Origin: Thermoanaerobaculia bacterium | GTDB lineage: Bacteria; Acidobacteriota; Thermoanaerobaculia; Gp7-AA8 | Direction: 5' to 3' | Assembly (NCBI GenBank): GCA_041748075.1 | Contig: JBGTDX010000083.1 | Location: forward strand, 16,383-80,382 | Length of the DNA: 64,000 nt | Shown: positions 1 through 64,000 of the stretch, piece by piece | How positions within the stretch are numbered: the first letter of the stretch is position 1 | Layout of the letters: every line of letters starts with the position of its first letter | The notes under the pieces: model-generated | Told to the model about the DNA's origin: nothing | The model's database searches: none | The model's input: only the letters and a program-made list of their open reading frames with translations | Program-made: the position numbers and the translations under genes

Positions 1-704
1 CGGGAGCGATCATGATCACGCCGCTTCCAGGGCTGGTCGATACCAAACCCGGCTCTGCTACGCTGCCCTTTCCCGGCATACAGGCTGAGATTCTCACGGA
101 TCGAGGAGGCGCGATCGAAGTGGGAGGCGGTTACCTCGCCGTAACCCGGCCATGGCCATCGATGCTTCGCGGCATCTGGAAGGATCCCGAGCGCTTCAAG
201 AGTCAGTACTGGTCGAAATGGCCCGGGATTTACTTCACGGGCGATGGAGCGAAACGGGATGAGGAAGGTTACTACTGGCTCCTGGGACGCGTCGATGACG
301 TGATCAACGTCGCGGGCCACAGGATCGGAACGATGGAGGTCGAATCTGCGCTCGTCGATCATCCTGCGGTGGCTGAAGCAGCAGTCGTCGGTATCGCCCA
401 CGAGCTGAAAGGAACTGCGATCGCCGCCTTCGTCATCGTCAAGGAGTCTGGAGCCTTTGCACCCGAGAACCGCGCCAGATTCGAACAGGAACTCAAGGAA
501 CATGTCGTCCGTAAGATCGGCGCGCTGGCGCGGCCCGAGTCGATCCTGTTCACCGCCGAGCTGCCGAAGACGCGGAGCGGCAAGATCATGCGGCGGCTCC
601 TGCGCGATGTTGCAGAAGGCCGCGCGCTCGGAGACGTGACGACTCTGGCCGACCCAGGCGTGGTCGCCTCGCTCAAGGACAAGTACGAAGAGCAGGAAGG
701 CTAG
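1..704 (+). CDS. acs: acetyl-CoA synthetase (AMP-forming), C-terminal fragment running off the window start
   Basis: Translation has the C-terminal AMP-binding-enzyme region ([30 protein letters not shown]...[14 protein letters not shown]). The ORF is open to base 1. Confidence 0.85.
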
Positions 705-1438
705 TGGGACGCACCGTCTTCGTCACAGGAGGAGCTCGAGGCATCGGTCGATCCATCGTCGAGCGGCTGTCAAGGGACGGCTGGAACGTCGCGTTCACCT
801 ATCGAAACTCCAGAGAGGCGGCCAAAGCACTCGAAGCCCGGACGGCCGAGGTTGGGTGCAGAGCTGTCGCGTTCGAGGCGGACGTGAGAGACCGCGAGGC
901 GACCAGGAACGTCATCGATCGCATCACCTCCGAGCGCGGGTCGCTCGACGCTTTGGTGAACAACGCAGGAATCCGTCGCGACGTGCTCGCCTTCAACATG
1001 AGCGACGAAGACTGGCGGGACGTACTCGACACCAATCTCGACGCGGCCTTCACGACCATCCGCACTGTGATTCCCATCATGATGAAACAGCGCAGCGGTG
1101 CCATTGTGAATGTGGCGTCGCTCTCGGCTATTCATGGCGTTCCGGGCCAGGCCAATTACTCGGCCGCAAAGGGTGGCCTGATCGCCATGAGCAGGACTCT
1201 CGCGAGAGAGCTCGCCCGGAGCGGCGTGCGTGTGAACTGCGTGGCGCCCGGGCTGGTCGAGACCGACATGATTCGGGATCTAGATCCCGAAGCGCGTAAA
1301 GAGATGATCCGCGCGATTCCTATGCGAAGGGTGATAAGACCGGAAGAGGTCGCCGCCGCCGTCGCGTTTCTTCTCTCGGACGACGCCAGCGCGATTACGG
1401 GACAGGTGCTGTCCGTGGACGGGGGCGTTTCCGCCTGA
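704..1438 (+). CDS. fabG: SDR-family 3-oxoacyl-ACP reductase (FabG-like); GTG start overlaps the acs stop (TAGTG)
   Basis: TGGARGIGRSI Rossmann motif, NNAG, and a YSAAK catalytic tetrad region; 244 aa. Confidence 0.75.
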   Translation: MGRTVFVTGGARGIGRSIVERLSRDGWNVAFTYRNSREAAKALEARTAEVGCRAVAFEADVRDREATRNVIDRITSERGSLDALVNNAGIRRDVLAFNMSDEDWRDVLDTNLDAAFTTIRTVIPIMMKQRSGAIVNVASLSAIHGVPGQANYSAAKGGLIAMSRTLARELARSGVRVNCVAPGLVETDMIRDLDPEARKEMIRAIPMRRVIRPEEVAAAVAFLLSDDASAITGQVLSVDGGVSA

Positions 1439-1447
1439 AAGGAAGAC

Positions 1448-1554
1448 GAATGTTGAATGTTGAATGTTGAATGTTGAGTGGAGCACGACCGAGGTGGCGG
1501 GAGCGTCGATATCCAGTTCAACATTCAACATTCGACATTCAACAATTCGACATG
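1448..1554. repeat. long hairpin with arms made of tandem 7-mers (GAATGTT x4 on the 5' arm, complementary AACATTC units on the 3' arm) and a GC-rich loop of about 37 nt
   Basis: The sequence reads gaatgttgaatgttgaatgttgaatgttgag ... ttcaacattcaacattcgacattcaacaattc. The stem is roughly 28 bp with few mismatches. It fills the fabG-to-GT2 gap and reaches the GT2 ATG at 1556. Confidence 0.6.
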
Positions 1555-1555
1555 A

Positions 1556-2497
1556 ATGACAACTCGGCCCTACTTTTCCGTCGTCATCCCGACCTATAAC
1601 AGGCTCGAGGTGCTGCTCCGGGTTCTCGACTCTCTCGCGTACCAAATGGACGCTCCACCGTTTGAGGTCATCGTGATCGACGACGGATCGGAGGATGCTA
1701 CAGAGTCGACGATAGTCAAGCGCTCGATCGCGAATGTGGACCCTTACCGGCTCACCTTTGAATCGCAGAAAAACTCGGGCCCCGGAGTGGCAAGGAACCG
1801 CGGCGTCCAGCTCGCTCGCGGAACATTCATCATCTTCATCGGAGACGACACGGTCCCGGAATCCGCCTTCCTTCGCGAGCACGCCCTGACCCACCACGAG
1901 ACCGGCAACGCCAGGCTTGCCGCCTGCCTCGGCTATACCGGCTGGCCGGTGGATGAGCGAGTGACGAGCTTCATGCATTACATCAACAACTATGGCCTGC
2001 AGTTCGGCTATAAGCTCATCGGTGACGGTGAGGTCGTCCCATTCAACTTCTTCTACACCTCGAATATCTCAATCAGCCGGGAACTGCTCCTCGAATTTCC
2101 GTTCGATACCAGCTTTCCATCCGCAGCGTGGGAGGACATCGAGCTCGCCTTCCGGCTCGATGCGTACGGCCTGAAGATTCATTACAACGCGAGCGCCGTG
2201 ACACGGCATTATCATCCGATGACGGTCGACTCATTCGCCCGCAGGCAGTACACGGTGGGCAGATCGGGGGCGATCTTTTACAGGAAGCATCCCGAGCTCG
2301 GCCACTTTTTGGGTGTGCACGAGCTCGCTGAACGCGGCCTTGCCAGCGAACGGCAGATCAGCTGGCTTCGCCGTACCGCGAAGGTCGGGGAGAAATTCTC
2401 GCTGCTCGCCAGACACGACAGCTTCGAGAAACTCATGCGGCAGCACTATCTGCGGGGACTCCGAGATGGTCTGGCTGCGGATGCTGAGGGAAAGTAG
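1556..2497 (+). CDS. glycosyltransferase family 2
   Basis: SVVIPTYNRLEVL...IVIDDGSEDAT GT-A fold signature; 313 aa. Confidence 0.75.
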   Translation: MTTRPYFSVVIPTYNRLEVLLRVLDSLAYQMDAPPFEVIVIDDGSEDATESTIVKRSIANVDPYRLTFESQKNSGPGVARNRGVQLARGTFIIFIGDDTVPESAFLREHALTHHETGNARLAACLGYTGWPVDERVTSFMHYINNYGLQFGYKLIGDGEVVPFNFFYTSNISISRELLLEFPFDTSFPSAAWEDIELAFRLDAYGLKIHYNASAVTRHYHPMTVDSFARRQYTVGRSGAIFYRKHPELGHFLGVHELAERGLASERQISWLRRTAKVGEKFSLLARHDSFEKLMRQHYLRGLRDGLAADAEGK

Positions 2498-2500
2498 AGA

Positions 2501-2580
2501 GTAAACAGTAGCCACCCGACCGCGCACGGTGTGCCCTATTCGAGAGGGTGAGGGGCTACTGTCTACTGTCTACTGTGTCT
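2501..2580. repeat. hairpin with gtaaacagtagcc paired to ggctactgtctac and a tandem TACTGTC x3 on the 3' arm
   Basis: Inverted repeat read directly in the GT2-to-tmk intergenic gap. The loop carries two small GC hairpins. Confidence 0.5.
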
Positions 2581-2615
2581 TGTCTCCTCCAGAACGTCAG
2601 GTAGAATGCGCCGCT

Positions 2616-3293
2616 ATGAGCTCGCGAGGTTTTTTTCTCACCGTTGAAGGCATCGAAGGTTCCGGAAAGACGACGCAGGTACATCTCATCGCACAGGCGC
2701 TCCGAGGGTCGGGACAGCATGTTGTGCTCACCAAGGAGCCCGGCGGCACCCCGCTCGCCGACCGGATCCGGTCCATCCTGCTCGACCCCCACGAGGAAGG
2801 GATGGATCCGACCACCGAGTTGTTTCTCTACGCCGCTTCACGCAGGCAGCACGTCATCGAGGTGATCGCACCATCGCTCGAAGCCGGCGTCCCGGTCCTC
2901 AGCGATCGTTACACCGATGCGACACTCGCTTATCAGGGGTTCGGACGTCTGCTGGACCTGGATCAGTTGCGGACGCTGAACCACTGGTCGACCGACGGAA
3001 TTCAACCGGACGTGACGCTGATCTACGATCTCTCCGAGGAAATCGGGCTCGGACGCGCGAGAGAGCGAAACAGGACTTCGGATCACCTTCAGACCGAGAG
3101 CCGTCTCGAGGGAGAAGACTTTCGCTTTCACCGCCGTGTGCGCGAGGGCTACCTCACCCTCGCCGCTTCCGAGCCCGACCGTTACGTGGTCATCGATGCA
3201 ACCGGAAGCGTCGAGGAGGTCTTCGAACGGACCCTCGCAGAGTTGCGCGCGCGGGCACCGAAGCTCAATTTTTCCGGCGCACCCGACGCATGA
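2616..3293 (+). CDS. tmk: thymidylate kinase (dTMP kinase); start taken at the internal ATG at 2616 within ORF 2529..3293
   Basis: FLTVEGIEGSGKTTQ P-loop and the DRY motif region (LSDRYTDATLAYQG). Confidence 0.85.
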   Translation: MSSRGFFLTVEGIEGSGKTTQVHLIAQALRGSGQHVVLTKEPGGTPLADRIRSILLDPHEEGMDPTTELFLYAASRRQHVIEVIAPSLEAGVPVLSDRYTDATLAYQGFGRLLDLDQLRTLNHWSTDGIQPDVTLIYDLSEEIGLGRARERNRTSDHLQTESRLEGEDFRFHRRVREGYLTLAASEPDRYVVIDATGSVEEVFERTLAELRARAPKLNFSGAPDA

Positions 3294-4189
3294 CCGGAGC
3301 CGCCGCGCTTCTTCTCGAGGCCGCCAGGCGGGAGGAGCTGCACCATTCGCTGATTCTTCACGGCCCCTCTCCGGCCGTACTTCTGGAAACGGCCGTTCGC
3401 GTCGCGAAAGCTCTGACGTGTCTCGAGAGAACTACCGGCGACGACTGCCTTTCCTGCCAGAAGATCGATCGAGGCAATCATCCCGACGTTCATTTGATAC
3501 AGATCTCCGACGACCGGAAGCTGATTTCGGCCGAGCAGGTTCGTGACGTTGTATCGTCCGCGACGCTCAAACCGTACGAAGGACGATGGAAAGTATTCAT
3601 CATCGAGCGCGCCGACGCGACCAGCGTCACCGCTGCCAATGTCCTGCTCAAGACCCTGGAAGAACCGACGGGCCAGACCGCCTTCATGCTCCTGACCCGC
3701 TCGCCTGACCTTCTTCTGCCGACGATTCGATCCCGATCACAATCGATCTACATCGGTCCCCCGGTCATGCCCCGCGCGACTGCCCTCCAGTCGCTGCAGG
3801 CCTCCCGATTCTCACGTGAAGAAACCCTGCACGGTCTGGAACCTGGAAGCTCCGCGGCACTCGCTTCCGGCATCGTCGAAGCGCTCGATGCGTACGCCAG
3901 CGACGGCGACAACGCAGCGCTCCTCGGCATCGCGCCACTGCTGGCGTCTCAGGAAGATGCCGGAACTGCTCTCGCACTTTTTGCTGCCGTCCTTCGGGAC
4001 CTTGCCGCGCTTCCACTGGAAGATCACCTCGATCCCGCGCGGGCACGACGAATCCGGGAGCGGCTCTCAGCCGCCACCCTGCTCTCCGCGGCCGCTCTCG
4101 CTGTTCGATCTCTGAGCCGTCTGGTGGTGAATGCCGACCCGCGAATGCTTGCGGAACAGTCCCTGGCGGAACTGGCGCGAGAGAAGTAG
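3290..4189 (+). CDS. holB: DNA polymerase III delta-prime subunit
   Basis: AAA+ clamp-loader-like N-terminus (HHSLILHGPSP), zinc-module cysteines (CLERTTGDDCLSCQKI), and a 4-bp overlap with tmk (ATGA), which is the classic tmk-holB linkage. Confidence 0.8.
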   Translation: MTGAAALLLEAARREELHHSLILHGPSPAVLLETAVRVAKALTCLERTTGDDCLSCQKIDRGNHPDVHLIQISDDRKLISAEQVRDVVSSATLKPYEGRWKVFIIERADATSVTAANVLLKTLEEPTGQTAFMLLTRSPDLLLPTIRSRSQSIYIGPPVMPRATALQSLQASRFSREETLHGLEPGSSAALASGIVEALDAYASDGDNAALLGIAPLLASQEDAGTALALFAAVLRDLAALPLEDHLDPARARRIRERLSAATLLSAAALAVRSLSRLVVNADPRMLAEQSLAELAREK

Positions 4190-4226
4190 CCGGGGACTCC
4201 GCCCACGTTTGAGCCGGACATTCGAC

Positions 4227-4258
4227 AAAAAAAAAGGCCCCGGATTTCTCCGGGGCCT
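4227..4258 (-). terminator. intrinsic terminator for minus-strand transcripts (ggccccgg-n6-ccggggcc followed by a U9 tract on the minus strand)
   Basis: The plus strand reads aaaaaaaaaggccccggatttctccggggcc; on the minus strand this is a GC hairpin followed by a U tract. Confidence 0.7.
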
Positions 4259-4414
4259 TCAAATCTACTGGATGGGTTTCGGAAACGCTCAGGGACGGGA
4301 TGAACGGGCAGTGTGGGTACTGCGGCATCTTTTTGAAGTGATTTTCATCACGGTTGGCAGGCTGAACGACTGGAAAGAGTCTCCACCTGCCCATCCAGTA
4401 AAGACTGTGTTTTC
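4227..4414 (-). ncRNA. candidate small RNA of about 190 nt (promoter to terminator, no ORF), identity unknown
   Basis: An AT-richer island in a GC-rich genome. A near-consensus sigma70 promoter lies on the minus strand (TTGAGA, 19-nt spacer, perfect TATAAT at plus-strand 4422-4427). A long-range closing stem ACUGGAUGGG/CCCAUCCAGU encloses two internal hairpins, and the transcript ends at the intrinsic terminator at 4227-4258. Confidence 0.4.
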
Positions 4415-4421
4415 CGGGCGC

Positions 4422-4452
4422 ATTATAGACGACTTTGTGAAAAATTTCTCAA
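4422..4452 (-). promoter_or_regulatory. putative sigma70-type promoter (-35 TTGAGA, -10 TATAAT) driving the minus-strand sRNA candidate
   Basis: The minus strand reads cttgagaaatttttcacaaagtcgtctataatg. A perfect TATAAT is rare in this GC-rich context. Confidence 0.4.
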
Positions 4453-4528
4453 GCGTAACAATTTTGTGACCACGAAATCCGGACCCGGGCCGCCTGGCCA
4501 TCAGTAAGTGGATACGCGCGATGGGCCG

Positions 4529-5143
4529 TCAACGTTTCGCAACGAGAAAACTTAGCGGCCTCAACGGTTTGTCGAGATCCACATGACCACCAAGGGTCTC
4601 GGCAACCTGCCCGTTGATCAGCAGGCGGACCTGACGTACCGACGGAAAGTTCGAAATCACGGTCTCGACGATTGAGTAGGCCGCAATGAGCTCCTGGTGG
4701 CTTCCGGCATTCCAGCCTGCAGTCAGGGTCGCTCCCCCCAGATCCACAATCGCATTTCCATCGGGCAGAAGGTACGCAGCACGAACGACCGTATCCGGAG
4801 GGAACGAACGCGGAACCGATGCATTCGCCGATCCCTCGAGCAATTCACGGATGACCATCGCGAGGGCCGCGGCGTCATTTTCCGGCAGCGTAACGCTCCG
4901 GATCTCGGGCACGAGGAGCATCGCCGGCGACTCGTAGAAGAGCTGGATTGTACGGCTCGAAACGCGGTCAGCCTGGGTGGTCGAGGTCGCCGTGGAGTCT
5001 TCAGAGCGACAGGCGGTCAGCACGAGCAGGAAGAGAAAGATTGCCGCCGATCCAGTGGCGAGGACACCCATCCCGAACATTTTTTCCGCCGCTGTGCGAT
5101 GTACTCGCTTGCAGTCGGAAATCGTGATTCGAGTGCCAGCCAA
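4529..5143 (-). CDS. GerMN-domain lipoprotein
   Basis: Signal peptide with a lipobox (LLVLTAC). The GerMN-like region reads LLPDGNAIVDLGG...QVRLLINGQ. The start may be the internal M near 5080. Confidence 0.65.
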   Translation of the reverse strand: MAGTRITISDCKRVHRTAAEKMFGMGVLATGSAAIFLFLLVLTACRSEDSTATSTTQADRVSSRTIQLFYESPAMLLVPEIRSVTLPENDAAALAMVIRELLEGSANASVPRSFPPDTVVRAAYLLPDGNAIVDLGGATLTAGWNAGSHQELIAAYSIVETVISNFPSVRQVRLLINGQVAETLGGHVDLDKPLRPLSFLVAKR

Positions 5144-5146
5144 TGC

Positions 5147-6691
5147 TTACTCTCCCGGGGTGGTGGTTCCGGGGGCGGCGGATGGGGAATCGGCTTCCTG
5201 CCGACCGAGTACCGGAGCGGGCGACGGGCTTGCCACGCCGATCCTGACTTCGTATTCATTCTTGTAACGCTCGACTGCCGAGGTCAGGGCATTCACAATA
5301 GCGTCCTGGAAAGCGGCGTCCTGCATTTTTGCTTCTTCCTGAGGATTGGAAATGAAGCCGAGCTCCACCAGGGCTGCGGGCATGGTTGCACCCACGAGCA
5401 CCTTGAACGGCGCCTGTTTGACTCCCCTGCTCTGAACGCCGGTCGCGCCGTTCATTTCGGTCTGAATGATCTCGGCCAGACGGCTCGACTCCTTGAGGTA
5501 TTCCTGCTGAGCGAGATCCCAGAGAATCAGCCGCAAGTCCGATCCTCCGCTCTGACGCGACGAAGGGGACGAGGCATTCTCCCGCTCGGCGGCCTGACGG
5601 GAAAGATCGTCCGATGCTTCAACCGAAAGGAAGTACGTTTCCGATCCGTGGGCACCCTGGATGAGCGAGGCGTTCAGGTGAATCGACAGAAAGAGATCCG
5701 CCTTGTACTGGTTCGCAATGGCCGTTCTGTCATCGAGCGATACCAGCTCGTCTCCTGTCCGCGTAAGCACCACACGCGTGTTCAGTTTGCGCTCGAGCGA
5801 CGCGGCGAGCTTGCGTGAAATGGTCAGCGTCGCATTCTTCTCCATCAGTCCGCCGGGACCGACGGCTCCCACTTCCTTACCGCCATGACCGGGATCGATC
5901 ACGATGGTCCGAATGCCGGGCGGATCGACCGCGGGTGCAGGAGTCACGAGACCAGGCAGCCTCGGAGCCGATCCGGGACGAAGATCGAGCACGATGCGGA
6001 ACGGTGATTCCAGTTTGTAGGCGTCGGCGGTCACTTCAGTCGCCTTCAAGGCGATGCGGACTGCTCGTTCGGTATAAGAGATCCGCGACACCAGTGGATT
6101 TTCGACACTCTGCTCGGGCGCGCTGCTGCGGATCGGCGATGCGAGCCGGATGAGGAAAAAACCGGGTTCACGCTCGATCGTGTACTCAGTGCTGCCGGAA
6201 AGTTGAATGACGATTTTGGTCATCCCCTGGAGGTCGACCACTGAGGTCTGTGCGGTCAGGACCGCACGCACGGCCGGACGGAACTCGAGAACCCCGGATG
6301 CGGCGTTCCAGGAAGTCTGCATCCCCGAAGCGGCTGCGAGGAAACCCTGGAAGAACTGCCACGGGACAAACACCCGGCCCTCGATGATGACGGGCGGCTC
6401 CGGCATCTCGACCATCTTGTCGCCGATGACCGCGAATCGGCTGTCGGATGCGAAGCTGATCTCCACTCCGTTCAAGCGCGCCCGATACCCTTCCGGATCG
6501 CTCGAGACCGTACCGCCGAGTATCGCCAGGACCTGGTCCACGGGAAACAGAGTCCGCTCGCCCTGCCTGACGATCTGGATCTGACGCTCGCCTGCGGAAG
6601 TGCGCACGCTAGCCTGCTGAGGGCCCTGCGCCCAGACCAGACCAGCCAGAGCAATTCCGAGTGCTGTGAGTAAGGGAATGATTTTCTTCAT
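5147..6691 (-). CDS. N-acetylmuramoyl-L-alanine amidase (AmiC-like: AMIN domain plus Amidase_3)
   Basis: Signal peptide, an AMIN-like N-terminal domain, IVIDPGHGG...LFLSIHLNAS, and a C-terminal ELGFISNPQEE. Confidence 0.8.
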   Translation of the reverse strand: MKKIIPLLTALGIALAGLVWAQGPQQASVRTSAGERQIQIVRQGERTLFPVDQVLAILGGTVSSDPEGYRARLNGVEISFASDSRFAVIGDKMVEMPEPPVIIEGRVFVPWQFFQGFLAAASGMQTSWNAASGVLEFRPAVRAVLTAQTSVVDLQGMTKIVIQLSGSTEYTIEREPGFFLIRLASPIRSSAPEQSVENPLVSRISYTERAVRIALKATEVTADAYKLESPFRIVLDLRPGSAPRLPGLVTPAPAVDPPGIRTIVIDPGHGGKEVGAVGPGGLMEKNATLTISRKLAASLERKLNTRVVLTRTGDELVSLDDRTAIANQYKADLFLSIHLNASLIQGAHGSETYFLSVEASDDLSRQAAERENASSPSSRQSGGSDLRLILWDLAQQEYLKESSRLAEIIQTEMNGATGVQSRGVKQAPFKVLVGATMPAALVELGFISNPQEEAKMQDAAFQDAIVNALTSAVERYKNEYEVRIGVASPSPAPVLGRQEADSPSAAPGTTTPGE

Positions 6692-6963
6692 CGCCGCTCC
6701 TGCCCCTCCCGCCCAAGGCTCGACCTCACAGCCACGTGTGCCGTGTGATCTCCGCTCGAGGACACCATGGCATTATCACCGGAATGGGATTCAGCGGCAA
6801 ATACGCAGCGCTCATTCGCTTCGATTCAAGTGAACCAGCTGTGTCATTCCGAGCGCAACGAAACACCTTTTTCGCCTGGACAATATTTTAGCCGGCCGAT
6901 ACGTTACCCTGCGCGATCCACTCATGGGCAGGACGCTCTGAGGTCTGCCACGGGAGTTGAGTA

Positions 6964-7539
6964 ATGAGAATTGCACTGACAGCAGTCGTAACCACTCTGG
7001 CGTTCACAGTGATCAGTTGTGGACCGAGCGAGGGTCGCCCGGAAGTCAGCAAAACGCCCGCGAGTCTTCGAGGCTGGATCGGCGACATCGAGCTTCCGCC
7101 GAATGAGATGTACCGGCTCATGGAACAGACCACCGGGATCAATCAGCTGAAGCTCCAGATCCTGCAGGACACGAGCCTCTCCGTGGAGGGGCAGATCGCC
7201 ACAGGCGGCCTTGAAGACAACGGAGCTTTCATCATTCTCGACGTGGCACCCGGAAACACTACGATCATCTTCAGTGCGCCGGGACTTCCGGAGAACATGT
7301 TGATGCTCGAAGGCGTTCCGCCGAATGCGGACATCCTGCTGCCCGGGGTCGAGCTTACGCTGGCCGGACCAAAGATCGACGCAACACGCGTCGTCGTGCG
7401 CATTCCGGAGAAAAGGGGCGGACCCACTCCGATTCCACCGCCAGTCCGTGTGATGGGCCAGGAAGTTCCGGTCCGCGCCGTCGGCCTGGGAGAACTGATC
7501 GATCGCCGGGACTACCCGGCGCCGGTGAGGAAACAGTAA
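6964..7539 (+). CDS. hypothetical lipoprotein
   Basis: Signal peptide with a lipobox (VISCG); no recognisable domain. Confidence 0.5.
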   Translation: MRIALTAVVTTLAFTVISCGPSEGRPEVSKTPASLRGWIGDIELPPNEMYRLMEQTTGINQLKLQILQDTSLSVEGQIATGGLEDNGAFIILDVAPGNTTIIFSAPGLPENMLMLEGVPPNADILLPGVELTLAGPKIDATRVVVRIPEKRGGPTPIPPPVRVMGQEVPVRAVGLGELIDRRDYPAPVRKQ

Positions 7540-7600
7540 TTCTGCTCCGCGTTTGCGCGGCGATGAGTCATCTTGGTTCCTATGGCTCAGGACGAACCTC

Positions 7601-8572
7601 TCACGTATCTTCGGCCACGAGCTCCGAAAACGTCGCCAGGTCGATGTTCCCTCCGGACACGACGGCCACGATGGGTCCTTCGCCAGCCTCGCCGCTCATC
7701 GCCGCCGCCACAGCGAGCGCTCCGGCTCCCTCGGCAATCACTCTGACGTTTTCTGCAATCAGCTTCATTGCCTTTCGTATGTCAGGAAGCGACACGACGA
7801 TCGAACCGTCCACCTGCCCCTCGAGACGTTCCCACATCGCCGGAAACATGCTCTTGCCGCCGGCACCGTCGACGAAGGACCGTTGCCATGCCTCGAAAAT
7901 CTGCGGTGAGCCCTGCCTGAGGGACAACGCGAGAGGCGCGGCCGTCTCGGGTTCCGCTCCGAAGATCCGCACTGCCGAGTTCTGCGGGCGGATCGCAGCA
8001 GCAATCCCTGCAATGAGGCCGCCGCCTCCGATCGAAGCGACGACGGCCCGGACCTCGGGAAGGTCCTCGAGGATCTCGAGCCCAACCGTTCCGTTTCCCG
8101 CGATGAAACCGTCGTCGTCGAACGGATGGATGAAGACACCTTCGACGTCGGCGAATCGACGTTCTTCCATCGCCCGCCAGCAAGCATCGAATGGCGCCTT
8201 CACGAGGCGTGCATCGAGCCGCCGCATCCGCTCGACTTTGGTTTCCGGTGCCGTGTCGATGACCACGACGGTGCAGGACACTCCCGCAGCGCGCGCCGCG
8301 TAGGCGACCCCCTGTCCGGCGTTCCCTGCGCTGATCGTCCAGACGCCGCGGGCACGTTGTTCGTCAGTGAGAAGGGCGACCGCGTTGGCGGCTCCCCGCA
8401 GCTTGAATGCGTTGATCGGCTGCAGCGTCTCGAGCTTCAGATAAATCGAGGGCCCGCCACCCGACGGGAAGAGGGGAACCAGGGGCGTACGAACGGCGAC
8501 ATTGCTGATGCGCTCTCGTGCCGCCAGAACCTCATCGAGCGTAATCTGCCTTCCCCGGATTTGCTGGTTCAT
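7601..8572 (-). CDS. PLP-dependent threonine dehydratase / threonine ammonia-lyase (short form)
   Basis: PLP-binding region LKLETLQPINAFKLRGA and a glycine-rich loop. The start is set at the internal ATG (MNQQIRG) because the longer ORF overlaps the neighbouring gene. Confidence 0.8.
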   Translation of the reverse strand: MNQQIRGRQITLDEVLAARERISNVAVRTPLVPLFPSGGGPSIYLKLETLQPINAFKLRGAANAVALLTDEQRARGVWTISAGNAGQGVAYAARAAGVSCTVVVIDTAPETKVERMRRLDARLVKAPFDACWRAMEERRFADVEGVFIHPFDDDGFIAGNGTVGLEILEDLPEVRAVVASIGGGGLIAGIAAAIRPQNSAVRIFGAEPETAAPLALSLRQGSPQIFEAWQRSFVDGAGGKSMFPAMWERLEGQVDGSIVVSLPDIRKAMKLIAENVRVIAEGAGALAVAAAMSGEAGEGPIVAVVSGGNIDLATFSELVAEDT

Positions 8573-8632
8573 CTCGTGATGATAGCCGACACCCCATTGT
8601 TCACTCGCCCGTATGCATCGGCTCGATTCTCC

Positions 8633-9430
8633 ATGGCACGGCTCATGCTGGATTTTCAGTTCATGACAGACATACTCGAATCCATCGAAACGAATCTCAA
8701 CGCACGTCTTCATTCTTCTTCAGCTGACATCAACGTGGGAGGAACGGAACGTCTCGCGTCGGTGATCGGCGGGAGCGCCGTCGCGCTTTATGGGCTCACA
8801 CGGGGCTCGGTCGGAGGGGTTGCCGCCGCATTGCTTGGAGGGCTGCTCGTTTACCGGGGGACCACGGGGCACTGCCCCGCATTCAGCGCGCTCGGCATCA
8901 GCTCGGCTGACGAGGAGACCAGCGAGAACACCAGCATTTCATACGGCCGTGGAATCGGCGTCGAAAAATCGATCATCATCCGCCGCGAACCGTCCGAGAT
9001 CTACCGATTCTGGCGTAATCTCGACAATCTGCCGCGATTCATGGCACACCTCGAATCAGTCGTTGAAACGGATGAGAAGCGTTCGCATTGGGTGGCAACG
9101 GGACCCGCGGGGAAAACCGTCGAATGGGACGCGGAGATCATCAACGAGATACCTGATGAGCTGATCGGCTGGCGCTCTCTCGAAGGCTCCGAGGTCGACA
9201 ACGCGGGATCGGTTCAGTTCCGAACCGCGGCCGGCAATCGCGGAACTGAAGTGCGCGTATCCCTGCGCTATGACCCGCCCGGCGGCGCTCTGGGGGCGGT
9301 CGTGGCAAAACTTTTCGGAGAAGAGCCGGGCCAGCAGGTCGAGGGAGACCTCAGGCGGCTCAAATCGTTGCTCGAAACCGGAGAGGTTCCCACGACCGAA
9401 GGGCAGCCGACCGGCCGCGCCGAGGCGTGA
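8633..9430 (+). CDS. DUF2892 (YgaP-like membrane anchor) plus SRPBCC/cyclase-dehydrase domain protein
   Basis: The N-terminal TM region is Gly/Ala-rich with a CP motif ([15 protein letters not shown]). The C-terminal part has a polyketide-cyclase/SRPBCC-like fold. The start could be the ATG at 8633 or at 8663. Confidence 0.6.
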
Positions 9431-9437
9431 GGGCGGA

Positions 9438-10607
9438 ATGAGGGCACTCTGCTGGTTCGGCAAACATGATGTCAGGATTCAGGAAGTCAGCGATCCGACA
9501 ATCCTCAATCCGCGCGACGCGATCGTCCGCGTGACTTCCACCGCAATCTGCGGCTCTGATCTTCACCTCTACAACGGCTACATCCCCACCATGCGCGAAG
9601 GCGACATCCTGGGCCACGAGTTCATGGGTGAGGTCGTCGAGACAGGGCCTGCGGCCAATGGCTTGAAGACCGGTGACCGGGTCATCGTTCCCTTCTGCAT
9701 CGGATGCGGCAACTGCTACTTCTGCGACAAACAGCTGTGGTCCCTCTGCGACAACTCGAATCCCAACGCGTGGCTTCCGGAGAAAATCTATGGCCACGCC
9801 CCATCGGGACTCTTCGGCTACTCACACCTTACCGGGGGTTACGCCGGAGGACAGGCGGAGTACGTTCGCGTGCCTTACTCGGATGTGAACTGCTTCAAGG
9901 TTCCTCAAACGCTTCGAGACGAGCAGCTGCTTTTCCTCACCGACATCTTTCCCACCGGATATATGGCTGCCGAGAACTGCAACATCCAGAAGGACGATAC
10001 GGTGGCCGTCTGGGGCTGCGGCCCCGTCGGACAATTCTCCATCAGAAGCGCGTGGATCCTGGGTGCCGGACGCGTGATCGCCATCGATCGATTCGAAGAG
10101 CGGTTGGATCTCGCGGCAAGTGACGACAGAACCGAGACCATCAACTACGAAGAGTCCGATGTCTTCGACACACTCAAACTGATGACGGGCTCGCGCGGCC
10201 CTGACGCCTGCATCGATGCAGTCGGGCTCGAATCGCACGGTACGAGTATCGACGCCATCTATGACCAGGCCAAACAGGCTGTCCGCCTCGAGAGTGATCG
10301 CCCTCACGTTCTACGCCAGGTGATCCATGCCTGCCGTAAGGGCGGAACGGTGTCCATTCCCGGCGTCTACGGCGGGTTCATCGACAAGGTTCCATTCGGT
10401 GCCGCCTTTCAGAAGGGGCTCACTCTCAAAATGGGGCAGACTCACGTCCATAGGTACGTTCGTCCCCTGCTCGACCTGATCGAGCGAAGCGAGATCGACC
10501 CATCCTTCGTCATCAGTCACGAGCTCCCGCTTGAAGATGGGCCTTACGGCTACCAGATCTTCAAAGACAAAGAGGACGGCTGCACGAAGGTCGTGCTCAA
10601 GCCGTAG
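9438..10607 (+). CDS. zinc-dependent alcohol dehydrogenase, glutathione-independent formaldehyde dehydrogenase-like
   Basis: [17 protein letters not shown]...ICGSDLHLY has the Zn-ligand pattern, and there is a CxxCxxC structural-zinc motif ([10 protein letters not shown]). The start is the internal ATG at 9438. Confidence 0.75.
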
Positions 10608-10634
10608 TTCGGTGGCGTCAACTCAGAGCCCTAC

Positions 10635-10722
10635 GTGTCATCCTGAGCGCAGCGAAGGATCCCCTCAGATCTTGCGATACAGCCGGTAGGCGGGGGATCC
10701 TTCGCTGCGCTCAGGATGACAC
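10635..10722. repeat. palindromic MITE-like repeat, copy 1 (inner palindrome GTGTCATCCTGAGCGCAGCGAAGGATCCCC ... GGGGATCCTTCGCTGCGCTCAGGATGACAC); a degraded outer arm tggcgtcaact lies upstream
   Basis: Read directly; the same roughly 30-bp arms recur at 47237, 54355, 59731 and 63348. Confidence 0.7.
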
Positions 10723-10830
10723 TCGCTACTGCGCGGACTAAACCTCCTTTGCCGTGCGGCACACGCAAAATGCATGATGAATGCGCGATCATCTTGAATC
10801 CCACACCCCTGGGGTTCACAATCTCCGCGC

Positions 10831-12513
10831 GTGGCTCTGACGATCATCGCGGTCGCCTTCGTTGCTCTCCTCTGGAGTGCGTACCACTTTTATGGTCGCT
10901 GGCTGGCAAACCAGTTCGCGCTCGACGACGCCCGGACCACGCCCGCCCATCTGCTCAACGACGGCGTGGATTTCATTCCGGCAAAACGTTTCTACCTTTT
11001 CGGCCAGCATTTCTCGGCCATCGCAGCGGCCGGCCCGATCGCAGGACCGATCATTGCCTGCCAGGCGTTCGGCTGGCTGCCATGTCTTCTCTGGGTCGCG
11101 CTCGGCGTCGTTCTCATCGGAGCAGTTCACGATCTGGCTGCACTGACGGCGTCGGTTCGTCACGGCGCCCGGTCGATTGCAGAAATCGTCCGTGAACACA
11201 TGGGCAACGGCGCCGGAATGGCGATGATGGCGTTCATCTGGATCGCCCTGGTCTACGTCATCATCGCGTTCGCCGACATCACGGCGGCCAGCTTCGCGGG
11301 AGGTATTGACGAGCTGGTAGGAGCGAGTTTGACATTCAACGCCGGAGGCGCGGTCGCCGCAGCCAGCATCATGTATCTGATGCTCGCGATCCTGATGGGC
11401 ATCATCCAGCGCTTCCTCAAACCACCGCTGTGGCTCATGACAATCATCTTCGTTCCGGCGACGTTCGGGGTCGTCTGGTTCGGAACGAAGATCTCCACAC
11501 TGCTTCTCATGGATGCGAAGACCTGGGCCGTGCTGATCCTCGCCTACTGCATCGTTGCGTCGGTCGTTCCGATGTGGGCGCTGCTGCAGCCCCGCGGATA
11601 CCTCGGCGGGTTCGTGCTGTATATCGCCCTTGCGCTCGGCGTCATCGGCGTTTTCTTCGGTGGCTATGAAATCCGCCAGCCGGCGTTCCGGTCGTGGGAT
11701 GTCGGAGGGATGACCGGAATGCTTTTCCCCTTCCTCTTCGTCACGATCGCCTGCGGCGCGTGCTCCGGATTTCACGGGCTCGTTTGCTCCGGAACGACAT
11801 CGAAGCAGATCGACCGGGAGACACACATCCGCAGCGTTGGCTATGGTGCCATGCTCGCGGAAGGATTCGTCGCACTGATCGCGCTCGTGACGGTGATGAT
11901 CGTCGCCCAGGGCGATCTGGAGGGACTGAAGCCGGGAACCATCTATGGAAACGGAATCGGTGAGTTTCTGACGCTCATCATCGGAAAAGAGCATCTGAAT
12001 TTCGCGATCACGTTCGGCGCGATGGCATTCTCCACGTTCGTGTTCGATACCCTCGACGTCTGCACGCGTCTCGGACGCTACATCGTGCAGGAGTTGTTCA
12101 AATGGCAGACCTCAATGGGCGCTCTGGTCGGAACTCTTCTGACGATCGCGCTTCCCTTCTACTTCGTGCTCGCATCGGAAGAAGGAAGCTGGATCCGGTT
12201 CTGGACGCTTTTCGGCGCTTCGAATCAGCTTCTGGCGGCCCTGACTCTGCTCACGATCACCGTGTGGCTCTACAAATCGCGACAGCGAATCGGGTTCACG
12301 CTGCTTCCGATGACATTCGTTCTCGTCATCACGCTGTGGGCGCTGGTGAAGCTGACCACGGCAAACCTGGCCATCTCGGAAGGTGTCGATCTGGCTCTCG
12401 TGAACGCAGTGGCTTCGGCTTCGCTCATCGTGCTGGCTCTGTACATCGTGATCCGCGCCCTGATCACGATGCGCACGCCGGGAGTCAGGGAGCTGGCACC
12501 GGTCGAGGGGTGA
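10831..12513 (+). CDS. cstA: carbon starvation protein A family transporter
   Basis: 560 aa polytopic membrane protein with the CstA N-terminal signature (YHFYGRWLANQF...FGQHFSAIAAAGPIAGPI). Confidence 0.85.
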   Translation: MALTIIAVAFVALLWSAYHFYGRWLANQFALDDARTTPAHLLNDGVDFIPAKRFYLFGQHFSAIAAAGPIAGPIIACQAFGWLPCLLWVALGVVLIGAVHDLAALTASVRHGARSIAEIVREHMGNGAGMAMMAFIWIALVYVIIAFADITAASFAGGIDELVGASLTFNAGGAVAAASIMYLMLAILMGIIQRFLKPPLWLMTIIFVPATFGVVWFGTKISTLLLMDAKTWAVLILAYCIVASVVPMWALLQPRGYLGGFVLYIALALGVIGVFFGGYEIRQPAFRSWDVGGMTGMLFPFLFVTIACGACSGFHGLVCSGTTSKQIDRETHIRSVGYGAMLAEGFVALIALVTVMIVAQGDLEGLKPGTIYGNGIGEFLTLIIGKEHLNFAITFGAMAFSTFVFDTLDVCTRLGRYIVQELFKWQTSMGALVGTLLTIALPFYFVLASEEGSWIRFWTLFGASNQLLAALTLLTITVWLYKSRQRIGFTLLPMTFVLVITLWALVKLTTANLAISEGVDLALVNAVASASLIVLALYIVIRALITMRTPGVRELAPVEG

Positions 12514-12522
12514 GATAGACTA

Positions 12523-12625
12523 GTGACGAATGACGAATGACGAATGGAGACGACGGCGTCGCACCCACGCGAAGGGTGGGTGTGCATTCGTCATTCGTCA
12601 CTCGTCATTCGTCATTCGTTGATCA
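12523..12625. repeat. long hairpin with heptamer-repeat arms (GACGAAT x3 against CATTCGT x4-5), with a nested GC hairpin in the loop
   Basis: The sequence reads gtgacgaatgacgaatgacgaatgga ... cattcgtcattcgtcactcgtcattcgtcattcg. It lies between the cstA stop and the M64 peptidase start. Confidence 0.6.
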
Positions 12626-12651
12626 CTCGTACCAACGACGACAGGAGACTT

Positions 12652-14079
12652 ATGCGACCGACTCGAACTGTTCTCGCCGCGCTGTTGCTTACCATCACTT
12701 CGACGATTCTCGCCCAGGGCGGCTTCGACCAGCACTTCACGGGCGACACCATGCGCGTCGATTACTTTCACACGGGCGGAATGGGCAAGGAGATCGTCAG
12801 CCTCGACAACATCGTCTCCGATGGCCCATGGCCCGGCAGCCGAACGCGGCTCATCGATCCCACCAATCTCGGGAAATACCTGTTCGTCGTCGTCGATCGC
12901 GAAACCAATCTGACGATCTACTCGCGGGGATTCGCTTCCGTCTTCGGAGAATGGGAGACTACGGCCGAGTCGAAAAAGGTTCATCGCACCTACCACGAAT
13001 CTCTGCGCTTTCCCTGGCCGAAGAACCCCGTACAGGTCGTACTTCGAAAGCGGGGTGACGACGGAAGCTTCCGCGAAGTCTGGTCAACCCTCGTCGATCC
13101 GAACTCACGCTTCGTGAATCGGGGACGCGCAAAACCAGTGGGACGCATGACGACGATTCTCGACAGTGGGCCTCCATCACAGAAGGTGGACCTGCTTCTC
13201 ATCAGCGAAGGCTACACGGAGGCCGAACTGCCGAAATTCCGCGCGGATGCAAAACGTCTGCTCGACAGACTCTTCGCGACGGAACCCTTCAAGAGCAGGA
13301 AGAGCGACTTCAATGTCCGTGCACTCGAGATCCCGGCTGAGGAGAGTGGCGTCAACCAGCCGCGGACCGGCGAGTTCCGCCGCACGGCGATCGGGACTCA
13401 ATACAACATCTTCGACTCCGAACGGTACATCCTCACGCTCGACAACAAAGCCTTCCGCGATGCCGCTTCCGCCGCGCCTTACGAGTTCGTCGAGATTCTC
13501 GTCAACGAAGCCCAGTACGGAGGGGGAGGCATTTTCAACGATCAGGCGACCACGTCGGTCGACAGCGCCTACTCCGAATACGTCTTCGTTCACGAGTTTG
13601 CGCACCACTTCGCGGCTCTCGCCGACGAGTACTACACCTCGGACGTTGCTTACGAAACGGGCGGGACCGATCATCCGGAACCGTGGGAGCCAAACATCAC
13701 GGCGCTACACGATCCTGCAAAGCTGAAGTGGCGCCACCTGGTCGAGCCGGGAACTCCCATCCCGACGCCGTGGGACCAGGCGGCGTTCGACAAACACAGC
13801 TACGGCGTCCAGGGCGAGCGGCGCGAGATCCGACGGAAGGGTGAACCAGAGTCCGTGATGGATCGCCTCTTCCGCGAGCAGCAGGCCTGGGAGACGAAAT
13901 TTCTAGCGTCGCAAAAGCATGCGGGCAAGGTCGGCGCGTTCGAAGGCGCGGGCTACGAGGCCAGGGGCCTGTATCGTCCGGAGATCGACTGCATCATGTT
14001 CACGAGGAACGACGTCGGATTCTGTGCGGTCTGCACCGAGGCCATCGAGCGGATCATCGACCTCTACACGAAGCCTTAG
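12652..14079 (+). CDS. secreted zinc metallopeptidase, M64 (IgA-peptidase-like) family candidate
   Basis: Signal peptide; HEFAHHFAALADEYY is the HExxH ... ADEY pattern typical of M64. The internal ATG at 12652 is preceded by AGGAGA. Confidence 0.6.
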   Translation: MRPTRTVLAALLLTITSTILAQGGFDQHFTGDTMRVDYFHTGGMGKEIVSLDNIVSDGPWPGSRTRLIDPTNLGKYLFVVVDRETNLTIYSRGFASVFGEWETTAESKKVHRTYHESLRFPWPKNPVQVVLRKRGDDGSFREVWSTLVDPNSRFVNRGRAKPVGRMTTILDSGPPSQKVDLLLISEGYTEAELPKFRADAKRLLDRLFATEPFKSRKSDFNVRALEIPAEESGVNQPRTGEFRRTAIGTQYNIFDSERYILTLDNKAFRDAASAAPYEFVEILVNEAQYGGGGIFNDQATTSVDSAYSEYVFVHEFAHHFAALADEYYTSDVAYETGGTDHPEPWEPNITALHDPAKLKWRHLVEPGTPIPTPWDQAAFDKHSYGVQGERREIRRKGEPESVMDRLFREQQAWETKFLASQKHAGKVGAFEGAGYEARGLYRPEIDCIMFTRNDVGFCAVCTEAIERIIDLYTKP

Positions 14080-14120
14080 AGATCTGAGAGCAACAATGTA
14101 AGGTCTGCGCGGATCCCATT

Positions 14121-14150
14121 CCCCTCTCCCCGTGTGAACGGGGAGAGGGG
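14121..14150. terminator. very stable GC hairpin CCCCTCTCCCCG-tgtgaa-CGGGGAGAGGGG, about 40 nt after the M64 peptidase stop
   Basis: A 12-bp perfect stem. A second copy of the same stem (ccctctccccgacttcgcggggagaggg) lies at 14283-14310, and a half-copy at 14221-14232. Confidence 0.5.
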
Positions 14151-14254
14151 TCAGGGGTGAGGGGCCGCGCAGGCAATTCGAATGCAGCCGACTGGCATGC
14201 GTAGCTGCAAGCCCCCAACGCCCCTCTCCCGGCGCGCGACGATCTCGCAAGTCC

Positions 14255-15739
14255 TCAACGTCTGCGCGGAGGCCGCGCGCCACCCTCTCCCCGACTTCGC
14301 GGGGAGAGGGAGAGCACGCGAGCGTCACCCGACTGGTTCATCGCTTCCGCGTCATTCGCAATTGCGCGCGCGAGATCGCTGAAGATAAGACCGTGCAGCG
14401 GGTAGAGAGCGTACCAGTACAGCACACCGAACAGGCCTTTCGGCGCGAAAAGCGCCGTCTGCACGAGTTTCGAGACGTTGCCCTCTTCCACCACTTCCCA
14501 CTGCAACCAGGCGCGACCTGGAACTTTCATCTCGGCGCGCAGGCGCAGCAGATGACCCTGCTCGATCGCCTCGACGCGCCAGAAATCGAGCGCCTCTCCG
14601 ACGAAAAGCTTCTGACGGTCGCGGCGTCCACGGCGCAGGCCGGGACCTCCGAAGAGGCGGTCCATCCATCCACGAACTCGCCACGCAAAGTTCCAGCGAT
14701 GCCATCCGCGATCCCCTCCAAGTGACGTGAACGCGGCGAACACCTTCTCCGGCGAAGCGTTCACTTCGATCGAGCGGACCTCGCGCATCATTCCTTCCCG
14801 ATCGGTCAATTCATAGGCAGGCGTGTCGTGCAGTGCGCCGCTCCAGCGCGTTTCGATCTCGATGTCCGGCTCGATCGCTGCAATCACGGCATCGCGATAG
14901 GACGTCGGCTTGATTTTTGGGAAGAGCTCTTCCGCCCGGCCTGTGTCCGCGACGACCGGCTCGACGATCCCTTCCATGAGAGGCACGGCCAGCCGGTTCG
15001 GGATCGGCGTGACGAGTCCCACCCACAAACCGGCAATGCGGGGAGCAAGAACAGGAACCGCGATGATCTTCCGCCGAAGCCCCCTCACGTCCGCGTACGT
15101 CTGCATCATCTGCCGAAAGCTCAGTCTGTCGGCACCGATCTCCACGATGCCCGACGCATCGCTTTCCGTTGCCGCGACCAGATAGCTGATGACGTCCCGG
15201 ATTGCGATCGGCTGCACGAGGTTCTCGATCCAGCGCGGCGCGACCATTGCCGGCAACCGCTCGGTGAGATACCGAAGCATTTCAAAGGACGCGGAACCCG
15301 ACCCGATGATGGGGCCGGCACGGAACTCCAGCGCCGGCAGCGAAGCTCGTAGAATCGATCCCACTTCCGCGCGGCTGCGCAGGTGCTCCGATCGCCCCTC
15401 TCCGGTCGGCAGGAGCCCTCCGAGATAAATCACCTTGCGCAGAGTCCGCGGGGAGGCGGCGACGAACGTGTCTGCTGCGCGGCGATCGGTCTCCTGGAAG
15501 CCTTCGGCCATCATCGAGTGAACCAGGTAGTAAGCCTGGTCGACATCCGCGAGTGCCCGCTCCATCGACTCGCGGTCGAGCAGGTTTCCTTCTACGACCT
15601 CTACTGAATCAAGCCACGGGCGGCCGGCAATCCGCGAGGCGTCCCGTACGAGCACGCGGACCTGATGACCCGCTGCAAGCAAAGGAGGGATGAGACGTCC
15701 GCCGATGTAGCCGGTTGCGCCCGTGACGAGAATCCGCAT
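14255..15739 (-). CDS. NAD-dependent epimerase/dehydratase (SDR, NmrA-like) fused to a DUF2867-like C-terminal domain
   Basis: MRILVTGATGYIGGRL Rossmann N-terminus. The C-terminal 20 codons run through the GC hairpin repeat, so the true stop may have been altered by the repeat. Confidence 0.65.
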   Translation of the reverse strand: MRILVTGATGYIGGRLIPPLLAAGHQVRVLVRDASRIAGRPWLDSVEVVEGNLLDRESMERALADVDQAYYLVHSMMAEGFQETDRRAADTFVAASPRTLRKVIYLGGLLPTGEGRSEHLRSRAEVGSILRASLPALEFRAGPIIGSGSASFEMLRYLTERLPAMVAPRWIENLVQPIAIRDVISYLVAATESDASGIVEIGADRLSFRQMMQTYADVRGLRRKIIAVPVLAPRIAGLWVGLVTPIPNRLAVPLMEGIVEPVVADTGRAEELFPKIKPTSYRDAVIAAIEPDIEIETRWSGALHDTPAYELTDREGMMREVRSIEVNASPEKVFAAFTSLGGDRGWHRWNFAWRVRGWMDRLFGGPGLRRGRRDRQKLFVGEALDFWRVEAIEQGHLLRLRAEMKVPGRAWLQWEVVEEGNVSKLVQTALFAPKGLFGVLYWYALYPLHGLIFSDLARAIANDAEAMNQSGDARVLSLSPRSRGEGGARPPRRR

Positions 15740-15740
15740 G

Positions 15741-15956
15741 TCAGGCCGTTACGACGCCCCAGCGACGCTGAATCGCCCGGAACGTGACGATCTGGTAGAG
15801 AGCGGCCAGGCCGACCAGCGCGTAGACGATACTCGCGAGGATCGTTCCCGATCCGAACAGCGCCGCTACGAGATTGAAATCGAGAATGCCGACCAGGCCC
15901 CAATTCAGGCCTCCCACGACTAATAGAACTGCAGCAATGACATCGATGGGCTTCAT
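15741..15956 (-). CDS. small membrane protein (DUF378-like)
   Basis: 71 aa with two TM segments (GGLNWGLVG motif); 2 bp from the upstream SDR gene. Confidence 0.5.
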   Translation of the reverse strand: MKPIDVIAAVLLVVGGLNWGLVGILDFNLVAALFGSGTILASIVYALVGLAALYQIVTFRAIQRRWGVVTA

Positions 15957-16123
15957 GATTGATTTCCTTTTTAGAGTTCACGAGGCACGCCAACCCGGAG
16001 TGCGGCTGGCGGCCGTCGTGAGGGTTGAAATGTTGAGGCTTAGTTCGGCCGAAATGCACGGCGGTGGTCATCACGACACCGTGACCCTTGCGGGCATGGG
16101 CGCTGCGGTTATAATCCGCGCCC

Positions 16124-17512
16124 ATGCAAGAGCTTCAGGAGTTTTTGAACGCGGCGTCGAGCTTCGTCTGGGGACCCTGGCTTCTGGTTCCTCTTCTTCT
16201 GTTAACGGGCCTCTACCTCACGGTCATCCTGCGGGGAATTCAATTCCGGGAGCTCGGCCGTTCGCTCTGGCTTGCCCTGGTTGTCCGAACCGAAAAGGGC
16301 GCCGACGGCGACATCAGCCACTACCAGGCGTTGATGACGGCTCTGGCAGCGACGGTGGGGACCGGAAACATCGTCGGGGTCGCGACTGCGATCGCCCTAG
16401 GGGGGCCGGGGGCACTGTTCTGGATGTGGATGACGGGGCTCGTCGGAATGGCCACCAAATACTCCGAGGCTCTGCTGTCGGTGAAGTACCGGATCACGGA
16501 TCATTCGGGCGAGCAGGCGGGCGGGCCGATGTACTACCTGCGGGATGGCATCAGGTCGAAGCCGCTCGGAGCAACTCTGGCTTTTCTGTTCGCGCTATTT
16601 GCCTCGGTTGCGGCCTTCGGGATCGGCAACATGGTGCAGTCCAATTCTGTTGCCGGTGCCCTGAACACATCCTTCGGAATCCCGACGTGGATCAGCGGGC
16701 TCGTCATTGCTCTACTGGCAGCCGCCGTGATTCTCGGAGGGATCAAGTCGATCGGGCGCTTCAATGCCCTGTTCGTCCCGGCGATGATCGTCGCCTACAT
16801 GATCGGCGCATCCGTGATCATCGCCATGAATATCAGTAGCGTTCCCGAGGCGTTCCGACTCATCTTCACGAACGCATTCACGCCGACAAGCGCCGCCGGA
16901 GGATTTCTCGGCGCCTCCGTGATGGCCGGAATCCGGTACGGTGTGGCGCGCGGTATCTTCTCGAACGAGTCCGGGCTCGGATCGGCCGGCATCGCAGCTG
17001 CTGCCGCGCGGACCCGCGAGCCGGCTCGGCAGGCATTCGTCTCGATGACGCAGACTTTCATCGACACGATCGTGGTCTGCACATTCACAGGCGTCGCGAT
17101 CATCTCGACCGGAGCCTGGACCTCGGGAGAAGGAGGGGCAGCGATCACCCAACTCGCGTTCCGCGAGGGACTTCCCGGCAACTGGGGCGGCTGGATCGTT
17201 GCCATCAGCCTCTCGATGTTTGCTTTCTCGACGATCCTCGGCTGGAGCTACTACGGCGAGAAGTCGATCGAGTATCTGCTCGGCGAACGGTCGAAACTTC
17301 CCTACCGCATCCTCTTCGTCATCGCCACGTTCTTCGGAGCGATCTACAGTCTCGATTTCGTCTGGACCCTCTCGGACCTGATGAACGGCCTCATGGCGCT
17401 GCCAAACCTGATCGGATTGCTGCTGCTCAGCGGCGTGATCGTCGCGGAGACGAAGGCGTACATAGCGCGCCGGAAGGCCGAGGAGCCGATGAACAGGAGG
17501 GGCGGTCTATGA
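16124..17512 (+). CDS. alanine/glycine:cation symporter (AGCS family)
   Basis: 462 aa polytopic protein with a [12 protein letters not shown] sodium:alanine-symporter signature. Confidence 0.85.
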
Positions 17513-17613
17513 AAGCTGCGCTAAGCCGTGTTCTTTTTTCGCTCCCCCATCGCTGGGAAGAGTGGACGATTATCGAACCGCTGTCCTGGCCCTGCTTGGG
17601 TATGCGTGGGGGG

Positions 17614-17751
17614 GGGGCGCGGTCGGGAATACCATTGAAACGAAACCCTGATTCGGGCTGTTGTGTCCCCCATCCATCGGAATGGCTTCGTTTCGCAAAT
17701 CCCATATTGAGGACCGGTTGGCTTCGTTTCGTAATCGGCCCCCCCGCACGC
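17614..17751 (+). ncRNA. candidate structured RNA element: a 12-bp G10/C7-containing closing stem encloses about 110 nt with one segment and two alternative complementary partner copies
   Basis: gcgtgggggggggg pairs with cccccccgcacgc. Inside, ccattgaaacgaaacc can pair with either of two ggcttcgtttcg copies (17688 or 17720). It sits in a 516-bp non-coding gap between convergent genes; strand and function are unknown. Confidence 0.3.
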
Positions 17752-18028
17752 ATCGCCCCGATTGCCTTCCTTTCTTCAATCCACCTTCGACCGCCCGCAG
17801 TCGGCCTGTGGGCTTCCCGCCAGGAGACAGATTCGCCTCCGTCGTCGACATGATGCGTGATGTCCATACTGATCGGTGCGGTTACCGAAGTCGCTGGATG
17901 CGCTCGATCCCGTGCAGGGTTGGCGCGATGATATTTCCATCTCTATCACCTGCGGTTTCATAGTTCGCAGTGAGTGTTGCGCCGCCGAAGCGGCGAGAGG
18001 AGAAGTCGCGATTTTTCTTGCTTCATGG

Positions 18029-20254
18029 TCAATCCGCATCCGCTCGAACGCGCCTGACCGGCACGATCTCGACGCGCGTACGCGTCGCGACCGGCCGATC
18101 AAAGAAACGGTCGATACGAGACGTTGCCAGCGCGACCTCGCGTGAAGGCTCGAGGCGGAATTCGGCATCGTACGAGCCTGTCGGGGCCGACGCTGTCAGA
18201 ATCGTGTCGGGCTGATAACTGAGTGCAGTTAAACGCACAACTCCGAAGCTTCCCGTTGAGCTGCCCGCAAAGCTTTCCCGTCGACCGATGAAGTAACGTC
18301 CGCCCCCCATTGCGAAGTCGAACACCATGTTCCCTCCTCTTTCGTCGAGGCGAAGAGACGCCGTTCCTGCGAGCGCTACGCGAGACGACAGATCAAAGGA
18401 TCCCTGGAGGAGAGCCTCGACCAGGAGCCGTTGCCCGGGCCTCGTTTCCCCGGGCAGACAGGCCGTGCGTCCGAGAGTGCCACCTTGGCTCTCCCACTCG
18501 ACCTGGAAGCACGGCGGATCTTCGGCGCGGATCTCCAACACCGCAAGTTGAACTCGATCCAGACGGAATGCAGATCCCAGGCTCGGGTAGACGGCCACTC
18601 GTTCGGGGAATGAGGAGGGGTACTCGTCGAAGAGGTGCAGCCGATGCTCTCCGAGGTCGCGAATCTCCCGGCCGATCATCTTCGCCTGATGCAGCTCAGG
18701 CCAGTTCGAGCGACCGCCGCCTTTGCGCGCCATGGCCGTGCCTTTGTTTGCCACCGACTCGGGATCGAAGGTCTCGATGGCGGCGCGCAATGCCAGGCGA
18801 TGGGGCCCGTCGCTCTCGCTTCTGGGGCCGAAAGACTCGGCCAGGTTCGTCATCGTACCGAACGCGAGTCCCGTTGAAAAGGTCGCGCCATACAACGGGA
18901 TCCAGGAACCGCCATCAAACGAACCTTGAAGCTCCGCCCAGGCGAAGAGCGGTGGCAAACCGGAAACGCAAGAGAAACTGGTGTAAAGATGAGGGGGTTC
19001 GGACGTCAAGCCGAACATAGAGACATCGGGAACGACCTGAATGGAGGCTCGGCGAACCAGCAGTCTCAGTTCTTCATCATTGTGCCGGGCGAGTCGCTTT
19101 GCAACGTCTGCCTCGAAGGCGGGCCAGTACGAATCCACGAAGGACGGGCTGACGTTACGGGCAATGGACTGATCGAGCACTTCCTTGATCCTCTCCCGTT
19201 GCCGCCGGTCCGCAGATTGTCGCTGGGCCAGTTCGAGGCCACCAGCAAGGCCAGCCAACGCCAACAACAGTGCGGTTACCGCTACAGCTTGCCGGTACCG
19301 TCGCACCCATTTATAGCTGCGCCACAGCCAGGTGATCGGACGCGCATGGATCGGCTTTCCCTGCAGGAAGAGCTCGAGATCATCAGCCAGTTCGCCCGCC
19401 GTCCGATAGCGCCTTTCTGGCTCTTTTTCGAGACAGTGAAGCACGATCGCCTCGAGATCGCGGTCGACGTCGCGGCGGAGACTCGAAAGCTTCGCGGGTT
19501 CGTCCTGCAACACCTGGCGCAGTGTGTCGATGATCGACTCTCCACGAAACGGCGGACGGCCAGCGAGTAGATCGTAGAGAAGCGCGCCGAGGGCGTAGAT
19601 GTCCACGGCGGTGGTGAGGACCCGCCCCCCAGCGGCCTGTTCGGGCGCCATATAACTCGGCGTTCCGACGATCGCATCGCTCTTGGTGAGGCTCGGCTCG
19701 TTCCCGAAGCGCCGCGCCAGTCCGAAATCCGCGACCTGGGGTTCGCCCTGAGAATCGATCAGGACGTTCGCCGGCTTCAGATCGCGGTGAACGACGCCCC
19801 GCCTGTGTGCGTAATCGACGGCCCGAGCGGTCTTCATGATGATCGTGGCCGCGCCATTCTGCTCTCGTCCCATCTCGTCGGGCCGTTCCCGGAGGCTCTT
19901 CCCGTCGATCAGCTTCATCGTGAAGTAGTGCGTTCCGTCATGTTCTCCGACCTCGTAGATGGGGACGATGTTCGGATGATCGAGTTGTGCGGCGGCTTCG
20001 GCCTCTCGCCGGAAACGACGCACAGAACCTTCAGATGCGAAATCTCCACCCAGGATGACTTTCAGCGCGACGAGGCGGTCGAGAGTGACCTGACGCGCTC
20101 TGTAGACGATCCCCATCCCGCCGCGAGCGATCTCCTCGAGAATCTCGAAGTCGCCGAAGTAACGGAGTTGCGATCCCGCCTCAAGACCCTTCTTCTCCGG
20201 GTCGCGGTCGGGGCCTCCTGAGATGGTCGACTCGAAGGATGAATCGGGACTCAT
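18029..20254 (-). CDS. Ser/Thr protein kinase with a C-terminal domain of about 450 aa of unknown function
   Basis: Hanks kinase subdomains: GGMGIVYRARQ, VALKVI, HRDLKPANVLID, DFGLAR, GTPSYMAPE. Confidence 0.85.
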   Translation of the reverse strand: MSPDSSFESTISGGPDRDPEKKGLEAGSQLRYFGDFEILEEIARGGMGIVYRARQVTLDRLVALKVILGGDFASEGSVRRFRREAEAAAQLDHPNIVPIYEVGEHDGTHYFTMKLIDGKSLRERPDEMGREQNGAATIIMKTARAVDYAHRRGVVHRDLKPANVLIDSQGEPQVADFGLARRFGNEPSLTKSDAIVGTPSYMAPEQAAGGRVLTTAVDIYALGALLYDLLAGRPPFRGESIIDTLRQVLQDEPAKLSSLRRDVDRDLEAIVLHCLEKEPERRYRTAGELADDLELFLQGKPIHARPITWLWRSYKWVRRYRQAVAVTALLLALAGLAGGLELAQRQSADRRQRERIKEVLDQSIARNVSPSFVDSYWPAFEADVAKRLARHNDEELRLLVRRASIQVVPDVSMFGLTSEPPHLYTSFSCVSGLPPLFAWAELQGSFDGGSWIPLYGATFSTGLAFGTMTNLAESFGPRSESDGPHRLALRAAIETFDPESVANKGTAMARKGGGRSNWPELHQAKMIGREIRDLGEHRLHLFDEYPSSFPERVAVYPSLGSAFRLDRVQLAVLEIRAEDPPCFQVEWESQGGTLGRTACLPGETRPGQRLLVEALLQGSFDLSSRVALAGTASLRLDERGGNMVFDFAMGGGRYFIGRRESFAGSSTGSFGVVRLTALSYQPDTILTASAPTGSYDAEFRLEPSREVALATSRIDRFFDRPVATRTRVEIVPVRRVRADAD

Positions 20255-20339
20255 GCCTGACCCCCTCGCCGCAGCCTGGAACGATCAGTCATCCCATGAC
20301 GCTGCACGGAATCAGTATCGTGCAGGGACCCTCCCGAAG

Positions 20340-20499
20340 CATGAGAGGTTTATGAGATTTTTGTGTGCCCGCTGTTTCGTCGATAGACCAGGTACTCGAT
20401 CCCGCCCTGATCGCGAGCGAAGGATGGCCCAATTCCAGCCACGGGCCGTTCCTTCCTGGTCCGCGCCGTTCCTCGCGTCAATTTGATGAACAGTACCTT
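20340..20499 (-). pseudogene. remnant of a gene 3' end homologous to the C-terminal tail of the kinase at 23496..26708
   Basis: The minus-strand translation ...RPVAGIGPSFARDQGGIEYLVYRRNSGHTKIS* parallels RPGWSWTWLGVSHPELARDEGRIEYMTYRRNSGSQ... The nucleotide similarity continues through the spacer into the next start codon. Confidence 0.4.
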
Positions 20500-23484
20500 T
20501 TACGAGTTCGGTGCTGGTTTGACCAAAGTAATCGTTTCCTCGGTGGAGACTTCGTTGGCGGTGCTGGAAGATCTGTCCAAGGTTTGAAATAGCGTGCCCA
20601 TCTGACTGAGGTCGCGGAGGACTTCGTTTCCATTGCGGAGTCGCCGGTCGAGGCTGGGGTCGATCATTCGCTCGATCAACGACGTGAGCTGCGAAGGAAT
20701 ACGCGCGTCGGGCACTTCCGGTCTGGTGGAAAGAATCTCCAGAGCCAGATTGGTCGAATCGTGTGATTTCCAGGGGCGACGTCCCGTGAATATCTCGCTT
20801 AGCACGATTCCGAACGACCAGACGTCCGCGCGAGAGTCGACCGACTCGCCTCGCAACTGCTCCGGCGAAATGTACGGCAAGGATCCGAGCACCCGCTGCT
20901 GCGACGTGATTGATGTCGTCCCCGCCGAACGTGCGATCCCGAAGTCAAGAAGAACGGTCCGGCCGGATCGGGTGAGCATGACATTCGAGCTCTTCACATC
21001 GCGATGAACTACGCCGGCCTGGTGAAGTGCGGCGAGCGCAGAAGCGACTTCCAGGGCCACCTGGTACGCTGTGAGTTGATTCCAGGATGACCGCCGGATC
21101 GACTCCGCCAGCGTGTCACCTTCGAGCAACTCCATGGCCAGATAGATGCGACCGTCATGCTCACCGCGCTCGAGGAGGCGCACGACATTCGGGTGGGCTA
21201 ACGAAGAGATCACCGCTCCTTCCCGTTCGAGGCGTTTGCGCGCTTCCTCTTTTTCGATCTCCAGCTCGGGAAGAAGCTTGATTGCCGCGAAGGAGTCGTC
21301 GTGAACGTTGACTGCGCGAAAGACTTCGCCCATGCCCCCGGATCCGATCTTCTCCATCAATTCGTAGGCGCCAATCCTCTGCTTCAGCCCATCGGCCAGA
21401 CCTCGAAGCGGGCGTCTGACGTCAGGGAGGGCCAGAAACCTCGTGTCGCCGACTTCGAATCGTTCATTGCGGAGGACGATCGTCGACCGATCGAGCAGAC
21501 GCTGCACGCCGACGCCGATCTGGATTTCCGAGGTTTTGATGCCCGCGTCAAGAAACATTTGCTTCAACCCTTCGATCAGCGCTTCCTTCGAGTCGAGCTG
21601 AGCTGTCGTCAGGCGAGTGATCCCGGCGAAAATGAGACGACTGTGGCGATCGAGCATTCGCCAGTCTGACTCCGCCACGCGAAGTGTACGCAACCTCTGA
21701 TTCTCGATTCCCACAGAGAGCTGACGCGCAACGTCGAGGAGAAATTCTTCATCTCGAGCATCGAACTCCTCGTCGGAGAGTTTCCAGCCGATTCCGATGA
21801 GGGCAACGAGCTCTCCGGTCACTCGGACGGGAACAATCAGACTCGCCTGCGTTCGTTGAATCGTGGCGCTGTCCTCGTCGCTGAGACCTCCGCCGGAGGC
21901 CCGAAGGATCGAGGAGAGATCGGCCAGGGAGCTCGTGGAGCTGATGGTCGTGTCTCGCACGTCAACGTCCACGAGCCCGGCCTGAGCCGCCACGTGGAAG
22001 AAGGGCATGAAGGGCTCACGGCTGAAGATCACGATGGATCGAGCTCGCAACGTATCGCAAAGATGGAGGGCGACGCTGTGAAAGAGCACGTCCGTCGTCG
22101 ATGCCTTGAGGATCTCTTCGCTGACCACTCGTAGCGCTTCAGCGTGTTGATAGGGCTCGCGGAAGAATCTCTGATCGACGACCCGTTGAATCCTGTTCTT
22201 CAGGGGGACGAAGATCCCGGCGATTGCCAGCGTGGAGACAATGGTTACTGTCTGGTTCTGCAGGCCCGATGAGGCCACGAACAACCGTCCCAGAACAGCC
22301 ACGAGCCCGACGTAAAGGAGGATCAATATGACACTCAGCGCGGAATACGCGATCGTCTTCTTGATGAGTCTGTCGATTCCGAGCAGGTTGCGTTTCAGGA
22401 TGGCGAAGGCAAAGGTAATCGGAATGATCATCAGACCTCGAGGATCGATTCCGAATTGGATTTCGTTCATTCCTTCTTCTTCGCTGATTCGAAGATTCAT
22501 GACCGTCGGAAGCAACACGGAGACAATGATTCCAACGATGATTCCCCAGACTGGCCAACGGATCTGGCGTTTCTCCTCCAGACTCGATTGGCGATAGGCC
22601 TTGATGAGATTGACGGGGGCCAGAATGAAATAGGCGATCCCCGAAAGGATGAAGCCTACGAGGCCGACCAGCGCGGGCGTCGGCATGTCAGTCCCCATCG
22701 CATCGATCGTGCCGAAAAAGAGCAAGGCGAACGCCGCGGGGAGGAGGTACAGCGCCGGCTTGAGTGCCGGCTTTCTCTCCACCAGCGGCCGCGGACGGGG
22801 GAAGATCAGACTGAGGTGCAGCGTCATGGCCGGGATGAAAACCAGGATGGATAACACCGAGAAGAGCATCAACACGACGAGAAGAGGATCCTTTACTGCG
22901 TTAGCGACAAGCCTCTCCGCAGCGGGAGACAAAGCGAGAATTCCGAGAAATCCGCACAACCAGTGGAACAGACGTGCGCGCGCATCACCTAGTTTTCGAT
23001 AGTGCACCAGAGTCCCCAGCCCGAGGAGGAATGCGGCCATGAGCGACCCGGAGATGAGCGAGATGATGAAGAAGCGCGAGTCGATGAGCCGTCGCGGAGT
23101 CACCGTGACCTCGCGTTCTCCCGTGATCTCGGCCTTTCCGCGCTTCTGTTCGACGCGGCCGAAAACATAGCGCCGCGGCTCGCCCGTGAATAGCCTCGTT
23201 GCACCGGCCTTGCCCGGCGAACGATGATCGATCTGGAGAAGAAGCTCGCCACTGCGCACTCCGGCGTCGTCGGCGGGACTATGCTTGTCGACGTCGATCC
23301 ACACCGACTGATCACCCTCCGGTTCCTGGCGGAAACGGATTCCGTCCCAGGCAGACCGGTAGAGAATCGTGACGGCGATCGACAGCGTGGCAATTGCCAG
23401 GACGCCGAGGACACCACTGGCGATGAGAAACGCTCGAAGTTCTGTGGCCATTGATCCCTGACTTGGAGATTCGATCGGAACCAT
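20500..23484 (-). CDS. membrane sensor Ser/Thr kinase: N-terminal TM, periplasmic PDZ-like segment, about 8 TM helices, GAF-like domain, C-terminal Hanks kinase
   Basis: The kinase motifs are at the C-terminus (GSGGMGEVFRAVN, HRDVKSSNVMLT, DFGIARS). The N-terminal two-thirds is polytopic. Confidence 0.8.
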   Translation of the reverse strand: MVPIESPSQGSMATELRAFLIASGVLGVLAIATLSIAVTILYRSAWDGIRFRQEPEGDQSVWIDVDKHSPADDAGVRSGELLLQIDHRSPGKAGATRLFTGEPRRYVFGRVEQKRGKAEITGEREVTVTPRRLIDSRFFIISLISGSLMAAFLLGLGTLVHYRKLGDARARLFHWLCGFLGILALSPAAERLVANAVKDPLLVVLMLFSVLSILVFIPAMTLHLSLIFPRPRPLVERKPALKPALYLLPAAFALLFFGTIDAMGTDMPTPALVGLVGFILSGIAYFILAPVNLIKAYRQSSLEEKRQIRWPVWGIIVGIIVSVLLPTVMNLRISEEEGMNEIQFGIDPRGLMIIPITFAFAILKRNLLGIDRLIKKTIAYSALSVILILLYVGLVAVLGRLFVASSGLQNQTVTIVSTLAIAGIFVPLKNRIQRVVDQRFFREPYQHAEALRVVSEEILKASTTDVLFHSVALHLCDTLRARSIVIFSREPFMPFFHVAAQAGLVDVDVRDTTISSTSSLADLSSILRASGGGLSDEDSATIQRTQASLIVPVRVTGELVALIGIGWKLSDEEFDARDEEFLLDVARQLSVGIENQRLRTLRVAESDWRMLDRHSRLIFAGITRLTTAQLDSKEALIEGLKQMFLDAGIKTSEIQIGVGVQRLLDRSTIVLRNERFEVGDTRFLALPDVRRPLRGLADGLKQRIGAYELMEKIGSGGMGEVFRAVNVHDDSFAAIKLLPELEIEKEEARKRLEREGAVISSLAHPNVVRLLERGEHDGRIYLAMELLEGDTLAESIRRSSWNQLTAYQVALEVASALAALHQAGVVHRDVKSSNVMLTRSGRTVLLDFGIARSAGTTSITSQQRVLGSLPYISPEQLRGESVDSRADVWSFGIVLSEIFTGRRPWKSHDSTNLALEILSTRPEVPDARIPSQLTSLIERMIDPSLDRRLRNGNEVLRDLSQMGTLFQTLDRSSSTANEVSTEETITLVKPAPNS

Positions 23485-23495
23485 TTCTTCCCAGC

Positions 23496-26400
23496 CTAGT
23501 CCTTGCGAAACTGTACCTCGACGAGTCTGATTTCGCGCTGACTCCCGCTGTTTCGTCGATACGTCATGTATTCGATCCGGCCCTCGTCGCGAGCGAGCTC
23601 AGGATGGCTCACTCCCAGCCACGTCCAGCTCCATCCTGGTCTGGAGGGCAAGGTGTCGATCTCGATCACCGCTTCCGACCACGGGCCCTCCGGACGGTCG
23701 GCGAGACGAATCTGGATTCGCTCGTCGAGAACCCGGCTTCCGACGGCCATGAATTTGCCGAGGAATGCATTCCAATGGACGCTGAAAATCCCCCGCTGAA
23801 TTCCTGCACTGAGAACCGGCTGCGCGTCCTTCCAGTCGCTGCTCCAGCGTCCGTGTGCCCCAAGAAACCGCCACGCAGAGCGGTCAAGGGCCGCGGCAAG
23901 GGGGACGCGCGCCAGTCGGCACGAAGCCTCGAGGCCGCGAGGCTCGCAGGCGTATGCGTACATCTGATCGCCGACGACCAGCGCCGCCGCTCCCCACGCC
24001 GGTTCATCCGGTCCGAAGAGCAGCGTTGGGGTATCCGTTTCCGGGCGAACCGCCGGCCGATCGCCCGTGAGACTCCCCCGGGTCCAGACGGCCAGAGACG
24101 TCCCGACGGACTCGTCGTCTCGCGGCGGCTGCCTCAGCATTCGACGGTAGAAGACGAGAAGGCGATCTCGCTCGCCGTCCGCGACGACCGCTGCGGGCGC
24201 GAGAATCCACCCCACCCCGCACGGCTCAACGCAGTTCGCGCCACTGTGCGCTGCGTTGAAGGCCGCTTCCTCCTTTGTCAACGGCAATAGCTCGCTCGGC
24301 ACGCCTGTTCCATCCTTCAACTCGTCGAGGACGTCGAGGCCCTTCCTGGCATCCAGCTTGTCCGTCCAGGCAAGAGTCGCTTGTCTCGAAGTCGAGCCCT
24401 TCCTCCCCGAACGTGTCGTTGTCGTCTCCCCGAAGACCCAGACGGACTCTCCGCCGAGACGCGCGCTGTAGCCTCCCTCGCGATCGACTACGGTCTCGTC
24501 GAAGTCGAGCGGTCCCATGTCGCGCGCCTCCTCGACGAAGATCACCGGCAGAAGAGCCTGCGTGCGGGCGGCGGCTTGGGGACGCCTCCAGGACCGATAG
24601 AGACTCGCGAGTCTGACGAGCGCCTGCTGCGTCGAGGCGTTGTTTCCGCCACGCTCTGTTTCCAGCACCGGGATCGCCTCCAGGAGCAGCGTCTCGGCCT
24701 CCCCGAACCGCTCGCGGGCGGTCAGGAACGCGCCGAGGTCTGACCGAAGCCTGGCCGCACGCGCGGATCGCTCCAGTCCAACTTCTCCCAGAAGGCTCAA
24801 TGCTTCGCGGAGGACCGGCTCCGCCGCGGCGTCGCCGACTTGCAGCAAGCGAGCACCGTTGCGCTCGAGAATCGTGGCCAGCGACCGCTGCGTTTCGAGC
24901 AGACTCGGCGCCCCCGGCGGGAGTACTCTTCTACGCCGCGCCAACGAGGCGCGGTAGACCGACTCGAGAGCCTCGTCATTCGCGTCGGCCGGCCGCAGCG
25001 ACTTGGCCTCGAGCCGCTCAACCAGACGCTCCATGAGCTCGATCATGTGCTCGTCCGCGCTGGCGATCTTCCCGCGCATCTGCGCCAGGATCCGCCGTCG
25101 CAACGCGTCAGCCTCTTCCGGGGCCAGCAGCTCCGTCATCAGGACGGCCGCATGGACTGCGTCGGGGTCGCCCCGATCGAGCGCCCGATCGACGAGCGTC
25201 AAACCCTCACGCATCAACTTCTCCCGCCCCTCATATTCGCTGCTCGAGGAGAAGAAGCCGTAACGAAACAACTCGAGCAGGAAGAGTCGGTTCACCGCAT
25301 ACGAGGCGAGGCCAGGACTCCCCTCTCCGAGCAGCGAATTGTGCAGATCCATCGCCTCGCCGGATAGCTTCACATAACGGCTGCGGTCTCCGAGCAGCGC
25401 CGCCTGCACCGACTGAGCCTCCAACGCGTTGCGAGCGGCCTCCGACTCGGCGCGTTGCTGCGCAGCTTCAGACCGAAAGTACAGGGAGGTGATCACCACG
25501 GCACCAGCGAGAAGGATGACCAACAACCCGGCCGCGGCCGCGAACGCAGCGCGATGCTTCCGGACGAGTTTCTTCAATCGATAGGAGCGACTCGGCGGGC
25601 CGGCCAGGACAGCTTCGTCGGCAAGGTGTCGTCTTGCATCGGCAGCCAGCTCGGATGCGGATTGGTACCTTCGGTCCGGATCCTTTTCCATCGCGCGCAG
25701 CGTGATCCACTCCAGTTCCCCGCGAAGCTGCCGGGCCAGAGAGCGGATGTCCGTGTGCCGCCGCCGCGCGATCTCCGGTGCTGAGTCCCCGAGACTGCCG
25801 AACTTCGTCGTCGGCCTCGGCGGCTCCTCCTCCTGGATGATGCGGAGCATCTCCACCGCCGCGGCCCGCCGAAGGGTGGCCGGATCGAAAGGAAGGGCGC
25901 CAACGAGAAGCTCGTAGAGCAGGACTCCAAGAGAGTAGATGTCGGTCCGGGCGTCGACGTCGAGCGCCGTCGTTCCCGCCTGCTCCGGACTCATGTACTC
26001 GGGGGTGCCCATCATGACACCCTGCTTGGTGAACAACGTCTGCTCGGTCAGTGTCTGGCCGGTTGCCGTGGCCAGCCCGAAGTCGATGACTTTCGGAACC
26101 GGGGTTCCATCGTCCGAGGACACCAGGACGTTCGACGGCTTGACGTCCCGGTGGATGACGCCTTTCTGATGGGCATGCTGAATTGCGTCGCAAACCTTCG
26201 TAAATAGAGCCAGCCTTTCTCGAAGTGGAAGACATCGCAAGTCGCAGTACTCGGTGATCCGGATGCCGGGCACGTACTCCATGACGAAGTACGGCCGTCC
26301 CTGATCCGTGGCGCCTGCGTCGAAGACTTTGGCCACGTTGGGGTGGTTCATGACGGCGAGAGCCTGACGCTCGGCAGCGAAGCGGGCCAGCACTTCGCGG

Positions 26401-26708
26401 GTGTCCATGCCCGGCTTGATCACTTTGAGTGCCACACGGCGGCGGATCGGCTCGATCTGCTCGGCGAGGTACACGATGCCCATTCCGCCCTGGCCAAGGA
26501 TCTGGAGGATCCGATAGTTGCCGACGTGAGTGGGGTGGTCAGTTGAAAGAAGTTGCGATTCTGCGGGAGCTCCCCCGGTAATGGTGGACTCGCCCTCTCC
26601 CTCATTGGGCGCGAGCTCCAGATTCTGCAGGCATTTCGGACAGAGTCCGTTCGCGATCTCCTTCGGAAGGGCGTCACCACAGTCGGGGCATCTTGGATCG
26701 GAGTTCAT
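23496..26708 (-). CDS. Ser/Thr protein kinase with an N-terminal zinc ribbon, a TM helix, a TPR-like helical region and a C-terminal beta-rich domain (DUF4185-like guess)
   Basis: CPDCGDALP...CPKCL zinc ribbon; GQGGMGIVYLAEQ, HRDVKPSNVLV, DFGLA. It lies 12 bp upstream of the next kinase. Confidence 0.85.
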   Translation of the reverse strand: MNSDPRCPDCGDALPKEIANGLCPKCLQNLELAPNEGEGESTITGGAPAESQLLSTDHPTHVGNYRILQILGQGGMGIVYLAEQIEPIRRRVALKVIKPGMDTREVLARFAAERQALAVMNHPNVAKVFDAGATDQGRPYFVMEYVPGIRITEYCDLRCLPLRERLALFTKVCDAIQHAHQKGVIHRDVKPSNVLVSSDDGTPVPKVIDFGLATATGQTLTEQTLFTKQGVMMGTPEYMSPEQAGTTALDVDARTDIYSLGVLLYELLVGALPFDPATLRRAAAVEMLRIIQEEEPPRPTTKFGSLGDSAPEIARRRHTDIRSLARQLRGELEWITLRAMEKDPDRRYQSASELAADARRHLADEAVLAGPPSRSYRLKKLVRKHRAAFAAAAGLLVILLAGAVVITSLYFRSEAAQQRAESEAARNALEAQSVQAALLGDRSRYVKLSGEAMDLHNSLLGEGSPGLASYAVNRLFLLELFRYGFFSSSSEYEGREKLMREGLTLVDRALDRGDPDAVHAAVLMTELLAPEEADALRRRILAQMRGKIASADEHMIELMERLVERLEAKSLRPADANDEALESVYRASLARRRRVLPPGAPSLLETQRSLATILERNGARLLQVGDAAAEPVLREALSLLGEVGLERSARAARLRSDLGAFLTARERFGEAETLLLEAIPVLETERGGNNASTQQALVRLASLYRSWRRPQAAARTQALLPVIFVEEARDMGPLDFDETVVDREGGYSARLGGESVWVFGETTTTRSGRKGSTSRQATLAWTDKLDARKGLDVLDELKDGTGVPSELLPLTKEEAAFNAAHSGANCVEPCGVGWILAPAAVVADGERDRLLVFYRRMLRQPPRDDESVGTSLAVWTRGSLTGDRPAVRPETDTPTLLFGPDEPAWGAAALVVGDQMYAYACEPRGLEASCRLARVPLAAALDRSAWRFLGAHGRWSSDWKDAQPVLSAGIQRGIFSVHWNAFLGKFMAVGSRVLDERIQIRLADRPEGPWSEAVIEIDTLPSRPGWSWTWLGVSHPELARDEGRIEYMTYRRNSGSQREIRLVEVQFRKD

Positions 26709-26796
26709 AAGGTCCCTCCCTCACCCTCTTCTAAAGAGACGCGAGAACGACGAAGTTCTCTAGTCATTGATTCCTGATCTGGAACTCGGTGTGAAA

Positions 26797-28629
26797 TCAT
26801 TTTAGGAACCTCGGAAGCGCCAATGTCAAGAAGGGAACATAGGTAATTGCCAGTACGCCGAGAAGTAGCACAAAGACAAACGGCAAGACCGCCAGCGCCA
26901 GCTCGCCTAACGGTTTGTTGAAGCGATAGGCCGAGATGAACAGATTCTCTCCAACCGGTGGCACGAGGAACCCGAGCTCGAGGTTCGCCAGGAAGATGAT
27001 CCCCAGGTGAATTGGGTCGATTCCGAAGGCGACTCCGAGCGGCAGGATCAGCGGGACGACGACGACGATGGCCGAATAGACATCCATCAATGCACCGACG
27101 ACGATCAGAAAGAGATTGAGCAGAAGCAGGAAGACAAGCTTCGATTCGATGTTCGCTGTCACCCACTCGACCGCGAGCTGGGGGATCTCTGCGTCGACCA
27201 GGTATCCCGTCAGGCCGAGCGAGACACCGAGGATGAGGAGAATGCCACCGACGAGAAGCCCCGAGTCGACGAAAACCGAGGTGAGCTTTGACGGACTGCG
27301 ATAGTCCCGATAGATCACCGTTTCGATGAAGAGTGCGTAGAGAGCAGTGACGGCTGCGGTCTCGACCGCGGTGGCAAGCCCTGTGAGCAGCGGCGCCAGA
27401 GCGACAACCGGGAGAAAAAGCTCCCATTTCGCTGCCCAGACTGCGCGAGCCGCGTCACCTGCGTTGAATCGCACATCATTGCTACCCCGCGGCTGCTGCG
27501 AACGGCCTAACCATCCGCTGAGCACCAGAAGCAGAAAGCCCGGTACTATCCCGGCGAGAAAGAGCTGGCTCATCTCCAGACCGGCGGCGATTCCATAGAG
27601 AATGAGGGGGAGACAGGGAGGGAAGAGGATCCCGAGCGCGCCGGCGCCGGTCAGTAGTCCAAGCGCAACGCGCTCGGAGTAACGCGCCTCGAGGAGAATC
27701 GGCAGGAGCAGACCCCCCAGAGCCAGGATCGTTACGCCCGACCCTCCGGTGAACGTCGTGAAGAACGCACACGCGAGCACGGTGACGATGGCCGGCCCGC
27801 CACGAACTCCCCCGACGAGCGTACGGAACACTCTCACAAGCCGCCCTGACGCGCCTCCTTCGGCCAGGATGTACCCGGCGAGAGTGAACAGCGGGATCGC
27901 CGGCAGCGAGGGGTTGACCACCAGAGAGTAGTGGCTCACCGCCATCGCGGCGAGCGGAATCTGCGCAGACCAGTAGGAGACGATCGCCGCTCCCCCGAGG
28001 ACGGCGAAGATGGGCGCGCCGAGAACCGCTGCGGCGAAGACCACGGCGAATCCGGCGAGGATCATGGAGTGACTCGAGATCTCGCCCTGGCTGACGAGAA
28101 GCATGACAAGCGTTGCCGCGCTCGTGATGAGCCGGGAAGACCACTGGTTGGATGCTGCCATGATGAGCCGCAACGCGATCAACCCGAAACCGATCGGAAG
28201 GATCGCCTGAATCACCCAGGTGGGCACTCCGTAGGCGAGCGTTCTCTCGTCCAGACGTTCGGTGAGAACGAATCGAGCGCTGGCGATGGCCAGTAGAGCG
28301 CTCACCGCCGCGCCAATCGAGCCGGCGACGATCCTGGCGACAGCAGCCCAGCGACCGTGCAGCAGGCTGCTCGTGGCCAGACTCAGGAGACGCCGCTCCC
28401 GCGCGGCGATCGCAGCGCCGATCATGCCGACGGCGAGCGTGCAGTGCTGCACGATCACACTCGCCCCGGAGACTCCCGTTCCGCGCAGCTTTCGCAGCAC
28501 GATCTCCGCGATCGGAACGGCGATCATCAGGAGCAACACGATGAGGAGGAGCCCGTTCTCGAGTTGCTCGAGCGGTCGAGTCTTCCTCGAGCGCACCTCG
28601 ACCATCGGGGAAAAAGCCAACTCGCTCAT
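26797..28629 (-). CDS. TRAP transporter fused small/large permease (DctQ-DctM fusion)
   Basis: 610 aa; an N-terminal DctQ-like four-TM module followed by a DctM-like 12-TM module. Confidence 0.85.
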   Translation of the reverse strand: MSELAFSPMVEVRSRKTRPLEQLENGLLLIVLLLMIAVPIAEIVLRKLRGTGVSGASVIVQHCTLAVGMIGAAIAARERRLLSLATSSLLHGRWAAVARIVAGSIGAAVSALLAIASARFVLTERLDERTLAYGVPTWVIQAILPIGFGLIALRLIMAASNQWSSRLITSAATLVMLLVSQGEISSHSMILAGFAVVFAAAVLGAPIFAVLGGAAIVSYWSAQIPLAAMAVSHYSLVVNPSLPAIPLFTLAGYILAEGGASGRLVRVFRTLVGGVRGGPAIVTVLACAFFTTFTGGSGVTILALGGLLLPILLEARYSERVALGLLTGAGALGILFPPCLPLILYGIAAGLEMSQLFLAGIVPGFLLLVLSGWLGRSQQPRGSNDVRFNAGDAARAVWAAKWELFLPVVALAPLLTGLATAVETAAVTALYALFIETVIYRDYRSPSKLTSVFVDSGLLVGGILLILGVSLGLTGYLVDAEIPQLAVEWVTANIESKLVFLLLLNLFLIVVGALMDVYSAIVVVVPLILPLGVAFGIDPIHLGIIFLANLELGFLVPPVGENLFISAYRFNKPLGELALAVLPFVFVLLLGVLAITYVPFLTLALPRFLK

Positions 28630-29675
28630 TTTGGCTCCGCGGCCTTCGGAGATGCGATCGGGCGGCGATATTCACTGAGAAGCCGTTTGACCTCGTCGAA
28701 GAGATCCACAGGCACGATCCGTCCGCGAATCATCGGATAGCTCTGTTCGGCCGCGCGCTGCCACTCGGCTTCGAACTGCGGGGGGACTTTGTGAACGCGG
28801 AGATCGCGCTTTTTCATCGCTTCGACCGCCTGGTCGCTTTCCAGTCGATTGCGCGCTTTCATCGTCCTTCCGGCATCCGCCGCGGCAGTCGCCAGCGCCT
28901 TTTGAGTTGCGGGTGGAAAGGTGTTCCATGCCGTTTCCGTGATCACGAAAGCGCCGACCAGCGGCGCCCAGTTGAGCTCCAGCATGTGCGGAGCCTGTTT
29001 GAACACCTGCGTGGCCAGGGCTACGTAGGGCGGCAAAGGAACGGCGTCGATCATTCCCATCTGCAGAGAAGGAAGAATGTCAGTGGTCTCGAGAGGAACC
29101 GGCCGGAACCCTGCAGCCTTGTAGATGTCAGTTGCCTCGACGTCACCCGCCCAGGTAAAGAGCTTGGTTCGCTTCAGGTCGTCAGGACGCAGGATCTCGC
29201 TCTTGGAGAAGAAACGCACCCACCCGGCATCTGCCCAGAAGAGAACGACGAACCCCTTGTCCCGGAGGCGTCGCTCCAGCCTCGGACGCAGTTTCTCGCC
29301 GATGAAATCGACCTCTTCGAGGGAGCGGAACATCATGGGCATGCTTTGCAGAGCTTCGACAGAGTCGTCGATCTCGGAGAGGCCGACCACGGTCAGTAGG
29401 CCGGCGTCGAGAGCGCCGTTTTTCATTCTCCGCACCATCTCCGCCTCTCCGCCCAGAGTTCCCCCGGGATAGATCTTCAGTACGACGTCATGCTTCTGCC
29501 ACTTCTGACCCATCTCGACGAGGATCTTGTCGAACGACGAATCTTTCGGCGCTACGGTGCCGAGCTTGATCCTCGCGGGCTTGTGGGCCGGCGTCTGCTT
29601 TGCTGACAGCGACATCGTGAACAACAGGGCAGCGGCTACTGACGATAGGGTGATTCGAAGTGATTTGCGCATCAT
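28626..29675 (-). CDS. TRAP transporter periplasmic solute-binding protein (DctP family)
   Basis: Signal peptide plus a DctP-like fold; 4-bp overlaps on both sides mark an operon. Confidence 0.8.
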   Translation of the reverse strand: MMRKSLRITLSSVAAALLFTMSLSAKQTPAHKPARIKLGTVAPKDSSFDKILVEMGQKWQKHDVVLKIYPGGTLGGEAEMVRRMKNGALDAGLLTVVGLSEIDDSVEALQSMPMMFRSLEEVDFIGEKLRPRLERRLRDKGFVVLFWADAGWVRFFSKSEILRPDDLKRTKLFTWAGDVEATDIYKAAGFRPVPLETTDILPSLQMGMIDAVPLPPYVALATQVFKQAPHMLELNWAPLVGAFVITETAWNTFPPATQKALATAAADAGRTMKARNRLESDQAVEAMKKRDLRVHKVPPQFEAEWQRAAEQSYPMIRGRIVPVDLFDEVKRLLSEYRRPIASPKAAEPK

Positions 29676-30616
29676 TCATCTCCGGTAGCTGAGTCGAGAA
29701 ACAGTTCGTCTGCACGTGAAAGAAGCCATCGCGCTCGCCGCTGGGCCAGGACGTTTTCGAGACGCCATTCAGGTCGGGCATTGGTGTCGACGGCGAGAGC
29801 GCGATTCAGCAACTCTTCGAACTCGCCGCGGTTTTGAGAAGGCAATGCGAAGATCTCGGCGGCTGACACGAAGGGTGAGGCCAACTTGCCTTGCGATAGC
29901 TGAACGGCACGATCGAAATGCGTCCGAGCGTTGACTGAGGCGTCGCGCGAGAGCGGGCCCTGCGCCGCGTCATAGCTCATCAGGAAGGAATCGATGGATC
30001 CCTCTCCAAATCCGGGCTCGAGCTCGGCAGCGCGGTCGATCATGGCCTTGGTGATGGGGAGATCGGCCAGCATCTCCAGGTCATCCATGCTGCGCGCGAT
30101 GGCCAGCCCCCATGAGGCGGCGGCCCAGTAGAGCGCGGGGACATCATTCTTGTTCGTGCGGGCCAGGGCCGAGGCGGGGTTAGCCATGAGTCGCTTTTCG
30201 AAGTCCTCACCGAGGGCGCGCAGGGCGTACTTGCGCGCGCGAAGATAGAGCCGCTTGGCGCGCTCGCGCTCGGCCGCGGCCGCCGCTGGATCGACCTCCT
30301 CCAGTTCGTCGGATGTCTGGTCGACCCAACCATAGCTGTACTGCATGAATCCTCGCGCCGCGGCCACGAGGAGTGGGCGATGATTCGGTGATTGCTCAAG
30401 GAGACTCTCGATCAGCTTCAGCGTGAAGGGGAGCGCCTGGCCGACCAGATCAGGATCGTCGTCGGCGGTGAAGGTTGATCCACCGCCGGCAATGACGTTC
30501 CCCACCTCGTTGACCGCGAGCGTTCGGAGCGAGCATCCGCCCGCGAACGACAACGAAAGAAGCAGCGCGAGAGTCCGGGCCAGAGTTCTATCTTCGAGTT
30601 TCCGCCAGTTCTGCAT
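29672..30616 (-). CDS. TatT-like TPR lipoprotein (T component of TPR-protein-associated TRAP transporters)
   Basis: Lipoprotein signal (LSFAGGCS). The helical TPR-like body resembles TatT. The start at 30616 (ATGCAG) has a strong AGGAGG RBS. First gene of the tatT-dctP-dctQM operon. Confidence 0.6.
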   Translation of the reverse strand: MQNWRKLEDRTLARTLALLLSLSFAGGCSLRTLAVNEVGNVIAGGGSTFTADDDPDLVGQALPFTLKLIESLLEQSPNHRPLLVAAARGFMQYSYGWVDQTSDELEEVDPAAAAAERERAKRLYLRARKYALRALGEDFEKRLMANPASALARTNKNDVPALYWAAASWGLAIARSMDDLEMLADLPITKAMIDRAAELEPGFGEGSIDSFLMSYDAAQGPLSRDASVNARTHFDRAVQLSQGKLASPFVSAAEIFALPSQNRGEFEELLNRALAVDTNARPEWRLENVLAQRRARWLLSRADELFLDSATGDE

Positions 30617-30704
30617 ACAATCCTCCTCGAACCAAGATAAGCATCGGTTGGCGGGCATTCGAAGTCTTGGAGGAATCCTTGTGTTTTCATGACTTCCGAG
30701 CGGC

Positions 30705-31358
30705 ATGATGGCCATCATTCGATTCGGAGTTTTTGAGCTCGACCGGGGTCGGCGGATGCTCCTCCGAGAGGGTGCCGGTGTCCATCTTTCGCCTAAAGCC
30801 TTCAGGCTTCTCGAGGTCCTGATCGAGAGGAGACCCGACGCGATCTCCAAGCAGCAACTTCACGACGAGGTGTGGCCGGAGACGTTCGTGTCAGAATCGA
30901 ACTTGGCCGGTCTGATCACCGAGGTGCGCGGCGCACTTGGTGACGACGCGCGATCGCCTGCATTCATTCGAACCGTTCATGCGTTCGGGTACGCCTTCTG
31001 CGGGACCGATGTAAAGGCTGGATCTGAGCCGGGCGGATCAATCTCTGCGCTCGTGGAATGGAATGGGCGTCAGACCGCGCTCGCTGAGGGCGAGAACGTG
31101 ATTGGACGCGATGGCAGCGTGGCGGTGTTCATCGACGACTCGACGGTTTCGCGCCACCATGCGCGCATCACGGTGACGCCGGACAAAGCCACACTGGAGG
31201 ATCTGCGAAGCAAGAACGGAACATTCATCCGCGGCCAGAGGATTGAATCGGCCGACCTCGAAGATGGCTCCGAGTTTCACGTCGGCGGAGTCAAGGTTAT
31301 CTTTCGCCGAGCGCACGCCGATAGTTCCACGATGACACTCGATGTCTCACGCCGCTGA
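30705..31358 (+). CDS. transcriptional regulator: OmpR/CadC-type winged-helix DNA-binding domain plus C-terminal FHA domain
   Basis: The N-terminus IRFGVFELD...LSPKAFRLLEVL...TVHAFGYAF has the trans_reg_C pattern. The C-terminus GRDGSVAVFIDDSTVSRHHARI...NGTFIRGQRI has the FHA pattern. It is divergent from the TRAP operon. Confidence 0.7.
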   Translation: MMAIIRFGVFELDRGRRMLLREGAGVHLSPKAFRLLEVLIERRPDAISKQQLHDEVWPETFVSESNLAGLITEVRGALGDDARSPAFIRTVHAFGYAFCGTDVKAGSEPGGSISALVEWNGRQTALAEGENVIGRDGSVAVFIDDSTVSRHHARITVTPDKATLEDLRSKNGTFIRGQRIESADLEDGSEFHVGGVKVIFRRAHADSSTMTLDVSRR

Positions 31359-31372
31359 ATCCCTGGAGAATT

Positions 31373-31756
31373 TCATCTCTCCGGAGTGTCCTGCGGCCGA
31401 TCCTCACTCCGCTCCTCATGACGTCTGGAGTCCTCACCAGGAGTGTCCTCCTCGACGAGCGTCAACAAAAGGCGAGACGGAACCTGCTCCCACATCGCAC
31501 CGGTGAGTGCATCCAGGCCCACTCCCACTGCCGTGAAGAGCCCGAGGACCAGCCCGTCCTTTAGCGACTCCGCCTTCTCCATGAGCACGAAATTGTCATC
31601 CACCGAATCGGAGGTCACACGGGTGAGAGTCACCGTCTGGTCCGCGTAGCCCGGAAACGACAGAGTCAAGCTGCAGCGGGTGGCACGACGGCTGACCCAG
31701 ACCGTAGCGGGAGTTCGCAGGCGAGCGGCTCGCCATCCACCGCAATCCGGCGCCAC
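31373..31756 (-). CDS. hypothetical membrane protein (possible PEGA-like segment plus one TM)
   Basis: ORF only; weak. Confidence 0.3.
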   Translation of the reverse strand: MAPDCGGWRAARLRTPATVWVSRRATRCSLTLSFPGYADQTVTLTRVTSDSVDDNFVLMEKAESLKDGLVLGLFTAVGVGLDALTGAMWEQVPSRLLLTLVEEDTPGEDSRRHEERSEDRPQDTPER

Positions 31757-31797
31757 CGCTACCTGGAAAGGATGGACGCGAGTCGAATCTCCATTGC

Positions 31798-32244
31798 TTG
31801 CGCTGGAGTAAGTTCGCCGGAGTCCTCGCTCTGCTGATCGTGAAATCAGCCTTCGCGGAAAGCCTCGGTGAGGTTCGGCAATCGTTGGGCGAGCTGCGGG
31901 GGCTCTCGCCGATCGCCGCGCACATCGAAACGGAAGGGACGGAGATCAACGGAAAGGAGAAAAAGGAATTCAGGCTAAGTTCGTTGATCGAACATGACGG
32001 TACGACACTTCGCGTCGTTTACTCGAAGACAGAGCCGGCCGAGTCAGCTCCGAAAAAGCGCAAGTCCGCCGGTAATGAAGGTGAGGGCGACGATTCGCCA
32101 CGAGGCTGGAGTGGGATCAGCCTCCGCCCTTGGCCAAACGAGCAGATTCACAAGCTCGACAACGGTGACCATTCGAGAGTGATGTCGGTAACGCAATCTC
32201 GATGGCACTGTCGAATCTGCCTGCGAAATATTCACGTTCGATAG
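31798..32244 (+). CDS. hypothetical secreted protein
   Basis: N-terminal signal peptide (LALLIVKSAFA); no recognisable domain. Confidence 0.35.
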   Translation: MRWSKFAGVLALLIVKSAFAESLGEVRQSLGELRGLSPIAAHIETEGTEINGKEKKEFRLSSLIEHDGTTLRVVYSKTEPAESAPKKRKSAGNEGEGDDSPRGWSGISLRPWPNEQIHKLDNGDHSRVMSVTQSRWHCRICLRNIHVR

Positions 32245-32287
32245 TGATCGCAGATTACTTTTTTGGCCTTTAAACCATTGAAAAGGT

Positions 32288-32363
32288 TGGCTGTGGCGGC
32301 AGGATTCGAACCTGCAACCTACGGATTAACAATCCGCCGCTCTACCAGTTGAGCTACACCACA
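32288..32363 (-). tRNA. tRNA-Asn (anticodon GTT), CCA encoded
   Basis: Hand-folded cloverleaf: acceptor TGTGGTG/CGCCACA, D-arm GCTC..GAGC, anticodon arm GCGGA-TTGTTAA-TCCGT, T-arm GCAGG-TTCGAAT-CCTGC, discriminator G; 76 nt. Confidence 0.8.
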
Positions 32364-32409
32364 TCACCGGGAGCGGCATTGTAGGTGATACGCGGCCCGG
32401 GACCAATGT

Positions 32410-32904
32410 TCAGGCGTCCTCACGAGTGTACTCGTCAGGAATGGCCAGATCCTTCCGCTCGATCTCCCACATGATATTGAGCGCTGCCCAGCCGTGCCCC
32501 TGCTTGAGGAGCTGGATACTGTTGATACCGCGCTCGAAAGGCCTGGGCTCGTCCGCGAGACTCGACTCGTAGGTGCTGAACACGTGCGCGACGTTACCGA
32601 AGGCTTCCACGCTCCGGAACACCTCACGCTGGAAGAACCCCCTCCTTTCGAGCTCGCTTCCCGTGATGATTCCCTGCGACCTTTCCAGGAAAGGCTCGAC
32701 ATCAAGCACCTCGGCCGCCAACGAGTCGTCGGCCCGCGGCGGTGTGATCCGCGCGCGCGGATGGAACAGGGTGCGCAGGCGCCGGTAATCAGGCAGCTTG
32801 CCGGCTGCGAAGGAAATGCTCGCGTAATAGGCACGGATGATCGCGTCGATCGATTCGAGATCTTCGAGTTTGGGCTCCGGCATAGGCTCTGAGCTCCTCA
32901 GCAT
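32410..32904 (-). CDS. hypothetical protein
   Basis: ORF only; 164 aa with no recognisable motif. Confidence 0.4.
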   Translation of the reverse strand: MLRSSEPMPEPKLEDLESIDAIIRAYYASISFAAGKLPDYRRLRTLFHPRARITPPRADDSLAAEVLDVEPFLERSQGIITGSELERRGFFQREVFRSVEAFGNVAHVFSTYESSLADEPRPFERGINSIQLLKQGHGWAALNIMWEIERKDLAIPDEYTREDA

Positions 32905-33000
32905 TCTGAGATCGAAAGATCAGCAAAACGTGGGCCCGAACACGCTCCGGAATGACTCAAAGGCGTCAGACCCGTTAGAATCCGCAACCAAGGAGAACCG

Positions 33001-33804
33001 ATGCCCACGATGACCGAATCCACGTCCACCACAACCGACCCTTTCGTACTCGCCGGAAAGACCTTCGAGTCCCGGCTGATCGTCGGGACGGGCAAGTATC
33101 CGACCATGGAGTTGATGGCCGAGGCGCTCGAGGCTTCAGGCGCAGAAATGGTGACGGTAGCCGTGCGGCGTACCTCGATCGCCGACGCGTCCCAGCCGCG
33201 CCTGTTCGATTACATCGACGCGAAGAAGTACTTTCTCCTGCCGAACACGGCTGGTTGCTACACGGCCGAAGACGCCATTCGCTACGCCCGTCTGGGTCGG
33301 GAAGTCGGTCTTTCCGAATGGGTCAAGCTCGAAGTGATCGGCGATCCGAAGACGCTGTTCCCCGACAACGAAGCGCTTCTGGATGCGGCGAAAGTACTTC
33401 TCGACGAGGGCTTCGTGGTGCTGCCATACACCAACGATGATCCGATCGTCTGCAGAAAGCTCCAGGATATGGGCTGTGCGGCAGTCATGCCTCTGGGAGC
33501 GCCGATAGGATCAGGTCTCGGGGTGAGGAACACGGCCAACATACGGATCATCCGCGAGTTCTCTACCGTACCGGTAATTCTCGACGCAGGGGTCGGCACG
33601 GCATCCGACGCAACGATCGCCATGGAGCTCGGTGTCGATGCCGTTCTGATGAATACAGGCATTGCCGGCGCGCAGGATCCGGTCGCGATGGCGAGGGCGA
33701 TGAATCACGCTGTCAAGGCTGGACGTCTTGCGTACAGAGCGGGACGGATGGAGCGCAAGCTCTACGCGACGGCGTCGAGTCCACTGTCGGGCATGATCGA
33801 GTAG
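33001..33804 (+). CDS. thiG: thiazole synthase
   Basis: Full-length ThiG signature (LIVGTGKY...LPNTAGC...[11 protein letters not shown]); AGGAGA RBS. Confidence 0.9.
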
Positions 33805-33831
33805 GAGGCGCAGCGCGATCGCAACAATGAC

Positions 33832-34620
33832 CTACCGGAACTTTCGGCTCAGCCGGTCCCGGCTGAGGCTGTCCACTTCCGCAAGGATGGGGTTCAGAAT
33901 TTCACGCTGCTTGTCGATGAGCTGAGCGATCCCTGAGCGGCCGAGCGAGAGCATCCCCTGCAGTTCTTCATCGCTGAACGTCGCCCCCTCGGCAGTGGCC
34001 TGCAGCTCGATGAACCGCATTTTGTCGGTTGCAACGATGTTCATGTCGACGCCGGCTTTCGAATCCTCGATGTAATTGAGATCGAGTACCGGAATTCCAT
34101 CGACCACGCCGACCGAAACGGCGGCGACCCACTCCCGGATTGGCCAGGAAACGATCTTTCCGTTCACGTAGAGCTTGCCAAGCGCGAGCCCCAGAGCGAC
34201 GAATGCGCCGGTGATCGACGCTGTGCGCGTTCCACCATCTGCCTGGATCACATCGCAATCGATCCAGATCGTTCGTTCTCCGAGCTTCTCCAGATCCACG
34301 GCAGCCCGGAGAGATCTGCCGATGAGCCGCTGAATCTCCATCGTGCGGCCACCCTGCTTGCCTTTGGTCGCCTCCCGCTGGGTCCTGTCGGAGGTCGCAC
34401 GCGGCAGCATTCCGTATTCGGAAGTGATCCATCCCTTTCCCGTCCGATACAGAAACGAAGGAACTTTCTCCTCGATCGAGGCGGTGCAGATGACCCGGGT
34501 CTCACCGACTTCGATCAGCACCGACCCTTCGGCATGCGTGGTGAAACCGGGACGAAGAATGATGGGACGCAACTCGTCGGCCGCGCGGCCGTCAACACGT
34601 TGTTTCGGATTCGAGGACAT
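33832..34620 (-). CDS. rph: ribonuclease PH
   Basis: [13 protein letters not shown]...[16 protein letters not shown]...[13 protein letters not shown] signature. Confidence 0.9.
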
Positions 34621-34632
34621 TGGGCTCCTGGG

Positions 34633-34719
34633 GAGAATTAAGAATTCAGAATTCAGAATCAGAATTCAGAATGAAGGCCGTTCCCCTTTCTGAATTCTTG
34701 ATTCTAAATTCTCAATTTC
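34633..34719. repeat. long imperfect hairpin with GAATTCA/GAATCA heptamer-repeat arms between the glgC stop and the rph start
   Basis: gagaattaagaattcagaattcagaatcagaattcagaatgaagg ... ctttctgaattcttgattctaaattctcaatttc; the stem is about 35 bp. Confidence 0.6.
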
Positions 34720-34722
34720 GTT

Positions 34723-35973
34723 TCACGGCTCCACGACCGTGCCCTTCGGCACGACGACGATTCCGGTATCGGTCACCGTGAAGCGTTCGCGGTCGTGTTC
34801 GAGGTCGTAACCAATGGTGATGTTCGGAGGAACCTTGACGCCTTTGTCAATGATGGTTTTTTTGATTCGCGAGTGCCGTCCGACCTCGACGCCGTCCATG
34901 AGAATCGATTCGTGGACATCGGAGAAGGAGTGAATTTTGACCCGCGGAAAGAGGATCGAGCGGTTGATCGTCCCCCCCGAGATGATGACCCCGTCCGACA
35001 CCATCGAATCCGTCGCCTGTCCGACCCTCTTGGTATTCGCTTCGGCGAATACGAACTTAGCAGGCGGAAGATGCAACGCCGAAGAGACGATCGGCCAGCT
35101 CGGGTTGTAGAGGTTGAAAAGCGGGGTGACGGCGATCAGATCCATCGAAGCCGCGTAATACGATTCGATCGTTCCGACGTCGCGCCAGTATCCCTGGTTG
35201 AAGTCATCCTCTCCAGGCACCATGTTCGTCCCGAAGTCGTAGGCATATACTTTCATCGTGGGATACATCAGCGGAATGACTTCCTTGCCGAAGTCGTGCG
35301 CGGAATCCCGCAGAGCGTTGCGCTCGAGCACGTCGGTCATGACTCTGGATTTGAAGATGTAGTTCCCCATCGATGCCAGAACCATGTCGGGCCGTCCCGG
35401 GATCGTCTTCGCTCCCGATTTCGGTTTCTCGACGAAGCCGGTTACCCGGAAGTCGTCATCGATCTCCACAATGCCGAACGAATGCGCCTCCTCGAGCGGG
35501 ACCGGAATCGTCGCGATCGTAAGGTCAGCGTCGATATCGAGATGGTTCTGCATCATGTGGTTCACATCCATCTTGTAGATGTGGTCGCCGCCGAAAACGC
35601 AAACCTGTTCCGGACGTTCGTCGAAGATGAGCTCGAGGTTCTGGTACACGGCGTCCGCTGTTCCTCGGAACCAGAAGGGACCCTTCCGCATCTGAGCCGG
35701 AACGACGTCCACATATTGTCCGATCTCCGGAACCAGCCGCCAGGTTCGGGTGATGTGCTCGATCAGGGATGTCGACTTGAACTGCGTCAGCACCTTGACT
35801 TTGAAGAATCCCGAATTGATGAAATTGTTCAGCGCGAAATCGATGATGCGGTAGCGCCCTCCGAAGGGCACAGCGGGTTTGGCACGGTCCCGAGTCAGCG
35901 GATACAGCCGTTCTCCCATGCCGCCCGCGAGCACCATCGTGAGAACATTTCTGTACCCTAAAGAACCGTGCAT
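34723..35973 (-). CDS. glgC: glucose-1-phosphate adenylyltransferase
   Basis: LAGGMGERLYPLTRDRAKPAVPFGGRYRIIDF signature; 416 aa. Confidence 0.9.
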   Translation of the reverse strand: MHGSLGYRNVLTMVLAGGMGERLYPLTRDRAKPAVPFGGRYRIIDFALNNFINSGFFKVKVLTQFKSTSLIEHITRTWRLVPEIGQYVDVVPAQMRKGPFWFRGTADAVYQNLELIFDERPEQVCVFGGDHIYKMDVNHMMQNHLDIDADLTIATIPVPLEEAHSFGIVEIDDDFRVTGFVEKPKSGAKTIPGRPDMVLASMGNYIFKSRVMTDVLERNALRDSAHDFGKEVIPLMYPTMKVYAYDFGTNMVPGEDDFNQGYWRDVGTIESYYAASMDLIAVTPLFNLYNPSWPIVSSALHLPPAKFVFAEANTKRVGQATDSMVSDGVIISGGTINRSILFPRVKIHSFSDVHESILMDGVEVGRHSRIKKTIIDKGVKVPPNITIGYDLEHDRERFTVTDTGIVVVPKGTVVEP

Positions 35974-36089
35974 GATTTTTCCTCGGTCAGCAGATCACAA
36001 CTTCCCTGAAAAGGGAACCGGATCCGTCACCGGGCCATAAAGATCCGTCGAACCCTGAATGCAGATTCTCTTATGATCTAATTCGCGCT

Positions 36090-37130
36090 ATGGCCCGTAA
36101 GAACTACTACGAAATTCTTGGTGTCAAGAACGATGCCAGCGAGGCCGACATCAAGAAGGCCTATCGGAAACTCGCCCGAAAATATCATCCCGACGTCAAT
36201 CAGGGAAAGAGTGAAGCCGAAACTCGATTCAAGGAAATCTCGGAAGCTTACGCCGTTCTTAGCGACAAGGAAAAGCGGGAACAATACGACCTCGGAGATT
36301 CTCAGGGATTCCCGTTCGGACAGCAGGCTGGAGGGCCCGGCGGTCCGGGCGCCGGCTTCGACTTCTCGCAGTTCATGGGAGGCGCCAGAGGAGGGCGTGG
36401 GCGTCGCGCGCAGACTGGTGGCGCCGACTTTCGCGACATCTTCTCGGATCTGTTCAGCGGTGCGGGAGGCGGAGGCGGAGGGTTCGGACAGACTGCGCCC
36501 CTTCGCGGCAGCGACGTGGAAGCCGAAGTCACCATCGATTTCCGCGACGCCATTCAGGGGACCGAGCTCCAGCTGACCATTCCGAGACAGAAGGAATGCC
36601 CCACGTGTCAGGGACTGGGCCATGTCGGGAACAACGTCTGCAATACCTGTCGTGGGTCGGGCGTGATCACCTCGACTGATTCATCCCGCGTCAAGCTCCC
36701 TCAGGGAGTTGCCGACCGGCAGCGGGTGCGCCTGCGCGGAAAAGGCTCAGCGGGAATTCATGGCGGTCCCCCGGGTGACCTGCTGGTCCGCGTCCACGTG
36801 AAACCCCACACATTCTTTGAACGGAAAGGCGACAACATCCACACTGAGATTCCCATCACCATCCGCGAAGCGATTCGCGGAGCCGAGATTGAAATTCCGA
36901 CCATCCAGGGCCCCGTTCGCGCAAAGATTCCCCCGGGAACCCAGGGAGGCCAGACTTTCAGACTCAGCGGGAAGGGTGTTCGACGGGCGAAGGGATCCGC
37001 GGGCGATCACTTTTACAAAGTGCAGATCGCAGTTCCCGGAAAGCTCGATCCGGATGGTGAGAGCGCAGTAGATTCACTCGAGAAGCAGTACGAAGCGAAT
37101 CCCCGGTCGAATCTGAAGGGGACACTTTGA
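36090..37130 (+). CDS. dnaJ: DnaJ-family molecular chaperone
   Basis: J domain with HPD ([13 protein letters not shown]), G/F-rich linker, CxxCxGxG zinc-finger repeats, and a C-terminal substrate-binding region. Confidence 0.8.
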
Positions 37131-37870
37131 CAGTCCCGGAGAAGCGAGTGATTCCGACAGGACAGATCTTCGTCATCGGCGATTCCCATATCGGCCTGAC
37201 TGACGGCGACGAGCAACCCATCGTCAAATGGCTCGACCGTCTGTCCGCCATCAGGCCTTCAGCGCTGTACCTGAACGGTGATGTCTTTCACTACCTGATC
37301 GGAGACCGAAAGTTCTTCACCCACTCAGTTCACAAGTTCTTCGCCAGACTCCGCGAGCTCAAAGCAGCGGGCGTTGAAGTTCACTACGTGGAGGGCAACC
37401 GCGACTTCTTCCTCGAGGGCACTCTCGCCGAAGAGTCGGTCACCGACCTCGGAACATCCGCCACATTCGAGGCCGGTCCGCACCGGTACCTCGTCATTCA
37501 TGGAGACATGATCAATGACCGCGATTACCAGTACCGGATGTGGAGACGCGTTTCGAAAAACCCGTTCATGCGCGCCGGTGTCCGCCTGGTCCCGGGACCA
37601 ATCGCCCGAAGATTCGTCCACCAGATGGAAAAAACCCTCGCAAAATCCAATTTCAAGCACAAGCGCCGCCTTCCCATCGAATTGATGGAAGCCTACGGAC
37701 GAAAGCAGCACGTCAACGGCTACGACAGGATCATTTTCGGGCACTTCCACCACAAGACGATCGTGCCCGCTGGCGAGGCCACGGTCTGCGTACTCCCAGC
37801 CTGGTACGAAAGCGGCGAAGCTCTGATGGTCTCGCCGGAAACGGGGGAGTACGAATTTGTGAAGATATGA
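37127..37870 (+). CDS. calcineurin-like metallophosphoesterase, LpxH-like (UDP-2,3-diacylglucosamine diphosphatase candidate)
   Basis: GDSHIG ... NGDVFHY ... GNRDFF ... HGD ... GHFH metallophosphoesterase motifs; 4-bp overlap with dnaJ. Confidence 0.65.
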
Positions 37871-37875
37871 TTTGC

Positions 37876-37915
37876 GGGAGTAGACAGTAGGCCGCCCGCC
37901 CCTTGTCTACTGTTC
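37876..37915. repeat. hairpin AGTAGACA-n17-TGTCTACT carrying the same TACTGTC/GACAGTA unit as the 2501-2580 element
   Basis: Read directly, immediately after the lpxH-like stop. Confidence 0.4.
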
Positions 37916-38009
37916 ATTGTCCACTGCGTGGCTCCTGTTTTCGGAAAAAGTGAATTGAGCCGTATCGGGTGGTGGGCTACTGTCAATTGGTTAACGTGCA
38001 ACTGAAATC

Positions 38010-38777
38010 ATGAAAATCTCCTTCCTCGGTAGCGGCACATCCACGGGCGTTCCCGTCATCGGTTGTCGGTGCGCGGTATGCACATCAGGCGTTCCGGAGA
38101 ATCAGCGGCTTCGCCAATCGGTGCGGGTCGAAGCCGGCGGGCTGTTCGGATTGATCGACACCACTCCCGACCTGCGGCAGCAGATCCTTCGCTGCCCGAT
38201 GCCCCGGCTCGACTTCATTCTTTACACTCACTCCCACTCCGATCACATCATGGGGCTCGACGACATCAGACCCTTCAATTTCCGGCAGCGCGAGGCGATC
38301 ACCGCATATGCCAACCCGATGACGGCGAAGGCCATTCGGCGTGCTTTCCGCTATATATGGGACGAGAGCCAGCTCGGCGGTGGCAAACCGCAACTCGATC
38401 TCCGCGAAGTAGAGCAACCATTCATGCACGACGGGCTGGAGATCATTCCCATTCCTGTGGCTCACGGGGACTGGACGATTCTCGGCTACCGGATCGGACC
38501 TTTTGCGTACATTACCGATACGAACGGGATCCCTGAAGCTTCGATGAAAATGCTCGAGGGTGTCGACACCCTCGCGCTCGACGGCCTTCGTCCGGCGCCC
38601 CGGCACAGCACACACTTCACGATTCATGAAGCAGTCGATGTGGCAAGCCGGATCGGTGCGCGCGCCACATGGCTGATCCACCTGGCGCACGAAGTCGATC
38701 ATCACGTCGTGGAAGCAGGGCTGCCCGAGTCTTTTCGTCTCGCATACGACGGGCTCGAGCTGGAGTTCGCAGATTGA
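38010..38777 (+). CDS. MBL-fold metallo-hydrolase (PhnP/YhfI-like)
   Basis: HSHSDH metallo-beta-lactamase motif with downstream His/Asp ligands. Confidence 0.7.
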   Translation: MKISFLGSGTSTGVPVIGCRCAVCTSGVPENQRLRQSVRVEAGGLFGLIDTTPDLRQQILRCPMPRLDFILYTHSHSDHIMGLDDIRPFNFRQREAITAYANPMTAKAIRRAFRYIWDESQLGGGKPQLDLREVEQPFMHDGLEIIPIPVAHGDWTILGYRIGPFAYITDTNGIPEASMKMLEGVDTLALDGLRPAPRHSTHFTIHEAVDVASRIGARATWLIHLAHEVDHHVVEAGLPESFRLAYDGLELEFAD

Positions 38778-38799
38778 CCACCAATTTCCACCACTGACG

Positions 38800-40110
38800 A
38801 TGAAAACCATCCCGAAGATACCCCCCGCGAGAGGAACGATTCGCGTCCCCCCGTCGAAATCCGCCACTGCTCGCGCTCTGCTTCTGGCGGCAATGTCCTC
38901 CGGGCAGACCACGATCCGAAATCCTCTCGATTCCGATGACACGCGCTACATGCTCGAAGCGATCCGAAAGATCGGTTTCGAGGTGTCTGGAACATTCGCA
39001 ACGGCGCTGACCATCGGCGAGCGGGTGAGCATGTCCGCGAACGATGTCGAGATCGATGTCGGTATGGCGGGCACGGCCATGCGTTTCCTCACCGGGTTTC
39101 TCAGCTTCACGCCGGGCCGCTACATCCTGAAAGGTGACGAGCGCATGCACGAGCGTCCCATCGGCGATCTCGTCGATGCCCTCCGTACCTGCTCCGCGGA
39201 GATCGAGTATCTGGGACAGGAGGGCTTCCCTCCACTTCAAATCCGGGGAAAGATCGTCCGCGGCGGCTTCGAGACGTCGGTCGATGCATCCACATCGAGC
39301 CAGTTCGTGTCGTCGGTCATGATGGCAGCCACGCGGCTTCCCGGCGGTATCACCATCAGAGTTGAATCGCCGGTTTCGCAGCCCTACCTGGACCTCACCG
39401 CCGCCATGCTGGTCTCGTTCGGCGCGCACGTGGAGCAGCTCGAAGCGGGAGGAGTGAGGGTATCGGCCGGAGCGATGAATCTCGAGGAATTCGTCGTCGA
39501 AGGGGACTACTCCTCCGCCTCCTACTGGCTTGCTGCCGCTGCCGCCAGCGAAGGTGAAGTGATTCTCGAGGGACTCTCGCCTGCGAGCGTGCAGGGTGAT
39601 GCAGCCTTCATCGACCTCCTCGTGCAACTCGGTTGCTCTGCGTCATGGGAAACAGAACGCCTGTATTTCCGAGGGGCGAAGAAACTCGGTGGCGGCAAAT
39701 TCGACATGAACCGGATGCCGGACGTGGTCCCGACACTCGCTGCAATCGCTCCGCTCGCATCAGCGCCGATCGAGATCTCGAACGTCGCAAACCTCAAGGT
39801 CAAAGAGTCGAATCGCCTCGAGGCAATCGCTTCGGAGCTGGCGAAGCTCGGCGCACGCTGCGAGACGCGTGAGGACGGACTTCTCATCCATCCGGGTTGG
39901 AGCGACTCCGCAGCATCCATCGATCCCCATGGGGATCACCGGATCGCCATGGGATTCGCCATCGCGGGACTCGCACGCGGCAACGTCTCCATCGAGGACG
40001 AACGAGTGGTCTCGAAGTCGTACCCGCGATTCTGGCGCACGCTCGACGAACTGGTAGAGAGCTCCGGTCACGCCGCCGAAAGCCCGCAGCCTGCCCCTCC
40101 GGCTATTTGA
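38800..40110 (+). CDS. aroA: 3-phosphoshikimate 1-carboxyvinyltransferase (EPSP synthase)
   Basis: PPSKSATARALLLAA...DDTRYMLEA and a full-length 436-aa EPSP synthase pattern. Confidence 0.9.
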   Translation: MKTIPKIPPARGTIRVPPSKSATARALLLAAMSSGQTTIRNPLDSDDTRYMLEAIRKIGFEVSGTFATALTIGERVSMSANDVEIDVGMAGTAMRFLTGFLSFTPGRYILKGDERMHERPIGDLVDALRTCSAEIEYLGQEGFPPLQIRGKIVRGGFETSVDASTSSQFVSSVMMAATRLPGGITIRVESPVSQPYLDLTAAMLVSFGAHVEQLEAGGVRVSAGAMNLEEFVVEGDYSSASYWLAAAAASEGEVILEGLSPASVQGDAAFIDLLVQLGCSASWETERLYFRGAKKLGGGKFDMNRMPDVVPTLAAIAPLASAPIEISNVANLKVKESNRLEAIASELAKLGARCETREDGLLIHPGWSDSAASIDPHGDHRIAMGFAIAGLARGNVSIEDERVVSKSYPRFWRTLDELVESSGHAAESPQPAPPAI

Positions 40111-40243
40111 TTTGTGTCCTGGATTCGCATCTAATCCCCCAGGCCGCACTTCCATGCTGCGACAAACCCGACGAGGCTCCTGATTGCCAGCCACGAATCC
40201 TTCGCACATTCACCGCAGATCGCGGCTTCCGGCAGAGTGCTGA

Positions 40244-42469
40244 ATGACCAGCCAGACAGACCGCTCGATCCGATCGGAAGCGCCGTCACACGCGCTCACG
40301 ATTCCGCTGCCGGAGCTCGACTGTGTCTCGTGCGCACACCGCCTTCGACTCCACCTGAGCAGAATCGAGGGACTCGATGTCAAACTGAGTCTCGCTGAGA
40401 AGTCCGTGACCCTGCCGCCCGCGTCCACTCCCGACTCGATTCAACAGGCGGTCGCAGCGATTCGGAACAACGGATTCGAGCCCGGAGCCGCGCGTATCTT
40501 CATTCCCTTATTCGATCTGCCTGCAGGCTCCCCTGCGGCGGTCGATATCGAAAATTCTCTCGAAGGCTCCGAGGGCGTCCTTCGCGCAATCGTGCACGTG
40601 ACCGACCAGGCGGTAGAGGTCTGGTATGTTCCCGGAAGAATCGACATCGCAGAGATCCGCCAGCAGATCCGCAGAACGGGCCACCGCAGCGAGGCACCCG
40701 CGGGATCGGCGGAGATTGAGAGCCGGCTGGACAAGACTCATCGCCGCATGCGTCTCGAGGCCATCGCCGCGGTGGCCGCCGCGATCCTGATCGCATTTCT
40801 CTCCATTCCTCTGGCGGGCGAACGAACTCCGACCGTGGCCGAACCAGTTGTTTCGGCTTCCCGGACTTTCGTGCAGGGCATTGTTCCGCAGCTCTTCTCG
40901 ATCGATCCGGTTGGGCTGGAGATCACGATTCTGTTTGTAACGTTCGGCTTCCTCGTCTGGCTCGGACGGAGCTGGATGGAATCAGGCTCGTTTACCCTTC
41001 TGGGACGGAATCCCGATTCGAACACGACCGCAGCGGCAGCTGTGTTCGTCCTCGCGGCTGGATTGACCATCTCGTCGATCCGTGTCGCGTGGCTGGAAGT
41101 CCCCAGCTACGCGTTTCCCGGATACGCCACGCTCTTCTGGATGATCTCGCTCTATTCACTGGCACGCCTGATGGAATCCCGGGAAATGCGACGAATCCGA
41201 ACAAAAGATGCGGCCCTCGGAGTGAGGTCTACAGCCCGAGGCACCGAAATCCAGCAGCGCGCTGAAACGACCATGTCGCTCACATTGAGAGTGATCATCT
41301 GCGTGGCGATCGCATCGTTCGTGCTCTGGTTCGACTTCGCACCGGATTCTCCATTGCTCTACGCCGTGATCGCTTTCGCGGGGATCATGATCGTGGCTCT
41401 CCCATCGCTGTTCGGCCTCGCGGCTCCCAGCGCGATTTCCACCGGAATGCAGGAAGTCACGAGGCGAGGCGTCATCGTCCGGGACGCACAGGCATTCGAA
41501 GACCTGAGCCGCCTGCGAAAAATCGCAATCCTCAAGGAGGGAGTCCTTACGGAGGGGCGCCCGGCGACGTCCGATTTCGTCCTTCTTGGCGGAATCGACC
41601 AGCGGGAATTGCTCGAGGCCGCGGCTTCGCTCGCGGCGCTCGCGCAATCCGACCTCGGGCGAGCCGTCGTCGCGCGGGCCGGACAATTCACCTCTCGAAG
41701 GGTTTCGGAATTTCACGAATCTCCCGGCAGGGGATTTCGAGGGATGGTGAATGGAAAAGAAGTCGCCGCCGGCACTCCCCGCTTTGTCGAGTCCCTTGGC
41801 TTCTCACTCGAAGGCCTTGATGAAGAGCTCACCCGCTATGGAAGCGAAGGAAAAAATTCGCTGGTCCTCGCCATCAAAGGGAACATAGCAGGCTTGATCG
41901 CCTTGCGTGATGCCCCCCTCGAAGGGGCAGATCGAGCCGTCGCGCGTCTCGAGGGGCTCGGGGTCACAACTCACCTGTTCGGTTCCGACGAAACAGCAAC
42001 ACTCGAGGCGATCGCAGCCCGGATGGGCATCCGGCATGTGACTGCTGAGGTCGAGCCAGGGATGTTGAGGGGATCGATGGCCGATGCGAAGGAGCACGGC
42101 AAACCGCTGGCTGTGCTCTGTGCGGAAAGGGGCGACGGTCTTCTGCTCACCGCCGCCGATCTCCCCATCGCGTTCGCGGAAGCGTCGAGCGAATCGCTCG
42201 ACTACGCCAGAGTCGTTCTTCCAGGCGCGGGGCTGGGTCCCATCGCCGATGCAATCGTCATTTCGCGAGCCGCATCTCGAGCAGCGGCACGCCGCATACG
42301 GTGGAGCGTGGGATATCACGCGGTCATGGCGCTCTTCGCGACCCAGATTTTCCATCCCCTGTTCGGAACCCTGATCTCACCGGCGCTCCTCGCCCTCGTC
42401 ATGTTCTCGGCGATGGGGGCGGCAATCTGGAACAGCCGGAGCTTCGAGAAAGAGGCAGGAACGCTTTGA
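40244..42469 (+). CDS. degenerate P1B-type (heavy-metal) ATPase homolog with two HMA-like domains; catalytic motifs lost
   Basis: Overall P1B topology (HMA domains, 8 TM, P/N-domain region) is present. DKTGTLTEG is replaced by LKEGVLTEG, the TM CPC by LPS, SEHPLA by QSDLGRA, and GDGxND by GDGLLLTAAD. The A-domain loop (TGES) is reduced to about 35 aa. Confidence 0.6.
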   Translation: MTSQTDRSIRSEAPSHALTIPLPELDCVSCAHRLRLHLSRIEGLDVKLSLAEKSVTLPPASTPDSIQQAVAAIRNNGFEPGAARIFIPLFDLPAGSPAAVDIENSLEGSEGVLRAIVHVTDQAVEVWYVPGRIDIAEIRQQIRRTGHRSEAPAGSAEIESRLDKTHRRMRLEAIAAVAAAILIAFLSIPLAGERTPTVAEPVVSASRTFVQGIVPQLFSIDPVGLEITILFVTFGFLVWLGRSWMESGSFTLLGRNPDSNTTAAAAVFVLAAGLTISSIRVAWLEVPSYAFPGYATLFWMISLYSLARLMESREMRRIRTKDAALGVRSTARGTEIQQRAETTMSLTLRVIICVAIASFVLWFDFAPDSPLLYAVIAFAGIMIVALPSLFGLAAPSAISTGMQEVTRRGVIVRDAQAFEDLSRLRKIAILKEGVLTEGRPATSDFVLLGGIDQRELLEAAASLAALAQSDLGRAVVARAGQFTSRRVSEFHESPGRGFRGMVNGKEVAAGTPRFVESLGFSLEGLDEELTRYGSEGKNSLVLAIKGNIAGLIALRDAPLEGADRAVARLEGLGVTTHLFGSDETATLEAIAARMGIRHVTAEVEPGMLRGSMADAKEHGKPLAVLCAERGDGLLLTAADLPIAFAEASSESLDYARVVLPGAGLGPIADAIVISRAASRAAARRIRWSVGYHAVMALFATQIFHPLFGTLISPALLALVMFSAMGAAIWNSRSFEKEAGTL

Positions 42470-42855
42470 TGCAACCGGGACCTCTCGAAATTGCGGTTAC
42501 GCTCTCCGGAGTCGTCATGATCGCCCTGGCCCTTTGGTACCTGCGCCCACCTTCCGCACGGCGTCCCGCAGCCACCTCAACGGCGTTTCAGGAAGTGGTG
42601 GTCCGTATCCTTCCCGATCGATTCGATCCGTCCACGATCATCCTGGCCGCGAACACTCCGGCCAAGATACGGTTTCAGCGCATCGACGAATCCGACGAGT
42701 GGGAGACCTGCGTCGCTCCCGGTCTCGACATCGAACGGAAACTACCAGCGGGCAAGGTCACGACCATCGACGTCCCGTCCGACCAGCCCGGCGTCTATCC
42801 GTTTCACTCCACGGTGACGAGGCGCGACGGAACGATCGTCATAGCCGCAGCGTGA
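42469..42855 (+). CDS. small membrane-anchored cupredoxin-like domain protein, translationally coupled to the ATPase homolog (TGATG overlap)
   Basis: An N-terminal TM, then a beta-rich domain (ILPDRF...IRFQRIDE...GVYPFHSTVT) resembling the cupredoxin-like proteins often encoded beside copper ATPases. Confidence 0.45.
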   Translation: MQPGPLEIAVTLSGVVMIALALWYLRPPSARRPAATSTAFQEVVVRILPDRFDPSTIILAANTPAKIRFQRIDESDEWETCVAPGLDIERKLPAGKVTTIDVPSDQPGVYPFHSTVTRRDGTIVIAAA

Positions 42856-42879
42856 CGTCTCAGAACCTCGCGCTGGACA

Positions 42880-43611
42880 CTATCCCGCCGAGAGTCTCAC
42901 CAGTGCTTCGCTCATCGCATCGTGTGCCTGTCTCACGCTGTCATCGACGGAGTCGAAGCCGTTGGAAGCGATGGGCTCGAGCACTTCGATCCTGACAGTC
43001 GTCTCCCGCGCAAGGAACATTCTCCTGCCGGAAACCCACCCGTCCGGCACGGCACAGACGATAGGAACAACGGGCACTCCCGCGTTGCGGGCAAGGTGAA
43101 ACGCACCTTTCCTGAAAGGAAGCAGTGGCCGGCCGTGATTGCGTGTCCCTTCCGGAAAGACCCAGATGGAGCGCCCCATCTCGGTGATTGCGCGCTCGGC
43201 TCTGGCAAATCCCGCACGCGCGTTGTCGGAGTTTTTCCGGTCGATAGCGATGTTGCCACCCCGCTCGAAAATCGTTCCGAACAGAGGAGCCCGAAGGACT
43301 TCCTTCTTGCCGATCACGATGGTATTGGGTGGAAACACTCTCGAGAGAGTAATGACATCGAGGTTGCTGCGGTGATTGACCACGTAGACGCAGGGTTGCG
43401 CGGCGGTCAATCGCCCTTCATGGAAAATCTCATAGCGTAGATTGAGATACTTCCTGAAGCCTTCGGACAGCCTGGAAGCGTAGATGTGATCGAAATTTCC
43501 GGCCTCGTCACCTGAAAGAGGCGAGCGCGACAGACTCAGTGAAGTCTGCGCAAACCAGAACACCGAGCGCGAAACGCCGGAAAGAAAACGTAACGGTGCC
43601 GTCGCGCCCAT
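42880..43611 (-). CDS. plsC: 1-acyl-sn-glycerol-3-phosphate acyltransferase
   Basis: HRSNLD and FPEGTR acyltransferase motifs. The start is set at the internal ATG (MGATAPL) because the upstream part of the ORF is Arg-rich junk. Confidence 0.75.
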   Translation of the reverse strand: MGATAPLRFLSGVSRSVFWFAQTSLSLSRSPLSGDEAGNFDHIYASRLSEGFRKYLNLRYEIFHEGRLTAAQPCVYVVNHRSNLDVITLSRVFPPNTIVIGKKEVLRAPLFGTIFERGGNIAIDRKNSDNARAGFARAERAITEMGRSIWVFPEGTRNHGRPLLPFRKGAFHLARNAGVPVVPIVCAVPDGWVSGRRMFLARETTVRIEVLEPIASNGFDSVDDSVRQAHDAMSEALVRLSAG

Positions 43612-43675
43612 CGATGGATTGTACGAAAAAGGGCGACGCCATGCGTCGCCCTTTTCTGTCGAAAGATTGCTTCTG

Positions 43676-44185
43676 TCACCGCCGCAGATAAATCTTCTTG
43701 GTCTCGACCAGCCTGTTGCCTGGAAGATCCTCGCTCCACGCGGTGACTTTGATGTCTCCGGTCCGGTCGAGCGATCCGAATGCTGCGCGCACGTGATAGC
43801 GGACGTGGGAGGCCGACTGTGCGCCGACATGACCCGCGCGGTAGATGAACCGCTTTGTTCCCGTCGAGGTCATCATCTCCGAGGCCTGGAGATCAGATGC
43901 CGGCACGGTGCTAAGCACGATGAGCTCACTCGGCATCTCGACCTCGAAAACGACGTCTTTCATTCTGTTTACACCGCGGTTTCTGATCTCGACCTTCAAC
44001 TCTTCGGTGGCACCTTCCGAAAGATCGGTCGGTACACCGATGTCGATGGACAACGCGCGTCCGTCCCCGGTCACTGCAACACCGGAATGCTTGCAGGCGC
44101 CGAAAGCAAAGAGCGCCACGAGCGCAAGGGCCAGGGCAAGAACCCTCGAATGGCCTGAATTCTGTTTCATTGTGATCTCCTTCAC
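43676..44185 (-). CDS. hypothetical lipoprotein
   Basis: Signal peptide with lipobox (FAFGAC); no recognisable domain. Confidence 0.45.
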   Translation of the reverse strand: MKEITMKQNSGHSRVLALALALVALFAFGACKHSGVAVTGDGRALSIDIGVPTDLSEGATEELKVEIRNRGVNRMKDVVFEVEMPSELIVLSTVPASDLQASEMMTSTGTKRFIYRAGHVGAQSASHVRYHVRAAFGSLDRTGDIKVTAWSEDLPGNRLVETKKIYLRR

Positions 44186-44322
44186 TTCGAAAATGGAGCC
44201 CGTGGCATCCGAGAATAGAGCGGGCTCCGGATTGGGTACTGTTTCGCGGCGGCACGAAATACCGCCCCTGTTGGCGGTAACGTTGCAATTGGGGTACCCG
44301 TCCGGCGGAGGAGGTCAAATCA

Positions 44323-45273
44323 ATGGGTTCCCGGTACTTTCTGGGAGTCGACGGAGGAGGGTCCAAAACCTCCGCGATCGTCGTCGACGAGAAGATGCAA
44401 CCTCTCGGCGGTGCCGTGAGCGGCCCGTCCAACCACCTTCGGGTGGGAATCGACGAGGCTGCCCGCAACGTCGAGACCGCGATCCGTTCTTCGATCGCCT
44501 CGTCCCCTGTCGAGCTCGACGCAGTCGAGTACGCCTACTGCGGTATCGCGGGCTCTGATCACCCCACCCATCGCCAGAGGGTCATCGACTCACTGCGGTA
44601 CCTGTTCCCGCGAAGTAACTTCACCGTCGACAGCGATGCGCGTATCGCGCTGACTGCCGGAGTCGGATTCGGGCCGGGAATCGTCGTGATCGCGGGTACC
44701 GGCTCGGTAGCGTACGGCAGAAATGAATCACTCGAAGAGGCACGGGCCGGCGGCTGGGGACCGACGCTCGGCGACGAGGGAAGCGGATACTCCATCGCCC
44801 GGCGGGGACTCTCTGCGGTCGTCAGAGCGCACGATGGGCGAAGCCCTGCGACACAAATCACTGAACTGCTCTGTGCACATTATGGAATGTGCGATCCGGT
44901 CGATCTGCCCTACTTCGTCTACGCTCCTTCCACGCACGCCGATGACATCGCGCTCTACTGCAGACTCGTATTCGAGGCTGCACAGCAGGGTGATTCAGTC
45001 GCCAGGGATATCGTCCATGCGGAAGGAACCGAGCTTGGCATCATGGTCGCCGCGGTCGCCAGAAGGCTTCGCGTTTCCGATTCGCCCATCCCCGTCGCGT
45101 GGGTCGGAGGCGCGTTTCAGGGCGGCCCACTTCTGCTCGACCCATTGTTGGAGGTTCTCACACAACAGGTTCCGCACGCCTCCGTCCAACCCGCCCTCGA
45201 AACACCCGTGATGGGCGCCGCCCGCATGGCTATCCGAGGCGCAATCAGCGCAAGACCATCCAGGAAGCCGTAG
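44323..45273 (+). CDS. BadF/BadG/BcrA/BcrD-type ATPase (N-acetylglucosamine kinase-like)
   Basis: GVDGGGSKT phosphate-1 motif and AGTGS phosphate-2 motif of the ASKHA fold. Confidence 0.7.
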   Translation: MGSRYFLGVDGGGSKTSAIVVDEKMQPLGGAVSGPSNHLRVGIDEAARNVETAIRSSIASSPVELDAVEYAYCGIAGSDHPTHRQRVIDSLRYLFPRSNFTVDSDARIALTAGVGFGPGIVVIAGTGSVAYGRNESLEEARAGGWGPTLGDEGSGYSIARRGLSAVVRAHDGRSPATQITELLCAHYGMCDPVDLPYFVYAPSTHADDIALYCRLVFEAAQQGDSVARDIVHAEGTELGIMVAAVARRLRVSDSPIPVAWVGGAFQGGPLLLDPLLEVLTQQVPHASVQPALETPVMGAARMAIRGAISARPSRKP

Positions 45274-45305
45274 TCCTCATGCTCGAGAGGTGAAAACAGA
45301 AAGAG

Positions 45306-45329
45306 GTGCGGGCGCTCGAGCACCCGCAC
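45306..45329. terminator. hairpin GTGCGGG-cgctcgagca-CCCGCAC between convergent genes (possible bidirectional terminator)
   Basis: Read directly. Confidence 0.5.
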
Positions 45330-45381
45330 TCCCCACAGTGACATCCGAGGCTTACCTAGGCTCCTGCTCTTCGCCCTCCGA

Positions 45382-46038
45382 CTAGAACTGGAAACCCACC
45401 CCGGCAGAAAGAATCAGCGGATTGATGTCGATGTCTACCGACGTGCCGGGACCGCTCGCAAAACTCGCCGTCGCGGACGTGGATACAGGCACGTACTTGC
45501 CATCGAGATAGATTGCGAATGAAGGCGTGATATCGAACGTCAACCCTGCATTCACCACCAGCCCTACATCGTCGTCGAAATCAATTGCATCGAGATCGAT
45601 GCCCCCTACATCGCGGAAACCATCCACCCGATCGAACAGCACGTACGCCGCGCCGAGCCCCACGTAGGGATCGATCCGCCCCTCCGGATTGAAGTGATAC
45701 TGAAGGGTTGCTGTGATCGGAATCATTTCCAGCTCCCCTCCCGTCAGCAACGGGAACAACGGATTGTCGGATCGGAAAACCACATCAGGCTCAACTACGG
45801 ATGCAGCAAATTCTGCCGAGACGCGATTCGAGAAGAAAACGTTCACTGCAATCCCGAATCCCTGAGCAGAATCGAACTCGACCCGTGCATCATCAACCCC
45901 GCCCGCGTCGAATACGCTGTCGCCGCTCGGATCCACCCACGTCGCGAAGCCGTAAATGTCGACCGAGCGCGACTGTGCAGCCAGCGGCATCGCCGCCAGC
46001 ACTGCAAAAACGACTATCCAAATTCTCAACGACTTCAT
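45382..46038 (-). CDS. outer-membrane beta-barrel protein (OmpW-like)
   Basis: Signal peptide, alternating hydrophobic beta-strands, C-terminal GVGFQF. Confidence 0.6.
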   Translation of the reverse strand: MKSLRIWIVVFAVLAAMPLAAQSRSVDIYGFATWVDPSGDSVFDAGGVDDARVEFDSAQGFGIAVNVFFSNRVSAEFAASVVEPDVVFRSDNPLFPLLTGGELEMIPITATLQYHFNPEGRIDPYVGLGAAYVLFDRVDGFRDVGGIDLDAIDFDDDVGLVVNAGLTFDITPSFAIYLDGKYVPVSTSATASFASGPGTSVDIDINPLILSAGVGFQF

Positions 46039-46260
46039 AAAACCTCCCTGCACCTGGTTATTTGCAACTATTCCGCGATCTCCCCATAGCAAGACTCCCG
46101 CCCATTTGCAGCAACGTTGTGACGTTCGTGCAAACAGAGACCGGGGGCACGGCCAGGCCCCGGATGAGACTCAGGCGCAATGCGCGCAGCCGGTAAGCCG
46201 GGGGGGACTGACTACTTCCGCCGGCCTTTTCGTCCCACCTCGGGCAGGTACAATCCGTCG

Positions 46261-46938
46261 ATGGACCGACGATTCGACACAATCACCTTCGACTGCTACG
46301 GGACCCTGATCGATTGGGAAGACGGCATCTGGTCGGCGTTCGAGACTCTCGCGACAGAACAGGGCTGGACGATCACGCGCGAAGGCGTTCTCGCCGCGTA
46401 CCAGGAGGTCGAGCCGCTCGTCGAAGGCGAGGAGTACCGGAGCTACAGAGAAACGCTCGCAGAATCATCCAGGAGGGTCGCACGAACCTTCGGAGTCGAC
46501 CTGCCTTCAGCTTCTGAGGGTTTCCTTAGCGATAGCCTCGCCTCTTGGCGTCCCTTCGCGGACACGAACCGCGCGCTCGAGCGAATCCATCGCGCCGGTT
46601 ACCGACTCGGGATTCTCTCCAATGTCGATGACGATCTGCTCGCGCAATCGCTGCAGCATCTGACCGTCCCGTTCGATCTGGTCATCACGGCACAGCAGGT
46701 CCGCTCTTACAAGCCGGAGCTCGGACACTTTCTGGCAGCCCGCAAAGCCCTCGGTGACGCCCGCTGGCTTCACGCCGCTCAGAGTTACTTCCATGACATC
46801 GTGCCTGCTCGCGCGCTCGAGATTCCTGTAGCCTGGATCAACCGGCACGCCGCCGTCGCGGAGCTTGAAGTGAAGCCGGATTTCGAGGTTCGTAATCTCG
46901 ACGAACTCGCGGATATACTTACCGGAGCGGCGGACTGA
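46261..46938 (+). CDS. HAD-superfamily hydrolase (haloacid dehalogenase type II-like)
   Basis: The N-terminal FDCYGTLIDWE is the DxYGTL motif I; downstream SN(V)DDD motifs. Confidence 0.7.
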   Translation: MDRRFDTITFDCYGTLIDWEDGIWSAFETLATEQGWTITREGVLAAYQEVEPLVEGEEYRSYRETLAESSRRVARTFGVDLPSASEGFLSDSLASWRPFADTNRALERIHRAGYRLGILSNVDDDLLAQSLQHLTVPFDLVITAQQVRSYKPELGHFLAARKALGDARWLHAAQSYFHDIVPARALEIPVAWINRHAAVAELEVKPDFEVRNLDELADILTGAAD

Positions 46939-46946
46939 ACAATCGA

Positions 46947-47220
46947 TCAGAATACGCCACGCACGGACTCGAGCCCCAGATACATCACGGACGAGCTCGC
47001 AGGAGAAAAGACAATCGAATTGACCCCATGATGGTCGTTGTGCGTCGTGGTCAGCGAGTCCTCTCCCGCATCGTACTTGTAGAGGTCGGTTCCGTAATCG
47101 AAAACGTGGGTTCCGAAAACCCAGTACAGGATGTCGATATCCTCGGGATGTGCGGCCATCACTGGTCCATTCGTAATCGTCACTTCTGCAGACGCGTCGA
47201 CCACCGGTACGAAGGTCTCG
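46947..47220 (-). CDS. hypothetical small protein; 5' end and start overlaid by a MITE copy
   Basis: Coding-like GC3 bias. The N-terminal 25 codons of the ORF (to 47282) are repeat-derived (..HPERSEGSP..). Confidence 0.25.
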
Positions 47221-47236
47221 CCGGAATCAGTGCGAT

Positions 47237-47324
47237 GTGTCATCCTGAGCGAAGCGAAGGATCCCCTTCCTCGAGGCGTCACGGCAAGTCTTCAGGGGAT
47301 CCTTCGCTTCGCTCAGGATGACAC
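47237..47324. repeat. palindromic MITE-like repeat, copy 2 (subfamily with right-hand extension ccacaatgac-n7-gtcattcg reaching about 47365)
   Basis: Read directly; shares its inner loop and right extension with the copy at 63348. Confidence 0.7.
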
Positions 47325-47436
47325 CCCGTGTTCATTTCTCACCACAATGACCGTCCTGTCATTCGCCGGCTCGGGATGTCACATCGTCTGACTTCTTCAC
47401 AGGATGTCACTTGGTTCAGGTCGCTCGAGTGAGCGA

Positions 47437-48105
47437 TCAGTTTCCCGCGGAGGCGGCCTTCGTCCCCACCTTCGGTCCCCGAGGCTTTGTCTTTACGAGT
47501 CTCGTGTTCGGGTCCCGCGCAACCGGACAGTCGCAACCGTCCCGCTTTGCCCTCGTACGCCAGCTGCGTCCATCGATTTCCTTCGTCTTCCTGCCTGTTG
47601 CTGGATCGAATTTCGAGATGCCATCGATCGCGATCGTGTAGAGAGGAAGCCCGATCAGCTGCGCAACTTTCGTGTCCGCCCCCTCGTCATTTCTCGAAAC
47701 TCCCCGAGGAGCCGGGTGGGTGTGAACGAACGCAATCGCTCCCGGTGGCGGCACGGAGCTGAATGTCAGCTCGTTACATTGAAAGGTCGGCGGTACCTGA
47801 CTGCAGGAATGCGAGCCGTCTTCCTCCCTGATGATCCAGGCGCCGCGCTCATAGCACTGCACTCCGTTGTGGGTCAGTCTCCACAGCCGGACGAGCATCT
47901 CCACCACGTGGGGATCCTGGGTGATATCGGGAGGCATCGCGACGCGCTCGAGATCGTTCTGGTAGGGCACCGTGGGGCGCGATACCTCGAGCGTTGGCCC
48001 CGCGGGTATTCTTTCCGTATCCGCCGTTTCCGCCCGTAACACCAGGGCGGTTGTCAGAAAAACAAACAGCTGTACAACCAGAAAGCCAGGACTGCGTTTC
48101 ATCAC
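47437..48105 (-). CDS. hypothetical secreted protein with a JAMM-like HxH...S..D motif (FVHTHPAPRGVSRND)
   Basis: Signal peptide plus the motif; no confident family assignment. Confidence 0.45.
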   Translation of the reverse strand: MMKRSPGFLVVQLFVFLTTALVLRAETADTERIPAGPTLEVSRPTVPYQNDLERVAMPPDITQDPHVVEMLVRLWRLTHNGVQCYERGAWIIREEDGSHSCSQVPPTFQCNELTFSSVPPPGAIAFVHTHPAPRGVSRNDEGADTKVAQLIGLPLYTIAIDGISKFDPATGRKTKEIDGRSWRTRAKRDGCDCPVARDPNTRLVKTKPRGPKVGTKAASAGN

Positions 48106-48365
48106 GAAACCTCCCGGCGGAGCGCACGGGCGGGTCGGATCCCGTCAGGGAGTTACGACCCGATCCCGATTGATGCTCGCTTCCGCATACAGGAGATGAC
48201 GCAGTAAAACGGGGAGAGTTTGCGCTTTGAGAGCGGAGTTGCCGATGCGTTTCCCATGTTCACAGATCGGCGTTATCACGGTCACTCAAACGGCCTTTCT
48301 GCAACCGCAGTTCATCGAGCTGTGACCACGGGAAAGGGGCGTGCGCTTCGAATGACTCGTCAGGG

Positions 48366-48410
48366 GCACGCAAGTCTTCCGGGGATCCTTCGCTTTTCTT
48401 CAGATCCCCT
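48366..48410. repeat. truncated half-copy of the MITE-like repeat
   Basis: gcacgcaagtcttccggggatccttcgct matches the right half of copies 2 and 5. Confidence 0.5.
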
Positions 48411-49563
48411 GTTGACTCCAGACTTCACGGCGCCGCGCAACGTCGGGAAACGATCCGCGCCCGAAGAACAGATGCCATGCGATTCCGCGGAACCCCGGAA
48501 ATCTGGCGAGAGCAAGGCCAAGGTCCAGAACATACGGTGAATCGAGTGCAGCAATCACCCTCCTCATCCAGAGCCGCGAAATGAATCGCGCCCGAAATGC
48601 CTCACCTGAATAGATGGAGCTGGGTGAGACACCCTCATCGAGACATGCTGCAACCGTCTCGGCAGCGAACCGCGAGAGCCGCATGGCGCCATCCAGCCCT
48701 CCTGCGGTGAGCGGAGATACCGCGCCGGCCGCATCTCCCACGAGCAGGCCCCGCTCGTTCGCAATCCGTGGAAGGACGCCGCCCACAGGGATCCGACCTC
48801 CCCTAATCTCTTCAACGCGTACTCGCGAGAAGTCGAACCGTTCGGCGACAGACTCCCGGAAGCGGCACAAGGCTTCCTCAGGGCGAAACTTCGAGGGATA
48901 TCCTCCGACTCCGAGGTGAACTTCACGTCCGTCATGTACGAGCCATGCGATGTATCCCGGAGCAAGGCGGGGATCGAGGAAACAATGGAAGCGGGGCTGT
49001 CCTTCGAGCGGAACCCCGGAGAGGATCTCTTCGACCCCGACGATCCAGCTCTCGTTCTGGCTCAGACCGAGATCCGCCGAAACGCGTGATGCGGCGCCAT
49101 CCGCCCCGATCAAAAATTTGGTGATGGCAACGAGCTGCCGGCCGGCGGATTCCAGATGGACCCGTGACACTCGATCGCACGCAGTACCCACTACGGATTC
49201 AGAACGCACGAAATGGGTGGATGGAAGCCATTCGAGACCCAGAGAGAACGCTTCATCGAGCATGCGCTGGTAAATGCGTCCCATATCGCCGATCCGGAAT
49301 TCCTCGTGAGGGCTCTCGAGCTCGAGCGTGCGACCTGAGGGAGAGTAGAGCGTGACGTGCCGGACCACTGGACCGAGCAGATCCTGCGGAAGGTCGAAGT
49401 CTTCGAGCGTCCGGCGAACGAAGATGCCGGTCGTGTGAACGATCTGCGAAGGGCGCGATTTGCGGTCGACGAGCAGCACCGTGCGGCCGCGTCTTAGGAG
49501 CTCCAGAGCACACTGAAGGCCGGCAAGACCGGCGCCGATGATCACCGTGTCAAATCGTTTCAT
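48400..49563 (-). CDS. FAD-dependent oxidoreductase (geranylgeranyl reductase family)
   Basis: The N-terminus FDTVIIGAGLAGL is a GxGxxG FAD-binding motif; start at the internal ATG (MKRFD). Confidence 0.75.
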   Translation of the reverse strand: MKRFDTVIIGAGLAGLQCALELLRRGRTVLLVDRKSRPSQIVHTTGIFVRRTLEDFDLPQDLLGPVVRHVTLYSPSGRTLELESPHEEFRIGDMGRIYQRMLDEAFSLGLEWLPSTHFVRSESVVGTACDRVSRVHLESAGRQLVAITKFLIGADGAASRVSADLGLSQNESWIVGVEEILSGVPLEGQPRFHCFLDPRLAPGYIAWLVHDGREVHLGVGGYPSKFRPEEALCRFRESVAERFDFSRVRVEEIRGGRIPVGGVLPRIANERGLLVGDAAGAVSPLTAGGLDGAMRLSRFAAETVAACLDEGVSPSSIYSGEAFRARFISRLWMRRVIAALDSPYVLDLGLALARFPGFRGIAWHLFFGRGSFPDVARRREVWSQQGI

Positions 49564-49584
49564 GATTCGAGCCCCATCAGGAAG

Positions 49585-49601
49585 TACTTTGCATTGCAAA
49601 G
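49585..49601. promoter_or_regulatory. palindromic operator-like site ACTTTGCA-T-TGCAAAGT about 25 bp upstream of the oxidoreductase start; a related direct copy aagtactttgtatagtaaag lies at 49752-49771
   Basis: Read directly; the two sites share AAGTACTTTG...AAAG. Confidence 0.35.
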
Positions 49602-49777
49602 TTATCTCGCAAAATTTCTTCGGCCCGTCCGGGATTCATGGATGGCTCATTCCATCGTCGAGCGGATGAAGTGAGGGTTGCCGTGTGCGGGGAGGGAAGT
49701 TCGTCGGACCTGAGCATCACGGACAATCTGAGGCCGCATGTTGCTAGTGTCAAGTACTTTGTATAGTAAAGCTACCC

Positions 49778-50263
49778 TCACACCCGGCCGGGCAATAACC
49801 TCTTGATGAGCTGAATCTGACCCGCATGGTACAGATCGTGCGCCGCTACCCCGTAGATGACCGTCGCATTGTCATTCCTGCTTCCCCCCGGGCGAAGCGC
49901 CAGATCCGCAGAGCTCAGCGAGGAGACTGCTGCAATGAGTTTGCGGTGCTCGTCGCCGAGGAGCTTGAGCTCGCGCTTCCAGTCAGCTTCGGCCCCACCG
50001 TCCGGACGGACGAACCAGTTGCTGCCCTCCAGAGGAAAGGATCCTCTGTCGCTGCCGGTGAGCCGGCGGTGGACAGCATACTTCCAGTACGCGGCGTGCA
50101 GCATCAGCTCCCAGATGTTGTGCCGGCCCTTCGCAGGACGCCAGCAAGCTTCCTCTTTCGTGAGCCCGCGCAACGAGCCACGCAAATTCGTCCCATGCCA
50201 CGACCTCTTCGAGTACGCTTCCTCCAGTATCCGAAGCAGAAGCCCTATCTCGCCGTTCGCCAT
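49778..50263 (-). CDS. DinB/YfiT-like (DinB_2) family protein
   Basis: Four-helix-bundle pattern with the conserved His triad (HAAYWK...HDLYHAGQI). Confidence 0.75.
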   Translation of the reverse strand: MANGEIGLLLRILEEAYSKRSWHGTNLRGSLRGLTKEEACWRPAKGRHNIWELMLHAAYWKYAVHRRLTGSDRGSFPLEGSNWFVRPDGGAEADWKRELKLLGDEHRKLIAAVSSLSSADLALRPGGSRNDNATVIYGVAAHDLYHAGQIQLIKRLLPGRV

Positions 50264-50293
50264 GGTTGACCTCCATCAGAAAAAGAGCCGCGT

Positions 50294-50899
50294 ATGAATG
50301 TACCGAAAATGGGAGACTCGTTCTATCGCCTTCTTGAAACACTTTTCAAAGAGCTCGATCAGGAATCGATCGAGAAGGAAGTCGCGAAGCTGCGGAACGA
50401 CCATCCTGGTGCGTCAAATACCGAACTGGCGCGGGTGCTGACGAAAAAATCAGCGCGCGCTGCTGCCGCCGTCGGTGCGGTAGCCGGTTCTGCAGGCGGA
50501 CCGATCGGCCTGCTCGCGATGGGACCGGATATCTTCAACCTCGTGCGCCTCCAGAGCCGGCTGGTCCTCGCGATCGCATTCCTGCATGGCCGGAAGCCTC
50601 ACATCCAGGAACGGTTCCGCGAAGTTCTCGCAACGCTCGCAATCTCCACCGGCGCCTCCGCCAGCCGCCAGGGAGCGCGCTATCTGTTGCGTCGCGGGCT
50701 CGAAGGCAAGGCGGCAGAGAAGATCGTGCGGCAGATCGCGGGGAGGTTCGTCGCCCGGAGAGTTCCCGCAGCGATTCCCCTCATCGGCGGCGCCGCGGGC
50801 GCCGGACTGAATTACCTCGCAGTCAACGCGACCGCGAAAGCCGCTATGGCCTACTACGCGAATGAAGCCCCTGATCAGAAAACCCTGCCTCCACCCTGA
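50294..50899 (+). CDS. EcsC-like family protein (tentative)
   Basis: Ala/Gly-rich helical protein of about 200 aa resembling EcsC. Confidence 0.45.
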   Translation: MNVPKMGDSFYRLLETLFKELDQESIEKEVAKLRNDHPGASNTELARVLTKKSARAAAAVGAVAGSAGGPIGLLAMGPDIFNLVRLQSRLVLAIAFLHGRKPHIQERFREVLATLAISTGASASRQGARYLLRRGLEGKAAEKIVRQIAGRFVARRVPAAIPLIGGAAGAGLNYLAVNATAKAAMAYYANEAPDQKTLPPP

Positions 50900-50972
50900 C
50901 AAAGGGATATCTTCATGCCTCACCCTCCACTCTTCACTCTTCATCTTTCATCTTTCCGACTATCCTTCATCC

Positions 50973-51389
50973 ATGGCCCGTTACTCGATCGAAGAATATG
51001 TCCGATGGGAAGACATCGACGCCGCCGGCATCATCAACTACCAGGCGTATCTGCGCTTCTTCGGCCTCGCGGAAGCGGAGCTTTTCCGTTCTTGCGGACT
51101 CTCGTACAAGACACTGTTCGAGGAGCTGAACATCTGGCTCCCGCGCGTTCACGTCGAATGTGACTTCAAAGTTCCCGTAACCCTCGATGAGCTTCTCGTG
51201 GTCGAAGCGTACTTCGGACGCATCGGGTCTTCTTCCGTACAACTCGACTTCCGCGTTCACAGGAAGAGCGACCCGTCCGTGACGGTGGCAACGGGTCAGT
51301 ACGTTCTCGTTACGGTGCGACGAGGAGAGTTCAATCCTGCGCCGGTGCCGGACGTGCTAAGGCAGAGAATCGCACCGTACCTCGAATAG
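50973..51389 (+). CDS. acyl-CoA thioesterase, hotdog fold (4HBT/YbgC-like)
   Basis: YSIEEYVRWEDIDAAGIINYQAYLRFF is the 4HBT N-terminal pattern. Confidence 0.7.
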   Translation: MARYSIEEYVRWEDIDAAGIINYQAYLRFFGLAEAELFRSCGLSYKTLFEELNIWLPRVHVECDFKVPVTLDELLVVEAYFGRIGSSSVQLDFRVHRKSDPSVTVATGQYVLVTVRRGEFNPAPVPDVLRQRIAPYLE

Positions 51390-51422
51390 ATCGAAGCTCC
51401 TCTTGCCACACGCGGTGACGTC

Positions 51423-52202
51423 TCACAACCTCAACAGTTTGTCGCGCAGAATCCGTGAATGCAGACGGCTCGTCTGGAGCTCCTGGCCGTTCGAGAGGGT
51501 CACGCGGTACGTACCGCCCGGCATCGAGTGGACCTTCGTGATCATCGCCACGTTCGCAAGCGAGCCGCGGCCGAGCCGGATGAACTTCCCTTCGTCCAGC
51601 CGGGCTTCGAGATCCTTCAGACGATAGGAGATCGTGTGCTTCTCGTTCTTCGCAGTGAGAATGTGCAGCAGCTCGCCGTCGGCGATGATCGAAGCGATCT
51701 GCTCGACGGGAAGCAGGATGATCTCGTCCCGCTTCCGCACAGGGATGCGCTCGAGTGGCGCGCTGTCCTGTTGTGACATCGTCGACGCCACAGTCTCCAG
51801 CCGGGCGACATCATCGGCGCGGACATCGGCGCGGTCCAGCCGGTCCAGTGCCCTGCTGAGAGTCTCGCGTAACCGCCCCGCTTCGACAGGCTTGAGCAGG
51901 TAGTCGACCGCGTTGAGCTCGAACGCGCGGACCGCGTATTCGTCGTACGCCGTGACGAACGCGATCATCGGCGTTGCGTTGCGCTTGAGAAGTCTCACGA
52001 CACCCAGTCCGTCGATCTCCGGCATCTGAAGATCGAGCAGCGCGAGATCGGGACGGGTCTTCTCGATCAGCTCGATGGCTTCGGCTCCGTTCTCGGCCTC
52101 GCCGACAAAGTCGACGTCGTCGTGCGAGGCGAGCATCGACTTGAGCAGCGAACGCGCGGGACGTTCGTCGTCCGCGATGACGACCCTCAATCTTTCTTTC
52201 AT
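51423..52202 (-). CDS. LytTR-family response regulator
   Basis: REC domain (VVIADDE...DLALLDLQMP) plus C-terminal LytTR DNA-binding domain; 4-bp overlap with the upstream kinase. Confidence 0.85.
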   Translation of the reverse strand: MKERLRVVIADDERPARSLLKSMLASHDDVDFVGEAENGAEAIELIEKTRPDLALLDLQMPEIDGLGVVRLLKRNATPMIAFVTAYDEYAVRAFELNAVDYLLKPVEAGRLRETLSRALDRLDRADVRADDVARLETVASTMSQQDSAPLERIPVRKRDEIILLPVEQIASIIADGELLHILTAKNEKHTISYRLKDLEARLDEGKFIRLGRGSLANVAMITKVHSMPGGTYRVTLSNGQELQTSRLHSRILRDKLLRL

Positions 52203-54178
52203 TTCCGGCCGCCCGCGGCACCGGTCTCGAGCTCAGCCCGACGAAGGAAAACCGGAAGCGAAACTTCCACGTGCGTCCCGCTCACCGGATCACTGGCGAG
52301 ACGGAGATGCGCCTCTTCGCCATAGAGAGCGCGCAGACGATCCTCCACGTTTCTCAGCCCCACTCCCCGCCTACGACCCTGCGCGATCTCGATCTCGCTC
52401 GCGGCACTGCCTGTGTTCGATACCGTAATCACAAGACGTTCGTCGTCTCCGTCCGCATCTGCTGCGCGGGCGACGAGCGAAACGTCTCCACCCTGGCGGC
52501 TTTTCGCAATTCCATGCTTGATCGCGTTCTCCACCAGTGGCTGGAGAATCAGCGACGGAATGTCTATCTCGAGCAGTTCGTCCGGCACGTCCACCAGCAC
52601 CGTCAGCCTTTCCTCGAATCGTTCCCGCTCGATGTCGAGATAGGCCGTAATGAGCGAGAGCTCTTCCTTCAGCGTGACCGTGGAGGCGCTCGATCTCAGG
52701 ACCCCTCGAAGAAGCGAAGTGAGTTTCATCAGGGTCTTGCCCGCTCGCTCAGGAGAGACCTGCACCAGCCATGTGATCGTGTTCAGGGCGTTGAAGAGGA
52801 AATGTGGATTGATCTGCGCGCGAAGGGCCCGAAGCTCGGCCTCGGTCGCGAGCTTGCCCATCTCCTGCTCCCGCGCGGACTGAATCATCCTCTCGCGCAT
52901 GATGCGCAGCGCGTCGATTCTCCGCGCGATGATGTTGGCAGCGTTCAGAAGCATCTGGTCGTCGTCGGACAGCAGCCTTCGCCCTCCCGCCAGGGGTCCC
53001 ACGACGATCACGTAGTGTGGAGCCTCGCTCGTCGGAACCGCGATCGTCGCCGTCGATTCCACGAGTCCATTCCGCGAATTTTCGGGTGGATCGACCGCCC
53101 AGCTCATCGTCCGCGCCAGCAGTGCCGGCTGCAGAAGAGCGCAGGCGCGGTCGAGCAGCCGCTCGTCCGATTCTTCTTCCGCGGCGATGGCAGCCAACTC
53201 CTGCTGCAGTCCCGCATAGTCCGCCCGCCGGAGCACGATCCGGTCCACGAACCAGCTCGAAGCGCGGCTCATCAGCGGGTAGAGCAGCGCGGTGCCGACC
53301 CAGAGAACCAGCAACGTCCCGGCAACTACAGGATCTCCATCTGCTGCATTGGATGTGATCACAGGCTCTGCCACGGTGACGAACAGTCCAGCCGCGACGC
53401 CGACCAGCATGAAGAGGGCAAGGGCGCGCTTGAGAAAGATGTCGGCGAGCGCAAATCGGTAGTCCTGATAAAGGATCGCAAAGGCAAGCGGCAGTGAAGC
53501 GTGATGTCCCACGAGCTCGGTCACCCACGATTCCTGACCCTGATCGTGCTGGCTGAATCGGATCGCGAGTACGGCAAAGATCGAGAGCGCAATGATCCAC
53601 CAGCGCCGAAGCCATCCGGCCCATTTGCGCGTCATGAGCAGAAGCGGGATTGTGAGGACGACGAAACTGACCGTCAGCACTTCCATGGCCAGGCTCGAAG
53701 GCACCGAGGCATCCCGCACTCCTGCGAACTGCAACGTTGCAGCAACCGAGGCGACGCCATACGAGATCGCAATCAGGATGCCGGCGTTTCTCCGCTTCCG
53801 ATGATGATCAGACGCGATCAGAACGGAATGAACCACGACGGCGGGAAGAAATCCGAGTGCACTGAACGCGATCGCCATGAGGAATGGGTGGGGCTGGCCG
53901 ACACCCAGATCCCGCACTCCGTACGCTGCCAGTCCTGCTACGTTCCACACCAACCCCAGAATGGCGGTCGCGATCGGCAGACGATCGGGAAACGAAGCAC
54001 TCCCTGAGCCCGAAGTCCGGAACGGCCGTCCCCGAAGAACCAGCCCCATGAGCATCGCATAGAGCGCGGCCCCGGTAAGAAAGCCGAGTATGTGCACGAG
54101 TGCGGCGAAATTGGCTCCGCTCATGGTCCCCATCGCTTCGATTTGATGATGATCCCCACCGGCCGGCAAGTCTGTCAC
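52199..54178 (-). CDS. LytS/YehU-type sensor histidine kinase (multi-TM 5TMR-LYT-like sensor, GAF-like, His_kinase, HATPase_c)
   Basis: HPHFLFNALNTITWLV is the LytS-type H-box; the C-terminus has the G1/G2 ATPase boxes. Confidence 0.85.
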   Translation of the reverse strand: MTDLPAGGDHHQIEAMGTMSGANFAALVHILGFLTGAALYAMLMGLVLRGRPFRTSGSGSASFPDRLPIATAILGLVWNVAGLAAYGVRDLGVGQPHPFLMAIAFSALGFLPAVVVHSVLIASDHHRKRRNAGILIAISYGVASVAATLQFAGVRDASVPSSLAMEVLTVSFVVLTIPLLLMTRKWAGWLRRWWIIALSIFAVLAIRFSQHDQGQESWVTELVGHHASLPLAFAILYQDYRFALADIFLKRALALFMLVGVAAGLFVTVAEPVITSNAADGDPVVAGTLLVLWVGTALLYPLMSRASSWFVDRIVLRRADYAGLQQELAAIAAEEESDERLLDRACALLQPALLARTMSWAVDPPENSRNGLVESTATIAVPTSEAPHYVIVVGPLAGGRRLLSDDDQMLLNAANIIARRIDALRIMRERMIQSAREQEMGKLATEAELRALRAQINPHFLFNALNTITWLVQVSPERAGKTLMKLTSLLRGVLRSSASTVTLKEELSLITAYLDIERERFEERLTVLVDVPDELLEIDIPSLILQPLVENAIKHGIAKSRQGGDVSLVARAADADGDDERLVITVSNTGSAASEIEIAQGRRRGVGLRNVEDRLRALYGEEAHLRLASDPVSGTHVEVSLPVFLRRAELETGAAGGRK

Positions 54179-54308
54179 AACGAAAAGCCCGAATTGACCG
54201 ACGAACGGCCGGAGCGAGGCTACCGATGGGAGAAAACGCGACGGACAGCGGGAAATTCTTCACATCACTCTATCGGACCGTGACGCGTCGGCTCACCGGG
54301 TTCGAGCC

Positions 54309-54480
54309 CGGACTGGTGCCCCAATGGCGTCAACTTAAGGACTGAGCACGAGCAAGTGTCATCCTGAGCGCAGCGAAGGATCCCCATACTATGGGCTGGG
54401 ATCGCAAGGCTTTGGGGGATCCTTCGCTTCGCTCAGGATGACACCTTGTGCCTTAAGTTGACGCCATTGGGACTGGTGCC
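54309..54480. mobile_element. MITE: 12-bp target-site duplication (ggactggtgccc), perfect 19-bp TIRs (CAATGGCGTCAACTTAAGG) and the nested inner palindromic repeat
   Basis: TSD at 54309-54320 and 54469-54480; TIRs at 54321-54339 and 54450-54468; inner palindrome at 54355-54443. Confidence 0.7.
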
Positions 54481-54496
54481 CGGCGAAGCAGCGAGC

Positions 54497-57223
54497 TCAC
54501 CCCTTCGGCGGCGACCAGTGCACGATCACGTTGTGCGGCTCGTTCAGGGACTCGTCCGAGATCACCATGAGAAACCTGCCGTCCCGCGCGACGTCGAACC
54601 AAACGATCTCCTCGGATACCTCGAACAGAAATCGCGGCTCCGGCCGTGCCAGATTCGCGCTCGTTTCGAGATTGACTTCGTAGATCTTGTTCTCACGCTC
54701 ATAGTACAGAGCTCGCCGCTCCCGGTCCCAGATCGGGACACGACCCCCCTCGGTCGAGATCTGGATGCTTCGTCCCGGTCCCGGAAACGGCTTTAACCAG
54801 ACTTCGTCCCGTCCCGTTTCGCCGGACGTATACGCGACGAAGAGCCCATCGCGAGAGAATCGCGCTCCAGTCTGCGATTCCGGTACAATAAGGAAGGGGC
54901 GCGCATTCGGTTCCCCCTCCAGATCGGCCAGCCACAGGTCGTTTCGGGAACCGGGATCGAATCTGTAGTAGACGACGACCTTCCCGTCGGGTGACACGTC
55001 GCAGGGGTGCGTGAGATCATCCGAACCGACGATCACTCGTTCCTCTCCCGAGCCCTCGAGATCCTTGATGAAGATGTCCGGGCGTCTCAACCGGTCCGAA
55101 TCAAAGACAAGGGCATTCCCCGAGGGGGTCCAGACCGGATTCGCTTCCTCTGCCGGATGCGTGGTGAGCCTGCTGCGCGTATCGCGGCTCAGCCCATAGA
55201 GCCAGAGATCACTCGTCCCGGTGCGCGTGTCCCTGAGGTCGAACGCGACCTGCTGGCCATCCGGGGAGATCGCCACGGAAAAGCCACTCACGCCTTCCAC
55301 CAGGGCGGCGCCGCGACTGCCATCCCGATCGAACCATCGAATCGAACTGTTGGAATCCGCTTTCCTGTAGCCGATCGTTCCATTGCGGGCGGAGGTGAAC
55401 GAGGCGCCTCCCGTCGGCATGAAGTAGTTGACCCCACGCACCACCGGGATCGGCTTTCCCGTGAAACGGAGTGCCTTCTCGTCAAATGGCATCGCCACCA
55501 GAGTCCCGTCGACCACATGCAGCAGGTGCCCCGAGTCGAGGAGATCGAACTTCGAGCCGATCTCCCCCACCTCGGCCGTGTCGGGCGAATCGAGCCGGCC
55601 CGAGCGCAACTTGTAGCTGTTCCTCTCCCGCGACGGTTCACGAGTCAGCGACATATAGAGAAAGCGGTTCCCGTTGCGCAGAAACTTCGGATACATCGGC
55701 GCGATTTCGAATCGACCAGGCTCCGGCGCGACGATCCGCTCGCTCGTGCCTCCCAGCGCCGATACCCGAAAGATCCCGTTTCCCTCGGTCGCGAACAGGA
55801 TGACGTCCTCGGGGCTCCACGTGCCCCCGCGAGGGATACCCTGCACCGCCGAGATGTCGCGCGAGGTTCCTTCGACGATGTCCATCACCTTCAGCCGCCC
55901 ATCCTCGATCACCGCGAGCTCGTTGCCACGCGGCGACCAGCATAAAAGGCTCATCCGCCCGCTGCCGGGAAACATCTTCAGCGAGTCGGAGCCGAGCTCC
56001 CGCAGACCGATGACCCATGCCCCGTCAGGTCGCTTGACGCGCATAGCGACGTTGCGGCCATCCGGAGAGAGGAGAGGATCACCCACATCGACGTATTCGG
56101 CCGTCCGGCCTGGGAACGACAGGTGGATGGTCTCCGGATCCGAAGGAGCAGTCACGTACCAGTACAGATTCGATGCGACCAGGGCGAGTGCTGCGAACCC
56201 TCCCAGCAGCCAGGCCAGCCGCGACCGATGCTTTCTCCGGAACGCGAGCGGAGCAGCGACTCCCGCCTCCGAGCCTGCTTCGCTGATCCACTGGAGCTCG
56301 CTCGCGATGTCGTGCGCCGATTGCCATCGGTCGTCCGGATCTTTTTCCAGGCACTTCCGAACGACATGATCGAGCGCGGGGGGCGACATCGGCGCCACGC
56401 TCGATATCGGCTCCGGCTGCTGCGAGACGATCGCCGCGATCAGACTCGTCTTCGACGCACCCTTGAATGCCCGTCGCCCCGTCGCCATCTCGTAGAGCAC
56501 CGCACCGAAGGCGAAGATGTCTGTTCGCGCATCCGCCTCGAGACCTTCGAGCTGTTCCGGCGCCATGTACTGGAAGGTGCCGAGGATGGTTCCTTCCGCC
56601 GTCAGCGGCGCCTTCTCAGTCAGCAAGTCGGATGCGTGGGTACCGGAAACTGGTGCGGCGGCGATTCGGGCAAGGCCGAAGTCGAGCAGCTTCGCTCCGC
56701 TGCGCGTGAGCATCACGTTGCCCGGCTTGAGATCGCGATGGACGATGCCGCGGCGGTGTGCTGCCGCGAGCGCCTGGGCGATGTGCTGGCCGTGGCGGAG
56801 CACCTCCGTCATGGGAAGCGGCCCCCGTTTGAGGCGGTCGGCGAGCGATTCTCCCTCCAGGTACTCCATCACGAGAAAGCTCGTCCCGCCCTCGTGTCCC
56901 ACGTCATGGAGCGTGCAGATGTGCGGGTGGCTGAGTGCGGAGATCGCCTTCGCCTCGCGATCGAAGCGCGCGTTCAGCTTCGCGTTCGCCGCCAGCGCTG
57001 CGGGAAGGACCTTGACTGCCACGTGGCGGTCGAGCCGCGTGTCGAGCGCCTTCCACACCTCTCCCATTCCCCCCGCGCCGATGGGCGCGACGATCTCGTA
57101 CGGTCCGAGGCGCGTACCTGTCTTGACGGGCAAGGGAACAGCATAGAGAGTCGAGCCGTCCTGGTCCACTCCTCGTCGAACCCGTACCCCGTGCAGTCCT
57201 GGACCGTGGCAGGTGCGTTTCAC
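54497..57223 (-). CDS. Ser/Thr protein kinase with a TM helix and a C-terminal TolB-like (PD40/WD40-like) beta-propeller
   Basis: GAGGMGEVWKA, HRDLKPGNVML, DFGLAR, then repeated PD40-like units (SPDGQ...DLWL). The start is uncertain because the first M is far upstream of the kinase core. Confidence 0.8.
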   Translation of the reverse strand: MKRTCHGPGLHGVRVRRGVDQDGSTLYAVPLPVKTGTRLGPYEIVAPIGAGGMGEVWKALDTRLDRHVAVKVLPAALAANAKLNARFDREAKAISALSHPHICTLHDVGHEGGTSFLVMEYLEGESLADRLKRGPLPMTEVLRHGQHIAQALAAAHRRGIVHRDLKPGNVMLTRSGAKLLDFGLARIAAAPVSGTHASDLLTEKAPLTAEGTILGTFQYMAPEQLEGLEADARTDIFAFGAVLYEMATGRRAFKGASKTSLIAAIVSQQPEPISSVAPMSPPALDHVVRKCLEKDPDDRWQSAHDIASELQWISEAGSEAGVAAPLAFRRKHRSRLAWLLGGFAALALVASNLYWYVTAPSDPETIHLSFPGRTAEYVDVGDPLLSPDGRNVAMRVKRPDGAWVIGLRELGSDSLKMFPGSGRMSLLCWSPRGNELAVIEDGRLKVMDIVEGTSRDISAVQGIPRGGTWSPEDVILFATEGNGIFRVSALGGTSERIVAPEPGRFEIAPMYPKFLRNGNRFLYMSLTREPSRERNSYKLRSGRLDSPDTAEVGEIGSKFDLLDSGHLLHVVDGTLVAMPFDEKALRFTGKPIPVVRGVNYFMPTGGASFTSARNGTIGYRKADSNSSIRWFDRDGSRGAALVEGVSGFSVAISPDGQQVAFDLRDTRTGTSDLWLYGLSRDTRSRLTTHPAEEANPVWTPSGNALVFDSDRLRRPDIFIKDLEGSGEERVIVGSDDLTHPCDVSPDGKVVVYYRFDPGSRNDLWLADLEGEPNARPFLIVPESQTGARFSRDGLFVAYTSGETGRDEVWLKPFPGPGRSIQISTEGGRVPIWDRERRALYYERENKIYEVNLETSANLARPEPRFLFEVSEEIVWFDVARDGRFLMVISDESLNEPHNVIVHWSPPKG

Positions 57224-57362
57224 CAGCCAAAATCACCCATCCATCCGTCAGAAAGAACCGCTCACTGGAAACGATTCCAGGCACACCTGTGGCAATCCGT
57301 ATTCTGGTGGCCCGGAAAGCCGCTCCGGCTTGCCTATAATCCACACCGACAGGAACAACCTG

Positions 57363-59660
57363 ATGACAATCGAATCGCCTTTACGTTCAGCCGTTCTCTG
57401 GATCTCAGCAGCGATCCTCTTCGTCTCGCTCGCCGCATTCCCCGCCTCGGCCCAGAGCACAGGGAGCGTTACCGGTCGGGTCATCTCCAGCACAGGAGCC
57501 GTCGCGGCCGGAGTCGAAGTCTCGCTCGTCGAACTGCGGCGCAGAACGACGACTTCCGCGGATGGGACCTTTCGGTTTGACAGGGTCCCTCCCGGGCGTT
57601 ACCTGGTTCTTGTCGAAAGCCCGCGCCTCGGATCGAGTGTGGGAAGCATCCAGGTCACTCCAGGTGCGACTGCCGAGGTCGACATCGAGCTCGATCTCGC
57701 CGTTCACTCGGAACAGATCGTCGTCAGTGCGGGGCCTGAGAGCAGGGCCGCGGACGACGTTTATCAGCCGATCGATGTGGTCAGCGGAGACGAACTTGCC
57801 CTCCGGATGCAGCCAACGCTGGGAGAGACGTTATCGAACCAGCCCGGCGTCAGCTCGACGTACTTCGGGCCCGCATCCAGCCGGCCCGTAATCCGCGGGC
57901 TCGGAGGCGACAGAATCCGGATTCTCGAAGAAGGCATCGGGACGGGCGATGCGTCCAACGTCAGCCCCGATCACGCCGTCACGTTCGATCCGATGAACGC
58001 CGACAGAATCGAGATCGTCCGCGGCCCGGCAACTCTCCTGTACGGCAGCAACGCCGTCGGCGGTCTCGTGAACATCATCGACAGCCGCGTTCCCGAGTAC
58101 GTTCCGACCTCCCCGATCGGTGGGTCGGTCGATCTTCTTTTCGGTACTGTTGCCGACGAGCGCAGTGGCGGTGTGGCTCTCCAGGGTGGCGCAGGCTCCT
58201 TTGCATGGAATCTCCGTCTGGGCCGGAGGGAGACGAATGACATCGAAATTCCCGGACCTGCCGCGCACGAAGACGACCATGATGACGACGATCACGACGA
58301 CGAAGAGTTCTCAGGAGTGCTGGAGAACAGCGCTCTGAAGAACGACACCGGCTCTCTCGGTGTGTCGTGGGTTGGTGAGCGCGCATTCTTCGGAGTCGCA
58401 GTGAGCGGGCTCGATTCCTTTTACGGAGTGCCGGGACACGGCCATCATGACGAAGAGGGTGAGGAGGAAGAGGAAGAAGAGGAAGAAATCGTCAGCATCG
58501 ATATGCGGCAGCGGCGCGTCGATCTTCGCGGCGAGATCCGCAATGACGGCGGCCTCTTTTCCGCTTACAGACTGCGTGCCGGCCGCACAGATTACAAACA
58601 TACAGAGCTCGAAGGTGACGAAATCGGCACGCTCTTCACCAATGACGCCACCGAAGCACGCATCGAGGCGATCCATCGGGCCATCGGACCGTTCCGCGGT
58701 TCGATCGGGCTTCAGCTTTCGAACCGCGATTTCTCAGCGGTCGGAGCCGAAGCGTTCGTGCCTCCGAGTGAGACCGACACCCTCGCCCTCTTCATCTTCG
58801 AGGAGACCGGGAGCGGGCCGCTGCGCTACCAGTTCGGTGCGCGATACGAAAAGCAGGACGTGTCGGCACGAATCAACGATCTTCCCAGCCGATCCTTTGC
58901 AGGTCTCTCCGGCTCTGCCGGCGTGATCTGGAGAGCGCCAGAGGATCCATACGCTGTTGCCGTTTCGGTTGCACGTGCGGTGCGCGCTCCCACGGCCGAG
59001 GAGCTTTACGCAAACGGTCCGCACATTGCGACGCGCTCGTTCGAGATCGGAAATCCTGATTTCGATGAGGAGACGAGTCTCGGGCTCGATCTGTCTTTCA
59101 GAAAAACCGAAGGACGCGTGAAAGGGGAGCTGAATCTCTTCGCCCAGCGCTTCGACGACTTCATCTTCGAGCGTCCCACGGGTGAAGAAGAGGACGAGCT
59201 TCCCGTGTTCCAGTTCGAGCAGGCCGAGGCGAACTTCCGCGGCGCCGAGGTTCATGCCGACATCGAGCTCTTTCACACCGAGCCGCATCACTTCGATCTC
59301 GAGCTGTCAGCCGACTACGTCCGCGGAACGCTCGATGGAGGCGGCAACCTTCCCCGGATCACTCCTTTACGCCTGGGCGCGGGCCTTCGCTACCGCGGCC
59401 CCCGAATCTGGTCGCTGGTCGAGGTGCGGGAGGTTGCGGACCAGAACCGCACCGCAGATTTCGAAGAGGAGACCGATGGCTACACCATGTTCAATGCGGC
59501 GGTCGGCTATCGATTCTTCCTCGGCATGACGATCCACGAGCTCGTGCTTCGGGGCACCAACCTGACCGACGAGCTCGCGCGCAGTCACGTCTCGCCGCTC
59601 AAGGAGCTCGCACCACTGCCCGGCCGCGACTTCAGCCTCGCCTACAAGGTGATGTTCTGA
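57363..59660 (+). CDS. TonB-dependent receptor with an N-terminal carboxypeptidase-regulatory-like domain and His/Asp/Glu-rich insertions
   Basis: Signal peptide, plug domain (IVRGPATLLYGSNAVGGLVNII), C-terminal beta-barrel ending in F. Inserts: HEDDHDDDDHDDEEF and GHGHHDEEGEEEEEEEEE. Confidence 0.85.
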   Translation: MTIESPLRSAVLWISAAILFVSLAAFPASAQSTGSVTGRVISSTGAVAAGVEVSLVELRRRTTTSADGTFRFDRVPPGRYLVLVESPRLGSSVGSIQVTPGATAEVDIELDLAVHSEQIVVSAGPESRAADDVYQPIDVVSGDELALRMQPTLGETLSNQPGVSSTYFGPASSRPVIRGLGGDRIRILEEGIGTGDASNVSPDHAVTFDPMNADRIEIVRGPATLLYGSNAVGGLVNIIDSRVPEYVPTSPIGGSVDLLFGTVADERSGGVALQGGAGSFAWNLRLGRRETNDIEIPGPAAHEDDHDDDDHDDEEFSGVLENSALKNDTGSLGVSWVGERAFFGVAVSGLDSFYGVPGHGHHDEEGEEEEEEEEEIVSIDMRQRRVDLRGEIRNDGGLFSAYRLRAGRTDYKHTELEGDEIGTLFTNDATEARIEAIHRAIGPFRGSIGLQLSNRDFSAVGAEAFVPPSETDTLALFIFEETGSGPLRYQFGARYEKQDVSARINDLPSRSFAGLSGSAGVIWRAPEDPYAVAVSVARAVRAPTAEELYANGPHIATRSFEIGNPDFDEETSLGLDLSFRKTEGRVKGELNLFAQRFDDFIFERPTGEEEDELPVFQFEQAEANFRGAEVHADIELFHTEPHHFDLELSADYVRGTLDGGGNLPRITPLRLGAGLRYRGPRIWSLVEVREVADQNRTADFEEETDGYTMFNAAVGYRFFLGMTIHELVLRGTNLTDELARSHVSPLKELAPLPGRDFSLAYKVMF

Positions 59661-59696
59661 TCCACAAAGCAGCACCCGAACAGCTTTCGCGCGCGT

Positions 59697-59843
59697 CAAT
59701 GGCGTCAACTTAAGGCCCGCGCAGGGGCAAGTGTCATCCTGAGCGCAGCGAAGGATCCCCTTACTACTGGCTGTTTCGCAAGGTCTGAGGGGATCCTTCG
59801 CTCCGCTCAGGATGACACTTCGGACCTTAAGTTGACGCCATTG
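59697..59843. mobile_element. second MITE copy with the same 19-bp TIRs and inner palindrome; no clear TSD
   Basis: TIRs at 59697-59715 and 59825-59843; inner palindrome at 59731-59818. Confidence 0.65.
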
Positions 59844-59951
59844 CGGCCCGCGCGAGAGTTCAACTGCAGTGAGGCTCGAGGGCCGAAAATGCAACTCCGG
59901 GCGACAAGTGTCGATTTAGAAATTTGCGGGCAGTCTCATCAATCGCAACCC

Positions 59952-60773
59952 TCATCCCGCCTCCGGCTTCCGCGCGACGAGGGCCGTGGCATGCCCGAAC
60001 GGAAGGTTCACTCTACCAGCGACCTTCGCCTCGATCGCCAGAACCCCGTACAGAATCTCATTGAGCCACGCCAGCGAGCTGGGGTAGAGCCTGATGCCGA
60101 GCCCCGGAGCATGCCCGGAATTCACATGCGCGGGAGGAGGCCGAAGCCGTTCACGGACTATCCCCCACAGTGAAGGAAGCGCGTTGAGGTACGTCGCACG
60201 GACGACGACAAGACCCGCGTCCCGTGCGAGCTCAGACATTCTCTCGATCCGGAACCGCCTGTAACCGTCCTTTGTCACCTGTCGCTGGCCGAATGCCGAG
60301 TTCGAGCGGGCGTAGAGGATCCCTCCCGGCCGAAGGAGCCGGGCCATTTCCCTCATTGCCCGCGCTTCACCACCTTCCGGCAGATGCTGCAGGGTATCGA
60401 TGCAGGTGACCAGGTCGAATGTTCCATCCGGCAGAGGCAGATCGAGCGCGCTGCCGATCATCACATCGGTGCGTCCTCGATCGCGCGCCCGCAGAAGCGC
60501 GTGCCACGAGAGATCGAGTCCCGCTGCGCGATCGATTGAAACGCGCCGCGACAGGTGCTCGAGCAGGAACCCTGTGCCGCAGCCGACATCCGCAACGCGC
60601 AGCGGTCCTGAGCCGCGAAGCTCGCGCACGAGCAGCGCGTCCATGCCCGCGCGCATTCCTCGCGCCCACCAGTGCCGCTCCTCGATCTCCTGCAGCCGTT
60701 CGTAATACTCCGGCTCGAAGATCTGCGGGTCTCGCCGCTTCGAGGGCGAGTCTGACTTCTTCCGTTTCGTCAC
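59952..60773 (-). CDS. class I SAM-dependent methyltransferase
   Basis: VADVGCGTGFL is the SAM-binding motif I; LLRPGGIL is the post-II motif. The GTG start overlaps the flippase stop (GTGA). The 836-aa ORF in this frame is otherwise antisense junk. Confidence 0.65.
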   Translation of the reverse strand: MTKRKKSDSPSKRRDPQIFEPEYYERLQEIEERHWWARGMRAGMDALLVRELRGSGPLRVADVGCGTGFLLEHLSRRVSIDRAAGLDLSWHALLRARDRGRTDVMIGSALDLPLPDGTFDLVTCIDTLQHLPEGGEARAMREMARLLRPGGILYARSNSAFGQRQVTKDGYRRFRIERMSELARDAGLVVVRATYLNALPSLWGIVRERLRPPPAHVNSGHAPGLGIRLYPSSLAWLNEILYGVLAIEAKVAGRVNLPFGHATALVARKPEAG

Positions 60774-62218
60774 AGGCCCGCCTCGGTACTTTCGATTGCC
60801 CGCTCTGCTGCAAGCGATTCGATGAATGCCCGCACGTCCGTCACCGTGATGACCCGCATGAGGAAGATCAGAACGATATACGAAACCGCGCCCAGCATCG
60901 CGCGCGCCAGGAGGGGAAGAGGTCCCGTGACCGCAACCAGGGCCAGCATCAGGCTCACCGTGATCGCAGGTCGCACGAGGTAACGTCCCAGAGGAACATG
61001 CCGTATCAGGATCCACGTCGCGATGTACCCAGCAATCAGTATGAACACCTCCGATGCGACCGTCGCTGCCGCCGCGCCGGTGAGACCGTAGTGCGGAATC
61101 AACACGATGTTGAGTACGAGGTTGATCGCAGCGGCGCCCGACATGATCCAGAAGTCCATCCCCTGGCGATTGAAGCACACCAGAATCAGACGATAGTTCC
61201 GGCTGATCGTGAGCAGCCCCAGAGCGAGGAAGAGCAGCTGCAACGGCTGCGTGGCCGCCGCGTACTCCTGACCGAACAGCAACGTTACGAGCGGCTCTGC
61301 GAGAAGCACCCCGCCGGCGACGACGCCCGGCACCAGCCCCATCGTGATCCGGGTCGAACGCCCCAGAAGGCTCTCGATCGTCCCGATACCGCTCGTGGAA
61401 GCCTTCGCGAAGATGGGACGGAGCACGACGTAATAGGAAGTCACGAGCAGCGTAGGCACCCAGACCACGCGGTAAGCCGCAGCGTAGAGTCCCGCCGGAG
61501 CCGACCCGAGGACCAGTCCGATGTAGATCAGATCGAAGTTGTGGGAGACCATCGCGAGACCCGCCGTTCCTGCGAGCGGTGCAGCGGCCAGCAGGAGCCG
61601 TTTGGCGACTTGTCTGTCGATGCCCGGCATGACCCGGCCGAACCTTCGAAACGCCATGACGATCAGAAAAGCCGACGACGCAAGGCGCGAGACCAGATAG
61701 ACGATCGGAACGAGGATCACATCCTCGGGACCGTGGACGAAGATCAGCACCCCGGTCAGCATCACCGCCTGATTCAGGATCTCGGCCGCGGCTGAGACGT
61801 GCATGAGCTGGGCGCCGAGAAACAGCCAGTCGAGATCTGCTGCCGTCGTCACGAGCGAGATCCCGTAAATCATGATGACGAGTGCAGTCACGGAAGTGAC
61901 CGGTGCGATTCCGACAAACAGAAGAAGTGCCCCGAAACCTGCAAGCGTAAGCACGAGCCGCAATCCGATGACGTTCCGCATGAGAGTCGTGGCGGGCAGG
62001 CTCTGCCGGGCAACTTCCAGGGGCGCGTACTGCATCAACCCGAAGTCGACGATCAGCGCGGCCCAGGCAAGCACGCCGGTTGCGAATGCCGTGATTCCGA
62101 AATTCTCGGCGGACAACACGCGCGTGAGATAGATCGTCGTTCCGAACAGGATCAGACGGCCGATGATCTGTCCGGTCGAGAGCAATGCGAGATTGCGGCT
62201 GAATGACGGAACCGTCAT
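60770..62218 (-). CDS. polysaccharide biosynthesis protein / Wzx-like oligosaccharide flippase (MOP superfamily)
   Basis: About 12-14 TM helices and an N-terminal LALLSTGQIIGRLILFGTTIYLTR Wzx-like pattern. The start at the internal ATG gives a 4-bp overlap with the upstream GT2. Confidence 0.7.
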   Translation of the reverse strand: MTVPSFSRNLALLSTGQIIGRLILFGTTIYLTRVLSAENFGITAFATGVLAWAALIVDFGLMQYAPLEVARQSLPATTLMRNVIGLRLVLTLAGFGALLLFVGIAPVTSVTALVIMIYGISLVTTAADLDWLFLGAQLMHVSAAAEILNQAVMLTGVLIFVHGPEDVILVPIVYLVSRLASSAFLIVMAFRRFGRVMPGIDRQVAKRLLLAAAPLAGTAGLAMVSHNFDLIYIGLVLGSAPAGLYAAAYRVVWVPTLLVTSYYVVLRPIFAKASTSGIGTIESLLGRSTRITMGLVPGVVAGGVLLAEPLVTLLFGQEYAAATQPLQLLFLALGLLTISRNYRLILVCFNRQGMDFWIMSGAAAINLVLNIVLIPHYGLTGAAAATVASEVFILIAGYIATWILIRHVPLGRYLVRPAITVSLMLALVAVTGPLPLLARAMLGAVSYIVLIFLMRVITVTDVRAFIESLAAERAIESTEAGL

Positions 62219-63237
62219 CGCGGAACCAGCGGAGCAGGTCCTCTGCCGCGATGGTCTCTGTCCCGAAACGACAGGATCGCGCCAATGAGGAATCCGGCGG
62301 TTGCGTAGAGGTAGTAGAGCCAGTGGAGAGGAATCGCCCGGAGCGCGAACAGAGTGCCTCGCTCCCGCGCAAGGAAACGGTAGAAATCGAGATTGAGCAC
62401 AACCAGCAGACCTCCCGCCACGAGACCTGCAGTCCCCGCGGGTGGATAAAAGGGCGCAGCAAGGATGAGCAGCAAGAGCAGCCACGCCGCTACGCCGCTC
62501 ACGCGATGATGCGCGCGGAGATTCAGGTCCGAGACGAGATCACGCCGGACAAACATCAGTCGCGACCATGGAATCGCGCGGTCGAACAGATCGGCCTTGA
62601 GCAGGGACACGAAGTTCCATGCCTTGAGGTGCGTGACTTGAATCTCTCGCACCAGACGGATCGTCTTACCGTCTCTCACGAGGCGCCCGCCGAGCTCGAT
62701 GTCCTCGATGGACGGCCGGCGAAAGCGCTCCGCGTCGAACCCGCCCGCCTCGAGAAATGTCTCCCGCCGCACGGCTCCGCACCCGGCCCAGAACGTCGAG
62801 GCCTCCTCGCTGCTCTGCTGATGAATGTAGTGGTGAAAAAGATTCTTGTACTGTGCGATGAAGCCCGGAGCCGCCGGCGTCCTGTCGTACGATCCGAAGG
62901 CCGCGTCGACTTCCGGGTGCGCGCGAAAGTAATCGACGAGCCTTCCGAGAGTGTCCGTATGGACCGCGCAGTCGGCATCGATGAAACAGAAGATTCCGCC
63001 ACGAGCGCGCCTGCTTCCGAGATTGCGCGCCGCCCCCGGCCCGCTGCGCACGCTCGTCGACAGCACCTCTGCGCCGAACCGGCGTGCAACCTCGGCCGAT
63101 GCGTCGGTCGAACCGTCATCGACGACGATGAGCTCGAAGCCGGAGAATTCCGAGGCCCGAAGGGCCGCGAGACACCGCTCGAAGAGGGCCCCGCCGTTGA
63201 ACACCGGCACGATCACCGTCAATTCTGCTACGTTCAT
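62215..63237 (-). CDS. family 2 glycosyltransferase with two C-terminal TM helices (polyprenol-phosphate sugar synthase type: GtrB/ArnC/DPM1-like)
   Basis: TVIVPVFNG...LIVVDDGSTDAS...FIDADC, and a C-terminal pair of TM helices. Confidence 0.8.
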   Translation of the reverse strand: MNVAELTVIVPVFNGGALFERCLAALRASEFSGFELIVVDDGSTDASAEVARRFGAEVLSTSVRSGPGAARNLGSRRARGGIFCFIDADCAVHTDTLGRLVDYFRAHPEVDAAFGSYDRTPAAPGFIAQYKNLFHHYIHQQSSEEASTFWAGCGAVRRETFLEAGGFDAERFRRPSIEDIELGGRLVRDGKTIRLVREIQVTHLKAWNFVSLLKADLFDRAIPWSRLMFVRRDLVSDLNLRAHHRVSGVAAWLLLLLILAAPFYPPAGTAGLVAGGLLVVLNLDFYRFLARERGTLFALRAIPLHWLYYLYATAGFLIGAILSFRDRDHRGRGPAPLVPR

Positions 63238-63347
63238 AGGATCTGGCTCGAACGCCGTCGCTCTGAAAGGCCGGGACGAGTCACGAGAGCGTTGTCATCC
63301 CAGGCCATGAAAATGGTCGGGCCATTGAACCGGAAAAAGGAACCAAC

Positions 63348-63432
63348 GTGTCATCCTGAGCGAAGCGAAGGATCCCCCTCGAGGCAATGCGGCAAGTCTT
63401 CAGGGGATCCTTCGCTGCGCTCAGGATGACAC
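63348..63432. repeat. palindromic MITE-like repeat, copy 5 (same subfamily as 47237, with a right extension to about 63470)
   Basis: Read directly. Confidence 0.7.
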
Positions 63433-63669
63433 AGCGGTTCATCGCTCGCCACAATGACGCGCCCGTCATTCGTATATTGCTCAATATAACGCGAGTTCAG
63501 TATTGTGAACCAAGGCTTTCTGCGGACTAATCGGGGAAGGTAACGACTGCGCTCTCCACTGACTGAAAAGCTGGCCGCGATTGGCGCGCCGGTCTCATTG
63601 GCCGCTGGCATCGCCCTCTTCACGCTCGCCGAGCCTCGCTTTCAGATTCTCGCTGCCGCTCTGCTGCTG

Positions 63670-64000
63670 ATGTCCGTGATGTTGTTCGCCGGCCCACGCG
63701 TGAGCCGCTGGTGGACAGCCGCTCCTCCCCTCACTCGCACGGCAGTGGGCCTCGAGCCCGAAACGTCTCCTTCCCGACATGCGCTTCCCGCACTGGCAGC
63801 GTTGACAGCCGCCGCCGCGGCGCTTCGGCTGCCCGGGCTCGCCGGCGATCTCTGGCTCGATGAGATCGGCACGGTCGTGGTCTACCTGAGACTCCCGCCG
63901 CTCGAAACCCTCCAGACATACATTTCGGCCAACCAGCACCTGTTGTACTCTCTGGCCGGCAGTATCTCCTTTCAGTTGTTCGGCGAGAGCGCCCTGGCGG
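63670..64000 (+). CDS. GT-C superfamily glycosyltransferase (GT39/PMT_2/ArnT-like), 5' part, running off the window end
   Basis: Open frame to the window end with TM helices and a LRLPGLAGDLWLDEIGT motif resembling the N-terminal DE motif of PMT_2/GT39 enzymes. The start could be further upstream (the frame opens at 63544). Confidence 0.4.
   Translation, partial: MSVMLFAGPRVSRWWTAAPPLTRTAVGLEPETSPSRHALPALAALTAAAAALRLPGLAGDLWLDEIGTVVVYLRLPPLETLQTYISANQHLLYSLAGSISFQLFGESALA

Follow-up and report, generated by a model that had tools for sequence, protein, structure and literature searches.

What role can a membrane protein play that has the outline of a heavy-metal pump and the catalytic motifs of none? 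The phosphorylated Asp is the defining feature of P-type ATPases, and in canonical pumps an actuator (A) domain of roughly 110 aa, carrying TGES, lies between M2 and M3. Within the window, the whole 64,000-nt stretch of DNA that was analysed, this question is raised by an ATPase homologue whose gene overlaps that of a cupredoxin-like protein. In public annotation, such homologues go under 'heavy metal translocating P-type ATPase', 'cation transport ATPase' or 'HAD family hydrolase'.

Architecture and motifs of the ATPase homologue

The gene and the parts of its product map to the window as follows.

40244..42469, + strand: pseudo-P1B-ATPase gene, CopA-derived, without A domain or catalytic motifs, 741 aa
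40292..40483, + strand: HMA domain 1, residues 17-80 (Pfam HMA, 3.7e-6, match residues 21-78)
40322-40333, + strand: CxxC of HMA1, C27 and C30, invariant in the family
40484..40693, + strand: HMA-like domain 2, residues 81-150, no cysteines; GSPAA replaces GMxCxxC and the VPG motif is invariant
40706..41218, + strand: TM helices MA, MB (with the MB' platform), M1 and M2, residues 155-325, from AF2 helices
41219..41257, + strand: short M2-M3 linker, residues 326-338, standing where the A domain sits in canonical pumps
41258..41464, + strand: M3-M4, residues 339-407, with LPS (386-388) in place of CPC
41531..41545, + strand: LKEGV, residues 430-434, replacing the DKTGT phosphorylation motif
41579..41923, + strand: N-domain scaffold, residues 446-560 (3a1d/2b8e, TMt 0.89-0.90)
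42239..42466, + strand: M5-M6, residues 666-741, with CopA Y-N changed to Y-H and M...S changed to S...A

Using AF2, Foldseek and Pfam, we found the topology of a P1B-type ATPase, with an N-terminal HMA domain, helices MA-MB-M1 to M6 and a HAD-like P domain into which an N domain is inserted. The AF2 model (pLDDT 90.7, pTM 0.87) has eight TM helices, and Pfam placed a Hydrolase domain at residues 431-599. The second HMA-like fold is backed by a beta-alpha-beta-beta-alpha-beta pattern in the AF2 model, by PDB 1p6t (residues 21-159, E 4e-4) and by weak CopZ matches. Hence Pfam, 1p6t and AF2 bear out the architecture proposed in an earlier, sequence-only reading: an HMA domain with CxxC, a second HMA-like domain without Cys, eight TM helices and a P/N scaffold. 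The best global superpositions in Foldseek were with 7xuk and 7xun (TMq 0.73 and 0.65), which are the ATP7B C983S/C985S/D1027A mutant with and without ATOX1, and with 7r0g (TMq 0.65), A. fulgidus CopA labelled 'ion uptake'; E2P and E2.Pi entries gave TMq values of 0.38-0.46. The CxxC of HMA1 is the sole canonical metal site retained by all members of the family. C27, C30 and A31 are unchanged across members of 25-73% identity, and the CxxC is present in the true N-terminus of P0003 too.

The A domain is missing. When aligned with the active CopAs P0122 and P0009, the protein shows a gap of ~110 columns at M2-M3; the linker there is merely about 10-25 residues long, and room for an A domain or TGES is therefore absent. 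The AF2 model has no domain between M2 and M3. Profile matches begin past the A domain (position 431 of 838 for NCBIfam CopA and 157 of 560 for TIGR01525), and Pfam E1-E2_ATPase matches over profile positions 106-180 alone, at 23.9 bits, below its cut-off of 28.1. By gap, profile starts and model alike, the deletion of the A domain with TGES, read earlier from the letters, is upheld.

To locate the catalytic motifs, we used the HMMER alignment to A. fulgidus CopA (3j09). Profile and PDB alignments put Leu at the phosphorylation site, which confirms that DKTGT has become LKEGV, and no family member has an Asp there in these alignments (L/M/H/D-Y). Across the family the motif reads [LM]KE[GR]x, MKQSG, LHDPG or LDYEA, none of which supplies a phosphorylatable Asp. 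The TM metal site CPC aligns to LPS (386-388), also as claimed, and M4 has LPS, FPA, VPA, APG, SPS, ANP or SAG among members, with the M4 Pro absent from P0124 and P0132. With CPC gone, YN changed to YH and M/S to S/A, the P1B-1 ion-site ligands are lost. None of the nucleotide and Mg sites (HP, TGDN, GDGxND) is intact: SEHP is QSDL at 468-471, so that the loss of the nucleotide-binding HP stands, TGDN is GSDE at 580-583, and the GDGxND site differs among orthologues (GDG, ANG or HEA). At this last site, the sequence-only reading was right that the motif is degenerate but wrong that its second Asp is changed, since HMMER aligns AERGD to GDGIND, with a D at that position. The same motif losses occur throughout the family. 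The N domain retains the glycines G495/G497 (GxG) and G504, through which it may have kept residual nucleotide binding.

If the public names were taken at their word, the protein would be an ordinary active heavy-metal translocating P-type ATPase. However, it is missing the phosphorylation Asp, the A domain with TGES and the CPC, and it scores far below the curated cut-offs (176 against 346 bits for TIGR01525 and 117 against 397 bits for TIGR01511). Other members tested reach 72-188 bits on TIGR01525, and all fall short of the NCBIfam thresholds; the active control P0009 clears them, at 621 and 588 bits (TIGR01525 and TIGR01511) and with full-length profile coverage. A Post-Albers pumping cycle is impossible without the A domain, the phospho-Asp, the Mg/phosphate motifs, the His-Pro and the TM Cu(I) ligands. 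Active pumping is ruled out at the sequence level, and we consider it extremely improbable. These genes are annotated 'heavy metal translocating P-type ATPase', and inferring metal resistance from them would be wrong.

Orthologues, selection and descent

We found the family in seven lineages, with identity down to 25%, and these have in common the intact ORF, the losses, the overlapping partner gene and the neighbourhood. All seven loci (L001-L004 and L008-L010) carry the pair with a 1- or 4-nt overlap; aroA, BcrAD_BadFG and OmpW are among the neighbours that they have in common. The family is rare: a set of roughly 15 billion proteins contained about 8 clusters of it, and its range is uncultured Thermoanaerobaculia and related Acidobacteriota MAGs alone. 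MAGs with the pair include GCA_035512555.1, GCA_041750915.1 and GCA_039931435.1. One GTDB species representative was found with the two peptide patterns used (locus search, alignment A1), and distant members came from exhaustive profile search alone; a second, word-indexed protein search with the family profile yielded no new members. The best active match of the family profile is P0009, the CopA of L007 (361 bits). In an NJ tree, which carries no support values and may misplace the long branch, the seven members form one clade beside active CopAs. The family has a single origin and has been vertically inherited. P0222, which lacks the A domain and keeps DKTGT, was considered as an intermediate and rejected; it nests among active CopAs, outside the family.

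Could the gene simply be decaying as a pseudogene, or be the product of faulty assembly or annotation? Every catalytic motif is gone, and the gene evolves faster than its surroundings (53% identity against 75-83% for neighbours in the same genome pair), as decay would predict. The sequence-only reading had named stops or frameshifts in orthologues as the mark of decay and dN/dS as the check. The orthologues contain neither, and the ORF is intact in at least seven independent lineages/assemblies at dS > 1. Whole-gene omega is 0.14-0.30, compared to 0.05-0.17 for neighbouring genes, values that are rough for most pairs because dS is saturated, and each domain lies below 0.5. In two unsaturated pairs, omega is nonetheless significantly below 1 (binomial P = 1.8e-5 and 1.2e-7); a third binomial test gave P = 1e-50. 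The partner overlap and an upstream element are likewise conserved. The orthologues are intact and under purifying selection; this selection, the invariant sites and the binomial tests rule out the pseudogene reading, which we rate as very improbable. The family keeps the fold, has lost the catalytic residues and is under purifying selection across lineages, the combination that marks a pseudoenzyme. What selection has kept seems to be the scaffold of a pump, put to some use other than pumping.

The best-conserved block is residues 155-325 (WLGRSWMESGSFTLLGRNPDSN, SYAFPGYATLFWMI), which has the lowest omega among domains (0.09-0.22) and in which R242, R255, D258, W299 and R308 are invariant. 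With MB-M2 as the most constrained TM block, a role related to transport, or one that faces lipid, would be as good a fit as docking.

The constraint on the membrane region bears on a further alternative, in which the protein is still a transporter, though a non-canonical, ATP-independent one: the eight-helix TM domain would be a passive channel or uniporter for metals or other ions, and the HMA and cupredoxin modules would be its gates. MB-M1-M2 and M3-M4 are under the strongest constraint (omega 0.09-0.25), the membrane or its vicinity holds conserved polar residues (E246, S247, D258, S259, N260, Y289, Y294, W362-F363-D364 and Y691-H692), and the structures nearest to the model are labelled E1 or ion-uptake. 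Yet the canonical ion-site residues are lost, including the M5 Asn and the M6 Met/Ser, and no conserved ligand set has taken their place. The family-wide TM invariants are R242, R255, D258, W299, R308, W362, F363, A374, A377, P705 and P713 alone, and most of them would, by homology to CopA, sit at membrane interfaces rather than along a pore. We judge passive transport unlikely.

The cupredoxin partner and a proposed function

Two features describe the second gene.

42469..42855, + strand: partner gene, 128 aa, CupA-like without Cys/Met ligands, Cupredoxin_1 domain; its start overlaps the ATPase stop
42490-42543, + strand: N-terminal TM anchor of the partner, residues 8-25

The TGA of the ATPase gene (42467-42469) and the ATG of the partner (42469-42471) have one base in common, and the coordinates 42467-42471 agree with the overlap noted earlier between the ATPase homologue and a gene for a membrane-anchored cupredoxin-like protein. 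The partner matches Pfam Cupredoxin_1 at 5.8e-15 and CupA (2mry/4f2e) with an E of 1.3e-6, and a low-confidence AF2 model (pLDDT 60.7, 6 sequences) has a TM helix at residues 5-24. As in CupA-type proteins, a TM anchor and a cupredoxin fold are thus encoded next to a copA-type gene. Since positive charges mark the inside, the beta-sandwich is predicted to be on the cytoplasmic side.

The Cys...CxMxM ligand motif, defined from PMC5552934 and PMC7558416, is lacking: the FHSTVTRRDG of the partner aligns to the FACGMNMMHG of CupA. Across the seven partners, not a single Cys, His or Met is conserved, and the lone Cys80 and the His113 of the window partner are no exception. The cupredoxin of the active pair at L007 has Cys at two positions (AECTGE and FRCGH), at both of which the window partner has none. 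CupA itself has an anchor and S1/S2 Cys/Met sites and hands off to CopA (PMC7558416). Since CupA homologues without the Cys...CxMxM motif adjoin apparently active CopAs in Rhizobiales (PMC5552934), ligand absence alone is no proof of an inert partner. The overlapping cupredoxin gene is the sole constantly linked partner of the ATPase homologue, in 7/7 lineages. We found no kinase, regulator or DNA-binding gene linked to the pair, whose surroundings are housekeeping genes that vertical synteny has kept in place, and no defence-system match with PADLOC.

We think it probable that the two proteins form a non-pumping membrane complex of a pseudo-ATPase and a pseudo-chaperone, which arose from a CupA-CopA pair and serves as a metal-binding scaffold, sensor or hand-off module. 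The ancestor would have been a CupA-like cupredoxin chaperone with a CopA (a P1B-1 Cu(I) pump), a pair that turned non-catalytic, and the present complex would lie at the cytoplasmic face of the membrane. On real pumps, the MB' platform is the place where metallochaperones are thought to dock. In the homologue this platform is conserved and Arg-rich, and the cupredoxin's conserved acidic loop may dock there; alternatively, the cupredoxin could fill the space vacated by the A domain. One soft metal ion would be bound at the HMA1 CxxC, presumably Cu(I) by ancestry, with Zn/Cd-type metals possible too given the DCxxC loop in 5/7 lineages. In any of these roles, the complex would respond to metal and would not transport it. 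Buffering would be poorly served, because one CxxC per protein is too little.

A bolder version of this proposal, which we hold to be rather unlikely, would make the family the first true pseudo-P-type ATPases: an E1-like frozen scaffold working as a metal-responsive membrane receptor, with the cupredoxin bound in trans at the A-domain site or the docking platform, and with metal binding at the CxxC read out through the P/N scaffold without ATP hydrolysis or transport. Another possibility, which we judge unlikely, is that the homologue is a non-catalytic regulatory or assembly subunit of another membrane protein, such as the genome's active CopA or a cuproenzyme assembly factor. As titles of reviews suggest, many pseudoenzymes regulate active paralogues as a general pattern; the family is sister to active CopAs, and its entire P/N scaffold is under selection although catalytically useless. 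No active P-type ATPase, however, is present in the 64-kb window or among the called genes of related loci, and the cupredoxin alone is linked to the homologue throughout. The subunit hypothesis overlaps the scaffold, sensor or hand-off module that we favour and is compatible with it.

Comparison with known systems places the family closest to CopA-type P1B-1 Cu(I)-ATPases (3j09/7r0g, L. pneumophila 3rfu, ATP7B 7xuk), which give its best sequence and fold matches and beside which it branches. It shares their HMA N-terminus, eight-helix topology and HAD-like P domain with inserted N domain. In contrast to these pumps, the window protein lacks the A domain, DKTGT, TGDN, GDGxND, SEHP, CPC, the M5 Asn and the M6 Met/Ser, and the family scores under every curated family cut-off. 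The partner resembles S. pneumoniae CupA (4f2e/2mry) and L007-type genes in its single N-terminal TM anchor, its Cupredoxin_1 domain predicted to be cytoplasmic and its copA-type neighbour. It differs from CupA in lacking Cys at either ligand position and a Met-rich site, and the N-terminal domains of its ATPase are HMA-type, not cupredoxin-type.

In a survey of P-type ATPases, Pedersen et al. 2014 found DKTGT intact in 99.77%, with 22 of 9,634 homologues lacking it, and described the latter as perhaps 'non-functional or highly specialized' (PMC3896382). Each of those exceptions is a point change in a pump that is otherwise complete, and the survey took them no further; the present family, conserved and with a fixed partner, has lost every motif and a whole domain. 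P. aeruginosa PcrP/PA2803 has a HAD fold that lost catalysis and a reported non-catalytic function, yet it is a small soluble HAD protein with no metal-chaperone partner, unlike the membrane P-type ATPase homologue here (PMC12632274). Searching the literature for P-type ATPases that are pseudo, dead or without an A domain, we found no family described, nor any account of one conserved without the Asp, A domain and ion site yet selected with a dedicated partner, in agreement with the earlier statement that no bacterial example could be named. If the proposal holds, the P1B scaffold is reusable for a non-transport role, and structural studies of how chaperones dock would have in the family a natural 'A-domain-less, E1-like' form. 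The impact is limited by the family's rarity and its confinement to uncultured MAGs.

Upstream DNA

Ahead of the pair lie two further features.

40105..40137, + strand: promoter-like or operator-like element of 33 nt, ATTTGATTTGT-N6-GATTCGCAT-NN-AATCC, conserved upstream of the ATPase gene
40068..40130, - strand: remnant of a divergent small ORF, 20 codons, MRIQDTNQIAGGAGCGLSAA and stop

When we aligned the orthologous intergenic regions, 25 of the 33 positions of the element were invariant in 7/7 lineages, and its flanks were unconserved. It occurs once in the 64-kb window, where 0 matches are expected by chance. Read by eye, it is promoter-like, with a putative -35 TTGATT, a 17-nt spacer and a putative -10 TCTAAT, and the dyad GGATT-N7-AATCC overlies this -10. 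A stricter consensus promoter/terminator scan and an inverted-repeat search of the upstream region returned nothing. A metagenome scan matched the element at the same locus type alone and therefore gave no sign of a wider regulon. On our best explanation, the two genes would be a translationally coupled unit with this conserved promoter-like element as its own.

In distant relatives, the product of the divergent small ORF is 76-78 aa long, and its C-terminus includes a hydrophobic stretch, by eye a possible TM anchor. The first 9 codons of the small ORF are conserved, third positions included, which suggests constraint at the DNA level.

Loss of the catalytic motifs in a CopA-type ATPase homologue

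The gene pair
40244..42469, + strand: pseudo-ATPase ORF, 741 aa
42469..42855, + strand: partner gene, 128 aa, Cupredoxin_1 (Pfam, 5.8e-15)

When the pseudo-ATPase, a CopA-type P1B-ATPase homologue, was aligned by HMMER to A. fulgidus CopA (3j09), we found DKTGT replaced by LKEGV, the metal-site CPC by LPS, the nucleotide-binding SEHP by QSDL and TGDN by GSDE, with M5 Y-N changed to Y-H and M6 Met/Ser to Ser/Ala. This bears out the loss of the phosphorylated Asp, the CPC and the HP motif that the sequence-only reading had proposed. Its claim about GDGxND stood in part: the equivalent motif is degenerate overall and varies among orthologues, but the second Asp, said to be changed, is present, as HMMER places AERGD at the GDGIND position. 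Against active CopAs, the alignment has a gap of ~110 columns from M2 to M3: the actuator domain is missing, as had also been noticed. Phosphorylation at the canonical site is impossible in this protein, which lacks both the actuator domain and the canonical transmembrane Cu(I) site.

Profile searches gave the same picture. Pfam matched HMA at residues 21-78 and Hydrolase at 431-599, with only the tail of E1-E2_ATPase (profile 106-180) below threshold. Matches to NCBIfam CopA and TIGR01525 began only at profile positions 431/838 and 157/560, and they reached 176-181 bits versus cut-offs of 346-1316. On TIGR01525 the window protein scored 176 bits and four other scanned family members 72-188 bits, and the family exceeds the cut-off of no curated NCBIfam model. 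The active CopA P0009, our control, lies above the TIGR01525 and TIGR01511 cut-offs with full profile coverage. An active pump is refuted by the motifs lost relative to 3j09 and by failure on these two models, which P0009 passes.

The AF2 model of the pseudo-ATPase is confident (pLDDT 90.7, pTM 0.87) and contains two beta-alpha-beta-beta-alpha-beta HMA folds, eight TM helices and P/N domains, in agreement with the architecture first read from the sequence. CopA and ATP7B were the best folds by Foldseek. The top global superpositions were 7xuk and 7xun (TMq 0.73 and 0.65), the ATP7B C983S/C985S/D1027A mutant with and without ATOX1, and 7r0g (TMq 0.65), A. fulgidus CopA 'ion uptake'; TMq was only 0.38-0.46 versus E2P and E2.Pi entries.

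Family and selection

A word-indexed protein search returned five close relatives (identity 96, 73, 63, 53 and 55%), none with an E1-E2_ATPase Pfam domain and one from a source named as a Thermoanaerobaculia MAG. The distant members P0121, P0124 and P0132 (31, 25 and 28% identity) came from an exhaustive profile search over 1.84 billion cluster representatives; they are collinear with the query and lack the A domain. Across members the phosphorylation motif reads [LM]KE[GR]x, MKQSG, LHDPG or LDYEA, and the M4 motif is xPx or lacks even the Pro; profile and PDB alignments put Leu, and no Asp, at the phosphorylation site of the window protein, and the Asp is lost in the other members too. The CxxC of the first HMA domain (HMA1) is kept throughout, with C27, C30 and A31 invariant; in P0003 it was hidden by a miscalled start. 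An NJ tree built without support values from the M3-M6/P/N region that the sequences share groups the seven dead proteins in a single long-branched clade next to active CopAs.

A P1B-like protein, P0222 (L012 366-2111, 581 aa), also lacks the actuator domain, but retains DKTGT and HP, and GDxxxD in part, with SPA in M4. Because it is nested among active CopAs in the tree, its A-domain loss looks independent of the pseudo-ATPase family, or the gene call may be truncated. It neighbours an H+-PPase gene end and a DUF2911 gene.

Codon alignments gave dN/dS of 0.14-0.30 for the pseudo-ATPase gene, 0.09-0.29 for the partner, 0.08-0.17 for aroA, 0-0.09 for the MBL-fold gene and 0.06-0.09 for dnaJ, with saturation (dS above 1) in most pairs. 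Both unsaturated pairs had fewer non-synonymous changes than expected: 27.5 versus 31.5 synonymous for the window against L004 (P = 1.8e-5), and 12 versus 26 for L001 against L005 (P = 1.2e-7). Purifying selection across orthologues, proposed earlier as a check, is thus present, and this significant deficit, together with the low dN/dS, refutes a pseudogene. The gene nevertheless evolves faster than its neighbours (53% identity versus 75-83%, and 27-33% versus 36-67%, within the same genome comparisons), and the constraint is real but relaxed. All domains are constrained, including the catalytically useless P and N domains (0.11-0.50). Fold, topology and one CxxC site are under selection.

MB-M1-M2 is the most constrained part (0.09-0.22), which suits passive transport through the TM domain; such transport may occur, but no conserved ligand set stands in place of the lost one. 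That the pair is a conserved, non-pumping pseudo-ATPase with its partner we regard as very probable.

The cupredoxin partner and a proposed role

A Cupredoxin_1 gene lies 3' of the pseudo-ATPase gene in all seven lineages, with a stop/start overlap of 1 or 4 nt; in the window, the TGA (42467-42469) and the partner ATG have one base in common, confirming the overlap with a membrane-anchored cupredoxin-like gene noted earlier. The partner matches S. pneumoniae CupA (E 1.3e-6), a TM-anchored cupredoxin Cu(I) chaperone that has Cys/Met S1/S2 sites and passes Cu to CopA (PMC7558416). No Cys, His or Met is conserved among family partners, and Cys80 and His113 of the window protein are not kept in L001. 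A caveat is that apparently active CopAs of Rhizobiales can also have CupA-like neighbours that lack the Cys...CxMxM motif (PMC5552934).

P0009 is the top active match of the family profile (361 bits), and in the Cupredoxin_1 gene directly upstream of it both ligand positions are Cys (AECTGE, FRCGH), which fits an origin of the dead pair from a CupA-CopA-type pair. At that locus (L007), a TM-anchored Cupredoxin_1 gene (4550-4975), P0009 (5001-7520) and a downstream CopZ-like HMA gene form a CupA-type arrangement outside streptococci.

All partners have an acidic N-terminus, a TM helix and then a basic stretch, so by the positive-inside rule the cupredoxin domain is probably cytoplasmic, as for CupA. 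We favour, with modest confidence, a role as a scaffold or sensor that responds to metal, or as a module for hand-off. The two proteins would form a complex at the cytoplasmic membrane face. Invariant R242, R255 and D258 lie where the alignment puts the MB' platform and the beginning of M1; on real pumps this platform is the metallochaperone docking site, as in work on LpCopA and CopZ. The conserved acidic loop of the partner (DxSxEWE; distant members have an acidic counterpart) could dock there or where an A domain would otherwise sit. The sole plausible chemical input would be metal bound at HMA1, which, judged by ancestry, would be Cu(I). An Asp precedes the first HMA1 Cys in five of seven lineages versus 5% of HMA loops of active relatives. 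The GMDCxxC loop is typical of ZntA, and this seemingly ZntA-like departure from the Cu(I) expectation is a lead.

Public names of the family are 'heavy metal translocating P-type ATPase', 'cation transport ATPase' and 'HAD family hydrolase'. We searched the literature and met no account of a pseudo-P-type ATPase family, in line with the earlier failure to name an example. We regard the pair, which is real and conserved but rare, as a pseudoenzyme derivative of the CupA/CopA system with a proposed role.

Upstream element and neighbourhood

Upstream element and divergent ORF
40105-40137, + strand: ATTTGATTTGT-N6-GATTCGCAT-NN-AATCC, by orthologous upstream alignment
Other loci: L001 7958-7990; L002 6856-6888; L004 5235-5267; L005 77-109
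Other loci, approximate positions: L008 ~1085-1117; L009 ~3136-3168; L010 ~5914-5946
Small divergent ORF, - strand: window 40068-40130; L009 2931-3161; L010 5730-5966

In this element 25 of 33 positions are invariant in all seven lineages, including those with proteins only 25-30% identical; the flanks are not conserved. It occurs once in the window (0 matches expected by chance) and, in a JGI metagenome contig scan, in three contigs only, all of this locus type. The + strand reads as a putative promoter (-35 TTGATT, 17 nt, -10 T[CTA][TA]AAT; TCTAAT in the window), with an apparent dyad GGATT-N7-AATCC over the -10; a consensus promoter scanner missed it. On the - strand, the block contains the RBS and the opening nine codons of the divergent ORF (MRIQ[DE]TNQI...), which in L009 and L010 encodes 76-78 aa with a hydrophobic C-terminal stretch, a putative TM anchor, and in the window and L001 is a 19-20-codon remnant. 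Conservation extends to third codon positions, and the block outlives the ORF body; this suggests a signal for the pair that acts at the DNA level, and speaks indirectly for expression and regulation of the pair.

Upstream of the pair lie dnaJ, a metallophosphoesterase gene, the MBL-fold gene and aroA, and downstream plsC-like, BcrAD_BadFG and OmpW genes. This neighbourhood is common to the lineages in whole or part, which indicates vertical inheritance and no functional operon with these neighbours. The pseudo-ATPase could possibly be a regulatory subunit of an active pump, although no active P-type ATPase is present in the window or among called genes of related loci.

Gene of CNNM/CorC type (Mg/Co efflux-like), placed between aroA and the pair in distant family loci
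L009 1557-2900
L010 4374-5693
L011 1680-2999
L015 754-2097, - strand

This gene is absent from the window and close relatives. Between the plsC-like and BcrAD_BadFG genes, the window has a 169-aa ORF (43676-44185, - strand) and L001 one of similar size (164 aa), neither with a Pfam match. Elsewhere in the window are three tandem Ser/Thr protein kinases (18029-26708, - strand), one of 741 aa, one of 994 aa with a GAF domain and one of 1070 aa with TPR and DUF4185; a further kinase gene with PD40 repeats (54497-57223, - strand); and a tRNA-Asn (GTT; 32288-32363, - strand), the sole RNA gene found by Rfam and ARAGORN.

Follow-up and report, generated by a model that had tools for sequence, protein, structure and literature searches.

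Insertion sequences of the IS4 family duplicate 9-13 bp of their target DNA, a range that includes the 12 bp found at the locus described here. In Neisseria, the intergenic mosaic elements are long arrays in which dRS3 repeats flank variable RS units. The Neisseria NTS repeat, CGTCATTCCCGCGMAVGCGGGAATCYRG, has dRS3 as its core and belongs to a wider class termed Ssn-related motifs (SRM) (Chenal et al., 2025; PMC11893778). In the Neisseria gene architecture, NTS-ssnA-NTS, the repeat brackets the gene for SsnA, a 94-aa GIY-YIG nuclease. Its binding to the hairpin is confined to DNA in single-stranded form and to one of the two strands, and it cleaves a few nucleotides upstream of the hairpin; it does not act on RNA (PMC11893778). 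What these nucleases and their repeats do biologically outside Neisseria was called open by the same authors (PMC11893778).

We analyzed a stretch of 64,000 nucleotides (the window) from a Thermoanaerobaculia bacterium of the phylum Acidobacteriota (assembly GCA_041748075.1, contig JBGTDX010000083.1). It contains a MITE with IS4-type ends that enclose an inverted pair of hairpin motifs, which we assign to a variant of the Ssn-related motifs. We consider it very probable that an IS4-type MITE carrying an inverted Ssn-motif pair as cargo is the explanation of the locus as a whole. MITEs and SRMs are both known kinds of element; the combination of the two and the motif variant are new.

Anatomy of the element and its empty site in a relative

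The non-coding element spans 148 bp (54322-54469) and has 19-bp terminal inverted repeats (TIRs) and a 12-bp target duplication, both perfect. From left to right, the insertion consists of the following parts:

54310-54321, no strand: target-site duplication, left copy GGACTGGTGCCC; a perfect direct repeat, present as a single 12-mer at the orthologous site of contig L242
54322-54340, + strand: left TIR, CAATGGCGTCAACTTAAGG, of the IS4-family type (13/19 against the left end of E. coli IS4)
54356-54385, + strand (sense): left hairpin-motif arm, GTGTCATCCTGAGCGCAGCGAAGGATCCCC, assigned to a variant of the Ssn-related motif by the compensatory changes in its family and by the SsnA-homolog genes that the family flanks
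54386-54414, no strand: type I spacer separating both arms, seen only inside IS4-type TIRs in all loci examined
54415-54444, - strand (sense): right hairpin-motif arm, which pairs with the left arm
54451-54469, - strand: right TIR, inverted CAATGGCGTCAACTTAAGG, the perfect complement of the left TIR
54470-54481, no strand: target-site duplication, right copy; a perfect direct repeat

A first-pass annotation of the sequence had placed a direct repeat with perfect 19-bp TIRs at 54309-54480, around a palindrome with 30-bp arms. This structure is present, but the true repeat lies one base to the right of that position. The 30-nt inner arms (54356-54385 and 54415-54444) are 97% complementary, and the TIR sequence CAATGGCGTCAACTTAAGG has four matches in the window against 0.03 expected by chance. 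In a folding prediction, the entire 148-nt element forms one hairpin of -100 kcal/mol (z = -13). The insertion lies between two genes, 15 bp beyond the stop codon of one for a Ser/Thr kinase with PD40 repeats (54497-57223, - strand) and upstream of one for a histidine kinase.

Searching for homologs of this kinase led to a protein of 77% identity (P0004) on contig L242 of the Thermoanaerobaculia MAG JTS-RE88 (GCA_041750915.1), where the gene order is the same as in the window (TonB receptor, kinase, histidine kinase, LytTR regulator). A closer kinase homolog (L241, 94% identical) differs in its downstream region and was unusable for an empty-site comparison. At the orthologous site of L242, the 12-mer is present once, the element is absent, and the flanks align on both sides:

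window, kinase strand: ...gcttcgcc GGGCACCAGTCC [element] GGGCACCAGTCC gggctcgaacccggtgagcc...
JTS-RE88, kinase strand: ...gcttcgcc gggcacgactcg gggctcgaccccggtgagcc...

This comparison had been set beforehand as the test that could refute an insertion, and its outcome favours one. The element is a real MITE, as the first-pass annotation had proposed: it has TIRs, its target is single at the empty site, it is small, non-coding and multicopy, and its insertion is proven by the empty site. That annotation had also called the insertion recent, which agrees with the perfect ends and the perfect duplication but can be taken in a relative sense only, as the two intact copies of the window differ by about 10%. 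Since the 12-bp duplication lies exactly at the ends of the IS4-type shell, the unit that moved at 54310-54481 was the whole shell.

Terminal inverted repeats and their link to the IS4 family

The ends of IS4 in E. coli K-12 are TAATGCCGATCAGTTAAGG and TAATGCCAGTCAGTTAAGC, and the copy examined there is flanked by an 11-bp duplication. Aligned without a shift, the TIR of the element and the left IS4 end agree at 13 of 19 positions. We scanned one genome per species for exact occurrences of the 18-mer AATGGCGTCAACTTAAGG taken from the TIR and found it in at least 119 genome stretches. The carriers among the stretches listed include three Thermoanaerobaculia MAGs, Cardinium, Wolbachia, Legionella, Chlamydiae, Rickettsiales, Babeliales, Verrucomicrobiae, Bacteroidota and Clostridia, and most of the listed stretches are MITE-sized pairs or single ends. 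One TIR is thus common, base for base over 18 nt, to Acidobacteriota MITEs and to IS4-type elements of insect and amoeba endosymbionts. Other Thermoanaerobaculia MITEs have the same TIR with an adjacent 'ccygcgcag' and unrelated interiors.

The first ten candidate ORFs adjoining the TIR in these genome loci were all host genes and no transposases. Transposase remnants were found inside or beside the TIR ends at two loci (L059 and L097), and the fragment at L097 matches the NCBIfam model NF033592 'IS4 family transposase' (E = 2.3e-15). A 279-aa protein found by homolog search (P0241) contains the PF01609 DDE_Tnp_1 domain and matches NF033592 at E = 5.7e-29. It is enclosed in a 1052-bp element (L250) whose left end is exact and whose right end has a single mismatch, with a 10-bp duplication, actgttcacc. 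A probable IS4-type transposase between such ends is seen in elements of other phyla (P0241 at L250, and L097), with NF033592 scores of 101.3 and 56.6 bits, respectively, both under the curated cut-off of 115 because the transposase proteins are truncated.

The first-pass annotation had noted that a 12-bp duplication fits an IS4-like transposase acting in trans and that the window encodes none. The IS4 link and the absence are both borne out, the former by the 13/19 match to IS4 and by the IS4-family remnants that identical TIRs bracket elsewhere. Neither the window nor the 13 Thermoanaerobaculia blocks contained an intact, autonomous transposase gene between such ends. We surveyed the target duplications over all paired TIR ends. 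The Thermoanaerobaculia copies have long duplications (12/12 in the window and at L104, 13/13 at L089, 10/12 at L002 and 11/13 at L119) and often sit within GC-rich hairpin-like targets. The copies of endosymbionts, Legionella and Chlamydiae have 10-bp duplications, seven of them perfect, in targets resembling nnTGTTCAnn. The same TIR is thus accompanied by duplications of different length, 12-13 bp in Acidobacteriota and 10 bp in endosymbionts. Because the transposase-bearing copies, which belong to other phyla, give 10 bp and not 12-13 bp, the enzyme acting here is likely to be a related but unseen one, probably an IS4-like DDE transposase. Judged by the IS4-like ends and the long duplication, the element's termini belong to the IS4 family.

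Copies in the window and the two types of motif pair

The window contains ten copies of the 25-nt arm core, GTCATCCTGAGCG[N]AGCGAAGGATC, and shuffled sequence contains none. The ten cores form five inverted pairs, at 10637, 47239, 54358, 59733 and 63350, which agrees with the first-pass count of at least five palindromes in 64 kb. All 10 arms are intergenic, and several pairs lie just beyond stop codons. In addition to the element at 54322-54469, the window contains the following copies and fragments:

59697-59843, + strand: second intact composite MITE with a type I pair; perfect TIRs at 59697-59715 and 59825-59843, no clean duplication
10611-10736, - strand: decayed composite MITE, inverted; one TIR eroded (ggtggcgtcaact), the other lost
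47237-47365, + strand: type II pair (47237-47324) with a one-sided extension (47325-47365; aatgac-n6-gtcatt) and no IS4 shell
63348-63472, + strand: type II pair (63348-63432) with the same extension (63433-63472); GT2 gene on one side
48368-48405, no strand: half copy, consisting of the end of a type II spacer and a truncated right arm (GGGGATCCTTCGCTT...), from the repeat-family comparison
6841-6867, + strand: degenerate single arm, gtgtcattccgagcgcaacgaaacacc

The pairs fall into two types that have the arms in common and unrelated spacers (26-29 nt in the window). Type I has the spacer TTACTACTGGCTGTTTCGCAAGGTCTGA and is represented in the window by three pairs, one of them decayed (54358, 59733 and 10637), and in JTS-RE88 by further MITE copies at L061 and L084; at all of these loci the spacer lies inside IS4-type ends. 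Type II has the spacer TTCCTCGAGGCGTCACGGCAAGTCTTCA and a one-sided extension, GTTCATTTCTCACCACAATGAC..., and is represented by two window pairs (47239 and 63350) and by L072, without a shell. The first-pass annotation had described the copies at 10635, 47237 and 63348 as the palindrome alone. This is correct for the latter two; the copy at 10635 is a whole decayed composite including a partial TIR, with its type I pair at 10635-10722 and 87% identity over 124 nt to 59717-59840. The window thus holds two intact MITE copies and one decayed copy. The right-hand extension common to the copies at 47237 and 63348 is real and recurs in a relative. The half copy reported near 48366 is present, near 48381, and so is the degenerate arm at 6841.

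The copy at 59697-59843 had been reported to have the same TIRs and palindrome without a clean duplication, and both parts of that description hold. The orthologous site of L242 is occupied by another MITE of this TIR family, which is longer, decayed and flanked by an 11-bp duplication, cggcccgg[g/t]cg, and the window is without the left flank that bears one copy of this sequence. The duplication is missing at 59697 because the left flank has changed, and on this comparison the insertion site is evidently an old or re-used one.

The type II copy at 63348-63472 lies between a GT2 gene (62215-63237, - strand), the earlier identification of which was confirmed, and a + strand membrane-protein ORF; the partial ORF that had been called 'GT-C' beside it has no match in Pfam. 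The ORF at 46947-47282, overlain by another copy, likewise has no Pfam match and may be spurious, since its first codons are arm sequence. The arms also explain spurious peptides that recur among the ORFs (..HPERSEGSP.. and ..VILSAAKDP..), and masking them before gene calling is advisable.

As the three type I pairs ride in the IS4 shell, they would have been spread by IS4-type transposition, and the two type II pairs, which have no shell, would have arrived in some other way. A nested origin of the composite can be considered here, in which a mobile motif pair, or else an SRM-ssnA-SRM unit in decay, entered the middle of an IS4-type MITE that was already in place and empty; the corollary is that the motif pair, and not the IS4 shell, spreads today. 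The unrelated interiors behind the same TIR and 'ccygcgcag' in other Thermoanaerobaculia MITEs speak for such an event, as do metagenome motif pairs that often lie inside other, unrelated inverted repeats (L216, L217, L138, L233 and L110). However, no type I spacer was seen outside the IS4 shell, the 12-bp duplication at 54310-54481 lies exactly at the ends of the shell, so that this insertion moved the shell as a whole, and no duplication or junction surrounds the inner pair. We regard the nested origin as possible but rather doubtful. It concerns the origin of the composite only, for which it is plausible, and it is compatible with the preferred account, in which the present-day movement is that of an IS4-type MITE with a motif pair as cargo.

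Structure and distribution of the hairpin arm

The arm has the form GTC-ATCCT-GA-GC-GNA-GC-GA-AGGAT-C and a length of 25-30 nt. It is composed of GTC, a 5-bp stem, a GA/GA internal loop, a GC/GC pair stack and a GNA triloop, and ends in ATC. In 217 cores collected across loci, the 5-bp stem is perfect in 182, the 5' GTC is present in 196 and the 3' C in 198. Compensatory stem variants were observed repeatedly (ATTCT/AGAAT in 7 cores, ACCCT/AGGGT in 3, ATGCT/AGCAT in 3, ATTCC/GGAAT in 2 and GTCCT/AGGAC in 2), and all four bases occur at the variable position of the triloop. The predicted fold of a single arm, with nearest-neighbour DNA energies, is exactly the proposed structure at -2.7 kcal/mol (z between -0.6 and -1.1). 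Since this energy is unremarkable with standard DNA parameters, the proposal of a hairpin rests on the covariation.

The arm was found in at least 120 metagenome stretches. Those listed contain about 62 arms with an inverted partner within 130 nt, the spacers being very variable, and about 80 single arms; some form tandem arrays. A literature search on the arm sequence returned nothing relevant, and a BLAST comparison of the palindrome with the PLSDB plasmids gave no match. At the Rfam gathering score, only one tRNA was detected in the window, and the E-value mode added only sub-threshold matches to microRNA hairpins. All-against-all clustering of the ORFs within 1 kb of arms revealed no enriched family, the largest cluster consisting of housekeeping genes of the metallo-beta-lactamase fold.

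Long hairpins of this kind could instead function in RNA, as bidirectional terminators, RNase III sites or 3' hairpins that stabilise mRNA, and be kept in place by selection without being mobile. The hairpins are indeed very stable, the five window pairs are all intergenic with several just past stop codons, and the single arms have a weak excess of the sense orientation downstream of genes (36 vs 22, with crude ORF calls). However, the empty site in the relative is that of an insertion with target duplication, the hairpins are not followed by a T-run, no Rfam family was matched, and the spacers are unrelated between the subtypes. Moreover, the substrate of the published SsnA is DNA in single-stranded form, not RNA (PMC11893778). 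We consider an RNA function a very improbable explanation of the repeats, although the hairpins may have a side effect on transcripts.

Association of the arms with SsnA-family nucleases

At two metagenome loci, L164 and L208, a widely spaced pair of arms brackets a small ORF with a GIY-YIG domain (PF01541; E = 1.9e-14 and 2.1e-12, respectively). No other GIY-YIG ORF was present in the approximately 250 loci. A search for their homologs gave at least 7954 matches, the best 120 of which are 93-150 aa long, 69-100% identical, and carry names from Phycisphaerae, Acidobacteria and Chloroflexia. As an independent test, we picked four homologs by protein alone and then inspected their contigs. Motifs of the arm family flank all four: motif pairs lie on both sides at L243 and L247, an arm and partners with insertions at L244, and single inverted arms at L249. 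The motif therefore brackets small GIY-YIG genes in 6/6 loci, two selected by their arms and four by their protein.

The proteins were compared with a 94-aa ORF of N. gonorrhoeae, taken from a chromosome record filed among plasmids, which sits amid seven exact NTS repeats and so has the ssnA architecture. The L208 protein is 49.5% identical to it (96% coverage, E = 2e-19), and the L164 protein is 42% identical over nearly the full length (E = 1e-27). Given the bracketing of all six GIY-YIG loci and the 42-50% identity to the Neisseria SsnA, the arms are best classified as Ssn-related motifs, and on these comparisons the arm family is associated with SsnA homologs. The inner palindrome accordingly appears as an inverted pair of Ssn-related hairpin motifs, of a variant kind, and not as a generic palindrome. 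The arm is an oriented hairpin with a 5' GTCAT foot and a C after the palindrome, high in copy number and extragenic; it flanks SsnA-family genes in the related loci only, and no ssnA homolog was found in the window.

The published SRM string, HGTCWYN(0-2)YYVSBRHN(0-5)WNVSBRGN(0-2)RNCYNB, was derived by hand from 29 genomes (PMC11893778). It has no match in the window: the arms fail it, and the NTS example passes. The arms would thus constitute a variant subfamily, and, in view of how the string was derived, the mismatch marks a variant and leaves a working relationship with Ssn nucleases possible. An abundant motif variant thus escapes the published search pattern; since it is common in Acidobacteriota and in metagenomes from soil and peat, current counts of such repeats are underestimates.

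The repeats could also be REPINs, inverted pairs of REP sequences; a RAYT or some other HUH-Y1 tyrosine transposase would then move them, and the GIY-YIG link would be secondary. Single motifs, inverted pairs and tandem arrays are all found, as is usual for REP sequences and BIMEs; every arm forms a small hairpin of its own, and CTGA stands directly 5' of the GCGNAGC mini-hairpin. A named candidate is the 'class 3' TnpA-Y1 of Acidobacteria, with flanking hairpins that have a CnGA foot. In this phylum, class 3 TnpA-Y1 genes are reported to be accompanied by high-copy atypical hairpins (PMC6006769), and TIRYTs, tyrosine transposases with flanking inverted repeats, are reported to occur as well (PMC3733652). 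We take these Y1 systems as a lead only. The arms, however, are without the GT[AG]G foot, a regular-expression search gave no ORF with HUH and Y motifs in the window and about 250 loci, and no neighbouring protein family is enriched except the GIY-YIG genes, which are bracketed in six of six loci by a motif with the NTS frame GTCAT...ATC. With zero HUH-Y1 matches in these sequences, although a single-copy gene may lie elsewhere in the genome, the REPIN/RAYT explanation was demoted to a minor rival, to which we give very little credence next to the association with SsnA.

Proposed mode of spread

According to the mechanism that we propose, a DDE transposase encoded elsewhere would recognize both 19-bp TIRs and excise the element, which would then reinsert at a staggered 12-bp cut, the repair of which would leave the duplication GGACTGGTGCCC. 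The transposase would act in trans in this genome. By analogy with Neisseria, nucleases of the SsnA family would bind hairpins such as those of the arms on one single strand and cut just upstream of them, and we infer that a cognate Ssn is present in this genome, which would bind the arms as single-stranded DNA and might cleave them. An unrelated DDE-transposon MITE could in this way carry and multiply Ssn motifs, providing a route for their expansion without Ssn.

Inverted pairs without an ORF occur about once per 13 kb in the window. A further idea, which we think unlikely, is that SRM-ssnA-SRM is a genuine mobile element and that the ORF-less pairs are its non-autonomous derivatives, moved or copied via single-strand cleavage by the GIY-YIG nuclease. 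If this were true, a so far undescribed chemistry of transposition or homing would be involved, and the IS4-type MITE shell would be a second, independent vehicle that spreads the target sites of the nuclease without the nuclease.

Comparison with known systems

The element resembles IS4 in its TIRs of 18-19 bp with the pattern xAATGxCG..CA..TTAAGG and in its long target duplication, which is 11 bp at the E. coli K-12 copy and 12-13 bp here. Like other IS4-family MITEs, it is small, non-coding and multicopy, and ends identical to its own bound DDE_Tnp_1 / NF033592 remnants; unlike them, it has an interior that is not derived from a parent IS and consists of the putative Ssn-motif pair. It differs from the copies with identical TIRs in Cardinium, Wolbachia, Legionella and Chlamydiae in that those duplicate 10 bp, whereas the Thermoanaerobaculia copies duplicate 12-13 bp.

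As in REPIN/RAYT systems, inverted pairs of short hairpins form a long hairpin, a small nuclease gene is flanked by the repeats, and the singles are presumably remnants. The enzyme, however, is a GIY-YIG nuclease and not of the HUH-Y1 type, and there is neither a GTAG foot nor a Y1 gene in the window and the approximately 250 loci. The Neisseria mosaic elements likewise have short conserved hairpin repeats around variable intergenic spacers, whereas the window has single tight inverted pairs with spacers of 26-29 nt and of two types.

The closest resemblance is to the NTS and SRM repeats. The arms have the same frame, consisting of GTCAT, a stem, a GC-loop-GC mini-hairpin, the complementary stem and ATC; they are high-copy and intergenic, occur as singles, inverted pairs and clusters, and bracket genes for single-domain GIY-YIG proteins of about 95 aa that are 42-50% identical to the Neisseria protein. 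In contrast to NTS, which has an 8-bp stem and a tetraloop, the arm has a 5-bp stem, a GA/GA internal loop and a GNA triloop. The host is a soil lineage of the Acidobacteriota, and the variant is known from sequence alone. Unlike the NTS-ssnA-NTS architecture, the motif pair described here is the cargo of a DDE-transposon MITE in a window that has no ssnA.

Targets of the IS4-type MITEs

Soil Acidobacteriota share an IS end, identical over 18 nt, with the intracellular Cardinium, Wolbachia, Legionella, Chlamydiae, Rickettsiales and Babeliales (among the matches listed, L002-L120). In the survey of target-site duplications, copies carrying this end in intracellular bacteria were flanked by a 10-bp duplication at TGTTCA-like targets, and those in Thermoanaerobaculia by a duplication of 12-13 bp. 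Three stretches from Thermoanaerobaculia MAGs hold IS4-type MITEs within GC-rich hairpin-like repeats (ccccggcttcagccgggg):

L089, 2942-3400: MITE within a hairpin-like repeat
L104, 501-960: MITE within a hairpin-like repeat
L002, 4063-4540: MITE within a hairpin-like repeat

There, the MITE duplication spans most of the host hairpin, which suggests that IS4-type MITEs of Thermoanaerobaculia prefer REP-like targets. Further repeated hairpins, gccgccgtaggcggc and gcccgcgtagcgggc, neighbor these hairpin-embedded MITEs.

The MITE sites in the window and in close relatives

The region orthologous to window 59660-59950, which contains the second MITE, lies at ~1042-1488 of L242, the syntenic contig of MAG JTS-RE88, and is occupied there by a different, decayed MITE of ~330 bp. 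The ends of this decayed element belong to the same family as those of the window's second MITE, and the duplication flanking it measures 11 bp. Either insertion took place at this site more than once or one interior has been exchanged for another.

The target site of the window's 148-bp MITE is directly abutted by one copy of a 25-nt repeat, TCGG..C..GG.TTCGAGCCCGGA, which resembles a tRNA T-arm and is present at 54288-54312 and 40462-40486 (84% identity between copies). On the contig of a 94%-identical kinase homolog (L241, 3957-4439), the sequence departs from that of the window ~15 nt past the kinase stop codon and a different gene follows, which makes the kinase/histidine-kinase junction a site of rearrangement in close relatives. 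A non-coding stretch of ~96 nt upstream of the histidine-kinase gene is identical in the window (54167-54262) and in JTS-RE88 (L242, 6762-6857), and the adjoining kinase proteins share only 77% identity. Such conservation may reflect a leader, a promoter or a small RNA. The histidine-kinase gene probably starts near 54133 rather than 54178.

Arrays and spread of the hairpin motif

Head-to-tail arrays of the hairpin arm were observed on metagenome contigs (L124 416-540, L150 3299-3411 and L210 ~4050-4130), the first comprising five arm units with a 33-bp period. In many pairs, additional hairpins separate GATTCTTCG from CTCAGAATGAC in the 3' arm. A Gammaproteobacteria MAG (L110, 2040-2240) carries the same 25-nt arms around another spacer, in an AT-rich context, and thus the motif crosses phyla; there the arms are nested within an outer palindrome that likewise starts TGTCATCCTGAGG.

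Just 3' of the cstA stop codon, a second long palindrome (window 12514-12624) consists of tandem GACGAAT/ATTCGTC heptamers. The foot of the hairpin motif, GTCATTC, is the complement of these heptamers, and the type II pairs, which lack the IS4 shell, likewise hold aatgac-n6-gtcatt in their extension. Two 2.17-Mb N. gonorrhoeae chromosomes, NZ_CP119140.1 and NZ_CP119142.1, are listed as plasmids in the plasmid collection, and this listing supplied the locus of the GIY-YIG nuclease gene ssnA.
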